A DNA stretch of 64,000 bases from Octopus sinensis (lineage: Eukaryota): contig NC_042997.1 in assembly GCF_006345805.1 (NCBI RefSeq), positions 22,754,001 through 22,818,000 on the forward strand, in the 5' to 3' direction. The notes under the pieces were generated by a model that did not search any database, was not told the origin of the DNA, and was given only the letters and a program-made list of their open reading frames with translations. Every line of letters begins with the position of its first letter. Position 1 is the stretch's first letter. Below, piece by piece: positions 1-64,000 of the stretch. Made by a program: the position numbers and the translations under genes.

Positions 1-83
1 ATACTGAATGACATAATAGTCCAGTGGCTGACTACATTATCTTTCTAACTTGAGCTTTAACACAAAGCTATACTATTTATATA

Positions 84-1295
84 CATGGTGCATAAGATAT
101 TTGAGAACATACCTTTTTCAGGTCATTGCTGCATTTTTTGCTAACTCTGTATAATCTTTGTTTCAGAAAATAATAATGGTAGACCCTCAGCTTAATCAAG
201 AAAGGAAGTGGATGTTGTTATAAAGGCTGAGCATAGTGATTTAGAAATATCTCAATTTTTAAAAGTTGCCAGATGTTTCATCTACAAAGTTCGTAAGGAG
301 CTAGAGACTGAAGATGGAAATGTATCACCAGTATCAAAGCATAAAAAGCATTCTAAACACTCTGAAATCATCAGAACACTTGAATTTATCCAGCAAGATC
401 AACAGACCAGAAAGTCCATGAGGTCAATTGCAAAAGATTTCTCTGTGTCAGAAGGACAATCAGAAATGTTGTCCACGGAGACATCAGATATGTTTTATAT
501 GATGAGGAAAGGTCAATTTATCATAAAAAGCAAAAGGAAATCACTACAACAGATCTAAAAGGCTCTTAAACAAACTGAAAATTCCAGTAGATTTGATTTG
601 GTTTTTCTCAAGAAAAACGCCAACCAAGATCAAAAAGTTAACAGAAGAAATGACAGATAGTTGTGTAGACCCTTCTGAACTTCCAAGTGTTATGCATACC
701 TAATTTCCTGCAACTGTCATGGTTTTATTGGTTGTCAGCAATGAAGGACATGTAATACCTCCTTACTTCTTTCTACAAGGCCTTATAGTTAACTCTGCTG
801 CCTACATTGAGGTCCTGAAAATAATTGTTAAGCCCTGGATAGACAGTGTATGCAATGGAAGGCCATATGTATTTCAGTAAGACTCTGTACTATCACACAT
901 GGCTCTAGTAACACAAGAATGGATGGCTGAAAATTTTCATGATCACACAGCCCCTAACATTTGGCCTCTTAATTCCCCAGATTTCAATCTAGTGGACTAT
1001 ATGTGCAGCATTGTTAAGAGAGAGGTCAATGAGCACACCCATAACACCAAAGATTCTTTGAAAGCAGCCATAGTCAGAGTAATGTCCAAAATGAACCAGG
1101 ACCACTTGATTCGAGCATGTAGATGATTTAGATCTCATATAGAAGCAGATGTTGAAGCTGAAGATGGCTTTATTGAATAACATTATAGAAAAGAAGGTTT
1201 ATTATCCTCATAGCATTTTTTGATAAATAAAGTTATGTTATTTTATGTTTTTTTATACACATAAATCTGTCCTCAAATATCTTACGCACCGTCTG
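84..1295 (+). mobile_element. Tc1/mariner superfamily, maT (DD37D) transposon, near full length but inactivated
   Basis: Imperfect TIRs: CATGGTGCATAAGATATTTGAGAACA at 84 and TGTCCTCAAATATCTTACGCACCGTCTG ending ~1295. Broken transposase frames 208-558 and ~860-1180. In FQ*DSVLSH...WPLNSPDFNLVDY I count 37 residues between the 2nd and 3rd catalytic Asp. Stops and frameshifts present. Confidence 0.85.
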
Positions 1296-1820
1296 TCTGT
1301 ATGTATATATATACATACACACACAAATACCAAATCCCATTTCTTCAACATAATGCAATGTCTATCATTATTTATGGCTTTGAATTATAGTAAATGTTTC
1401 TCCAAACTGAAATTTTTCCATTTCTATCATCTGTAATTTAATTCCATTTTTATTAATTGGAAACCTGAATTCCATCACTTCCTTTACTAGTTTTGTTGTT
1501 GTTATTTCTCAAAAATATATTAAAAATAATGTACACTTCTGTGTTGTACAAACAAAATTTGTCATTTTAGCATCTTTCCAATGCTGGCATGGACTGACTG
1601 GTTTTCACTACCCATTATGATTCCAAATAATCTCATCCATGAGTCGGGTCATTAATCACAGATCTGGCATCATTACTTCCCTCCACATCTACTGAATATG
1701 TCTTCCCCTGTCATCATGTAACATATTTTCACTCAACACTCATTATACATTTACAATACGTGCACACAAGCATAGTAATTTCTCTCTTACATACATGAAT
1801 TATAATAGAAAGTGCCTTAC

Positions 1821-2550
1821 TTGTGTGTACCCAGTTCAACAGCATGATCCCATTTTATTTTCATTTTGTTAGCTACCACACTGTTGTGAAGTATAGATAC
1901 CGAGAATTTGAAACGATCTGATGCAAACAAATCTGATTCTATAATAACAAGTTCAGAAATAGATTTATTTCTAGTTAACAGTATGGCTGGTTTATTTGGT
2001 TCTTGATAATATTTTGTTTCATTGCAATCACTTGAATTTAAGATTTCTTCAATTCTCTTATACTTTAAGGATCTCAAAGCATCAATATATGCCAACTTCT
2101 GAGTTTCTTCTTCAGAAACAGATTTTCCAAAACCAATGGCTAAACTTCCAAGTTTAAGTATTCCTTCTTTTTCAATGTAGCCCTTCCTAACATTATAATC
2201 CAAAAAGAAAGTGCAATGTGTAGCATGAAGAGCTCGATCAAGACACATAATGGCTGAATTGTATGTAAATTCTTTGTCACTTAAGTAATGCTGTAACTTT
2301 CTGAGAGAGACTCTCAAAGATGCCATTTCTAGATTGGAGTTGGCTTCAGAAGAGTCCCTCTTCATTGGAGGATATTCAACAGGGTAGCTATACTTTTCAT
2401 TCAAGCGATCGCTTGGATATAATGAGTCACGATGCTCATTTTTAAAATATTTATTTTCAGGTGGCAGATTATAAGAAGATCGTACAATTCTGGTATCAAG
2501 TGGTCTTTTCATCCCATCATTTCTAGACTGAAGAAAACTGGAGCGCATAT
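1821..2550 (-). CDS. Large internal exon of an NKRF/CDKN2AIP-like protein (two dsRBD-like repeats); gene continues past the left edge
   Basis: Acceptor ttatttgtag|AT at 2551/2550, donor AA|gtaagg at 1821/1820, 730 nt open. ELVIIE...SILHNSVVANKMKIKW resembles the recalled NKRF motif NFVITEN...ILNNSASFNKMSIEY. SAIMCLDRAL...GFGKS...QKLAYIDALRSLK resembles a second such repeat. Confidence 0.65.
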
Positions 2551-3612
2551 CTACAAATAAATAAATAAAAATAAGAGGATGAATTATATCTTATCACAAA
2601 TAATACAGCAAAAATTAGAATAAGTTATTTGTTTATTCTTAGCATGAACAAAACATTTTCTAACATAGACAATTGCAATTGGCTGACTTATCAAGGTACT
2701 TACATTATTTATCATTTTTACATTCTAACTTTTAAAAGCACCTTGTCAAATTGATTGGGTGTCAAATACTAACTGAACAGTTGTTGGTTGATATCACTGA
2801 CACTCACTCAACGAAGCTGTAAATAAATGTAGGGCTCCCAAATGTATGGACATACTTCATAATCAATAAATGCGCTAATTTGCAGAGTTAGCAACGTAAC
2901 TTCTAGGAACTAAGCAAAATAAGAGAAGGCTATCAGTTGATCTCAGATCTGTGCCCTTAATTGTTTTAGTCATCTGACCACTGGATCTGGGATCCCCTAT
3001 TGGTACTTTCAATACCAACCCAACCAAAACCACCCAAAAATTATTTTGGCTTCTTTTACCAACCTGTCCCAAAATGCTCAAAATAACCTTTGCAAACTCA
3101 AATGAGAATTTCAATAGAAATCTAATTACTATGTTCATGAAAATCCAATGCTTCATTAGATAAACAATTGATACACAATTTTCTGAAGTAGTAGAAAGAT
3201 TACCAAAATATACAAGCATAACTGTGTGATAGAGAATTGAAATTAATATCCAATAGTGGAAATAGTGATTCCAACAACAGCTCTGATAATGATAATGAAA
3301 GCAATGCAACCAACTGCAAGCTTGAACAGATGCAGAAAGCAATTACAGGCAGGCTATTCAGCAAAAATAAATAGCCTTTGAGAGAGAGAGAGAGAGAGAG
3401 AGAGGCAAAAGCTTGCCAGTGGGATAATCCTCGAAATTCAGCTAATCTCTATAAATAGATATTAGAAAGAAAAAAAAAGAATGGATGCCAACATCAAAAG
3501 GAAAGCTCCTAGTGTGTAGTCAGCTGAAATGCCTTTCCAATGTGTATTCTACAAGAGTTGCTCTATACAGAGTGGTATGCTATACAAGTTTCCAGACAGG
3601 AAGACTGTATAA

Positions 3613-3614
<2 letters not shown>

Positions 3615-3666
<52 letters not shown>

Positions 3667-3680
3667 GAAAGAGAGAGAGA
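3615..3680. repeat. Compound (TG)n(TA)n(GA)n microsatellite
   Basis: Read directly; a (GA)n run also lies at ~3379-3402. Confidence 0.95.
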
Positions 3681-4244
3681 ATTTAATTTTTATAAAATAC
3701 TTTTTCAAACTTACCTCCTTATATATATTTTATTCACCAGTAATTTTAATTTATCAGTAAGATGAGTGACAATTTCTAATTTATATTTGTGAATCATTGT
3801 GTATTTGCATGTAATTTTGCATAATTTTAAATTATCATGTATATGTGTATACATTTCAATCGCTAAGTTTTCTTCAGTCATAAATTCCAGTAGCTTGTTT
3901 TATTCTACCTTTATGACAGACTTGTTTTATGTGCATTTTAGTATAACTGAAAACTCATAGTCTGCATTATTGTTTCTTTTTAGTTCTCTACCACTCAGAT
4001 GAATTTTATCTAATAACTTATTTTCTATAGTGATTTTAAAACAAAATTTTAATAATTTTATATTTTCCTGAATTTACCCATATCTTCAAGTAATAAAGTC
4101 AGGTGTGAGAGAAAAATTATGCAATAAATTTATTTAAGAACTTTTTTTGTATTCCAAAACCCATATTTATATAAAGTTATAGTTGTTTTATGAAACTAGT
4201 TCAAGTTATTTTAGAACACAGAGTGTTTAGTTAGAAATATAATA

Positions 4245-4462
4245 ATGGTTTCAAATTTTGGTACAAGGCCAGAAATTCTGGGAGAGAGGATAAGTCGATT
4301 ACATTGACCCCAGTGCTTAACTGGTACTTATTTTGACAACCCCAAAAAGATTAAAAGCAAAGTCAACCCCAGGGGCAATTAAACTGAGAACATAATAAAG
4401 TCAGAAGAAATGCCACTAAGCATTTTGTCCAATATGGTAACAATTCTGCCAGGACACCACCT
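4245..4462 (-). mobile_element. Octopus tRNA-type SINE (central domain reminiscent of MetaSINEs), diverged
   Basis: GATAAGTCGATTACATTGACCCCAGTGCTTAACTGGTACTTATTT...GCAAAGTCAACC...CTAAGCATTTTGTCC. A related copy lies at ~28715-28855. Confidence 0.7.
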
Positions 4463-4598
4463 TAATTAGAAATATAATAAATGGGTTAAATAACTATGAA
4501 AAGCTTAAGACTGGAAAGACTTAGTAGCTACAATAGCATATAATATTTGTGGGTTAAATTCACATGCAGATATTGCTTTAATCAACCGCTCCCTCTAT

Positions 4599-5349
4599 AA
4601 TTTAAGGCTTTGGACTGTGATAGAAATCAACATTAATCACACAATCTTCTGTAAATAGAGCAATCAGCAACAAAATCTTGTAGTTCAGTACTATTTTATT
4701 TTAGTTTAATATGCTAATAAAAAAAAAAGTAAGAAACACTTAACAGTGTTCATCAATATAATGTTCAAATTCTGTGTCTGTGTGAATAGATAAAAAAAAT
4801 GTAAAATGTAACAATAAGATACTTGATTTAAAAAAAGAGCCAATATATGCTTATGTAGAGATGCACATGCACTAACACAAAACATGCTTCTAATGAATGT
4901 GTGTATATATATGTATGTGTGTTTATTTATATATATATATATACACATGCACACACATATATATATATATATATATATTACACACACAAGCAGGCGCACA
5001 CATGTTCGTGTGAATGTTTACATTCTCTACAAATGGTGAATTCAGTTGATAATTCCTTTTTAACAAATTTGTACACTAGCTCTGCATTTTTGAAAAAGTA
5101 TTTAAAAAATTCTTTGCTTGAAAAACTAGTCACAAGAAGGGTTTCCAACTGCAATTTAAGGCTTTGGACTGTGATGGAAATCAACATTAATTACACAATT
5201 TTCTCCTGTAAATAAAGTGATCAGCAACAAAATCTTGTAGTTCAGTACTATTTTATTTTAGTTTAATATGCCATTAAAGAAAAAAGAAAAATCAGAAACA
5301 CTTAACTGTGTTCATCAATAATATAATGTTCAAATTCTGTGCCTGTGTG
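4599..5349 (+). repeat. Local direct duplication of ~190 bp (4599-4786 and 5153-5349), period 554 bp
   Basis: Both copies start AATTTAAGGCTTTGGACTGTGAT and share CAGCAACAAAATCTTGTAGTTCAGTACTATTTTATTTTAGTTTAATATGC. Confidence 0.9.
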
Positions 5350-5756
5350 TATTTTTCTACCCATGCTGTACAGAAAAACATGCAAAATTAATGAATGTAT
5401 GCATGTATGTATAGGTGTCTGAGGACATTACCCTCATGACCTTCCCAAGACTAGTGGGCAAAGGGTGAATGGGTATCTATGTATATATAATAATGAAAAA
5501 TATGGCACAGAAGGGCAACAAAGAAATTTACAAGAAAAAAGAACTGCATAAACCAATACAAACATGCTCCAACCCTCTGTCAGTTATTGATGAAATATCA
5601 TAATTTCAACTCCTTCCAACAAAATTCTGCAATTTGAGTGTACCAGCAACATGTGAGCTGCTGGGGTATAAACAAATGGACATGAAGAAAAAAGGACAGC
5701 AACAGAAGTTCAGTATTTTGACCAAATGGTAAATTAAGGAGTTCTGTGAAAGTAAT

Positions 5757-5880
5757 CATCATCATCATCATTTTAGCATCCACTTTCCTGCTGGCATGGG
5801 TTAGATGGTCTGACCATAACTGGTAAGCCAGAGAGCTGTACCAAGTATCAGTCTGATCTGGCTTGGTTTCTAATGCCAAC
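5757..5880 (-). mobile_element. 3'-terminal fragment of the RTE LINE family
   Basis: (ATC)n tail followed by CCACTTTCCTGCTGGCATGGGTTAGATGG, matching 7108-7260. Confidence 0.75.
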
Positions 5881-6106
5881 CACTAGGACTGCAATTTCAC
5901 TCGGCTTGATCATTTATCGCCTCTGTGAGATCCAACATTTGAGGATCATGTTTCAACCACCATGCCCCTTGTCTTACTGGGTCTACCTCTTTCACAGGCT
6001 CCCTTCACAGTCAAGAGGCAGGTAAAAAATACAAAACACGTACATGTGTATGAGTAAAACATTTTTAAACACAAAACATACACAAACATGTAAATACACA
6101 TGTATG

Positions 6107-6145
<39 letters not shown>

Positions 6146-6472
6146 TCAAAATTAGATTTAATTAGATGTGCATATAGGTGTGTGTGTGTGTTTGTCTACA
6201 TACATATAAACCCACACATGTGTATACATGTGGGAAGTGCACATATGTGTGTATCATCATTGTTACATTCATTTTTCTTTCCTTGCTGATATTAGTTGAA
6301 TGACACTGCCTGTGTCACTATCCTACAGTGAGATGCCCTTTCTAATAAAATCCGTTACTCCACACCATTGCACATTGAACCATCACAAGACAAAAGCATG
6401 TCATTACAAAAACAAATGAAAAACAGGTGAACACTGCAGGCACATAAACAGACATACAAACACATACCACAC

Positions 6473-6510
<38 letters not shown>

Positions 6511-6736
6511 CAAAAACGGGACTAGAATGCAAAACATCCAGACAAGTTAGGTGATACAAAAAAGGGACAACAAAAGATCCAGATAGACGATACAAAGAAA
6601 ACAAGAAGTTATTCGGAGTTTTCTTTCCTCAGTCGAGTTCCAGATTATCTTTGCAATTTCGGCTGTCCAGTTAAGGTGAACTATATGTATCTTCAGTTTG
6701 GTGTTTTAGACTACTCGGACATTCTGACATCTTCAT

Positions 6737-6890
6737 AAAAACCACCCTGTACACTCTGTGGAGTGGCTGGCATTAGGAAAGGCATCCAGCTGTAAAAACC
6801 ATGCTATAACAGACGATGGAGCCCCTTAGCAGTTCTGGTCAAATCATCTAACGCATGCCAGCATGGAAAACCGGATGGATGATGATGATG
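6737..6890 (+). mobile_element. 3'-terminal fragment of the RTE LINE family
   Basis: TACACTCTGTGGAGTGGCTGGCATTAGGAAAGGCATCCAGCTGTAAAA...GCATGGAAAACCGGATG(GAT)n. Confidence 0.8.
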
Positions 6891-7275
6891 AGTTAGAGGG
6901 ATAATTATATGGCCCCCTAAAAATATGAACTCATTCATATGTATTAAGTCATATGTAAATGAACTTCTGTCTATATGTATTAAATCTCAAAGATATTAGG
7001 CTTATGAGCACCTTTTCAGTAGTCAGAGATAAGGATTGAACCTACTAATTTCAATGTAATTTAATACATTACGATTTGCTCACATCCTCTTCTCACACAA
7101 CTGAGAAATCATCATCATCGTTTAACGTCCGCTTTCCATGCTAGCATGGGTTGGACGGTTCAACTGGGGTCTGGGGAGCCCGAAGGCTGCACCAGGCCAG
7201 TCAGATCTGGCAGTGTTTCTACAGCTGGATGCCCTTCCTAACGCCAACCACTCCGAGAGTGTAGTGGGTGATTTT

Positions 7276-7675
7276 ATGTGCCACCGACACAGGTGCCAGA
7301 CAAGGCTGGCGAACAGCCACGCTCGGATGGTGTTTTTATGTGCCACCGACACAGGTGCCAGACGAGGCTGGCAGACGGCCACGCTCGGATGGTGTTTTTA
7401 TGTGCCACCGACACAGGTGCCAGACGAGGCTGGCAGACGGCCACGCTCGAATGGTGTTTTTATGTGCCACCGACACAGGTGCCAGACGAGGCTGGCAGAC
7501 GGCCACGCTCGGATGGTGTTTTTATGTGCCACCAACACAGGTGCCAGACGAGGCTGGCAGACGGCCACGCTCGGACGGTGTTTGTTACGTGCCCACAGCA
7601 CGGAGGCCAGTCGATGCGGTACTGGCTACGGTCCCGTTCGGATGGTTTTCTTATGTGCCACCGGCACTGGTACCA
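7276..7675 (-). repeat. Tandem array of 62-nt units in the LINE 3' UTR (5 near-identical, 1 diverged, 1 partial)
   Basis: Unit (+ strand) ATGTGCCACCGACACAGGTGCCAGACGAGGCTGGCAGACGGCCACGCTCGGATGGTGTTTTT starts at 7276, 7338, 7400, 7462 and 7524. Confidence 0.97.
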
Positions 7676-7828
7676 CAAGGATACAAATTCCATTGATGTT
7701 CATCTATTTTGATTCGATTTGACTTTGATTTGATTTGCCTCAACAGGTCTTCTCAAGTGTCACAAGCAGGAAGGTATGCACAGGCGGACTGACTACGTCC
7801 CAGGTAGGGGCCACGGGTTATGGCTTCA

Positions 7829-8227
7829 CTAGTCTTGCCGGGTCTTCTCACGCACAGCATACTTCCATAGGTCTCGGTCTCTGGTCATTTCCATGGTGAG
7901 ACCTAATGTTCGAAGGTCGTGCTTCACCACCTCGTCCCAGGTTTTCCTGGGTCTACCTCTTCCACGGGTTCCCTCAACTGCTAGGGATTGGCACTTTCTC
8001 ACACACCTATCTTCATCCATTCTCGCCACATGACCATACCATCGCAATCGTCTCTCTTGCACGCAACAACTGATGCTTCTTAGGTACAACATTTCTCTTA
8101 GGGAACTAACACTCTGTCGAGTAAGTACACTGACATTACACATCCATCGGAGCATACTGGCTTCATTCCTCATGAGCTTACGCATGTCCTCAGCAGTCAC
8201 GGCCCATGTTTCACTGCCATGTAGCAT
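7829..8227 (-). pseudogene. Frameshifted C-terminal part of LINE ORF2
   Basis: MLHGSETWAVT...RLRWYGHVARM...GRGRPRKTW...DRDLWK, a typical RTE C-terminus in a different frame from 8211-10376. Confidence 0.9.
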
Positions 8228-10376
8228 TCACCAGCAGAGGTAAGAGCTCTCTAAACTTTGCCCAGGCTATTCTTATTCTAGCAGTTACACTCTCAGCGCA
8301 CCCACCCCCACTACTGACTTGGTCACCTAGATAACGGAAGCTATCAACTACTTCTAATTTTTCCCCCTGGAAAGTGACGGAAGTTGTTTTCTGCAGATTT
8401 TCGGAGGTCAATGCTCCCGAGCATCTGCCACATATAAAGACTATCTTCCCAGTTAGCCTACCTTTGACATTGCTGTACCTCTTATGTGTCCATAGCTTAC
8501 ACTGGGTACATCTTATAGAGTTTCTACCTACACCTTTTCTACAGATCGAGCAGGGCCATCTTCCTGAGGACATTTGTGGATTGCCTACCTTTCTACTTAT
8601 TATGACTTTGGTTTTAGCTAGGTTGACTCTAAGGCCCCTCGATTCTAAACCCTCCTTCCACACCTGGAACTTCTCCTCCAGTTCTGATAGTGACTCAGCA
8701 ATTAGAGCGAGGTCGTCAGCATAGAGGAGCTCCCAGGGGCAACCTGTCTTGAATTCCTCTGTTATTGCCTGGATGACTATGATAAATAGGAGGGGGCTGA
8801 GTACTGAACCCTGGTGGACCCCAACCTCTACTTTGAATTCTTCTGTGTACATGTTGCCAACCCTAACCTTGCTTACGGCATCTCTGTACATGGCTTGCAC
8901 AGCCCTCACCAGCCATTCATCTATCCCTAGTTTCCTCATTGACCACCAGATGAGGGATCGGGGGACCCTATCAAAGGCTTTCTCCATGTCAACGAAAGCC
9001 AGACACAGGGGCTTATCTTTGGCTAGGTATTTCTCCTGCAGCTGCCGTACCAGGAATATAGCATCAGTGGTGCTTTTCCCTGGCACAAACCCAAACTGCA
9101 TCTCATCTAAACTAACTCTCTCTCTAATTAGTTGGGCTATGACCCTCTCCGTAACCTTCATTACCTGATCCAACAGCTTGATACCTCTATAATTATTTGT
9201 ATCTAGGGCATCGCCTTTACCTTTGTAGCAGTTGACTAGTACGCTGCTACACCAGTCATTGGGTATGACTCCTTCGTGTATCACCTGGTTGACTATATGG
9301 GTGACTAGGTTGTAGCTGACACTGCCAGATATTTTGAGCATCTCTGCATTAATTCCCGATGGGCCTGGGGCTTTCCCTGTCTTCATGCTTCTAATTGCCT
9401 TAGCTACCACGGAACTATCAACTTGGATAGCTGGTCCCTCTGTTGGGTCAACATTCGGCAGACTCTCTTTATCCCATTCATTTTCTTTATTCAGCAACCT
9501 TTCATAGTGGCATCTCCAAACCTCTCTCTTTGCATCCTCATTTAGCGCAAGTGAACCATCATCCATGCGAACACACTTCTCTCCTACCACATCACGATTC
9601 TCTCTCACACACTGTCTTGCAACACGAAATACCTCAAGTCTTTCATCCTCACGGCACAGAACATTGGCAAATTTTTTCTCATCCGCTTCCCCTCTGGCTA
9701 AATAAACCTGTCTCCTAGCTTCCCTTCTGGCTGTCTGATACAATTCCCTGCTACCACCGTTCTTCCAGTCCTTCCAAGCCTGTCTCTTTTGTCTAATAGC
9801 CCTGTCAACCACAGTGTTCCACCACCATGTCACTCTGGGTTGAGATGGTACTTTGCTCCATCCACAGATCTGGTCAGTGGCTGTCAGCAGATTGTCCCGT
9901 AGAAATCTCCAGTTGTCTTCCACATTAAGTGAAGCTATATCCCCTTCTATTTCGTCAAAGGCTTCGAGTAGTATGTCTCTAAATTTCTGTCCATTTGCAG
10001 GATCTTTAAGCTTCCAGACCCTTCTCCTCCAAGCAGGTCTTCTTCTGGGCAACCATTTAGCTCTGATCCTGAAGTCGCTAACTACTAATCTATGTTGAAG
10101 AGTGCATTCTTCGCCTGGAAAGGTTTTGGCATTTATAATCAGCCCTCTTTCCCTTTTTCTGGCAAGGATGTAGTCGATCTGGCTGGTGTGTCTGCCAGAA
10201 CGGTAGGTGACTAGGTGAGAGGAGAGTTTCCTGAAGTTGGTATTGCAGACCATAAGGTCATTTGCATCACAGAACTCCAGCAGCCTGGTTCCCTCCTCAT
10301 TACGAGAGCCGAAACCGTAGCCTCCATGGACGCCATGGAAGCCCCCGACATGTCCATTGAAATCACCTGTAATCAA
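8211..10376 (-). CDS. LINE ORF2 (C-terminal half of endonuclease, reverse transcriptase, PHD-like CxxC finger), 721 codons without a stop
   Basis: Provided ORF track; catalytic YADD intact. Ends prematurely (LLVNATWQ*) at a frameshift near 8228. Confidence 0.9.
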   Translation of the reverse strand: MITGDFNGHVGGFHGVHGGYGFGSRNEEGTRLLEFCDANDLMVCNTNFRKLSSHLVTYRSGRHTSQIDYILARKRERGLIINAKTFPGEECTLQHRLVVSDFRIRAKWLPRRRPAWRRRVWKLKDPANGQKFRDILLEAFDEIEGDIASLNVEDNWRFLRDNLLTATDQICGWSKVPSQPRVTWWWNTVVDRAIRQKRQAWKDWKNGGSRELYQTARREARRQVYLARGEADEKKFANVLCREDERLEVFRVARQCVRENRDVVGEKCVRMDDGSLALNEDAKREVWRCHYERLLNKENEWDKESLPNVDPTEGPAIQVDSSVVAKAIRSMKTGKAPGPSGINAEMLKISGSVSYNLVTHIVNQVIHEGVIPNDWCSSVLVNCYKGKGDALDTNNYRGIKLLDQVMKVTERVIAQLIRERVSLDEMQFGFVPGKSTTDAIFLVRQLQEKYLAKDKPLCLAFVDMEKAFDRVPRSLIWWSMRKLGIDEWLVRAVQAMYRDAVSKVRVGNMYTEEFKVEVGVHQGSVLSPLLFIIVIQAITEEFKTGCPWELLYADDLALIAESLSELEEKFQVWKEGLESRGLRVNLAKTKVIISRKVGNPQMSSGRWPCSICRKGVGRNSIRCTQCKLWTHKRYSNVKGRLTGKIVFICGRCSGALTSENLQKTTSVTFQGEKLEVVDSFRYLGDQVSSGGGCAESVTARIRIAWAKFRELLPLLVNATWQ

Positions 10377-10458
10377 AATGTAAACAAGTATGTTCCTTGC
10401 AGCTAACTCATTTATATAATGATACGAAGTTCAATGCTAGTCAATTATTAAGTCAGCA

Positions 10459-10787
10459 ATCATCATCATCATCGTTTAACATCCGCTTTCCATGCTGGCA
10501 TGGGTTGGACAGTTTGACTGAGGACTGACGAGCCAGATGGCTGCACTAGGCTCCAATCTGATCTGGCAGAGTTTCTACAGCTGGATGCCCTACCTAACAC
10601 CAACCACTCCGAGAGTGTAGTGGGTGCTTTTATGTGCCACCGGCACGAGGGCCAATCAGGTGGTACTGGCAACGGCCACACTCAAATGGTGTTTTTTTAC
10701 GTGCCACCTGCACAGGAGCCAGTACTCACGCGCCACTGGTACAAGTGCCAGTAAGGCGACACTGGTAATGATCACGCTCGAATGGTG
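10459..10787 (-). mobile_element. 3' fragment of a related RTE with ~2 array units
   Basis: (ATC)n tail at 10459, conserved 3' block, then units with loops TACCACCTGA and TGTCGCCTTA (sense). Confidence 0.9.
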
Positions 10788-11312
10788 TGTTTTGTATATT
10801 TTCCAATTATATGATGCATTGTCACTGAAGACAACTAGCAATTTAGTTTTGATATCAAATAAGTGAGAGCTTTCATTGATTTCCAAATGTTCCAAGTGTT
10901 CAAAACTCAACACTAAATATTAAATTTACACCATTTAAAATTACGAGATTTTCCTGCTCTGCAACATCTATTAACAGTTAGGTGACTTTAGTAAACAGAC
11001 AAAATACTTTACAAATCGGTCTTGCTAATTGGTTAACCAGTACCCTAACAAGCCCTCTATACAAATTTTGAACTATCCCTTTCTCATACATACATGCACA
11101 CATATGCATGCATGCAGGCACAGAAAATTACCATGTATAATCATTGTGAAATATATTTGATAGTTGGCTGACTTCCAGGTTAAAAAGAAAATTTATATAC
11201 TTGGTATACTGCCAACTCAGCAAAATAAATACTGAGTTCTAAAATATTTAATAAAATTTCAATAAAATATCTTTTTTAAACTTTTTCATTACAATGAAAT
11301 AAATCTAAATAC

Positions 11313-11515
11313 CTTTAGCTTCTTTAATAATATCCATTAATATATCATCTGACTTTTTTTTAAACTTCTTATTGCTTTTTAAATTGGTAATATGCATTCT
11401 CAAATTGCTATTTGTTTTCGGGTAATTCTGATGTTGTCCAAGAGACATCTTTGGCATTTGAAATCCTCTTTGAAACATTTTCGCCTTATACATTCTTACA
11501 CAATTGTAAGTTTGC
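11313..11515 (-). CDS. Upstream coding exon of the NKRF-like gene
   Basis: Acceptor gattgttttttcag|G and donor AAAG|gtattt. 203 nt open (QTYNCVRMYKAKMF...DIIKEAK); ends in phase 1, which joins the 2550 exon (G+AT = Asp) in frame. Confidence 0.6.
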
Positions 11516-12135
11516 CTGAAAAAACAATCAATAAATTTTTATGTTCCCCTTTATTTGTACCCACATAGATCAAAGTCTGTCGTACTATTCACAAAAGCAT
11601 GGTAAAGCTATAAAAACTGCCCCTCAAGTTCATAAAAGTAGCCTTTACTACTAAATTAATTCCTTTCTGTTATATTTCTGTTAAATACACAGCCTTTGTT
11701 TAAATTAATTTTGAAAATAATGAAGTATTTTGTAAAATAAGTGTGTCATCATTAAGCCGGTGGTTTGAAAATGGATGTGAAAGTTTGAATTATAGAACCA
11801 AGAGCGTTTTCGAACAGTTTGGTATCGAGAATATTTATTAAAGAAAAGTGTATGGATAATGGATATACCCTTTAAAACACACAAATTTTATTTAAATAAT
11901 AGTGTTACATTTCATCCTTAATATTTCATAAAACAATCAAAACCACTTGAAATATTTTCTTGCGATTTCTAATTTAAGTTGCATTTGTTGTTAAAATATC
12001 GCTACATTTTACAATTTGGCTTTTACTCCCCAAGGGAAAAAACAAGTCGGTTGAAATTCTTAAATAATTCAACAACATACACTGCAACAAAATCTTTATT
12101 TCTATATTGCTAGTACTAAAATTTTCGCCTTATAC

Positions 12136-12211
12136 ATACTAAGAAATTGACTTCCTTTGTCATCAAAACAACCTCTGGTGAAATTATCAATGTTACACAA
12201 AGATTCCATTG
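12136..12211 (-). CDS. Tentative first coding exon of the NKRF-like gene (MESLCNIDNFTRGCFDDKGSQFLS)
   Basis: Acceptor ttttctccacaaag|CAATGG, ATG at 12209. A weak phase-2 donor AT|gtataa would join the 11515 exon in frame. Confidence 0.35.
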
Positions 12212-12239
12212 CTTTGTGGAGAAAAGCATTAAAAGGAAA

Positions 12240-12622
12240 TACCATATATACTCAAGTAATAGTCAATATCATGTAAAAGTCAACCTATTTTTGGCCAAAA
12301 ATTTGGGAATTTTCCATAGACCCCATATAAAAGTTAACCCTAATATTTCACAAACAACAGGATAATATTGGTGGGTCGAGGTACTCTGTTATCCTGCATG
12401 TAGAAATAACAGTGTTACAAAATTATGTGGCAACCTTACTAGCCTGCTCTATAGGTGGGATGCTTGGTACTTATAGTAAAACACCATTTAATAACGAGTA
12501 CTATACATCTGTCGATGGGTGCTACATCATTACTAAAATGTATGCATAGGATATGCTGCAAACCTGCATACATCTACAAGTACAATAAACACATGCGTTA
12601 TACACACATTGTTTATACGGTA
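12240..12622. mobile_element. Degenerate pogo/Tigger-like non-autonomous element
   Basis: Left end TACCATATATACTCAAGTA...GTCAACC, right end TATACGGTA; only partial TIR match. Confidence 0.4.
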
Positions 12623-12679
12623 AGAAACATGCTTCACAGACAGCATTATTGGCATTTCTTTACTGTGGTAAGAAGTTCC

Positions 12680-13130
12680 TTATAGGGCCCTATGCCTGCC
12701 TTATTCTTCTTTTCATTTCCTCATTTGTAACATGATTTCTATATGATATTCCCTAAAGTCTCCTGAAATATTTCATCTCTGTAGCCTGGATTTTTCTTTT
12801 GATTTCTGTTGTCAGTGTCCATGTCTCATAGGCATACAGGAATATTGAGCTCACTAGTGATCCCATTAGCCTAATTTTGTAGCTCAGAGATATTTCTGTC
12901 TTTCCATAGTGTTCTGAATTTGGTTATTGTTGCTGTTGTTTTGGCAAAGTGGGATATCACTTCAGGCATGGAATGTTGGTCACTCACTATCATTCCAAGA
13001 TATTTGAAATTTTGAACTTGCTAGGCTCATCTCCACTGATGCTTATGATGATACTGATTCTGTTTGGGCAGTTTGTCATAACTTTTGTTTTCTCTGTGCT
13101 TATCTCCATAATAAATACATTTGTTTGTGG
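12680..13130 (-). mobile_element. Degenerate RTE-type LINE RT/C-terminal fragment
   Basis: Reverse complement reads approximately YETWTL...KIQATEMKYFRRL.GISYRNHVTNEEMKRRIRQA.GP, with disruptions. Confidence 0.65.
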
Positions 13131-13383
13131 GCTTCAGATACTTATAGATGTAAATATCTGTGTGCGTATATGGAGGTATGCAGATGTGAATATACAGAGG
13201 GATTAAGAACTGTATTCAATAACTAGGGTTAGGCCAATGTTGTTGGCTAGAAAAATGACTAAAATAAAAAATTATCATGGTATATTGTAAGCTTATATTC
13301 AGATAATTCCTTTGTCCATGTATAACATGTTCGCATATCATTATGACATTTTTGTGTTGTATATGTGCATATATATAAGTTCA

Positions 13384-13425
<42 letters not shown>

Positions 13426-13427
13426 TA

Positions 13428-13462
<35 letters not shown>

Positions 13463-13476
13463 TATGTATGTGTGTG

Positions 13477-13509
<33 letters not shown>

Positions 13510-13546
13510 ATATATATGTATGTGTGTGTGTGTGTGTGTGTGTGCT
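13384..13546. repeat. Long compound (TG)/(TA) microsatellite
   Basis: Read directly. Similar tracts at ~4895-4990, 6100-6190, 6476-6510, 17385-17445, 26050-26140, 33684-33735 and 60130-60161. Confidence 0.95.
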
Positions 13547-13779
13547 ATAACATATATTATAACATCTTGATGTTGGTTTTTAGTTGAAATCAGGAATTTT
13601 CAAGTTCTTACATTGAGAAGGACAATGCCTATAGAAGCAGAGAGCTAGGAAGATCAGACATTTCTTGAAATATTCATTTTTTGGACTTTTGGAAAATGTG
13701 TCCATCATTCATATCAGACATAGTTGTTTCATCCATGAGACTTGTGGTTCTCATCTAACTGCACAGCTTGTTTGTTGAA

Positions 13780-14035
13780 CATACAGTTTTACATTTCCTT
13801 CAATTAAGAAATGTAAGCTCAAGTGGTTTGGGCATGTCACCCACTCATCAATCCTTCAGGGAAGAGTCAAAAGTGGCAGACAGAGAAAGAGGTGGGAAAG
13901 CAACATCTGTAAGTGGACAGGCCTAAAGATGGGAGATGCAGTACAAGAGGCAGACAACGAAGACAGATGGAAGGATCTGGTTGCAAAGTCATCAGTGGTG
14001 CCCCAATGGTCAGCCAGAATAAGGGATATGTAAAG
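13780..14035 (+). mobile_element. 3' end of a degenerate RTE-type LINE
   Basis: GRVKSGRQRKRWESNICKWTGLKMGDAVQEADNEDRWKDLVAKSSVVPQWSARIRD. Confidence 0.7.
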
Positions 14036-14879
14036 TAATGTAATATGTGCACAGATATATATAAAATGCATAATAAATATACATTGTCAGAGAGAAAACA
14101 TTAAGAAAAAATGTTTATAGATGACACACACACGAGTATCATTTTCATCACAATATATTCACTTTCCATGCTGGTACAAGTTGGTTGGATTATCAGCCAG
14201 TTTTTATTTGGAGTAACTACCCTGCGAGATGGGGCAGGGAACCATGTTTCATCTTAGCTTGGTTCCTATGGTTAAATGTCTTTCCTGAAACCAATCACTT
14301 TATAAAGTGTACATCATGGCATCTACATAAAAGAGACTGTCATGCCCTTGACACAACAAGGCTAAAAAGTACTTTCGACATTACTATTTCTCTGCTCATT
14401 TAGTACTAACACTAGTGAAGTTGACTTGTCCCCTACAAAACAAAAGGATTCTCAATGTTGAATGTTGTCACTGTTCGTTATGGTAAACATGATTATCAGA
14501 ATGAGTAGAAAGGAAAGCGATTGCAGCAAATGAGCTGTTAAATGGAAGATGATATTGATGTGTGTGTGTATGTGTGTGTGTGTGTATGTGTGCGCATGCA
14601 ATATTCAGTGAAAACCATTAGCTGTATGAGCACATCTGAGACTTAGTGATTTGATAACACTTATCGATGATTATAGTAAACTATTTCTAGTGTTTATGTT
14701 GTCAGTCAGTCTGTTAGGACAACTAACCAAAAAACATCACTTTTGCTTGCTTGAGCATGGTAAATGAACCAGCAGGTTTGCATTGTCTTCCTTTATCATG
14801 AGTTGACAGCCATCATATACACATTACACACATATACATATGTATATGCGTGTGCATGTGCAGATGTATGTATATATGT

Positions 14880-15780
14880 ACTGAGTTACAACAGCTAAAC
14901 TGGCTTCCATTTTACAATTCCAGAGATGTCAATACTATCCTTCATCACATTCTTAATTCAATCTGAGCTGCATTCAAAACATCAGTACCATATATACATA
15001 TTAGAAACCCAAAATTTCAGCATGAAAGATTGCAGCAGTCCACTTTATCAGGAAAGAATAATGGGATTCTAAACATAAACACAGATTCATGGAACAGAGG
15101 ATAATAGAAGCTGCAACAGTTTCCAACCATATCATGCACGTGACTAAACTGAAAGCATTACTAACCAATGCAGATAGTAGAGTGGTTTGAAAATATGTGT
15201 ATTTGAAACAGAGGCCCCACACATCAGATTACTGATGATCCCAGAAGAGTGCAGGACTTATTGCCTAATGTTATGTTACCATTTTTACTGTTGAAAATCC
15301 AAATGTACCATCTTCACCCCTAAATTCCATAACATCTCCAGCAATGCTATCTCAAGTATAAGTGCAACTATACTTCCACTTATCTTGATGGTGTTACTTA
15401 TCTGCTTCTCAAATGTGGCGAGCTCTTTCTACTGCACCAATACTCGCTATTCTTCCAATTCTGCTTTATCAGCATTATTCCTCTGTTCATAAAGGGCAAT
15501 TACACATCACCTGTTAATACTTGTCTAGTTAATCTCAGTAGCCATATTGCTAAATTGATGAAATTCTACGGAACTTCTGGAACTCTAACATCATTCAAGC
15601 CTCACAATTTAGCAACCAACTCATCAAATTTCTTGCAGACAGCCAATCAGAGATGATGGATAATGCATGGATGTTAGCTACCTCTCTCTCTATGAGAAAC
15701 AAAAGTGATTTCTCATATTCTGAGGATTGGCAGAGCAACCATATTCAGTAGGCTTCCAGATGGGATACGTATTTGGCCAT
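14880..15780 (+). mobile_element. Highly degenerate CR1/L2-like RT relic
   Basis: Fragments resembling IIPLFIKG...PVN...NLSSHIAKLM near 15470-15560. Confidence 0.4.
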
Positions 15781-16162
15781 GAGTGATGTACAGATCCATT
15801 GGTTTTCTATCATAAATTCAGTTGTTGTTGTCTTTTTATCAGGTAAGTACATAACAATCATTCAACATATTTAATCTGTTAAGTATTTTAATAAAACCAG
15901 TGATTATTGCCATCTTACTTTTAGCTGCAAAGCCTGCAAATAACTCAATGGTTTGTGTTCAAACTGTCCTAAAGGTTTCGCAACACATTATTAATTTACA
16001 TCAATTATATTGACTTGTTTAAATTTAAGAAATTAAGAAAATTAAATTTTCTTTCCTGCTACTAAATATCCTCTAAGTTTGGAATAGATCATATTTAATT
16101 TTTATCCAATACTTTATTGGTCACAACAACATATGCCTCCTTCCCCATGTCTGTAAAATAAT

Positions 16163-16378
16163 TTAACCCTTTTGCATTCAAACCGGCCATATCAGGCCAA
16201 AACATTTCCCATTTTGTTCAAAATGGCTAGATCTGGCCTCTCACACCTACCCTACAATGTCAGTCTAAAAATAAACAATCACATCAACGAAATCACTAAA
16301 TTATAATATAATGCATGATTAATTCAAAACAATATAAACAGTACATTTGACAGATTTTTCTGAATACTAGAGGGTGAA
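16163..16378. mobile_element. piggyBac-type MITE
   Basis: TTAA-CCCTTTTGCATTCA ... TGAATACTAGAGGG-TGAA: TTAA-like flanks and CCC/GGG termini. Confidence 0.7.
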
Positions 16379-16639
16379 ACATAGTGTTATATAGTTGTTT
16401 CATACTTAATGTATATACACCATTGTTAGGCTTGTTACTGCTGTATTTGTCCTGAGACAACATCACTTATGGGATGTGCTGCATTAAAAATACAATAGTA
16501 TTATATATAATTTTGACTGCAGATGTTGGTATTATGCTTTCATAAGCAAATATATAAAGATCTTTTTTTTTTACTAGTTTATATCCATTTTCCATAACTT
16601 AATATATAAGTGAAATCAAAATTGCTGACGTGACCAATG

Positions 16640-17109
16640 ACAGTACCGCCTGATTGGCACTTGTGCCAGTGGAATGTTAAAAGCACCATCCGAGCATGAT
16701 TGTTGCCAGGGCCACTGACTGGCATCCGTGCCAGTGGCATGTAAAAAGCACCATTTGAGCGTGATCATTGCCAGCGTTGCCTTACTGGCACATGTACTAG
16801 TGGTATGTGAAAAAACATTTGAGCATAGTCGTTGCCAGTGCCGCCAGACTGGCTTCCATACAGGTTGCACATAAAAAAACACCTCTTGAGTGTGGTCATT
16901 ACCAGTACCGCCTAATTGGTCCTCATGCTGGTGGCATGTAAAAGCACCCACTACACTCTCTGAGTGGTTGGCGTTATGAAGGGCATCCAGCTGTAGAAAC
17001 TTTGCCAGATCAGATTGGAGCTTAGTGCAGCCTTCTGGCTTGCCATTCCTCAGTCAAACCATCCAACCCATGTCAGTATGGAAAGTGGATGTTAAACGAT
17101 GATGATGAT
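16640..17109 (+). mobile_element. RTE 3' fragment with 5 diverged array units
   Basis: Units of ~63-66 nt with core GTGGCAYGTAAAAAGCACCATYYGAGC, then the conserved 3' block and (GAT)n tail. Confidence 0.9.
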
Positions 17110-17128
17110 ATATATATAACTAGCTTCC

Positions 17129-17387
17129 TTGCCAGTGGCACATAAAAAGCACCATTTGAACGTGATCATTACCAGCGTCGCCTTACTGGCACTTGTGCTG
17201 GTGGCACATGAAGACACATTCGAGCAAGGTTTTTGCCAATGCCGCTGGACTGGCTCCTGTGCAGGTGGCACATAAAAAACACCATTTGAGCATGGCCGTG
17301 TGCCGGTGGCACGTAAAAGCACACAGGAGTGGTTGGTGTTAGGAAGGGCATCCATGCTAGCATGGAAAGCAGACGTTAAATGATGAT
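17129..17387 (+). mobile_element. Second adjacent RTE 3' fragment with internally deleted array
   Basis: Units with loops CGTCGCCTTA and ATGCCGCTGGA, a third unit missing its hairpin, a deleted 3' block and the tail. Confidence 0.85.
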
Positions 17388-17390
17388 ATA

Positions 17391-17435
<45 letters not shown>

Positions 17436-17944
17436 ACACACACACAAAATGTTTGTTTTGTTTAATACCACAAATGAAATGAAACTTTTATATTGCAAAA
17501 CTGAAGTGGATTAATGAATTAGCAGCAAGGACTTTCATTGTTACACATCACAGTATTTCCACTGTGCTTGCCTGTCGCTTTTTTGAAGTTTCTTTTCATA
17601 ATACACATACATAGTTCTGTTAATAGTATTAAAAAAAAAAATTACATTTATTTGCAACTGACAATACAGCAATGGCAAATGACAGACAGACAGAAAGATA
17701 GAATATGGGTGTTCAACCTGCAAGAAACTGCAATCAAATCTCAACCTTCCATCTTAAAGAGCACAAAGGATAACAACAAAAATACTCCAAAAAATGGTGA
17801 AAGCTCAAACAAGCATGTGCATATGCACATATGTATATACAACATACATACACAAACACATTTTCACATACTGGCCCAGTAACCACACAGGAACTGTTAC
17901 ACAGTCTCCTCTCTCTTTGTTGCATCTATTTCACTAATCACCTA

Positions 17945-17976
<32 letters not shown>

Positions 17977-19049
17977 CACACACATGAGATTGCATGTGTC
18001 GTGCACATGTTTGTGTACATCAATACAAGCATGTATGAATCTATGTAAATATGTGCATATGATAAAATAAATTTAAAAAAAAAAAGGATGAACAGGCTCT
18101 TAATTCACATCAAAACATAATTATAACCATAAGTGTATTTATACTTACTTCTGTAAATAAATACTTTGATGTTAACAACTGCTTGTCCAGCTATTTTATT
18201 ATACTTTCATTACCTTGATCAGTACATTAGCCAAAGTTAAATCTTGTTTGTCTGGATTCCATCTACCAACAGTGAAGTTGGATTTTAGGTATCTGACCTA
18301 CACTGAACACCACCAGCTGTATCTATTTTATGCCTTTTGACATATTGTTACCCATTATGTGTGTGTGTGTGTGTGTTTCACAGAGAAATCAAATCAAATG
18401 ATCAATGAAATATATATATATATATAAATAATCAGAAAATGGAGAAAACCTCAGACCAACAAGCACATCAATTGGACCACATTTATAGTTTATTATTTAA
18501 TACAAAAGATGGCATAACATTTATTTGGCATAACAAATCTTATGGCCGTTTCCATATCTGGTGCTGATCAATGTTTATAAATAATTGCGAAAATAAAATT
18601 CCTCATCTTCATAGGACATTTGAATTAGGGCAAGCTTCATCAGAGTAAAACAGAAGCATCCAAAATAAACAAAAGGAAGGAATAGGAAAGAAAACATGGC
18701 CTAGAAAAGAAGTCTGGAAGTCCAAAATATTAGAAGCATATAACCTACCATCCTAGGGCTAGATAAAATGAGGAGGGTGTAAGACTCCTTGAGTTCTATG
18801 ATAGGCAACACACACTTTAAGACAACAGGCATCCAGCAATCTGGAGATTACATTCTCACCAGGAAATGGAATGAGGAGTGGGAGAATGGTAAATACCAAA
18901 ACCTTCCCTGGTGAAGAATGCATTACACAACACAGATAAATGGCAACTTCAGGGTTGCAGCTAGGCAGAGACTGAAACAAGACAATATGAAGAAGGAAGG
19001 TACAGAAAGTAAAAGATCCTACAGTTGAAAATAGGTTTAGAGAAACACT

Positions 19050-20010
19050 AATTAATGCATATGACCAGGGAGAAGCATTTAGATTTCTGTAGCATGGATG
19101 ACAACTGGGAATTTATATGAAATAACATGCTTAAGGTTGCAGGTCAATCAAAGATAATGTGGTAATGGAATGACACAGTTGATAGATCAGAAAAGGCAAA
19201 GAAACGTGTTTGAAAAACATGGAAGGAGGTGGTAGTAGGAAGCATTATCAAATGGGTAGAAAAGATTTGCACATGTCTTGCAATACAAGGATCAGAGGCA
19301 CGAAGTGTTCAGGAATGCAAGACAATGTGTGAGAGAAGCAAGATGTCATTGGTGAGAAGTAGATTCAGAATAATGAAATCAAACTTGACATCGATATCGA
19401 AAGTGATTTAGATAAAAAGCTGCAGAGAATTCATGGGATAAAAAGGGGCTACATCAGCTGAACTTACAGAAGGACCTGCAAATCATGTTGACAGCAACAT
19501 GGTAGACAATGGTAGACAAAGTAATTAAGGACATGAAACAGATCACTGTGGATCTATCAGGGATAGTTGTGGAAATACTCAAATTATCTAGTGAGGCATG
19601 ATACACAACTTCTATCCAGATAGTTAATCAAGTTACACAAGGAGTTATATCCAATGACTGACATAGTATCATCGTAAATTGTTACAAAGACAAAGGAGAT
19701 GTTTTAGAGAGAAGCAACTATAGAGAAATCAAACTGCTAGATCTGGTTATGAAGCTCACATGGAGAGTCATACAACTATCTGGACAGAGTAGATCTAGAT
19801 GAGAAGTAGTAAGGCTTCATGTCCAAAAGAGATACCACAAATGCAATCTTCCTTTTGAGCAACTGCTGGAGAAATACTTGACTAAGGGTAAGCCACTATC
19901 TCTAGCATTCATTGACTTGGAGAAGGCATTAGATAGAGTACAATGTTCAGTAACTTGGTGGTCACTATAAGCCGTGTGCAAAAATACAGTGAGGGTCAAT
20001 GTTTTCTTGG
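19050..20010 (+). mobile_element. Older degenerate copy of the same RTE ORF2
   Basis: AACTATAGAGAAATCAAACTGCTAGATCTGGTTATGAAG matches NYRGIKLLDQVMK of the intact copy; many stops. Confidence 0.75.
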
Positions 20011-21639
20011 AAACAACAGCTATAACTTCTTTCACACACAGCTATCACAAAATGAAACAAATGCTGAATGCACTATATCAGGTGTCATGCTGGAACACTT
20101 TTAGCTGTAACTGGAACAAAACGAGCAGCAGAGAATAGGGTGGTCTTAGCTGGAAGGCATTTAATCAGAGGTCCACCTAATCAAGTGCAACCTGAGGTTA
20201 AACAGTAAGAATGACCAGAAAACATAATTGTGCTCAGTTGTTTAAGTTTTGCATACTAAATGCTGCGTTCAGTTAGAACTGACCTAAGGCCACACGACAA
20301 AATAATATCTACCCACTAAAAGACATCATAATAGTACTGTTGATTTTTGTTCTTTTTCTTCAACAGTTTGGTCATAGGACAATCAACTCCTATGGCTTTT
20401 TTACACAGCCTCCAAGACTGGTGAGGAAGGAGATAACCACAAGCATTGATTATTCCCAGACCAAAGTGTTAGTTCAAAAGCTTGCAAAAGAGCAGTCTCT
20501 GATAAAAATACCAAAAAGTTAAGTAATGGTGTTAACCCAACCATCAAATTAAGTCAACTAGCCAAGTATCTCCTTCTCTCATTTCCAAAACACAGTCATG
20601 CACCTCCAGCCTTGCACAACTACCAAAATACCTGGTCACATTATTGCAAAACCCTCCCATTATATCTGTCCTCAACATTTTGCAAGGATATGTATCATTG
20701 AAGTGCTTAAAAAACAGCAACAGTTATGTGCCAATTGACAAACTGTCCACCCCTTGAACACAACCCAGACATTATACCAAATGTCTAAAGGGAAGCTTTT
20801 AAAAAGGTACTAGACTTGCTAGAAATAGCAGCCAAATTTTCTTCAAACTATCTTCTACTGTTTTGAAAATGGGCATTTTAGATGAAGTACTTATGAAAAT
20901 AAGATGACTATCAGAGCTTGAATGCTTCTGGTCATAGGTTTGCTTAATCAGGGTCATTTTGGAGATAAATAACAGCCAATTACTAATGTCATAGATTGTA
21001 ACTAAAATATACGCATACCCCTTCTTTCTTCCTCATTTTTAGATGAGGGACAAGAACCCAGCACATTAAATTTTCTACATTCTTTGCAGTAAAATTTTTT
21101 TTTAAATCAGTGTCACCTTCACTTTTGTATAGTTGAAATTGCAATCCTGCCATTAAAAACATTTTGAAGAAAATTGTGATGATCTTTCATTTTATGGTAA
21201 AATAAAAGTGGAAAATTATAAGCTATCCACATTAAAAAATTGAAATACTGGAAAAAAAATTTTTTTTCAGAACCAATTTCTGTATTTTTAGACATGAAAT
21301 TCAGAAAAAAGTAAATTTTGGAATAAGTTAAAAAGACAAAAAACGGTGGTCTGCAGAAGAAATGGTAAAACTGTAATCCTCATAGTTGAAAATTTAGAAG
21401 TCCGAAGAAATTTTTGGAAAAAAAAAATGGGGTAGGCATATTCAACATTTTCGCCTGGATAGACATTGCCAAAAAGTGTATCAAGATTTTCACTTCATTG
21501 CAAAATAATTAAATCAACTCTCAGAGGGAAGACTGAGAGTCAAAGCAGAGATCAGATTGATGAGAATTGAAAATGTGAGGATTGGAACAAATATTGAATG
21601 GTATTTTATTTGATGCTCTAATAACTTTGCCATTGTCTC

Positions 21640-22530
21640 ATTGGTCCCTCCTCTTAAGATACAAGGGAGGATGAGGGACAGTTTTGATGCCCATCTCTGT
21701 CAAGTAGGTTATCAGGATGGAATTGTGGATTGGTGCATTGTCCTGGTGCAGGTGCCAACCTGAATGGAAGAGCTCTGGCCTTTTACAATGAAATCTCTTC
21801 GTTAACTCCCTCAAAACACCCACAAAACACTTTGTTGACTACCTGGCCAGAAGGAACATAGTGGATGTAGATGATGCCTTTGCTGCCGAAAAAGAGGACC
21901 ATCACAAGTTTGGGAAACCAGGATGCTTCCATTAGGCATCTATCTCTTGGTTTCTGGACCATAACAGTGGATCCAGCTTTCATCACTGGTCACCAAAGAC
22001 ACAAGTACTCTTCGATTGGGAAGTAATGAGGTCAACCTTTGCCCTGCTATTACCTACATACCTTTTCTTCTGTTCATCATTGAGCACCCTGCGAACAAAC
22101 TTGCACATGTTCAGATCTTCCTGAACAACTGTGTGCAGTTGCCACACCAACTTCAAATTGCATGTTTATTTTCTTTATAGATACATGATGGTCTTCATCT
22201 AGAAAATTGCAAATTTTCTCAACTAACACTGACGTTCTAACATCCCTCTCCCTCCCATCACTTATCTACCATCCTTGAACATCTTGTGCCAGCAAAAACC
22301 AGATGCTCAGCTCATACAAATTAATACATAAGCAGTCTGAAGCATTTCATAAGTTTCTGCTATGTTTTTGCCCAGTTTAACACCAAATTTTATGGCATAG
22401 CATGCTTTCAAACTATCATCACATCCTGACTGCGCTCTACAAATTAGTGAACAGTCAGAAGCAGTGTTTAGTAGGGTGTGTTCAAAGTAGCTGTCTTCTT
22501 CAATCTGGAATAAAAAAATGTTGGCAGGTC
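21640..22530 (-). mobile_element. Degenerate mariner transposase relic
   Basis: WHLHQDNAPIHNS...MGIKTVPHPP and GIIYIHYVPSGQVVN fragments. Confidence 0.75.
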
Positions 22531-22584
22531 AAGTTATTAGATATATAGTAATGATATACTAAAATTACAATAACCTCAGACAAC

Positions 22585-23728
22585 TACAAGGGTTGGTTGA
22601 AAAGTTCATAGGCTAACCAAGATATTCTCAAGGAATGTGATCAAATGAGGTTTATTTTTCAACATAGTTCCCTTGCAGTCCACACACTTCTTTCATCCTG
22701 TTGTTCAAAAAAGTCATTAACAGCAGATATGTCATCATCATCACAATACTGATTCCCAGTCAAATGTTTTTTCATGTTGGGGAACAAATGATAGTCAGAT
22801 GGGGCCAAATTAAGAGAATAGGGAGCACGATCAACTAGTTCAAAGCCCAGTCATGCACAGCAGCCACTGAAACCAAGGACCAATGTTCTGGAGCATTGTC
22901 CTGATGAAATAAGGCCCCTTTCATCAGTTTTCCTGAGCACATGGTCTTGATAGCCTTTCGTAACTGTCTCAGCAAGATGGCACAGTACTCTCCATCAATG
23001 GTGTAGCCCTTTTGAAGATAGTCAATAAACACAATGCCATTTGCATCCCCAAAAAAACTGAGGCTATCACCTTTCTTGCACATGGAATGACTTTGGCCTT
23101 TTTGGAGTACGTGAAGAGGAGTGTTTCCACTGCATGGATTATCTCCTTGTCTCTGAGTCGAAGTGATGAAGCCAATACTCATCTTGGATAAGGAAACATT
23201 CAAGGAAACCAGCTGGATCTGCCTCAAACATTTTCTAATGATGTGATGACTCTGATGAGCTTTTTATCAGGTGTCAGATGTGACACCCACCAAGCAGAAA
23301 ATTTCCTCATGCCAAGTTCATTCTCAACACTCTCATGTATTAGTATTAGTTATTTGATTTATAGCCAATCGCCTGTCATCCATCACCATGTGGTGAATAC
23401 GATTAATGTTTTCCTAGAGGGTGGCAGTTGCAGGACGTCCAGACTTTGAATCATCTTCAAGACTATCTCTTCCCCTCCTAAAAGTCAGTTGCCCACTTTC
23501 GCGCTGTTGATAAAGCTGGAACGTCATCCTGTGATGTAGCAACATGTCAGCATGAATGTCCTTGGGGGCTATATCCTTCTTTCTGCAGTTACTGGTTAAT
23601 ACCACGATGCCAAAGTCGCAACTAGTTACTTTCGAAGTCTCCTTTGAACACTCAGATATCAGTTTACCGAGAAATAAATAATGAAGGACTGACATTAATG
23701 CATACAAGATCTCACAACACTCCTTCGT
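22585..23728 (-). mobile_element. Degenerate mariner element (Mos1/SETMAR-like)
   Basis: TIR TACAAGGGTTGGTTGAAAAGTTCATAGGC at 22585; transposase fragments GIVFIDYLQKG...LFHQDNAP and SLEDDSKSGRP. Far end uncertain. Confidence 0.8.
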
Positions 23729-24220
23729 AGTCGACGTACGAACTATTCCGATCAAACTCGTGCAACAGTGTCTCCTAAAAAAAACAACCGAAACTTCTGG
23801 AATGCATGTATGAATTCGGTTGCTCGCTCTAAAAGCTGAGCGGCAGTGTGGAATCTCCTTCATAGCGTTTAGGACTAATTAGGTTATTGAGTGTGTGTAC
23901 TTTTAGTATTGAGCTGAGACGATGGACAGTTAATTTTTGTTAAACTTGAGATTAAATTTATGTAAAGCAAAATAAATTTTGATTTTACATTTGAAAAGTT
24001 TCAGTTAATGTTAAAATTGCTATTCAATTTTTCAAACTGATTCCTTTCTAACAATTTCTGACACTGCTATGTAAAAAATTAGAGCTGGAGTGAACAAATA
24101 TTATATCAACTAAAAACAGCGGGAAAACAAGTTTGTAATATACATAGCACCTCGGTTTTCGAACACCTCTTATCACGAATAAATCGTGCCTTATCTCCTG
24201 TCTTTCTCATATTCATTTAA

Positions 24221-24299
24221 TACAGTAGTACCTCGGTTTACGAACGCGAATAAATCGTGCTTTTGGTCAGAGGTGTTCGAAAACCGAGATACTACTGTA
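24221..24299. mobile_element. 79-bp Tc1/pogo-type MITE with TA flanks
   Basis: TACAGTAGTACCTCGGTTTACGAAC ... GTTCGAAAACCGAGATACTACTGTA. Confidence 0.75.
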
Positions 24300-24659
24300 T
24301 TCCATATTATCTTTACAATCAAGTTATATATAGAAATATTGAAACGATAGGAAATTAAGGTTGCTTCGTCTTCAATGAAATTACTTGACTAAGTTTCAAA
24401 TCATATAAGGATATTCTGAAAAAAGAAAAAAAGCATTATTCGGAACAAATATCACCCATAATAAAATGAACTGGGATAAGATTAAATTTATAGTAGTTAA
24501 CAGAGGCAAAAACAAATGTTTTATAATTAAAACAACACATTTTGTTAACAGCGCTGTTATTCAGTCTTATGTCCAACCTGACAGACCCAGCAAATATAGG
24601 AAGGAAAATACGCTCGCAAAAAAACCTTTTCTATATGTCCAGTTTTTTTCAAGTGTGTA

Positions 24660-25200
24660 AGGTGTAGGCTTGCAGCTATTTCCAGCAGATCAAAAGACAG
24701 AAAGGTTCCCCGTTTTCTCGAGTCGTTTAGTCATAGGTCAACCAATCCTGATCGAACACACTTATGATTAAAGGCATTCCAGTCGTGATCAGCTTTTTCC
24801 TATGTGCAAGGAAAGCAGGACATATCCTAACCCAAGAAAGAGGGTTAGGATGTGATACGAGGGAAATTTGATTGCATTTTCTAGCAGATCGAACAACTGC
24901 ATATAAGCTACATCGCTGGTTCGAGTTCATTTGTGGGATATAGTTTTACTTAGCACCAGCTCAGTCCTAATCGAGATGGTCAAAGACATTCCAACCGTAG
25001 CCATTCCGTATTTTATATAACATTGTCCAATATATCCGATTTTATTTTTCAAACATTAGGGAGTTAGCTGCGAATGTCAGGTCATCTACGAGCCAAAGAG
25101 GAATCTTACGTGGTCGCTCAAACCACTAGAAATAGATGCTAATCTTTCCTCGATCACACCCCTAGCAGTTTAAAAAGGGAGAAAACATTAAACAATGCTT
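24660..25200 (+). repeat. Abundant multi-unit interspersed repeat, class unresolved
   Basis: Units CCTGATC...ATGATYAAAGRCATTCCAG ... GTGATWYGAGGGARATTTGRYTGC...TTTCTAGCAG. Related copies at ~20780-20970, 25270-25420, 27840-28100, 30960-31130, 34020-34220 and 49480-49660. Confidence 0.7.
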
Positions 25201-25990
25201 TATGGCTACTGCTGTGTTTGATAGTTGATTTTATTTTGCTTCTCCCCTCCCTCAAATCACAGTCTGAGAGATATCGAGCAATCTTTATTGACATTCTTCC
25301 GATGAATAAAAACGACAGGACCTGATCATAGATCAGATTGACCTGGTTAACCGGCTAGAAAGCGCAGCCGAATTTAGCTTAAATCACGCCCTACCGACCT
25401 CAGATACACCGAGAGATGGGATGATCAGAGGTGGAATGCTTTTATATTGATCTGCTTAAACAACAAATCGGCAATCGACGAATACCGAAAATTTGCCCAA
25501 ATAATTGTATTGCGAAACAGCGATAAACTGAAGAATTGATCACTTCATACATTTTTAAAATTATTATTTTTTTTTTTTTTTTTAATAAGGAAGGCTTAAC
25601 CGAAATTTAATTGATGTAAACAGCTTAAATTTCTAAAGCGGAAAATTCTGAAAAAATTTTTTTTTTGTAAAATTAAGAAATCTTGGTACAAAATTTCTTT
25701 AAAATAGCCGAGAAAATCCTTCATCAGAGAGGAAGCAGTTGGCTGCAATGGCGAGTGCAATGAGATTTTTCCTCCATGAGACGATTAATATATCGCCATT
25801 ACTAACAACACAAGCATTGTTATGTCCATATTTATTAGATTACATATCATTCATTAATCTCAAAATAAAAAAGTGATTATATATATATACATATATATAT
25901 ATACAATTGCAGCGTGGAAGGTGTTTATAAGCCATTTAAAGAAACACACAAAAGCCGTTCGATCGATTCACTTCAACATTTAAGTTTTAA

Positions 25991-26040
25991 TTTGTCAAAA
26001 TATTTTCGTCGCTAAAATCCGCGACCTGTTCACTGACAAA
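25991..26040 (-). ncRNA. Minimal type-I hammerhead-like fold (G3-C8 variant) in a Penelope-like LTR fragment (~25872-26048)
   Basis: UUUGUCA-GUGAACA-G-GUCGC[GGAUUUUA]GCGAC-GAAAA[UA]UUU-UGACAAA: 7-bp stem I, 5-bp stem II, palindromic AAAUAUUU in place of stem III. Confidence 0.55.
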
Positions 26041-26048
26041 AATCCGTG

Positions 26049-26092
<44 letters not shown>

Positions 26093-26514
26093 CACCACAC
26101 ATACAAACACACGTGTGTGTGCGTGTGTGCGCGTTTGCATGTGTGTTTTTGTTTTAATGGCCATCTTTCATGACATAAGTTCCCTTGAACAAGTACCACT
26201 CCGAAGGCCAATAGCTATTTCATAAATAGGGCAAAAGACTGCTCTTTCGAAATTCTGAAAAGCTTAATGCCTAAGCAGTAAGCTAATTAAATTTTATATT
26301 TCCCAAGCAGTAAAAACATACAGTTTTTAAACATAATAACTTGCTGAAATTTACATAACAAACAAAAAGCAAGTGGAAGGAAATATAAAGAAATCAGATC
26401 CTCACGAAACGATTTTTTTCTCTCCTTCCCCCTTTTTTTTTGTGTGTGTTTTCAAAGTTTAACCGATTAAAAATAACGTCAAATATACGATTTATGAAAG
26501 TAGAAACTACTTAC

Positions 26515-26650
26515 TGTTATCGTAGACGGACACGATAATTCCAGAGCGTGTTTTATCTAATAAATTATTGAGGTTTTTTTCACCATATAATAAAGATTTC
26601 TGAAATATTCAAAACGACGACTAAAATGAACAAACAATATGGCTAAGAGA
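26515..26650 (-). other. Probable non-coding first exon of the NKRF-like gene (5' boundary unknown)
   Basis: Strong donor ACA|gtaagt at 26515/26514, CpG-containing, adjacent to the NHE8 promoter; no long open frame. Confidence 0.45.
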
Positions 26651-26724
26651 CATGTAGCCTCATTTTGGGGTCGAGGCAGATGAATGACGTCATTGCCAGC
26701 CAATGGTTCAGCTGTGTCGGAAGT
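26636..26724. promoter_or_regulatory. Bidirectional promoter core
   Basis: 12-bp palindrome AATGACGTCATT (CRE TGACGTCA at 26685-26692), CCAAT at 26700-26704, ETS-like TCGGAAGT at 26717-26724, YY1-like AATATGGC at 26636-26643. Confidence 0.55.
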
Positions 26725-26741
26725 TTCTTGTAATGGTGAAC

Positions 26742-26968
26742 ATGGCACGGCACTCACTTTTCACCATTGGATTAATAATGTGTGTATTTGTCGCTCAATG
26801 TCATTGCTATTCGCAAAGAAATGAAAACCAGATAAATAATAAAAACCGTTACATTCATCGTAAAAGTATTTCTGATGTTTTTGTAAGATATCTTAGAGGT
26901 TATAGTGTTAAAGATGATGATGGAGGTACTTTAGATAAAAACAATCAGACTACCATAAAAAATATTAG
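26742..26968 (+). CDS. SLC9A8: NHE8 exon 1 (signal peptide and luminal extension)
   Basis: aacATGG; [22 protein letters not shown]...; donor AG|gtgagt, phase 2. Confidence 0.8.
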
Positions 26969-29900
26969 GTGAGTAAAGTTTCGACATTCAAATATAGTTA
27001 TAAACCTATGTTTATCTAATTATGAAATGTGTAAGTCTATGAAAGTGGGGGTTTAGAAAATGACAAAAATTTATATATAAGATTATATTTATTAAAAATT
27101 AAAAAAGCCTAAGGTCTTGCTTGATTTATGAAAAAAAGAACCACGAATAAGTATAAAACAATTAGGAAATATATTTCTTTATTAACATTTCCAATTTCTT
27201 AAGTTTTGATTTAACATATTTGATATTCGTTATTTTTTTTAAATGAAATATAATATTGCATGTTTTGTAAATATCTTGCCTCAATTTAATTTGTTTACAA
27301 TGTATAAAAATGTCGAAATACAATTGAAGTGAACTGATTGATTTAATTACATAATAAATCGGTTTAAATTTAAACTCATTGATTTTATTGTACTGCCAAA
27401 CCCTTAGCCATTATGTGTGTACATATACATACACACATATATATATGTATATGTATGTATGTATACACACATAATGGCTAAGGGTTTGGCAGTACAATAT
27501 ATATATATATATATTTTTTTTTTACAGCAATGTTGTTAAGTTGTCAAAATTCCATGGGGGTGTAAAAAAAGTAACAAGTGCCTTCTTGGCATGAAATGAA
27601 ACATGTTACATAAACCGTAGCTTTTACAAAGAAAAACGTTCGCAAACGAATGAAATGTTTTTGGGGGTTGTTATTTTTCTTCTAAATAGCATTATGTCTA
27701 ATACAATGATAATATAGTGAATTATTTTTATTGATATTTATTGTATACGTTTTTGTTTCAATATTAGCTTATGTCGAACAAGGCCTCAAAACCACTTATT
27801 ATTTTAAATTTGTTATTTGACATAATCTTTTTTTGTTTACTTAACGAACAGATTCCGATCCAAGCCAAGTAGAGAAACTCTTTATGTTAGTCGCTCGACC
27901 TGCAGAAAAAAAAATGCAATTCTGCTTCAAATATACATCTTACTGTCTTAAAAAGAAGAGGTGGGGACGTCGTTAATAATTTGATTGTAAATACTCCATG
28001 TCTGAAATGAAAGACAGAGTGGTCATGACTAGAATACATTTAATGATCGATTTCTTGTGTCAGGGAATGCCATGAGGCTGATCTACAACATCAAATCGAC
28101 AATTTTAATATTCCTTATTCATAGTGCAGTGGTGTCATTTATTAAAATCAAAAATATAGACTGTGTATTTTGAGATTCTTCAAATATCTAGCAATTCATT
28201 GTACTGGTTTTATTGTATAGAAAGCAATTAGAGGGAGAGAAAAAGGATTTGATTTCATATCTTATTTTAATATTGAACTTTTAACACCTGTAATAAATGT
28301 AAGCAGCAAACGTTATAACTTCGTTAATGTTGCGAAATTTTAATTAAACTGAATACTGCTGTCTGGGTCCAGTTGACCTAATTTTAAAACTAACCTATGA
28401 TTTCGTTTTTCCTAAGTTGTGAAGCTAATTGGGGCATAGTTTGTTTGTTGAAATATAAAAATTTCTTTCGTTGGTTATTTGCGACAAAATTTATAAGTTA
28501 CAGCACTGTGCGTCCTTTGGACACTTTAAAATTGAATCAGTTTTTATTATATTATTGTAACCAGTTGTGTACTTTTAATATTTCATTTAATCAGATGTAT
28601 TTGTATTGTTTGTTGGATCTTAACCTCTGGTTATATTTATTAAATTTATGTTTCATCTTGTTTATTATTGAATTCATACTGTCTTCTTAACGGAACATAC
28701 ACATTGCTTAATCTTTTCTACTATGCACAACGTCTGAAATTTGGGACAGGCACCTAGTTGATTATATCGACTCCGAAAAGGCCAAGTCGACCTCGGTGGA
28801 ATTTGAACTCAAAACATGAAATGACGCTTGGCGTTTTGCCCAGCGTGCAAAGTACTTTTATTATCATCATTATCAGTTCATCCGCCTGTTCTTCCGTGCT
28901 GAGAGAAACCCTTCTTCATGAGTCTGTTTTCTTTGATCTTCTACACCTTCTGCATACGAACTTAAAGCACTTTCTTAACTAAGAGGCTACTTGAAAGCCG
29001 CCTCTTCTGCATACATCTGTGGAGCCACTTTCTCTTTTCCCTGGCCTTTAACCTTACACTAAAGTTGACATAGCTAATTAAATGGACTTGCTCAACTAAT
29101 TTCTCTCAAGTTTCTACATTTCTAGTATGCTTGGAACTTTTACTGCAGCTCTTTGATATGTTCTGCAATGAGAACAGATCGCCAGCTTTGAAATTTTCCA
29201 AGGACATTCAATACTGAACTTCCTTATTATATCTTCAAGAATTATAATGAATAGCATTGGATTGAACAGAGGTTTAGGAAACATCTTGACTGAATTTGTT
29301 AATAATATCTCGGCCTTGCATCCATCTCTTTATTTGCCTCCATTCCTTTCCTTCGTTGCTTTTATAATCATGTTTGAAATAACCTCCGTAACTGATTCCG
29401 CTGCTTATTACAAGTTTTCATGGCAACATTTCTAAGGACATACGCTGCTTACATGATTCAATTAAAATTTTAAAATAATCAAGAATTTGGACAAATTTTG
29501 GTAAACATTTAATCAACCACATTAATGCTTAGAACCCAACGGAAAAGAAAATGGACGATTTTAATTGAAATATGAAAAGGCTTTTTTTTTTATCACATAG
29601 GAACCAGAGGTGCCCTTAAAACGGGTCGTCGTTATTAAAAAGATTAACTTAGATTTTACTATCTTGTTCATTTCTTATTTAACAACACTTGAACGTACAT
29701 ATTTATGCCTTTTCATTTTACTTAGCTGAAAGTTCTGTCAGTGTTGTTTCTGACACACTCTTCCCAATTTGCTTCCTTATTCGTGCAAACTGCGTTTCAG
29801 TTTAGAAACATTTAGGAATGATGTTTGTTAGCTTAAATCATTGGCATATACACATTTATCTTTCAAATAATAATCTCCCATTTGCTTCTGTTAATTTAGA

Positions 29901-32900
29901 GACCGATTTTGTCTGTCATTCATGGAATTAAAATATAGCTAAGAAAAGTAATAAAACTCATTTAGTGTTGGTATCATCACATCAAAATATTTGCATCTTT
30001 TTGCTTACAGCATAGAGAACCTTATTGAATCCCTTACTTTCTACTTATTTTTAATAATATAAATTTCTTACTCTTCCCACTTCGTTTTCAATCATCCTGT
30101 GTTTAGCCCATTTAATACCATCCAATCAGCTATGCTAATTTAACATGAGGTTGATCTGAGACTGAAGGCAATATAGTCTTAGCATTTATAGTTGAATTTG
30201 TAATTACAATGACAAATCAGACCAAATGTATGAATCTGAATGCTGGCACATGATAAAGGAGGCATGTGTAAAATCATTGCTTTCTATAAAGGACGCCAGT
30301 GGAGAATCTTACACATCTTTTTATCTCTGCAAACCTTCAAATGAAGAAAGTGCATGACTGCAACAGTGTGATCCTTGAAATAAAATGTCAGTGTCTCAGA
30401 TGCATTTAAAATGGACCAGGATAGGGTACCAAAATTAGCAATACGATTAACATCACATAGGAAATAAACCCTTGGACTGCCAAAGGACACTTGGTACAGA
30501 ATAGGTGAAAGCAAGTTGGAAGAAATGGATCTTTTGGATGGTACACTAAGAGAACCATCCGAGCATGATCGTTGCCAGAGTGGCTAACTGGCATCCATGC
30601 CAGTGGTATGTAAAAAGCACCATTCGAGTGTGATTGTTACCAGCGTCGACTTACTGGCTCCTGTGCAGGTGGCATGTAAAAAAACACCACTTGGGCGTGG
30701 CCGTTGCCAGTACCGCCTGACTGGCCCTTGTGCCGGTGGCATGTAAAAGCATCCACTATACTCTCGGAGTGGTTGGCGTTAGGAAGGGCATCCAGCTGTA
30801 GAAACTCTGCCAGATCAAGATTGGAGCCTGGTGCAACCAGTCTTCGGTCAAATCGTCCAGTCCATGCTAGCATGGAAAGCGGACGTTAAACGATGATGAT
30901 GATGATGATTCCAATAAATGTTATAGATTTAGAATCCCCTTTTTTGAACACAATTTTTCTGGAATTAAAACCTAAGAGCCTCTTTGCAGTTGTTCAACCT
31001 GCAAAATAGGAGCCAAATTTCTTTTAGGCCACACCCTTACATTTCAAAAGGAGCAGAACACCTGGGATAATGTGGTTCTGGATGCAATTTGTGTTGATCT
31101 GAGACTAAATAACAAGCAGCCAGATAGCTTATGATTTCAAAATTAAGAATGTACAAAATAGAAAAGAATTGCTGCAAGAGTGGAATCATCAGAGGAAGAG
31201 GATTGATACGGAAGCAAACACTGTTTACATGCTATAGGCAAAAGAGAAGTGGTTGTACCAAAATGTATACAGTATCTTTATGGAGGAAATTATGTAAAAC
31301 AGCCAATTGGTAGCCAGGGAGAACACTTATCCTTTAAATATTGTGTTGTCAGTCTAATGTTCTTGAGTACCTAAGTTATTACTGCATCCCTTTAGTATTT
31401 TTACTGTTATTCCCTTCATCTAGATCCTCTGAAGTCATTGTGTTTGGTTGAAATAAAACCTTTTCCGATAAAGAGAAGTGTTTTAATTTCCATTTTGCTG
31501 TAACAACTCTCAAAAGGGCTTAATCCGCCTTACTATGAATATCTACCAAGTTCAAATGCTTTTGGAGGAGGAAAAAATTGAATTTCAGAAGTCAATGGGA
31601 AACCATCTGTTTTATGTGTTCAGAAACCATGTGGCTTTATAGTTCTGTCCATCCATTTGTATATTTGCATGGTCAGGAATATTTTTGTTTTTATTATACT
31701 CTAGTCTCACTATCTCTCTGGTTTGTTATATTCACCTGACTACTAACTGCCTGCCTTATGCCTTTTCCTTCATGCATATATTATAAATACTATAGCAAGG
31801 TGTCACCTAAGATCCAACATTAAATTCCAGCTTTCAATACATACTTTGGGAACATGGAATATATTTGCATTGCATATATGGCTGAAGAAGATATAATCAT
31901 TGGTAAACAACTGAGAAAATTTTACAGGTTACAGTTTCATCAAAATTTTATTAATGTAGGAATAAATATAGGCAATATGTAATTCAGGAAACTCTTATGC
32001 ACAGAAAATAAAAGATTACACAGATGGATTGGTGAAACTGCCAGACAGATGGGCAAGATGCCAAGCTGTATCAACCCAAGTTAACAACTTTTCTCTTATA
32101 TAAGCATCAAGAATGCATGTAAGGAGGGAAGATTTGTACGCATGATCAACTTTGATAGAAACCCTATTTACAGGTGAACATAGTGTTATGCATTGAGAAA
32201 TCAATCAAGGAAGTAGTATAGTTATTACATGTGAAGAATTTTTATAGGTTTATCTTTGGTCTTAAAACATGAAACAAAAGTTTGACTTCAGTTAGAATTC
32301 TATTAACTCTTTGTCTGTCCAAAGCATTTTCATAAGTTTGTCCAAAACAGCCATGCTTGTTTTCAGACTTTTAGTTAGCCTTTGTTTTATACATTTTGAA
32401 TAATATAAAATTTTTCCTTTTATAAGTCATAAGTTACTCGGATAGTTGAAAAAAGTTTCATTTGCAATGGATATCTTACTTTTGTATTTAAAATCATTCT
32501 GACACTTAATATAAGGTAAAATAAATTTATGAGTATCATCATCATATAATCATATATCCATTTTTCATGCTGGTATCTGTTTGCTAGGATGTCACAATCA
32601 CAAACATTTCATTTGGGAAACTACTGTTCTCATAGATTGGTACACATACCTGGCAATTTGGTTTGGTTTCTATGGCTGGATGCTATTGCCTATTAGCAAC
32701 CACTTTACAGAGTGTACTTGAGTGCATTTTCTTATGGTACCAGAAATGATAAGTCATCAAATAGACAGGACTTAAAGAACCTCACAACTCTAGGCCTTCT
32801 CATTTGCTTCTTTACCACTTTAAGTGCATACAGAATGAGTTTTTCATGGTAGGAATGTTGTCAAATTCTCAGTAAAACAGGATTAAAATATATATATATA

Positions 32901-33680
32901 ATGGACATGAAATTATGATGATGACATGTATGTTTGTTTTCATGTTCAGTTATAATAAAAACAATTTTACATTTATCAGATGGGTTACAATTTCACTGTT
33001 CTTTAGCAAAAATATCATTGACGGTGACTCCAAAAAATTTCTAATGCAAGTACAATGCCCTTGAATTTGTGTGGTGGGGTTAAATTAATTTGATCTTGGT
33101 ACTTGATTGGTACTGATCTCAGAAGCTTTGAACCAAAAGAAAATGCCCTAATGTTTTTTCTAATCCACTGCCCTATATATAAGGATTATATTAACAATTA
33201 TATATTTTAATTCAAGTAAATAATCAAGTAAAACTAGTATTTGTTACTTCATAGAACGTACCAGAGTTAGAACTTGATTTTCATGTCATGGAATGTTTGA
33301 GATAATTTTCCCCTACAATCACTAAGTCAAATATGCACATACAGATATATATATGTAAATGGGAGTGGCTGTGTGGGAAGAAGTTTGCTTCCCACACCAT
33401 GGTTCCAGGTTGAGTCCCACTGTGTGGCTCCTTGAACAAGTGTCTTCTATACTCCTAGGCCAACCAAGCATTGTGAGTGGAATTCGTACACAGAAACTGA
33501 AAGCAGTCCAGTCTGTATATACACACAAGTGAGTGGATAAATGAAAGGGTACTCAACACATTTATTGGGAGTTACATGTATGAATCAAAACAGTTTGATT
33601 CAAATTCCATGCTACTTAGGATAAGCTTCATGAGCTTTGAAACTTTAAGTATTACAGGATTTGAATCAAACTGTTTTGAG

Positions 33681-33722
<42 letters not shown>

Positions 33723-36700
33723 ATATATGTATGTATTATTCTGTAACAAAAATAGTATTGACAGTGACTTCGAAGTTTTGGCCAGACTGTTATGCATTTG
33801 AGTTAATCTTGACTTTATATAGCCGGGTAGGTAAAATTCTGTTGAATGGTAATTAGGTCGTTATGGAGAAATATTTTCCTCCTTAAATTTAGGGCTATGT
33901 TATTGTTCAGAATTTATTTATGCTTGCAGAACTTTGTAAACAGGTTGTTAGGTGTGTCAGCTCCAGGTCATGGGATTGTTTTTTGGGGTTTCACAAAAGA
34001 ATGTAGGTAATGTTATTTAGGCTCCAAGTCAACTCTGATCAAATAGATGTATGATCAAGGATATTCTAACTATGCTCATCCAGTTTCTTTTTCAAATATA
34101 GTTTATCTCAGACTAGATTATTCAATATGTCCTTTTTTTCTTTAAGATGGTAGTGTAATTTGAGAGAATCTATCAGTTACTTCTAGTATGTTAAACAACT
34201 TCATAGATGCTCTCTTATTGGTTCATTGTCTTTTGCTTTGAGGTATCCATTTCAGCTAGAGACTATTTAACCTGCTTGTATCTAGACCAGACCTCTTTTA
34301 TGCACTTTCTATCAATGTAAAGCCAATGTATGTCTACTTTGGAATAATGAACTCTTTGCACTATGGTTAACTCCCTGTTTCTTCTATCAAATTGTTGAAT
34401 CTTACTCAATTTTTAGTTGGGTTTTTTTTATTGAACTGTACAACTAGAGTAGCAGTTGTATTGATAGCTTTGAACTTGCATTAAACTTAGTGCCTAGAAC
34501 TTTTTGGATTCTCTAATGAAATTCTTTTCTGATAAGTTTCTACTCCTTGGTGTTCTAGTTAGTCCTTCTCCAGTACACCTAGGTATACATAAACACCATG
34601 GCATTCAAGTTCCTATATTTCTTGTGATAATTGCTGCCTAGCTTACTATACTGTAGCTAATGCTCACCAATTATGGGGCGGGATCTAACATATTTGCCCA
34701 CACCAAATGATATCTCTAGTTTAATGTTTCTGTTTCAGTGGCTGTGCTTTATATTAATGCATGTCATCCATGTACAGTATGTGGCCAATTCACAGTTTTG
34801 TTTTCAATTTCTAATAGATGGTACAGTTGAAATCTAACTTTAAGGAGCTAGGGATAAACAGAATAGGTGATAATGAATCCTTTTGGAATAAACCAGTTAA
34901 TAAATTTAACAGTTCTAAAGATTTCAGTGAACAGACAGTCACTGTTGCATTTCTGTTGTAAAATTTTTATCATTAAAGTCTATGGGGTATTGGTCTGCTA
35001 ACTCTTTCATTTCTTTAAATCAAAATTTTTAACTAACTACTTAATAGCATTCAAACGTACAGTCAATCCTGGAACCTCAACCCTTTCGTTACTGTATTTA
35101 TTTTGAGATGCTCTGTGTTTCTCTCAATTATTTTAAATATAACAAAGAATTTAGTAAAATAACTCAGTTATCATTAAGCTAGTGTTAGGAACATTAATTA
35201 TGACTAAGCTTTGGTAGAAGATTTTAATTAAAAACTTATGAAAACAAGACATTTGTACTGCAGAGCCAGAGCCGGTTTCAGCCGGGTTGGTAACGAAAGG
35301 GTTAATCAAAACACAGTTTTTCTGTGCCAGTGATTTTGGCCAAGTTGGCATCGAGTATTCTGTTATTTTGCACCCTTCTCTTTTGACCCATGCTTCCACT
35401 ACCATAGAAAAGTTTGATTTCTACCTCAAGACTTGATGCCATTTTCAATTTATTTCAGATGTTTTTTCTGTTGGTTCATAATATTTGGATCAAAGTATTT
35501 TATGTAACTCATTTTTATTATCAATTCTTTGCTCAACCTACTTTATAATTTCCATAAAAATTTAAAACATTGTTGTGAGGTCACTCTTTTTAGCTATTCT
35601 TAAGTTTTTGCATTTCAAATCATATTCAAACCTTTCTTCTCAAAGTCTTCAGATAGTTTGCTAAGCTTGAAAAGCTACATTTAGGGACATGAAATCCAAG
35701 ATAATATTGGGAAAATAAAATGAATATCAAGTCTACTGATTTTATCTTGAAGCATATCATTTAGAATATGTACCATGTAAGTCTTCCTATTGCTGCAGAA
35801 TTGTTTCTATACATTTTTGGTAGAATCTATTTCCATCTTTTATTACTGAGCAAACTTTCTTGTAACATTTTGATGAAAGACACTAATGCTAAGCTAGTTT
35901 GCAATATCTGATATCATACAAAGTTATTTAGAAGGTAAGCAAACAAACACCTTTTAGCTACATCTTCAAATCACTGTATTATATTGCCCACTAACATTAT
36001 TTGGTTCCTTTGTCCCAATGCAGTTACATAAATGTTGTTGTTAAAAAAATTTAGTTGCATTATAAAGATTGTTCTACAGTTATTGATACCATGGGAATTA
36101 TCCCTAAAACAGATATTTGCACTCTCTGATGCTTATAAGAAAACTACTTGACAAGCATATTCATTTTGTAATGTTGATTGAGCAATACCTCAAGTTTTAT
36201 TAGTTATCAACAAATTCCTTATCAAAACCTTGTTGGTAGACTTAATCCTTTGCCCAGTTTAACACTACTACATGCAGCTTGGGTACTTACAGAGGAGTAC
36301 ATTCTGTTGCAGTCATTCAAGTCATGTCTTTAGTCTGACAATATCTTACTCTCCTCCTTCTCACCAGTCCTAAAGGCCCTGTAAAGCATCATGGGCATTG
36401 CCTTCTCTCTTGACTGTAAGATTTTTTTAAAATCAGAGCAATAATATTCTTGATTAGACTCATGCATTTGTTTGATATATCATAATCTTTTCAAGTACAC
36501 CGAATTACTGTCATCATCATCATTTAATGTCTTTTTTCCATACTGACATGGGTTGGACAGTTTGACCAGAGCTGGCAAGCTGGAGAGCTGCACCAGGTTC
36601 CAGTCTGATTTGGTATGGTTTCTATGACTGGATGCCTTCCTAACACCACCCACTTTAGAGTCTGTGCTTGGTGCTTTTAACATGACACCACATGAGTACT

Positions 36701-39700
36701 TTTACATGGCCCCAACACACCAATCCTCTCCACCAGGGGGACCAGCTTTAACAGTTCTGCTGGGGAATGCAAGTCTTCTTGAGTACAGCAAGATGCCACA
36801 TATCTCAGTCCTTTGTCATCTCATCTGAAAGGTTCAGCATCCTGAGGTCATCCTTCAGTAAAGTAAATTACTTGGGTACTTGTCTTTTACTGTGGTTTTT
36901 TAAATCCATTTGGCCATCTGTCAATCTATTACTGTAGTGACTTGTACTTTATTCACTATATTTAATTTCAAACTTCTTTTTAATTCTGTAAATATGTTTG
37001 AAATTTGGTTAGTATTTGCACAATCATTAGCATTCTTTCTATGACTTACAGGTTTTTCAAAATCAGTTATAGCTGATTTACACATGTTAGAATGCATTTA
37101 CAACACTTGCATATTGCATTGTTATTCTTTCACATAAGCCACTTGAACTAACTTACTCAGACTTTTGTTGTGTCTATTATTGTTTTTCTATTTTCTCATT
37201 ATAAGGAGCTGTAAGTAAAATCGGATATACATTTTTAATAGGAAGAAGCCACAATTGCTACAGGCTTTAAAAAAATTAAACAAATATATAAAATAATGCA
37301 ATAGAAGGTTGTTTTGTTTTGCAAGGAAGGGCCATCAGATATTGACAGGCTCCTCCTTTGGTCTCCAAGCCCTGAACCAATAATGAACAGAACAGCCCAG
37401 CTTCTTGTTGGCAAACTTGCAAAGGATCTTTCAATGTTTGTCAATTTAATACCAATGGCATCCTGGTGATTAGTTGAAGAGCTAGTAAACCAAGTAATTT
37501 TGGTCATTACTTGGTTTATATATAGATATATATTCATTCTTTTTTTATCGATTTCATTTTAATATTTCCTTTAATCTTTTCTACCTCTACTTATGTTTTT
37601 ATAATTTTGTTACTTTCATTTATGTTATTTTCTCTATGATTCCTTGTCTTTTCTATTTGTTGTTGTTCAGACAATCTCCATGACTATATGATCCAAGTGC
37701 TCTTCATATCTTTTTAAGACAACATTGTGTCTTAAAATTGCTGGTTTCACATAAAAAGTACACTCTTTGGAATGGCTGGTGTTAGGAAAGGCATTCTGTC
37801 ATAGAAACCATGCCAGAACAGACAGTGGAGCTTGGTGCAGTCCTCAGCCTCACCACCTCTGGTCAAACCATCCAACACATGCCAGCATGAAAAACGGATG
37901 TTAAATGATAATGATGTTGGTGTGTGAATTTAAGATTTTGCTGCTATTTCTAGCAGGTCAAGTGACAGCACAAAGATTCTGTTTGTTAACTTGTCTTTCA
38001 GTGTTGAAAATATTCTAAATCACATTGCATTAAAGCTGATCTATTTATAGCTATAACACTGAGGTTTGAGAACAGTGTTATTGCTTGGACTTTCTGAGGC
38101 TGATATTGTTGGATGTGTTTTATTCTTCTAATCTGAATGCTTCTCTATTGAAATTGCTACTTAATATATCCAAACTTGAGTTTGTAAAATTAATTATAAA
38201 CGAACAGCTAATTTTCAGCATAATAGAATTAAATTTATTTGAAATGTTAAATGAGAGAGTTTAATTTAATTTTGTTCTTGTATGCTTTTAACAAGTGATT
38301 TGTTCTAAAGTATATGTTGCCAATATTAAACAGTCAGCTAACATCATAGCAAAGTGTGCTGGTGAAGCTCTCTCCAAGCTACACTCTATCACCCTTGGTA
38401 TGCCCCAAGATTCAGTTTTGCAACTCACACTCTTCTTTTATATACCAATGACCTATTTGCTATCATTCCCAATAACATAAGGTACTGTACTTCATTCCTT
38501 CCTAACCTTCTTTCTCTAAACATCATCCAAATGCAAACTAAAGAATACACACCAAAATCTGCACTAACTCCATGAGCAGAGACCTTGGAAATATTTTCCA
38601 ACAATGATTTGCTAATCTTGTCACTTCCGACAGTACAGAGACACAATCACTACATCTGTTAAGAAGACAATAATGCCCCGCCCGTGAAACATGAACAGCA
38701 CACATCCAAAATGCTCAAGGTTGCTACTAATGCTAGATTTCTCTATCTCTAAGGATCTCTCTCTCAAAGGCATATCCTCAACATAACAAAGACTGCATCA
38801 TAAAAACTAGCTTTCCTCTTCAAAGCCAGAAAAACTTCAATCCCTAACAGTTATTAACTTTCTACAAAGCTCAAGTGAAACATGCAATGAAGTACTGTTC
38901 CCATATTTGGGACAGTGATGCTGTCTTACATATGGATGACATCTTAAACCACATCAAAAATTAATGTGGTTTGAGATGAAGTTGCTCACCAATACATTCC
39001 AGCTTCTTACCCACAGTCATGTTGTCTCTTTATACTTTTTCTAACATTACTATTGTAGCCTCCCCTCCTTGCAGCTGGCTGGTTTCATGCCTCCTCCACT
39101 AAGGCACTTTCAACTCATTTTCTTCTGTTACCCATATCATGTCCGCTTCACTCACACCTTTCAGGCCCTGTGTCCACCACTACACCTCGGACTTCAACCC
39201 TCTAAAATCTACATACACACTACTGCAGTAACCTTACAACTACTGTAAAAACCCATGTAATTTGTGAACCTGTGTAATTTATGCAGGTGATTTTCAAGAT
39301 GAATTTTGTTAAAAAAAGCTTCAACTCCTGTAAAACTCACACTCAAAAGTTTTCAGAATTGCCGATATAGCCAGGGGGAAAAGGTTTTCAATTTAGTTGT
39401 ATTTAGCATAAATTCACTTACTTATGATTAGGTTTTATTCAATTTTCATTAAATAAAAATAATTTCTATTTAACAGGTATCACATTGAAAGCTATTAAAT
39501 TATAAAGTGTTTGTGTTGTTTATAATAAACTATATTTCTTGCCCACAAGTGATTATGTCCGATCTTTAGCATACTGCTGTATGTCTTCTCAAATCATGAT
39601 CACAGGAAAAGTTGTTGATAGGAATTATCAACAAAAACAAAGCTGATAAATATACACAGGTTTAGCAAATTAAGTTTAATTACCAATAAACATCAGCTTG

Positions 39701-42700
39701 GATGACACTTTAAAATCAAAATTTTAATCCCTTTCATACTTATAAAATGTCAAGCAAACTTAAAAGTTTGTCATGGCTACTATTGTCAGAACTTATATCG
39801 TTTACTGCAAAGGAGAAATTAAATATGTTGAATATGCATTTGAACATGGCAGTAGAGCTGCTGGAAGGCATGTTAATGTTAATGAAGCTAATGTTCAAAA
39901 TTGGTGTAAACAGTACGACAAACTTAAAACTGTGCCTAGTAGTAAACAGACAAAAATCAAAACATACAATCAAGATTATCCATATCATTACATTTTTTTT
40001 TCATTCAGGAATATCCATGTATGTCAATGGTGCTCCATTGCGATAGGTAGAAACTCCAAACAGTGTAAAGTATGGCCCGGACCGTATTTAGCAGCATGAA
40101 TGTCAGACTTCAAAAAGTAGCTGACCATTTAATAATTTTAGTAAATTTATACAGAAAAAGTAAGCATTACATCATCCAGCATAAATAAAAGTCAACTTCA
40201 TTATATTTAAGCCACTATTTTTTTTCTGTAAAAACCTATTCTGATATTAAATGAGTCAACTTCCAGTACGAATGTTTCCAATAGCAAAAAAATTCTGGAA
40301 ACAATCTACTCATGTAATTTACACAACCCCTAAAGTTTATTTTTATTATTGCAGAAAAAGTGCATAAATTACATGGGTTTTTATGGTATACAAGAATAAT
40401 ATTAACCATGATGAGCTCACAATTCTCAAAGATTCAATAAAGGCTATGGCACAACTCTTTCTTTTGAATAAATTTTTGAAAAAATGATGCACACAGTGTT
40501 ATATATCCTCTAGAAGCACAGTGTTGTGACAAGAGACTTTACATCAAATTAATGAACTAAATAATGGTATCTTTGTACATTGAGTTACTGATATTTAACA
40601 TAGACACAAATCAGTAAACATTGAAGAAGGAAGCAGTTATGTCATCCTCATGACCTGTTTGACTGAAATTTACTTTATTAATCTTGTAAGCTTAGTGTGA
40701 TTTGAACTCAGAACACAAAGGGTCTTAATTACATGTTACAAGGTATTTTGTCCATCATACCAGCTGGTTCTGCCATTCTGGACATTATTTAAATTACTAG
40801 CAACTATAATCTCTACCAAAATAAATATTTTCTTTATTGTTTTTGCTAGAATTTCATTTATTGATTGCATGTGGGTTCTTAATATGAAAACAGGTTTAAA
40901 ATATTAAATCCTTCTTTTCTTTTTACTGTTTATTTATTTTGTAGCTCGCTAAATGAAACACTGACACCAAACACTACAACAAGCAAGCCTTCAACCACAA
41001 AAGTTATGACACTTGAGGATCTTCCTGTGAAGGGATCTGCTGAAGAAGAACATCATAGCAGCTTAACAATTTTTTTCATCCTATTAGTAATTGGTATGTT
41101 AGATATTTTCCAAACTGATTTGAATCTAAAACATTTTTAAGTACTTATTTCTACCATTTTATATATTTTGTGTATGTGTATGTTATTAATATGCAACTAC
41201 ATGCTAATGTTAAAAATTTTCTATCTTTTATAGCTATCTGTATCCTCTTGGTGCATAGTTTAATCCAGACTGATTTCCATTATGTTCCTGAAAGTATTGT
41301 TATAGTTCTTATAGGTAAGCAAATTATTTTCCTAGTAACTTTCACACTGTATTATTTATTAGTTTCAGAATCTTTGATAGTAGATTTGTAGCGGCTGAAG
41401 TGACATGCTATATCATATTGATATGATGAAGCTGACTACCAAATGTAGCATGTAGATGTAACACTTGAAGGTTCTCACATCAGAGTAACCAGTGAAAAAC
41501 ATCAAAGAATCAACACCAAGAAGGAAGAAATATTATTTACATATATTTATCCATTTACCCCATAGGTGGTTAGAGAGACAGCAGTAATTGTAGTGACAGT
41601 GACAAGTTCACTCACTAATTGGTAGTTGATAGTAAGAAAGAAACTGCAGAAATTCAAATAGAAAACATGTAGCGAGAAAAAACAATGAATTTGAAAGAAT
41701 TGTACGTGTGCAAAAGCATGCAATGCCAGTGGCCAATGAGAAAAAAATATATTATACAAATATAGAACATTCAAAAACAAATGAAAGTGTGTATTGCTAA
41801 CAAAAGAGAATGAAATAAGTAAATATTTGTGTGCAAAGAAAGTTCAAGTCTATGTACAAGAGTTCACATGGCATGCAGGACTGTGTTTGAAAAATCTGTA
41901 GCTGTGGAAAATGTTGTATGTGTAGGCTTCCATATTTTTATCCAGTAGTTTTTGGTCGGATGGCTGTTGAAATGTTGCATTTATTGATTGTAGAGGTTTT
42001 TTTTTGTGGTTCTGTGCAACATAATGGAGTACATTCTGTGGCAGGTCGAAAGTGCATGGTGGATGTCCATTGTGTCGGTGAGTTCTTTTTCTTCGTGTTG
42101 TGTGACAGCTGAAATGGAAACTGTGTGTAGTGAAAGTTGTTATTCTTGTCTTTGATGTGAAGGCTGTAATTCTTGAGCTTGGTTCACCAGAATGTAGCAA
42201 CGAAATGGAAAATTTAGCCACAGAAAAAAAATGTCTTCATTTTCCAAATGCAATGAAATTGGTGAAGTAGAGACAATTGTGTATCAGAATGGCAGGAAGT
42301 ATACAAGGCAACGGCTGTAGTTCTAGCTTGGGGACATGCAATGCAGCGAAATTATGTGTGATGAAAAATCAATAGACGTAATTCTTTGTAGTGGAGGGGG
42401 GGCACCAATTGTAATGGGCATTTAGTGAAGGCAATAATTGTTTTCACGAGGTCGTGCGATGTAACGGATGTAGAATCATGTCAGAGTCACCAATTGTAGC
42501 AGGTGAAGTGACATGCCATATCATGTCAATATAATGTAGCTGACTACCAAATGTAGTGTGTAGATGTAACACTTGAAGGTTCTTACGTCGGAGTGACCAG
42601 TGAAGAACATCGAAGAATCAACACCAAGAAGGAAGAAATATTATTTACTTATATATATTCATTTACCCAACAGGTAGTTAGAGAGACAGCAGTAATTGTA

Positions 42701-43965
42701 GTGACAGTGACCACAAGTTCACTCGCTGGTTGATAGTTGATAGTGTGGAAGTTATTGTCTGCCAGTAGAGAGTGAAAGAGTAAGGAATGCACGGTGCTGA
42801 CAAGAAAGGAACAAAGGATAAAGGTGGCATCATCTTTCTTGATTTCCACTGAAAGCTTCTCTTTGTAGGATGAAGGGAAGTGTTACTCCTTGGTCATGAC
42901 TGACACAAAAGAGGATGTTGCTCCTTGGTCATGGCTGACACAAAAGAGGGACAGATAGGAAATGCTCTCTGTTATATAGACTATGGTCAGTAACATAGGT
43001 CAAACCCTAAAGAAAGGACTGACCTTTCCTTGACCAGCACAGGTCCTTAGGAGTCAAGTATTTTCTATCAATCATCTGGTGTAGAGATGCAAACAAAAGA
43101 TCCTCCCTCCCCCTCCCCTCTTGTTTTGACAAGCAGTAAGTTCAGTAGGTGGATTTGGTTTCACATCTCAGGCAGGACCAAGCGAGGCCCCTACAGATTT
43201 GTGCATCTTACCTACATTAAATATGTTAAATATATTTATGTATTAAATGTGCTAACTTATTCTGAAACTATAATAAACTCATAATCGTCACCTCATTTTA
43301 TGTCTGCTTTCCATACTGGCATGGATTGGATGTTGCAGTCTGAATCCATTCTTATTTGAAGTTGCTGCCACCTGAGATGAGTCAGAGGTTCATATCTCAC
43401 TCATACATTTTATTTTGTTGGCATGGTTTTGTTGGTAGCTTTTCTCTGAACAGTATCAAGGGTGTGTGTGCATGTGTGTAAGTAGCATTCATCATCATCA
43501 TTGTTCAACTGTGGTCGAGACAATGTAAGTAGCAGTACCATCATCAAAAGATTATATGATCGGCTTCTACCCAGCTTCCATCTACCAAATTCTACAAAAC
43601 ATATGTCTATCCAAGGCACAGCAAGAAAACACTTCCTAAAGTACTGTACAATGGGTTTGAACCTGGAAACCACGTGGTTATGAAGTGAACTTTTTAACCC
43701 CACAATAGAACATTCTCCTCAAGTCATCTCCCTAGAGATAACTGTCTGTAGTCATTTTTTAAAGTAAACCCTGACTTAATTTCAGCAATTCTAAGGGATT
43801 GCTCAGATTTTGATTTACAGATATGAAGTGTTCAAATTTTGGTTCTTTGTAGATGCTCCAAACCAGCAAAGTCACCAGGCCTGAAAATATCCCTTCCATT
43901 ACCCTCAAACATTATACTCCAGAGCTAACTCCTGTACTTGCCAAAATCTTCAATGTCACTCTCTC

Positions 43966-44025
<60 letters not shown>

Positions 44026-47000
44026 CCCTCCACACCAGATCTACTCTTTAGAAACATGTTACAGTATATCTCATTCCTAACAAAGGCAACCCCTCTAAAC
44101 CCAATACTGTCAGTATGTCTAAGAAAATGGAAACAGCCATTATCAAAAACATTCTCCAAAATCTTTTCTCTTTTCTCTGGGGATGTGCCAATTTTGTCTC
44201 TTTTGACAGTAAGAAAGCACAAGTGCTATCCATATCATCATGCTACACTCCACTGAAACATGCACAACATGCTATTAGAGCCCTCTTAATTGCTTTAAAT
44301 GCTGAGCTTTGTTTTTGTCAACAATATCATCAGGTGAAAAAAAACCATCCTTAACATAGCTAGGATTGCATCCCAGTGAATGTCCCTTCTCATCAGAACA
44401 AGAAGATACTTCAGCTCGTTTAACATCTGTTTTCTATGCTGGCATGGGTTGGACGGTTCAGCTGGGGTCTGGGAAGCCAGGATATTGCACCAGGCTCCAG
44501 TCTGATCTGGCAGTGTTTCTACAGCTGGATGCCCTTCCTAATGCCATCCCCTCTGTGAGTGTGGTGGATGCTTTTTACATGCCAATCTTTTTTGGATTGG
44601 TCTGCTTCTTGGTATCCTTCTGGCCTCGAGCCTAAAGTCACTAATGACTCACAATTGAATATTGCTTCCACAGCTGCTGGACACATAAACATCCTCAACT
44701 GCATTCAAGAAAGGACCACCTGATTACCTGACATAAATTCACTCACAGATAAACCCCAGCCTCTGGTTTTCATGTATAATGTATCCTCTTGCTATTTTTT
44801 CTAACGCTACTATAATGACTTCTGTTCCATAGTGGTAGCTGGGTTCATCTGCTTCTACTCAGGCATTCCTGATCCTCTCATATTTCTTATCTTTATTGTG
44901 TCCAACCAAGCTCTGGCATAACCACTACACTAAGTCCTTCCTTCTTTAGAACATTGGTCCTCTGGAACTCCCTCCCTGCTCATGTTGCTTGCAGTGTTGA
45001 AGGACATTAGCATTTCCAATCTCACCATTCTTAGAAGGTCTGTGAAGCTCTTGGTCACTGTCTTTTCCTGCAACCCCAGCAAGTAAAAACAAAAACGATT
45101 GTCTGTATGTTGTTGCAGTTAGTGCAAATCCTATTGTAGGGTGTTTTGGAGATCTCCGTTCAAGGAGGTGAGAGGCATAAAGGTTGCATGTGGACAAAGT
45201 TTATATAAAGAAATGTAATAAGGAATGTGTACACCAAATTATTCAGTGAGCAATTATATTGTTGTCAAAATATCCCATTTCAAAATACACAGGAAACTTA
45301 CCAAAAGACATTTCAAAAAACTAAGTTTTCAAATAATGTTTATCTTGAAGTTATTATTTATTATAAAAAATTTCTTTCAGATTTTTATCTACTTTTCTAT
45401 TTTATTTTTTATTTTAAGGAGCTTTAATTGGATTAACTTTAAAAATATTCAAATTTGGCAACTGGAGGGTATGTATCTTTTTAGAATTTTGATTCATTCA
45501 TAATTTAACATAAGTAAAAATTAATTCCTACAACTATTATCTAATTAAATTTTTATCAATATTCTTTATTTTTGATGTGTGGACATCAACATTGATGAAT
45601 CATTTTTGTCTACACATGTATACTTATGCTATAATTTAATTTACTCTAGATTTATATTGATTTCTAATAGTGGAAGATATGTGTTCAAAGAATGTCAATT
45701 AATGATTTAACTCATTGGTACATAAACAAAGTTTTAGAGGAATATAGTTGATTGCATTAACCAAGTACATATTTGGTACTGAATTTTTTTTCACTCTGGA
45801 GGAATGAAAGGAGAAATTAACTTTGGTTGTATTTTAATTTACTATAGAGAAATATTGCAAACCAATATGACCCAGCCTTCTGCATGTTATCATTTAATAA
45901 TAAAATTATAAATATAAAAATAAGTGAATTCAGATTTTAGTGTTACTAATTGATATTTCATTTTTGATATAATTTGTTATATAAAATAAATATTAAAATT
46001 TTTTTTTTAAAGTATTCTTTTTGTAATATTAATGTATAATTTTTTTTATTCCATAGAATGAAGAAGCTTTTAGTCCTACAATATTTTTTATTGTACTCCT
46101 TCCACCAATTATATTTGAATCCGGATACAATTTACATAAGGTAAAGATACATATTTCAAATATTATTTTGATTAGAAATCTCTTTCTCATGTTGAACATT
46201 ATTATTAATTGAGGAAAATTATCATTAGAGTGATGAATTGATAGCTAGCCTTCAATTTCTATTAGAGTGTAAATTCTGCAAAGCAGATTTTACTATAAAA
46301 TGTTCATCTGTTAAGTATTGAAAACTATTATATAAAAAAATAAGCATATTCCTTTAATATTTACATCTTTTCATCTATTTTACATATTTTTATTAATAAA
46401 GTATTTGTGTCTGATATGTAGCATATCAGATAATCAATGTACATGGCTTTCTGATCAAGTTCTGTGTTTAACTTATAGTAATTCTTGTGAGCCACTAGTC
46501 TATCAGATATTTTTGCTATTTTCATTCATAAGGCTTGTATAATCAATCAGGAGAATTTTGATATCAGAACATGGTATAAGATGGTGTTGATAGCCCAAAT
46601 TATCTTTTGTACTATGATTGCTTACTGATTATTATTGTTATTTTTGGGGGATTTTTATTCTGTTTTAATGAATAAATATCCATGCACAATGCACCCTCTT
46701 TTAGAAACCTAAGCTAAATTTAAAGTACTTAATTACAATTTTTAAGAAGTATTTGTTGTGAAACTTTAAACAGATGTAAATAGTCTTTGTTCACTATTCA
46801 CCATAAGACAAGTATTCATCTAGATATATTTACATCAATTTAAAAGTTTCACTGTAAAACTTAAGCAGGTGTTAATACACTTTGATGAATACTTGTCTTC
46901 TGGTGAATGGTCAACAAATAATGAAACTTAAGGCAATCTTTATATTTCTATATGTGAAGAGAACTATATTTTTACATTTGTTTAAAGCTTTGCAGTAAAG

Positions 47001-50000
47001 GTTATATAAACTTACTATTTTTGCATTTTCATATTTCAGGGGAATTTTTTCCAGAATATTGGCTCTATTATGGTATTTGCTATTTTTGGAACTGTTATTT
47101 CTGCAATGTTTGTTGGTGGTGGAGTATACCTTCTTGGACAAGTAAATATGATTTCCTAATAGTATCCATTTATTAAAGAAAAAGCAACTCATGCATTATC
47201 TTCTGTCTTCTTGCCAATCTGAGACGTCATGTCCAAGTTGGAAATTGTGAACTGAGAAAAAAAAAACTTTGAATGGTGGTTTTGTGTTAAAATATTTTGA
47301 TAAAAACTCTAGAGTTAGATTTCTAAAATCAAGCAAGTACCTTCGAAATACTGTTCTAGGCTCCCTAGTTTATATTCTGTTACATGAGGTCACAATTCAG
47401 AACTCTGAATTTAAACAGTTTAAAATCTATTGAAAAATATTCAATGGTTTGATTAGTTTATATGATGGCTTTAATGCGAAAATACAATATCTGCCAGGAT
47501 AATTCATCTCTTTTATACTCTGTGTGTGTGTGTATATTGGGTCATCTCAAAAATAATATAGTTTTTTTTATACTTCTTTCATTTTTCAAAATTAAGAAAA
47601 CAAAGTTCTTTTTTATCTAGACTATACTCTCCTTCATTTCCAACAATGCCTTCCATCTAGCTGGTAGACTTGCAAGGCCCTATGCATCCTCCAAGGTGAT
47701 GTCAAGCTTCTAAAGATTTTCTTTAATCTAGTCCAGCCATCTGATACAGGTCCTGCCACGAGGCCTCTTCCAGTCCACAACTGTTGTATGAAATGTGAGT
47801 AAGACCCTGGTAGAATGATCTAGCAGGAGACCAAGGACATGCCCAAACCAGCGCATGTAACAGATAGCTATAAGGTGGGAGGCTGTGAGCTGATGCATGC
47901 GCATACACAGTTCTTTGTTAGAAACATGATAGTACCATCTGATGTTCTTAATGACATACATACATACATACACATAGGAAAAATAATTGCACCTATAGAA
48001 CTATTTAGTCATTCTAATTTTGTCATGACTAATTTGAAAGTTATAATATATTTGTCTTTCATTTCTCCTAGATCAGGCCTGGCCAACTCAAATTACTTTG
48101 CAGGCCACTTTGATCACAAAAAGTTTTTTGAGGGCCGCTTGTATACTGAAAGAATTAAAAGCATTTTGCTTTCTCTCGCTATTATTACAATAATGAATGA
48201 ATGTTGATTCAACATAAAATATTATCGTTGCAAAAACTAGTATCTTTCATTTTTACTTTCCATTACAATCTTTAATTTTTGATAGAATTTTTTAAATGAT
48301 TGTTTAAATAAGCCCGTTTTAAGAAAGTATCAAGTGGGCTGCAAGATAAAAGTCTGTGGGCCACATGCAGCCCACAGGCCTCAGGTTGGTCAGCTTTGTC
48401 CTAGATTATTATCTTTTGTTAACTTCTTTTTATTTTCATCTCATTGTATTGTGTTTCTGCTTTAGAATATATAAAATTAGAATAGAAGTATTATGGTAAT
48501 ATGTTTTTCCTGATGCCAACTGTATATCTTATACAAACTTTAATTCGTATATATCTTATACAAACTTTAATTCATGATTTCTCCTAACTTCTGTGTACTT
48601 TGAAAATTTTAAATGCTCATGAAAAAACTTTTTAAAATATTTAATTGTACAGTTCTGAGTGAGAATTATTTTAAAATTCAAGTTTTATTTCATTTTCAGG
48701 CTGAAATAGCATATAAATTGGATATTGTAGAAAGCCTTGCATTTGGATCCTTAATTTCAGCTGTAGATCCAGTTGCAACACTTGCTATTTTTCATGCTTT
48801 AGATGTTGACCCAGTCCTGTATATGCTTGTGTTTGGTGAAAGTGTTCTTAATGATGCTGTGTCTATTGTGTTGACCACGTAAGTAATCTTTATTAATATG
48901 TATTGCTATAAAAATTGAAATAAACTATAATGATTTACTAATTTTTGTTATTCAGTACTTGTGTCAGTTGTATTTAATCTCATATAAAGCCAACAGCTGG
49001 TCAGCATTTTCTAGCTGTAAAAATAAGACCAATCTTTATGGAGCAGTCTTATCTTTGTGAATAATGTGTATTTCTGAAAAGTTATTTCAAAGCCTAGGAT
49101 TTATGACAAGTTTAAAGGGGTTTTTTCTGTGTTGTTTATGGATGGTAGATGCAGTGTTGATTGTTTGCTCTTTTGAGATATATTCTTCCTGTAAATTGGT
49201 GTTTATGCTTGAGTATAGAATTGAGATTACTAACATATGAAATATGTGTTCATCAAAGAAAGTTGTAATGGATTTTTGTCTGTGAAACAAAAAAGTAAAG
49301 GTGACTATTTGTTAATACAGAGAAGAATGAATGCAGGTAGGATAACTGAACCCAAAGGTACCTTAAGTTTAACATAATCAGATTCATCAGCATGCTGAAA
49401 TAGTGCAATTTAGAATTATACCTGTGTCTGTGATGTTGCCATCGCCATCTTCATCATCATTTGTTTAACCTCTGGTCAGTCCTGAATGAGTAAACTTCAA
49501 AGTATGTTCAAACTTTGACTATCACTTCTATTTATTGGGTATTACAGATCTTGAACTACATTATCTAACTCTTCATTTTCAAGATACTTAGGTGTAATTT
49601 GGTGAAGATTTGGCTGTTATTTGAAGCTGGCCAAGCACCCTAAAAGAGGCTCCCTTGTTAACTTTTTTTTTAGTAAAAGGTTAAAATAGTGGGTTGATAG
49701 ACTTTCAGACCAGTTATGGATGAAGCTTTTACTAATGTTACATCAGTTTCAACTGTTCCTTTCTAGAAGTAATAAAAATAAGAATGATTGGATATGCATT
49801 TGTGTATTTTTATATCTCAAGTTAAATGCCAACAGAAAAAGATTTGTTATGGTATGGGGTTAACTTTTATCATAAACATCATTTGGAAGTGTGGTACCCT
49901 GTTTCTATCTTTTGCTTACAAGCCAACAAAGAGTGAATCTCTGCTAGGTTGCTTTTCTAGCAAGACATGTGTAGTTGTGTTTGAAGAATTAAAATGGAAG

Positions 50001-53000
50001 TAGTATGAAGTCAGTTTTGACTCCTTTAATGTACTTCCAACAAAAGTTGGGAGAGAGAACATATCTTGCTTACAATAACTAAAATGTTTTCTCTTTTCAG
50101 AACTGTCTTAGAGTTCGCTTCACCTAATGCTGTGTTTACAAGTGGTACAGCAACTTTTTTCTATGCCTTAAAAAGATTTTGCCTGATGTTTTTTGCTTCT
50201 GCTGCTATTGGTATTGTGATTGGACTTTTAAGTGCTATTGTATCCTTTCATAATGGAAATATTTTTGTAAAATATAATTTGGTAAAATCTCTCATCACAA
50301 ACAAATATGCTTACAAGCAATTTTTTCAAACATAAAACATCTCGAGTGACAAGCAGTGTCTCAAGTAATAAACACTCAAACTGGAAATAATGGTTGGCAT
50401 CAAACTGAGAGTATCCACAGGTGAGTGTCAGTTGCTGTCTAGCTTTCACTCAGTGCACATCCCTGCTCGAATTTGCCGTGCCTTCCTTGAATTTCTTATT
50501 CTTTTACTTGTTGCAGTCATTTGACTGGATCCATGCTGAAGCACCAACTTAAAGGGTTTTAGTTGAAGAAATTGACCCCAGGACTTATTCTTTGTAAGCC
50601 TTGTACTTATTCTATCAGTGTTTTTTGCCAAAGGGCTAAGTTACAGGGATGTAAACACACCAACATCGGTTGTCAAGTGATGGTGGGGGACAAACACTGA
50701 CACACAAATGCATACATATATGACACGCATTTTTCAATTTCTCTCTACCAAATCCACTCAAGGCTTTGGTCAGCCCAAGGCTATAGTAGAAGACACTTGC
50801 CCAAGGTTTCACACAATGGCACTCAATCCAGAACCATGTTCTTGGGAAGCAAGTTTCTTATCACACAGCCACACATTCCTATAGGGATAATAGTTTCAGT
50901 TTTTGAACGTTTCAGGTGATGAATGGCCTTCAAGAACAATTGAATTTGTAAACTAAGGTTCCACTTATATATATTATAACTAAAACTAGTATCTGCATAT
51001 TCATTTTTTATTAATGCTATTCAACTGTGGACCATTACTTGATCACTTCTTTCAAGGGTTTTAGTTGATTATAATGACACCTCCTGCTCTACTTGTTTCA
51101 GTCTGTTATCTTATTTATATTTATCAAAATGCTAAATTACAAGCTTTAATACAACAACAAGTGGTTTAAGTGGGCTTGAGTGGAGCTGGCTACTAGCTGG
51201 AAAGAGTGATACTATTGTAGTAGTAGTAGTAGTAGTAAACAAAGTAAGGAAATTTCACATCTGTAAGCCAATGATTGCATTATTTTGGTGATTAACTTAT
51301 TGCCGTTCAGTCAAGTGTCCTTCTGGATGAAGTCTAGGGTGGGTGGGCGGATGTCTATGTGCAGCTGCACTACCATTCAATATGTACAAGTGATACTTCA
51401 ATGTGAGACTTAATTGCACTTTATAGAGGAATTGAGTTACCTAAGAGGAAATAGTCTGATTTAAAAATAGTGTCATAGCAAAGTTTATAAAAGAGTTTCA
51501 TTGGATAGAATACAGTTTGGATTTCAGCAGTGTATGGAGTCTTAGGTTCTGTCTTTGTTTTAACAAAGAATAAATAAAACACTATGCTCTGCATTCATCA
51601 AGCTAGAAAAGGCTTTTCACAGTTTATGCTCTTTAGTTTGATTAATGCTGTTAAAGATAGATCTAAAGGAACAGCTAATGATAACTCTTTGATTTGAGTT
51701 TTGTGGGGTTTTTTTTTCATAATCTCACTGGGACTCAGAATTGAATACTCTTTGGTAACCTTGTTTTTAATGCAAAATACAGAAAATGTTTTAAACTTCC
51801 AAGAGCGGTTTGATGTCAAACTGTTGAAAGCTCATTGAGTAATACGACACTAAATAGCAACAGATGCTACAGCATGGTAGCATTTGGGAATTGTCTTTGC
51901 TCATAGTGTAAGGAGAGAGTTGATCTATTCTCAAACCCCAGGAGTCCAAAGATTTATATTTAGCACTGATGTCAATAATGTTTAGCATATAAGAAAATAC
52001 TTTTTAGCTGGACACCAGTCTGTTACATGTAGATATGCTGAAAAACCTGATGTCTGTTCCCAATAGGCAGATGAAATAAGGTATGTACTCACGGGTGTAG
52101 CAAAAAAGTTGCAATGGATTTGAACTCACAGGCCATAAATTAGTCTGAGGAAAGAGCTTAATATTGGGTCTGTAGACTGAAGGGAATTAGAAATTTAGTT
52201 GCACTTGATTTCATAGTGACTTAGACTAACCAGAAAAAATATCTCTAAATAAATAATTTATTTCCATTTTATGAAAATGGTAATTAGTATTATCTAAAAG
52301 AAGTGTTGTGACATTTCATGAATATCAACATTGATACAAGAAACATAATATATATACTAACTGTAAAGAAATTATTACTAATTTACTGGTTGTTTAATGC
52401 AAATTTTAAGTTTTATTATCACCAGCATATTTTCTTAAATCCTGATTTATTTACTGTCATTTATGCAAATATTAATCAAGATAGTAAACAGTAACATTAA
52501 ATTATTGTAACATTGCTTTACATTAATTATAAAAAGAAACAGTGGTTGTATTCTTGTAATTTCCTTAATAAGCTTCAGTTACTGAAATCTATTGATTTAA
52601 GAAAAACTCCCTCCCTTGAATTTGGTATGATGCTTGTGTTCTCCTACTTGCCATATGGCCTTGCTGAAGGAATCCATTTATCAGGTATTATACATTTATT
52701 TATTTATTTATTTAGAGTTTGTAAAAGATAGAAAATACTGTTGCATATATCATCTCTTGTTACATATTTATTCGTAAGATTGTAGTTATGGTGGATATTT
52801 GTTGTAAACTGAAAAAAAAATACAGACAATTAAACAGCTGTGGGTCCATGAAACCCAAGCTATTGCAGTACATCGTCCTTGCCCAAGATGAAGCAGTCGG
52901 CACAGTGACGTCCTATTCGTGGTCTGGTATAGCTCTTTATTCCAAAGTTTGGTACCAGTCCTTCCAGTATCTTCGATGTATATATATATCATTGCATACC

Positions 53001-56000
53001 TCTCCTGCCTTCTTTCCAGGGAATAGAGTCATAGCTCTTTCAATCTGTCCCAGTAGCTCAGTCATTCCATTGATGCAATTTTCTTTGTGTAATGCCGTTG
53101 GACTGCTTCAAACTCTGTTATCATCATTGCAGTATAAGGTGACCATAGCTGAGAGCAGTAGTCCAGTTGGCTGAGGATAAATGACTTCCATAGTGTCATC
53201 ATAGTTTCTTGCTCCCTTGTCTGCAAAGTTCTCAGAATCCAACTGGCCAGTCTTCTGGATACTGCTACCATTTTGTTGATATGTGTGTGAAATGAGGCAT
53301 TGTTGCTCATTTCTCTCCCAAGATCATGCACCGTATTTGATTCTGGGATCATTGCTCCACTTGGACCAACGTACTAATATCCTAATTCCTGAGCTGTGCT
53401 TAACTGGTAGCGGAGGGCCTGGAATTTACTTGCATGTTGTTATCCTCAGCCCATGTATAGAGGGCATCTAGATCTTTCTGCAAGAGCGTAGCATCAGAGC
53501 TTTCCTTGACTGACTGCAACTTTTGTGTCATCGGCATAGCTGGTAAGCATGGCTGCCTCTGTCACTGATAGTATATCCAATAGTGCTACTATGAAAAGCA
53601 TTGGCCCCAGCACAATGCCCTGGAACACTCCACTCATTATTGGTATCTCTGTGGAGAGAGCATGGGTTGACTGCTACAGTTTGGTTCCTGTCCTTTAGGA
53701 AACCATGCAGCCACTCTCCAACTTTACCATAAATATAGGACGAAAGCTGCTGTTGATTAGCTCCGAAAGGCCATCGCCTCTAGCTAGCTAGCTATATGAC
53801 ACATGAACCTGTGTTCATTATAACTTTCAAACAGGGGAGGTCAGCCACTTCCCCTTTGCTGGTCAGGCATCTGCAGACATGTTTCAGGGTATTTGCCCTT
53901 TATCAATGCAGAGTAGTCAAACCCAGCAGACGTTGCTGCTGACCGTCTGTTCGAAGGATTATTTACCTAATTTCAGTGGAATAAATCCACTGGTTTTTAA
54001 AAATACATTCATCTGATCGGTTACAGATTTACTGTTCTTAAACAAGAATACTATTGATAGTGACTTTGAAGTTTCAGCCAGCTAACCCATTGAGGGACTG
54101 CTTACTGTCCAATGGTGGCTTATATGTGTATATGTACCTTGGTCCAGTGCTTTGTAAATGTAATTTGGTAAATAGAAATTTTGCTAGAATCCACTGTGTG
54201 TGTGTGTGTGCACATGCAGGCATATCTCTCAGTGAAGCTTGTTTGTGTCAGTGAAAAAAATCAAAAACTGGTGCTTTTTGAATAGAATCTCTTGTGACAT
54301 TTGTTCTGCACCAAATTATACAGGCATTCCTTTGTTACACTTGCCTTCAGAAACCTGTGATGGGTTCTTTGGAAACTTGTTACCAATGATGCAGTTACTC
54401 ACTGACTGCAATATAAAATAAATAAAAGGTAAATGTTATCAAATAAGAATTCATTTTGTATGTGAGGAAGGTCGTTATACCAATAATAAACACATACACA
54501 CACACTGGTTCTGTTTCACTTCTTTATTATTTATCTGTTGGTTAACCATTCAACCAATTAATTAATTGATTGATCAATTAGTCATATGGTTAATCAATAA
54601 GTTATGTCTGTCAAAACCTTTTCACCACCATTCACAACTTCATCAGTGACATGCCCTAAGCTGAATTGAAGTAGAGGATGCGTGTCATAAATTAGGTTGG
54701 GGATGGTGATGAAATGACTTTGACTAACATACCTAATTAAATGATTGATTAACCAAATGATTAATCACACAATCAATTATTTAACTGCTTAAATAATTAA
54801 CCAATTGGCAAATAATAAAACAGTTAAATAGAATCAGTACATGTGTTTATTATTAGCAGAATAACTCCCACCAAGATACAGCAAAATCTGTTTCAACACA
54901 CGATTTCATATCAAGTACGAAAATGAATTAATCAAATCAAATACACAAAAATTAAATGAATTAATTTGTTTTTCTTTTTAATTGTTTATCAGCTATATTA
55001 CTGATGAGAACTTTATTAAGTTCTTTATTTCTTTTAAATTTGGAAATACTATTTTGATATTGCAGGGATTATGGCTATTCTGTTTTGTGCTATTGTTATG
55101 TCCCACTATACACATTTAAACTTATCACCCGTGACACAAATAACGGTTCAACAAACTTTTCGAACTGTTGCCTTCATTGCAGGTAATTTCCTTTTATGTT
55201 TTAATTTCATTTAATGCTTTTGATCAAATATCAGAAAATACATGAATACCATGTAGGAAGTTGTTTTAGTTTTTTCTTTTCATATAATTATTTCCCTATC
55301 TCAAAAAATCTATATAGTGTTTGTTAGATGTAATGTCATATGTAACAAGAAAATCAAAATACTTACAGTTTGTAATATAAATTTGAATGAATAATAACAA
55401 CACAATTTGAATTGAACATATAAAGTGTTGTTTGCTGGACTGATGTGAAAATAAGGGGTAAATATTATTTGTTGACATTTGCTGCTAACAAAAACAGACG
55501 TAATGGAGCAAAACCTGTAAAATTCAAACTTGTGTGCATATTATGAGTAAATTATATAATAGATTACACACATATCTAATCCAATATTCCTTTTTTTTAA
55601 CTGTACCTATTCTCATGATATAACACTTTTCACAAATAATTAATAATTTTATTTTGCAGAAACTTGTGTGTTTGCATATCTGGGAATGGCTCTCTTCAGT
55701 TTTCACTTAAATGTGAAGCCTTCTTTTGTAATATGGAGCATTGTAAGTTATTTTAGCATATATTTCATTGTCCTGCTTGAAATCTTTTAAGCTAATACAT
55801 ATAGACACAAATAGGCAGAAGGAAGATATACCTAAACATGAAATGAAACTACTGCATGACCTGTAACAGTTTCTTAAAAACACCACCAATTGTTTTAAAT
55901 TTCATGTAGTGTATCAATAGTAAGTCAGTGTTGGAGCGCATGCCATTCCTAGCTATTGATTTTAGCCAGAAATCACAACTACAAAGGATATGGCTTGTAC

Positions 56001-59000
56001 AACTGGGAATCAATCCAGTATCATAGTCTCAGCTAGCTCGAAGTTTAAGACATTCACACACATATACTCCTACAGCATTTTTATTTCTTACATAATTTTA
56101 TTTCATTTTATTACTATATTGACCTAAGAAGTAATACTTTCCTAAAAGAAATCATTATTATATAAGTAAGCCTTTTAATAATATACTCCAAATTTTACTG
56201 TTTTGTTTATCATGGTTCTGTCTTATTAATCATATGGTGTCCCATTTTAGATGCTTGCAATTTTCATTGTTGTAAGTTTCTTTTGCATCATTGTACAATT
56301 ACATTTTCAAGGAGATAACCAGTCCTACTGCTACTGAATGGTAAATCCAAATTATTGTTTAACGATTGCCTTATGGTAGTTCATAAATGCATTTTATGTT
56401 TACTGATATTTGCATGTGGTCTCAGTTGTTTAGATCACAACTCACTGTTCCACGGTGTGTATGGAAGTAAAGTATCAATGAAATTCAACTGTGACCATTC
56501 AGCATGCACTGCAGATAGCGAAAGACTCAATATACCTTCAGTATAAATTTAGGTGGTAAGATGGGGATTATTGAATTCATATGTTCATATAATCATCATT
56601 TTTATAGTGTATGTGACTTTCTGGTTACATCTAAGCCAGTATAAACATCCCAGTCTCAAATAAAAATTCACTTGGAATCAAATGACTCATATTTTGGTGA
56701 GATAGGGCGATACTTTAATTAAAGAAATTTTCAATGTTAATTGTTGAAGAAAACCAAAACATAAACCTTAAAAATTATTTTGTTTGCTCATTATTAGCAA
56801 ATGATAAGTCTATTAGATAGGTTTATTAAGGTATTTTAGGTTGTTTGATGAGTTTCATTAAAATCTCAGATCTGTTGCTATTTTATTTATTTAGTTTATT
56901 TACTTTTTTTTTCTCTTTCAAGCTTCTGAATATCTCTTTTCATTTATCAATTCTTATTTATTTATTGCCTTTTATATTTTACTTAATCATTACTAATCTA
57001 ATTTGTATGAATATTTTTAAATGTTTAAGAAGTTTCTTTATATTTTATTATAGGGTCTATGTCTTGGTGGAAGGGCTTTCAATATATTTCCTCTGAGCTT
57101 TTTGGTTAATTTTTTTAGAGAACACAAAATAACAAAAAGTATGCAATTTATTATGTGGTTTAGTGGTGAGTGTTAACATTACATTTTCATTTGTATTCCA
57201 TAATTTTGCTATTTCCCAAAATCTTGAATTGAAATTAATACAGATTTTTATCATCATCTCTTTCTTCAAACTACTACTCTGTCTAATTTACTTTCTCAAA
57301 TCATTTGTACTTAACTTTTCTTCTTAGTAAACACTGCACATCCAACAACTATTCAATCTATTTTCCCCTCATCACTAATAATCCCATATATTTGAAACCC
57401 TTGTTTCATTGCCAAACATTTCTTGCATATGCTCCAAAATATTTGCCCTCTTGTTTAGAGAGAGAAGTTCTTTGTTTCCAACAGAATGAAGAAAAGTGCC
57501 TTCATTTCTAACTCAAGTCACTTTTCATGAATAGTTCAACTGCCAGTGATCCTACTACAACTTTTGTGTACCCACTTTTAGTCCTGGGTATACTATTGAA
57601 TTTCTGTCTGTTGCCCTCCTGCATACTATTCAGAGCCAGTTCCCTGTTGGTGTACACATTTTTGACTTCCGTTACCAATTAGTATTTTAGCTTCTTTCAT
57701 GTTAACCTGTCTGCATACATTTACAGTCTTTCAGAATATTGATATATTATAAAATAATTATAAATATTTCATTTAACTATAGTTGTATTATTTAAAGTAG
57801 CAGATTAGCCCTATTAGGTAAGATTATCTGGCATGACTTAATATTCTAAATATGAGGTCTGATCAATAAGTCTGAAATGAATGACTATTCATAGGACCTC
57901 TGGGGTCTGTTGCCGTAGTAATGAAACTAAAGCACACAGAGTGAAGCCACTTGAGACAGATAGACCTTAACCATTGTGGCTGCTGAAATGAATGACTATT
58001 CATAGGACCTCTGGGGTCTGTTGCCGTAGTAATGAAACTAAAGCACACAGAGTGAAGCCACTTGAGACAGATAGACCTTGAACTCTGCTGTGCATGTGCA
58101 CTAAGTTTTAACATTCTAGCTCACTTCTGATGTTTACAGCAGTACTTGAAAGGAAGGCGTGTAGCATGTGGTTATCACATTGACCATGACAGAGAAAGTT
58201 GTCATGGCAATACCTGCTCAGAGGCCTATGCAAAGTTTCAGAAAGTGTATGGAGAGGAGTGTATGAGCTACACACGAGTGTAAAGTGGTTCAGATCTTTC
58301 CAAGATGGCCAAAAAAATGTCGATATTGACGAACATTCTGGGAGGCCCACAACCAGAAGAACTGAGAAAAACATCACAGGTGTGCATGCAGCTGTGAGGG
58401 GAAATCATCAAATCACGATCTGTGAGTTATCAGAGGAGTTGCAGATTAGTTACAGTTCAGTTCAGTCCATTATCACTGAAGATTTGGGTATGAGATACCT
58501 GTTTGCTAAGTTTGTGCCAAAACTACTTTTAGCTGACCAAAAAGACACTCAGGTTTCAGTTGCACAATATTTCCTTATCTCAAATAGTCATTACCACTAT
58601 TAGTGTGATGTACCATTGAGAGAGAGAAAGAGAGAGAGAGACTGTTTTCTGGACATTATTTGCCAGATCTATTCTTTCTTAACCATTGTGGCTGCTGAAA
58701 TGAGTGACTATTCATAGGACCTCTGGGGTCTGAGCTACCAGAGCTAACTCATCACTATGCTGTGTATCTTAGTGAGATGTTCAAATGCAGGCTTGCAAGT
58801 GACCTGCAACCTTCTAATATTGAAATGGTTTCTTTTAAGTTGGAACTTTATAGTAATACTACCTTCTTTTATATCCTACTGCATAGCAATGTGGCCATGC
58901 ACATGAGGAAACTGTTAAACATTACAGAAGTGGTAAAGACTGAACTCAAGGTATTGATCCTCATAAAGGGGATAACAAAAGGCTGCAATGGTTAGTGACA

Positions 59001-60129
59001 TGCACTGCTGGAGAAGTCCACCCTTGTAAGCAAGCATGGTAAAAAGAACACTAAAAATGATCATGGTAACAGCTAGGAAGACCTTTCATTCTCATTCACC
59101 ATATCATACTGCTTGTATTGTTTGGGATAGCAGTGGATTTCTTCCTATTCAAATATCTTCTGCCCCACCCCTTTCATCCCTCTTGCTATACTTCTCTCTA
59201 TCCCTCATCGCAGTACATGTGAAATATTGGGTCTTTCCTCTTACACTTCTGACAGCCATCACTCCCTCTCCCTAGAATGTTTGGCAACAGTGCCATCACC
59301 TGCAATGACTTCAGTATGAAGAAATACTTTTTTGAAAATTATATAACAGCAGTTTCTATTCTGTTTATCTTTGTTTTTTTTTTCTTCTTTTTTCTTTTTT
59401 TGTATAGGATTACGTGGTGCAATTGCATTTGCCTTATGTCTTCATTTAGAATTCTCCCCTGAGAAACGATATGTTCTTGTCACAGCTACATTATTTATGG
59501 TTTTGTTCACTATCTTATTCTTAGGAGGTGCAACCATGCCAATCATGAAGGTAACAACACTGTTTGCTTTTTTGTTTAATATCAGTAATTTGTTTTTTTT
59601 TTTTTCATATATCCTTTAACAAAATATCCATTGGTTAACCACAAAGTAAAAAGATAATCATCATCAATATCACTACTCACAATACCGACCTTCTTCATCA
59701 ATCGCTTAATAGTGTTATCTACAATTACATCTTGAAATTATCATTTATATTTCATATATTCTTGATATGATTTCTTCTTACTTTACTGAATTTTGCGCTA
59801 TGCAATGACTCTCTCACTACTAAATTGTCTCAGTCAATCATGGAATAGGTGTATTACTTTTCAAATTAGATGTTCAAACCTCTGTAAATTATAAACATGA
59901 CAATTTTAAGTTTCCAAGCTTAGTGTTCAATTTGAAATATCTTATTTCAACTTTCAGATTGGCTTCTGTATAATTTGTATATTTCAGTCTTTTCAAAAAA
60001 AGCTTTCCTTATGATCACAACTTAGCCTTAGAAATGTCACAGCAAGTGCCAAAAGGTTATAACATACATGCATTACACACATACATACATATTAGCATAC
60101 ATGCATGCACACAGACAGACAGATGTACA

Positions 60130-60162
<33 letters not shown>

Positions 60163-63100
60163 CAATGTATGAAACTCTCAGACTGTGAGTCACCCTGGAA
60201 CTTCTGCCCATTTTTAATAAGAAAAAGATACATATTCAAGTTTTGAGTTCTGTTTTCATGTTTGCATGAAAATTTATATATGAAGTGAAGTTATTCACTT
60301 TAACCAGGGCATGAAATATTTTCTCTTCACCAATAAATATTAAGTGCTTCTTCTATTCAGTCCAGAACAAGCTTGTTTTAAGTATGTACCATATTAATCT
60401 GTTTTACTTTACATTTATTTACAATATTTAAACATTTTATCTTCAGTTATTAAAAGCAGATAAACGGAAAAAAACAAAATCTGAAATATCATTAAGTAAA
60501 ACAAAAGAAATGGTAAGTTAATGCTTAAAATAAATTAAATAAAATTCTGTATGTGTTCTGTGGTTCAAAAATAATTATTGCGATTAAGGTACTTTCTTCA
60601 TTGATCTTATTTAAATTTTTCTTCATTTTCTTACTGTTTACTTTTGTCAATTTTTTCCCCACAATTATCTATTATTGTGCTGTTGTTACAATAACTACAT
60701 TTTAATTATATGTCTAGCTTGGTTTGTATCTTATGACTATATCATAAAACAAGATGGAACATACTCTGACCACCACATTGCACCCTACACAGCATATTAT
60801 TGTATAAGCCTGCTGTGTGGCCTGGAGACACTGATCTATATCATGTCTGTAGTGATGTACTTGCAGGTTGCTCTCATCCATTTATTCTGACATAAGTTTA
60901 CTCAAACCACATTTACAGTTTATCCTATTGTTGAAGTAGGACAGATAATTATTTAGGCTACTGGTTAAAAATAAGAAAATTAAACAGATCACATTACTCT
61001 TTTGCCAGCACATAATATGCTTTTATCCAACAAGTTATGTTCTACTTTGCATTTATTATTTGGTATGTGATATAATGTTAATCAAAATATATTTAAAATC
61101 ATTTGGAAATTACTTCAACTTCCAATACATTAATACAAATGAAATTTGCAAGTACAAATTCTTATTGATTACTAGCAGCATAGCCCAGCATTGCCCAGGT
61201 ATGTAAGAGCCCCTAGTAGGCAACGACTAATCCCAATCTAGTCCTTTCCCTCTAGGGAACGAAGGCACATGTGTAGGTTGCAATGTCTTCCTTCACTCGA
61301 ATACTTCTGTGTATACGATGTTCCTAGCTGTCCCTTTGGGCGATAAAAAGGTCGAGTTGTGTCCCCTAGACAGAAAATGTGTTGCATATAAAAAGCTTAG
61401 ATTCTCGACCCGATGTCGAATTTATCGATTTTTTTTCAGAACTGGGGGAACTTTTCAAAATTTTCGCTGCGTTAGTTTTGAATTGTGACATTGGGCTATG
61501 TGTGTGTCAAGTTTCATCAGAATCGGTTGAAAGCCGTGGTCAGGGTGAGGGTACAACCTGACAGACACACACACAGACAAACTGCCATTTATATATAGAG
61601 AGATATAACTTTAAAGTTATTTCTGATCACAAAGTACAAAAAAGAAAAAACCCAGGAACAAACATATATAATATCAAGAAATCGTTAGATAAGTCTTCAG
61701 CAACCATTATTCAATATTGGACTTTTATCCTCAATGTTCTTGGTTACACAATTAAGCAATCTCAGTTTTCAGCTTTCCCAAAACCTGATTTTTATTTCAG
61801 TAACACGCTATTGACTGTTGATTTTTATATGGAATATAAAATTATGTTATAGCATGTGACTGTGACACCACATGACATTACCAGGCAGCAAAGCACTTCA
61901 TTTCAAATTGCTCCAATCTACTCATCTGAAAATGAACAGCAGCACAGCACTAATATAGTCCTTTCTGTTCCTTCAGCTTCGTTATTTGCTTGGCCAAGTG
62001 GTTGTGTATTTCAACGTACATGTATCTTTAAAGTAATTTTTTGACAGAATCAGAATGTTACAATGTGTGACAAGGCTGGACCTTCACACGTACACTCTAC
62101 ATAGCCCTCATCTACCCAATTTTATTCGCGAAGTTTGGATCAAATCAAAGCTGTAGTTAATGACACTTGCTCAAGATACCATGGAGGAACTTCTTAAACT
62201 TTTGGTCATATTGTGTTCATTAGAATTATATAGTTCTATAGATTAAGTGTTCACATGGTTTTAATTTGTTTTAACTGATAGTTTTATTTTACAGGGAGAT
62301 ACTGTGGATTCTGAACACCTGTCTGAACTAACTGAAGAAGAATATGAAATCAATTTTGTAAAAACACATTTACGAGGCTTTTTACGTTTTGATGTAAAAT
62401 ATTTAATACCTTTCTTTACAAGGCGTTTTACAAAACAGGTTAGTCTATTTGTTTTACGGCTACATTTAAACAGTTTTTAAATTGCCTAAAGGTAACCATA
62501 AAACTCTCTTGCCACTGTAAATGTATTGAATAAGTAATTACTTCTGGTTGCCATGATCTCTGATAACAGAGATTTCCTCAAAGTGGCTCCAGATCAGGAG
62601 ATGCAAGCCATGGAAGGGGCAGTGCTTCCAGTGGTAGTGCTAACTGCTAAACTCCATCTGAGACTTGATTAACCCCAACTGAGTTACCTGAGTGAGGGTG
62701 CCTGATATTGAAAGATTCAAACACTTAATGACTCCAGGAAGCATCACTATTGATGTCTCCAGGTGCATCACAGGATGATGTATGGAAAAACTTGTTCACA
62801 AAAAGTGCTATAATATAAAATATGATAGCCATCAAAGCCATACAAAGAAGACAGAACCTTAAAATCTTACATATGGACTGTCTCTTGAAATCAATGTTTC
62901 TCAACCTCTTGTAGCTCAGCAAGCCCTTTCACCAAATGGCATTTTACAAATGCTTTCCCAATATATGCAAATAAAAAGCAGCTGATTATTTTTATCAAAC
63001 AGAACTAATTTTGTTCATATTTTTTGTGCTATCCTATCTAGCATGTGTCTCTTAAATATTTGTGTGGATTTGTGACTCCTATGTTAAATTTTTATAGAAA

Positions 63101-63324
63101 TTACTAAAGAAAGTAAAATTTGTATATGTAGCAGTTTAAAAATACAAAAACTATTTCTTAGAATTAACCTTCAAAATAATTGTTTTATATTACAGGAAGT
63201 ACGTGAAGGTCGCACACAAATGGACAATTTAACAAACAAGTGGTACAAAGAAGTGCGGGCTGTTCCATCAGATTCCAATTCTGAAGAGGACACAGCTTTC
63301 ACACAAGAAACTATTTATCATTAA
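26742..63324 (+). CDS. SLC9A8: Sodium/hydrogen exchanger 8, complete gene, 16 exons, 1911 nt, 636 aa
   Basis: All exons traced with GT-AG ends and consistent phases. NHE8-diagnostic segments: [89 protein letters not shown]. Start could instead be 26733 or 26703. Confidence 0.97.
27386..27499. repeat. Perfect 36-bp inverted repeat around a 42-nt TA/CA/TG microsatellite spacer
   Basis: TATTGTACTGCCAAACCCTTAGCCATTATGTGTGTA (27386-27421) and its exact reverse complement (27464-27499). Confidence 0.95.
28860..29420 (-). mobile_element. Degenerate RTE-like LINE 3' end
   Basis: (ATC)-like tail at ~28860; reverse strand contains CCAGGGAAAAGAGAAAGTGG, resembling the GKRxxGRP region; heavily disrupted. 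Confidence 0.5.
30552..30909 (+). mobile_element. RTE 3' fragment with 3 diverged array units
   Basis: Loops AGTGGCTAA, CGTCGACTTA and TACCGCCTGA, then the 3' block and (GAT)n. Shorter tail-only copies at ~14140-14320, 32545-32740, 36510-36700, 37770-37917 and 44415-44585. Confidence 0.9.
33355..33525 (+). mobile_element. 5' part of a tRNA-derived Octopus SINE
   Basis: GGGAGTGGCTGTGTGG (A-box-like) ... GGTTGAGTCCC (B-box-like) ... CAAGTGTCTTCTA. Confidence 0.7.
34400..35480 (-). mobile_element. R4/Dong/NeSL-like (restriction-endonuclease clade) LINE relic
   Basis: Reverse strand gives [10 protein letters not shown] (~34860-34897), HILYMDD (~34757-34777) and YLGVLE; interrupted by a MITE. 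Confidence 0.55.
35077..35305. mobile_element. piggyBac-type MITE
   Basis: TCAA-CCCTTTCGTTAC ... GTAACGAAAGGG-TTAA, 12-bp perfect TIR. Confidence 0.85.
38330..39240 (+). mobile_element. Degenerate CR1-like LINE RT/3' fragment
   Basis: [13 protein letters not shown] (cf. GVPQGSVLSPTLF) and downstream CR1-like remnants. Confidence 0.55.
39241..40388 (+). mobile_element. pogo-family deletion derivative retaining a Brinker-type DNA-binding domain
   Basis: TIRs TACTGTAAAAACCCATGTAATTTGTG / CATAAATTACATGGGTTTTTATGGTA. ORF 39773-40099 has [29 protein letters not shown]; no DDE domain. Confidence 0.8.
40945..41093 (+). CDS. SLC9A8: NHE8 exon 2
   Basis: ttttgtag|...[17 protein letters not shown]|gtatgt. 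Confidence 0.92.
41234..41314 (+). CDS. SLC9A8: NHE8 exon 3
   Basis: [27 protein letters not shown]|gtaagc. Confidence 0.95.
41387..43095 (-). mobile_element. Deleted Ty3/Gypsy-like LTR retrotransposon
   Basis: Direct repeats 41387-41633 and 42495-42744, both ending CTACA on -. PBS-like TGGTGACTCTGACATG directly after 42495. Gag-like remnant at 41850-42221. 35-bp tandem duplication at 42881-42950. Confidence 0.7.
43850..45000 (+). mobile_element. Fragmented CR1-like LINE interrupted by (CT)n (43957-44022) and an RTE tail (44415-44585)
   Basis: [28 protein letters not shown]; 3' remnant resembling SLFYRYY. Confidence 0.6.
45419..45468 (+). CDS. SLC9A8: NHE8 exon 4
   Basis: ttttaag|[17 protein letters not shown]|gtatgt. 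Confidence 0.9.
46057..46140 (+). CDS. SLC9A8: NHE8 exon 5
   Basis: [28 protein letters not shown]|gtaaag. Confidence 0.97.
46786..46918. repeat. ~130-bp fold-back / MITE-like inverted repeat
   Basis: ATTCACCATAAGACAAGTATTCATC (46796-46820) vs GATGAATACTTGTCTTCTGGTGAAT (46884-46908), 24/25 complementary and extendable outward. Confidence 0.85.
47040..47141 (+). CDS. SLC9A8: NHE8 exon 6
   Basis: [34 protein letters not shown]|gtaaat. Confidence 0.97.
47630..47960 (-). mobile_element. LINE (RTE/L2-like) 3' fragment
   Basis: HVSNKEL...MRWFGHV...[14 protein letters not shown]. Confidence 0.7.
48700..48878 (+). CDS. SLC9A8: NHE8 exon 7
   Basis: AEIAYKL...[11 protein letters not shown]...[14 protein letters not shown]|gtaagt. 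Confidence 0.97.
50101..50239 (+). CDS. SLC9A8: NHE8 exon 8
   Basis: TVLEFASP...[18 protein letters not shown]|gtatccttt (U12 donor). Confidence 0.93.
50240..52578 (+). other. U12-type (minor spliceosome) GT-AG intron, 2339 nt, phase 0
   Basis: 5' site GTATCCTTT; branch site TTCCTTAAT at 52561-52569, ~10 nt from the AG; no polypyrimidine tract. Confidence 0.9.
50492..50876 (-). mobile_element. Near-complete tRNA-derived Octopus SINE inside the U12 intron
   Basis: Head (reverse of CACACAGCCACAC...GAACCATG...GACACTTGCCCAAGG) and 3' part CAGTCATTTGACTG...GACCCCAGGACTTATTCTTTGTAAGCC. Partial copies at ~43480-43710, 54050-54250 and 62050-62200. Confidence 0.8.
52579..52684 (+). CDS. SLC9A8: NHE8 exon 9
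   Basis: [35 protein letters not shown]|gtatta. Confidence 0.95.
52810..53735 (-). mobile_element. CR1-like LINE RT fragment
   Basis: GIVLGPMLF...SYADDTK...DLG...[12 protein letters not shown]...[12 protein letters not shown], with frameshifts. Confidence 0.85.
53870..53912 (-). ncRNA. Minimal type-I hammerhead ribozyme fold (U3-A8 variant), in a probable Penelope-like LTR fragment (~53735-54020)
   Basis: UCUGCA-UUGAUAA-AGGG[CAAAUA]CCCU-GAAAC[AU]GUC-UGCAGA: 6-bp stem I, 4-bp stem II, palindromic ACAUGU, GUC cleavage triplet. Confidence 0.75.
54482..54854. repeat. 373-bp imperfect fold-back element
   Basis: Outer 14 bp perfect (AATAATAAACACAT / ATGTGTTTATTATT). Further complementary blocks, e.g. 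TTTATTATTTATCTGTTGGTTAA vs TTAACCAATTGGCAAATAATAAA. Confidence 0.8.
55066..55182 (+). CDS. SLC9A8: NHE8 exon 10
   Basis: [39 protein letters not shown]|gtaatt. Confidence 0.97.
55660..55742 (+). CDS. SLC9A8: NHE8 exon 11
   Basis: [28 protein letters not shown]|gtaagt. Confidence 0.97.
57054..57165 (+). CDS. SLC9A8: NHE8 exon 12
   Basis: [37 protein letters not shown]|gtgagt. Confidence 0.97.
57851..58600 (+). mobile_element. 5' half of a mariner element with a rearranged left end
   Basis: TIR start TATGAGGTCTGATCAATAAG; transposase HTH region [21 protein letters not shown]...[27 protein letters not shown]. 111-bp-period duplication at 57872-58079. Confidence 0.85.
59408..59550 (+). CDS. 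SLC9A8: NHE8 exon 13
   Basis: [14 protein letters not shown]...[12 protein letters not shown]|gtaaca. Confidence 0.97.
60447..60512 (+). CDS. SLC9A8: NHE8 exon 14
   Basis: [22 protein letters not shown]|gtaagt. Confidence 0.92.
61169..61604 (+). mobile_element. Helentron-associated (HINE/DINE-like) non-autonomous element
   Basis: 5' TACTAGCAGCATAGCCCAGCATTGCCCAGG; 3' AAGTTTCATCAGAATCGG...GACAGACACACACACAGACAAAC...TTTATATATAGA, typical HINE architecture. Confidence 0.65.
62295..62438 (+). CDS. SLC9A8: NHE8 exon 15
   Basis: [18 protein letters not shown]...[14 protein letters not shown]|gttagt. Confidence 0.97.
63196..63324 (+). CDS. SLC9A8: NHE8 exon 16 (terminal)
   Basis: [32 protein letters not shown]...YH*, TAA at 63322-63324. 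Confidence 0.95.
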   Translation, partial: EVREGRTQMDNLTNKWYKEVRAVPSDSNSEEDTAFTQETIYH

Positions 63325-63562
63325 ACAAGTTAATCTTTGGAATTTATAATTTTTTTTTTTTTGTTAAGTAACAATCACTGTGATAAACAAAGCATCTGAT
63401 TTAATTTTAATTCATGAACAACACAAACTAATTTATTGTTGATCTTTTACAAAATATTTTTTCGTGGTATTTGTTTTGTAATCTTGAATTTTACTGTGGG
63501 CTGTTGATATTTTTTATAAAATGTAATTTGTAAATTGATTATAAATATTTAAAACTAATTCT

Positions 63563-63568
63563 AATAAA
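63563..63568 (+). terminator. Candidate NHE8 polyadenylation signal
   Basis: AATAAA ~240 nt after the stop, followed by U/GU-rich sequence. Confidence 0.45.
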
Positions 63569-63735
63569 AGGATGTTCTTTTGCAAGGTTAGTTTTATCAA
63601 TTTATCTCATTTGGAATCTGGATATCAACTTTTTTTTTAATGTATTTTTTTATATCAGTAAGATGGGAGAATTATTGTTAGTAGAGCTGGTATAAAGCCA
63701 GATGGTTATTGTCTTTGTACAGACATAATGTCAAG

Positions 63736-63855
63736 AGCCAAATGCCGACAGTCAAACTGCTGAAAGTCAAAATGTCAACAGTCAAAATGCTGATGGTCAA
63801 ATGCCAACAAGACAAAATTTTGATGGTCAAATTGTTGCTATTCAAAATGCGAACA
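63736..63855 (+). repeat. Eight degenerate 15-nt tandem units (GTCAAAATGCYRACA)
   Basis: Units start at 63736, 63751, 63766, 63781, 63796, 63811, 63826 and 63841. Confidence 0.85.
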
Positions 63856-64000
63856 GATTTTGTTTGCTTTTTTTTTATTTAATAAAAGTAATTAAAAATA
63901 ACTCAATTGGAGTAATATCTTAAATAGAAGAAGGATGTCAATAATTTGCATTTAATGAAAAAGCAAAATACCATATATGTCAGTATATAAGACAACTGGG

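What the first reader, a model, noticed from the sequence alone, without database searches (positions are those of the whole stretch)
10360..10400. LINE 5' truncation point forms a splice acceptor in frame with the host's upstream exon
Seen: on - the junction reads TACTTGTTTACATTTTGATTACAG|GTGATTTCAATGGACATGTC (AG at 10368-10367). The LINE is sense-oriented inside the NKRF-like gene's intron. The upstream exon 11313-11515 ends in phase 1 (G), and G+GT gives Gly followed by DFNGHV, exactly the ORF2 frame, open for 719 codons to 8211. Inference: an alternative isoform could fuse a host N-terminus to an intact RT (~810 aa if the tentative first exon is right), driven by the bidirectional promoter. 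This would be exonisation or incipient domestication. Frame match alone has a 1-in-3 chance.
Basis: partly seen in the sequence, partly recalled or inferred. Interest (0 to 1): 0.7.

Follow-up and report, generated by a model that had tools for sequence, protein, structure and literature searches.

The report
Truncated octopus LINE, coincidental splice motif
A broken copy of a jumping gene (an RTE-type LINE) lies upstream of an octopus gene and its cut end happens to look like a splice site, but nothing shows that it is spliced into a host protein, so it is most likely ordinary genomic debris.

Summary
The sequence observation is correct. On the minus strand the text reads TTGATTACAG|GTGATTTC, with AG at 10368-10367. 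Homology to an Octopus bimaculoides LINE copy begins exactly at 10367. The LINE frame is open for 718 codons to the stop at 8213-8211. The putative exon 11515-11313 ends in phase 1.

- **Host coding start.** The host gene's conserved coding sequence begins downstream of the LINE, at the ATG at 2548. The 907-aa Argonauta hians orthologue starts at that Met, and the acceptor 2 nt upstream of it is conserved in three species.
- **Upstream exon.** The "upstream exon" has no counterpart in Argonauta. Its 77-codon open frame is unremarkable (111 frames of at least 75 codons in the window), its GC is lower than its surroundings, and its donor is weak. A "host N-terminus" is therefore not established.
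- **State of the LINE.** The copy is defective. It lacks about 170-230 N-terminal endonuclease residues, has a 12-nt deletion and a frameshifting deletion of about 60 nt, and has lost a conserved zinc-finger Cys.
- **The junction motif.** It scores in the top 1.5% of AGs in that stretch as an acceptor, but it scores equally well as a donor (CAG|GTGATT).

Transcript evidence could not be obtained. The most likely reading is a young, dead RTE-type LINE with a chance splice-like junction. Interest is low.

The parts
10367..10368 (-). AG dinucleotide at the LINE 5' junction. A (10368) comes from the flank and G (10367) is the first LINE base. It is acceptor-like, and together with GT at 10366-10365 it is also donor-like.
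10369..10458 (-). AT-rich stretch that, with A at 10368, forms the 91-nt spacer between SINE copy A and the LINE. It is not LINE-derived and supplies the T-rich tract (CTTGTTTACATTTTGATTAC) and possible branch points.
7706..10367 (-). 5'-truncated, defective RTE-type LINE copy (2662 nt, 47% GC), in the same orientation as the host gene.
10070..10367 (-). Remnant of the C-terminal third of the APE-type endonuclease, starting at the GDFNGHV motif. About 170-230 N-terminal residues are missing, and there is a 12-nt in-frame deletion after GHVG.
8598..9212 (-). Reverse transcriptase domain (RVT_1), with YADD at 8723-8712.
8421..8552 (-). PHD-like zinc finger of the LINE. A Cys that is near-invariant in homologues is replaced by Tyr (HKRYS instead of HKKCS).
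8211..8228 (-). Site of a frameshifting deletion of about 60 nt (about 20 codons lost between LLPLLV and MLHGSETW), with the resulting stop TGA at 8213-8211.
7829..8227 (-). C-terminal 132 residues of the LINE protein, now in a different frame from the RT.
7706..7737 (-). (AAATC)n-like microsatellite tail, the probable 3' end of the LINE.
   Evidence: microsatellite tails are typical of RTE elements (PMC9115989)
11313..11515 (-). Putative upstream exon ('exon X'). It has a good acceptor, a weak donor and a 77-codon open frame. It is not conserved in Argonauta and is unverified.
1820..2550 (-). Real conserved host exon ('exon Y'). It carries the conserved start codon (ATG 2548-2546), a conserved acceptor (AG 2552-2551) and a strong donor AAG|GTAAGG.
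10459..10793 (-). SINE-like repeat copy A, with a (GAT)n tail, in the same orientation and just upstream of the LINE.
7108..7690 (-). SINE-like repeat copy B, with six 62-nt tandem units and a (GAT)n tail, just downstream of the LINE.

Best explanation
This is an ordinary, probably young but dead copy of an RTE-type LINE in an octopod genome. Reverse transcription or integration stopped inside the endonuclease-coding region, at the GDFNGHV motif. The copy joined an AT-rich stretch that happened to end in ...TTTTGATTACA, so flank-A plus LINE-G gives AG|GT. The long open frame is simply what remains of the LINE's own ORF. The copy lies 7.8-5.2 kb upstream of the exon carrying the host gene's conserved start codon, in a 5'-UTR intron or in upstream intergenic DNA. 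It therefore sits between no two known coding exons. The frame match with the putative exon 11515-11313 is a 1-in-3 coincidence with an ORF that is itself unverified. If the site is ever spliced, the expected product is low-level chimeric or NMD-prone noise, not a functional host-RT fusion. Shown: the anatomy, the truncation point, the defects, and the position of the host start codon. Inferred: lack of function and youth of the insertion.
For: - **LINE family and architecture.** Full-length homologues are about 1040-1100 aa with Exo_endo_phos + RVT_1 + PHD. The closest relatives are O. bimaculoides 'craniofacial development protein 2-like' LINE fragments at 83% aa identity. An octopus RTE LINE with EN + RT + zinc finger in a single 1109-aa ORF is described in PMC9115989.
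- **Truncation point.** It lies at 10367, and the flank is not LINE-like.
- **Defects.** The EN N-terminus is missing, 12 nt are lost after GHVG, and a frameshifting deletion separates the RT from the C-terminal 132 aa. 13 of 194 near-invariant columns are changed, including C631Y in the zinc finger.
- **Host CDS start.** The only deep homologue of exon Y is a 907-aa Argonauta hians protein whose residues 2-242 align to the residues right after the Met at 2548. Its CDS starts at the orthologous ATG. The acceptor 2 nt before the ATG is conserved in three species. Exon Y is 91-97% identical to a related species, against about 80% with indels in its flanks.
- **Exon X.** There are no blastn, tblastn or tblastx matches in the Argonauta locus. 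The window holds 111 stop-to-stop ORFs of at least 75 codons. The donor score is 1.0.
- **Junction.** It is also donor-like.
- **Database.** No protein spanning exon X plus LINE turned up.
Against: - The acceptor look-alike is fairly good: 9th of 584 AGs, close to the score of the real exon Y acceptor (4.0 against 4.5), and it is the first good one downstream of the putative donor.
- Exon X is one of only 3 open exon-like segments passing my thresholds in the 24 kb upstream region. Its phase also fits the conserved exon Y acceptor, giving an in-frame extension to the conserved Met.
- 718 codons without a stop implies either youth or constraint.
- Octopus transcripts very often include TE fragments (more than 35% of transcripts; PMC9115989).
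- The splice matrices were typed from general knowledge, not trained on octopus.
- Negative database results are weak, because one word-index search missed a true homologue that HMMER later found.
Confidence: 0.8

Rival explanations
1. Real but non-adaptive exonisation. The AG at 10368-10367 is used as a cryptic acceptor by some transcripts that start upstream, from exon X or from another 5'-UTR exon. The resulting chimeric RNAs either end in the LINE or continue and are degraded by NMD. They change the 5' UTR or lower host expression, but no functional RT fusion is made.
For: - The acceptor score is decent and there is a possible branch point TTTAC at about -16.
- The element is in sense orientation.
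- The conserved acceptor before the start codon shows that a 5'-UTR intron exists, so upstream exons must exist somewhere.
- TE fragments are pervasive in octopus transcripts (PMC9115989).
- An AATAAA at 9491 on the sense strand could end such transcripts before the RT domain.
Against: - No transcript data are available.
- It is not known whether the transcription start lies upstream of the LINE at all. The gap to the divergent Na/H-exchanger gene is 24 kb here, against 4.9 kb in Argonauta.
- The site is also donor-like.
- Eight other AG sites in the same stretch score as well or better.
Confidence: 0.15
2. Incipient or established domestication. An alternative isoform translates exon X (plus a first exon) in frame into the LINE and yields a host-N-terminus/RT fusion protein of about 800 aa. 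Alternatively, an in-frame cassette exon is made using internal donors at 8461 or 8305 and reads on into exon Y.
For: - Phase compatibility holds for exon X to LINE and for exon X to exon Y.
- The RT motifs are intact.
- Donor-like sites at 8461 and 8305 would give exon lengths divisible by 3.
- There are precedents for LINE-derived coding exons: BCNTP97 with an RTE-1 endonuclease, and L1 ORF1 fusion isoforms (PMC12129022).
Against: - The conserved host protein starts downstream.
- Exon X is unconserved, lower in GC than its surroundings, and has a weak donor.
- The LINE copy shows decay rather than constraint: a frameshifting deletion, loss of a zinc ligand, and loss of the EN.
- No fusion protein was found in the databases.
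- Every frame coincidence is 1 in 3.
Confidence: 0.02
3. The LINE lies outside the host transcription unit altogether (upstream intergenic DNA), and 'exon X' is a chance ORF. No splicing question then arises.
For: - Only exon Y and the Na/H-exchanger exons are conserved between the window and Argonauta.
- The region 10.4-13.2 kb is full of TE fragments.
- The exon X ORF is unremarkable.
Against: - The conserved acceptor before the ATG demands an upstream exon.
- With the divergent neighbour 24 kb away, a TSS upstream of the LINE is quite possible.
- This rival overlaps the best explanation, which already allows either location.
Confidence: 0.3

Closest known systems
Octopus RTE-clade LINEs (e.g. 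RTE-2_OV of O. vulgaris and the O. bimaculoides RTE; PMC9115989)
   Same: Single-ORF architecture with APE endonuclease + RT + zinc finger, about 1050-1100 aa in full-length relatives. Microsatellite-like 3' tail. 83% aa identity to O. bimaculoides fragments annotated 'craniofacial development protein 2-like'.
   Different: This copy is 5'-truncated at the GDFN motif, internally deleted and frameshifted, so it cannot be autonomous. Clade placement was not tested by phylogeny here.
BCNTP97 / CFDP2 of ruminants (RTE-1 endonuclease domain recruited as a coding exon; Iwashita et al. 2006, as cited in PMC12129022)
   Same: A sense-oriented RTE-type LINE fragment inside a host gene region whose ORF could be read through splice sites. 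This is the reason why octopus LINE fragments carry the CFDP2-like name.
   Different: BCNTP97 is fixed, expressed and conserved across ruminants, and it uses the endonuclease domain. Here there is no transcript or conservation evidence, the EN is mostly lost, and the RT is what would be captured.
L1 ORF1p fusion isoforms (Lyosin/MYL4, RFX5, NUP42, USP4; PMC12129022)
   Same: A LINE ORF incorporated as an alternative first or last coding exon of a host gene.
   Different: Those are conserved over long periods with RNA-seq and protein evidence, and they involve ORF1. PMC12129022 states that conserved fusions with ORF2-type proteins remain to be elucidated.
Cryptic splice sites and gene-breaking by sense-oriented intronic LINEs (general knowledge of mammalian L1)
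   Same: A sense LINE in an intron offers acceptor-like, donor-like and poly(A) motifs (AG 10368-10367; donors at 8909, 8663, 8588 and 8461; AATAAA at 9491).
   Different: Use of any of these motifs is unknown in this locus.

Membership tests
RTE-clade non-LTR retrotransposon (truncated copy) | APE-type endonuclease N-terminal to the RT | tested here: met
   Only the C-terminal part is present. It aligns from GDFNGHV onward to the EN of full-length homologues and to O. bimaculoides P0122. Pfam Exo_endo_phos_2 E=0.0034, which is below the cut-off.
RTE-clade non-LTR retrotransposon (truncated copy) | Reverse transcriptase domain with the catalytic YxDD motif | tested here: met
   RVT_1 E=7.7e-32, residues 389-593. 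YADD at 8723-8712.
RTE-clade non-LTR retrotransposon (truncated copy) | Single ORF without ORF1 | not testable with these tools
   The 5' part is missing in this copy. Full-length homologues are single proteins of about 1050 aa.
RTE-clade non-LTR retrotransposon (truncated copy) | Phylogenetic placement of the RT within the RTE clade | not tested
   Inferred from best hits named CFDP2-like (an RTE/BovB-derived name) and from the architecture described for octopus RTE in PMC9115989. No tree was built.
RTE-clade non-LTR retrotransposon (truncated copy) | Short 3' UTR ending in a simple-repeat tail | tested here: inconclusive
   An (AAATC)n-like run lies at 7737-7706, about 90 nt after the stop. 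No second copy was available to confirm the end, and no target-site duplication was found.
TE exonisation / host-LINE fusion isoform | Transcripts with a splice junction joining a host exon to the TE | not testable with these tools
   No RNA-seq is accessible. No fusion protein was found in the protein collection, but that collection is incomplete.
TE exonisation / host-LINE fusion isoform | Acceptor consensus at the TE boundary | tested here: met
   YAG|G with a T-rich tract. Rough PWM score 4.0, 9th of 584 AGs. Caveat: the site is equally donor-like.
TE exonisation / host-LINE fusion isoform | A genuine upstream host coding exon in compatible phase | tested here: inconclusive
   The phase is compatible. 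However, the exon is not conserved, not unusual as an ORF and has a weak donor. The conserved host CDS starts downstream at 2548.
TE exonisation / host-LINE fusion isoform | Conservation or purifying selection on the TE-derived exon | not testable with these tools
   No orthologous locus holding this insertion could be fetched. The copy shows a frameshift and the loss of a conserved Cys.
   The 907-aa Argonauta orthologue gives only a sub-threshold dsrm hit (E=0.0011, 20 bits against a cut-off of 23). There is no G-patch or R3H and no PDB relative. It is annotated 'uncharacterized protein LOC115217295'.

The most novel reading that the evidence does not exclude
In this octopod, a young RTE LINE copy has been captured as an alternative coding exon of an uncharacterised dsRBD-like gene. 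Two routes are conceivable. It could be a terminal exon giving a fusion of a short novel N-terminus to RT. Or it could be an in-frame 1905- or 2061-nt cassette (acceptor 10367, donors at 8461 or 8305) that inserts an RT domain ahead of the conserved protein. This would be an early stage of ORF2/RT domestication, in a lineage where RTE LINEs are expressed in neurons.
Probability: 0.03. Interest if true: 0.55.

Novelty: already known. Interest (0 to 1): 0.12.

Why it matters
If the fusion were real it would be a rare example of a LINE reverse-transcriptase domain captured by a host gene. PMC12129022 notes that conserved ORF2-type fusions have still to be elucidated. It would also fall in cephalopods, where LINE activity in the brain is debated. 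As things stand it mainly illustrates two points. A young truncated LINE automatically brings a long open frame. And a junction AG with a 1-in-3 frame match is expected often in a genome that is a quarter LINE and SINE. The useful by-product is a better picture of the locus. The host gene's conserved start codon and its acceptor are defined, the divergent Na/H-exchanger neighbour is identified, and the intergenic/5'-UTR region is seen to have expanded from about 5 kb in Argonauta to about 24 kb through TE insertions.

Tried and rejected
1. **Does the LINE extend upstream of 10367?** The translation RNILV..YILIT vaguely resembles RDILFVA. I rejected this: local alignment of the 91-nt spacer to the LINE sequence upstream of the breakpoint in L004 and L005 scores no better than random intron pieces.
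2. **Target-site duplication.** I searched with two candidate 3' ends, 7706 and 7108. None was found.
3. **Is SINE copy B the LINE's own 3' UTR?** Not supported. L004 has no such sequence, and a second LINE fragment (6004-5925) abuts a SINE at a different relative position.
4. **Same-species or transcript contigs.**
   - An exact look-up of the exon Y ORF found nothing.
   - The fusion-peptide search found only LINE fragments.
   - The Logan contigs L001-L003 are collinear with genomic DNA, so they are not spliced.
5. **Orthologue of exon X or of a first exon in Argonauta.** I used blastn (words of 7 and 9), tblastn and tblastx. Only exon Y, the Na/H-exchanger exons and TEs matched.
6. **Rfam and tRNA scans of 5500-12500.** Nothing credible.
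7. **Literature searches for LOC115217295 and the SRR run numbers.** No hits.
8. **Species of the window.** Not identified beyond an octopod related to O. bimaculoides.
Full report
**Observation.** On the minus strand the text is ...CATACTTGTTTACATTTTGATTACAG|GTGATTTCAATGGACATGTC, with AG at 10368-10367. The putative exon 11515-11313 is bounded by TTTTTTCAG| and |GTATTT. It reads ...MYKAKMFQRGF...MDIIKEAK plus one G, so it ends in phase 1. Joining that G to GT at 10366-10365 recreates the LINE's own Gly codon. The frame then runs GDFNGHV... for 718 sense codons to TGA at 8213-8211.

**The element.**
- **Domains.** The ORF has an RVT_1 domain (E=7.7e-32, residues 389-593, YADD at 8723-8712), a weak match to the end of an Exo_endo_phos_2 domain at its start, and a PHD-like zinc finger.
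- **Relatives.** It has more than 1400 relatives. The full-length ones are single proteins of about 1040-1100 aa with Exo_endo_phos + RVT_1 + PHD, at up to 55% identity. The closest are Octopus bimaculoides, O. vulgaris and O. sinensis fragments annotated 'craniofacial development protein 2-like', at up to 83% identity. That name comes from the RTE/BovB-derived endonuclease of ruminant CFDP2.
- **Clade.** An RTE-clade LINE with EN, RT and a zinc finger in one 1109-aa ORF and a microsatellite 3' UTR is described for octopus in PMC9115989. I therefore call this an RTE-type LINE of an octopod, but I built no tree.
- **Extent.** The copy spans 10367 to about 7706, is 47% GC, and ends in an (AAATC)n-like run.

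**The truncation point.** blastn of the region against the O. bimaculoides copy L004 (GCA_001194135.2) begins at window 10367, at 84-88% nt identity. L004 reads ...CTCTTTGTGGCTG|GTGACTTCAATGG at that point. The 91 nt upstream (10458-10368, 30% GC) are no more similar to the LINE sequence 5' of the breakpoint than random pieces of the same region: 43% and 82% of controls did as well. So A(10368) and the T-rich tract come from the target DNA and G(10367) is the first LINE base. No target-site duplication was found.

**State of the copy.** Compared with full-length relatives it shows four kinds of damage.
- It lacks about 170-230 N-terminal residues, including most of the endonuclease.
- It lacks 12 nt after GHVG.
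- It has a deletion of about 60 nt between ...FRELLPLLV and MLHGSETW... that shifts the frame. The last 132 residues (8227-7829) are therefore out of frame and the RT frame stops at 8211.
- At 13 of 194 columns that are at least 95% conserved among 60 homologues the copy differs. These include a zinc-finger Cys to Tyr and another Cys to Arg.

The RT domain is intact by sequence, but this is not an intact ORF2. An open frame of 718 codons suggests little divergence since insertion. My own estimate, from the share of substitutions that create stops, is under about 3%. That fits a young copy and needs no selection.

**The host gene.**
- **A real coding exon.** The ORF at 2548-1817 is a genuine exon ('exon Y', 2550-1820). 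It is 91-97% identical to a related species' genomic contig, while its flanks are about 80% identical with indels. It has a strong donor, AAG|GTAAGG.
- **The orthologue.** An exhaustive HMMER search with the hypothetical spliced product of exon X plus exon Y found two proteins with E-value up to 0.001. Only one is a clear homologue: GAB1597554.1, 'uncharacterized protein LOC115217295 isoform X1' of Argonauta hians, 907 aa. Its residues 2-242 align to the residues immediately after the Met at 2548. Nothing aligned to the exon X part.
- **Start codon and acceptor.** In the Argonauta locus (L006) the CDS starts at the orthologous ATG. The sequence TTTT..AG|AT-ATG, an acceptor 2 nt before the start codon, is conserved in the window, in Argonauta and in the Logan species. 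The conserved protein therefore starts downstream of the LINE, and what lies upstream is a 5'-UTR intron.
- **The 'NKRF-like' label.** It is not supported. There is only a sub-threshold dsrm hit, with no G-patch, no R3H and no PDB relative.
- **Synteny.** In Argonauta the upstream neighbour is a divergently transcribed Na/H exchanger 4.9 kb away. In the window its first coding exon is at about 26849-26993 (+), so the corresponding interval is about 24 kb and is filled with TEs.

**The putative upstream exon.**
- *Against.* It has no match in the Argonauta locus by blastn, tblastn or tblastx. Its stop-to-stop frame of 77 codons is one of 111 frames of at least 75 codons in the window. Its GC (28.6%) is below both its surroundings (30.6%) and exon Y (34.2%). 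Its donor AAAG|GTATTT scores 1.0, against 5.1 for the exon Y donor.
- *For.* Its acceptor is strong (6.0). It is one of only three open exon-like segments that pass my thresholds in the 24 kb. Its phase also fits exon Y (G+AT, then ATG), which would extend the conserved ORF by 61 residues.

I put the chance that it is a real exon at roughly one in three. Even then it would more likely be an untranslated or lineage-specific exon than a 'host N-terminus'.

**The junction as a splice site.** I used an approximate metazoan acceptor matrix typed from general knowledge, not trained on octopus. With it the junction scores 4.0, 9th of 584 AGs between 11312 and 2552, close to the true exon Y acceptor (4.5). 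No better site lies between it and the putative donor. The same bases also score 4.8 as a donor (CAG|GTGATT). That is the usual ambiguity of AG|GT. Inside the LINE there are further donor-like sites and one AATAAA (9491) upstream of the RT domain. None of this shows use. In a genome that is about 13% LINE and 12% SINE (PMC13282606), and where more than 35% of transcripts contain TE fragments (PMC9115989), junctions of this quality with a 1-in-3 frame match should be numerous.

**Verdict.** The host coding exon upstream is unverified, the ORF2 is not intact, and domestication has no evidence. The most likely explanation (about 0.8) is a young, dead RTE-type LINE copy with a coincidental splice-like junction. 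Low-level non-adaptive exonisation is possible (about 0.15). A functional RT fusion is unlikely (about 0.02-0.03). The kind of event is well known: BCNTP97 with an RTE-1 endonuclease, and L1 ORF1 fusion isoforms (PMC12129022). Transcript data, TSS mapping and presence/absence of the insertion in related species would settle it.

**Caveats.** The species was not identified. The splice matrices are rough. The protein word index missed a true homologue once, so negative database results carry limited weight.

Noticed in passing
window 7108-7690, 10459-10793, 5751-5872, 6738-6891, 16655-17109, 17135-17387, 30534-30906, 36511-36679, 37739-37919, 44416-44575: An abundant SINE-like repeat family on both strands, with at least 10 copies in 64 kb. 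Each copy has a variable number of 62-67-nt tandem units at the 5' side (six units at 7205-7645), a core of about 170 nt and a (GAT)n tail. Related pieces also occur in the Argonauta locus L006. No tRNA-like head or Rfam match was found.
   Followed up: partly
window 5925-6004 (-): A second short fragment of the same LINE's C-terminal region (75% identity to 7974-7896), sitting 53 nt from another SINE copy (5872-5751) in the same orientation.
   Followed up: partly
window about 12700-13130 (-): A degenerate C-terminal fragment of a different LINE (..KTKVM..ETWTL..EMKYFRRL..), read by eye from the sequence. It shows that the region just upstream of the putative exon is also TE-derived.
   Followed up: no
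window 26849-26993 (+) and 41003-41101 (+); L006 1-5096 (-): Exons of a Na+/H+ exchanger gene, with 94% aa identity to Argonauta over 33 aa at 41003-41101. It is transcribed divergently from the host gene. The head-to-head synteny is conserved with Argonauta hians, but the spacer has grown from about 4.9 kb to about 24 kb.
   Followed up: partly
window 12118-12149 vs 11474-11506: A 33-nt segment covering the first ATG of the putative exon (GAATGTATAAGGCGAAAATGTT) is repeated 644 nt upstream at 85% identity (E=0.008). The meaning is unknown; it may be a remnant of a local duplication.
   Followed up: partly
window 208-558 (+), 22835-23863 (-), 58199-58603 (+): ORFs that look like mariner/Tc1-type transposase fragments (SGRP and HQDNAP..H-like motifs), recognised by eye only. 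The Pfam scan of 23417-23878 gave no hit.
   Followed up: no
window 13380-13545: A long compound (CA)n/(TA)n microsatellite.
   Followed up: no
proteins P0149 (O. vulgaris) and P0030 (Neoarius graeffei): Public annotations already contain chimeric models joining non-LINE sequence to this type of LINE. P0149 joins a Lys/Glu-rich N-terminus to ..LIFVAGDFNGHVG... P0030 is 'slc22a21 isoform X2', a 1004-aa protein aligning at 50% identity over 99% of this LINE query. Such predicted fusions are common and are usually unverified.
   Followed up: no
tool behaviour: The word-index protein search with exon Y did not return the Argonauta orthologue, which is 64% identical and shares long exact words such as QSRNDGMKRP. 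The exhaustive HMMER search did find it. Negative results from the index should be read with caution.
   Followed up: yes
window 6094-6230 (+): Two weak sub-threshold mir-297 matches (33 and 31 bits against a gathering score of 90), most likely simple-repeat artefacts.
   Followed up: no
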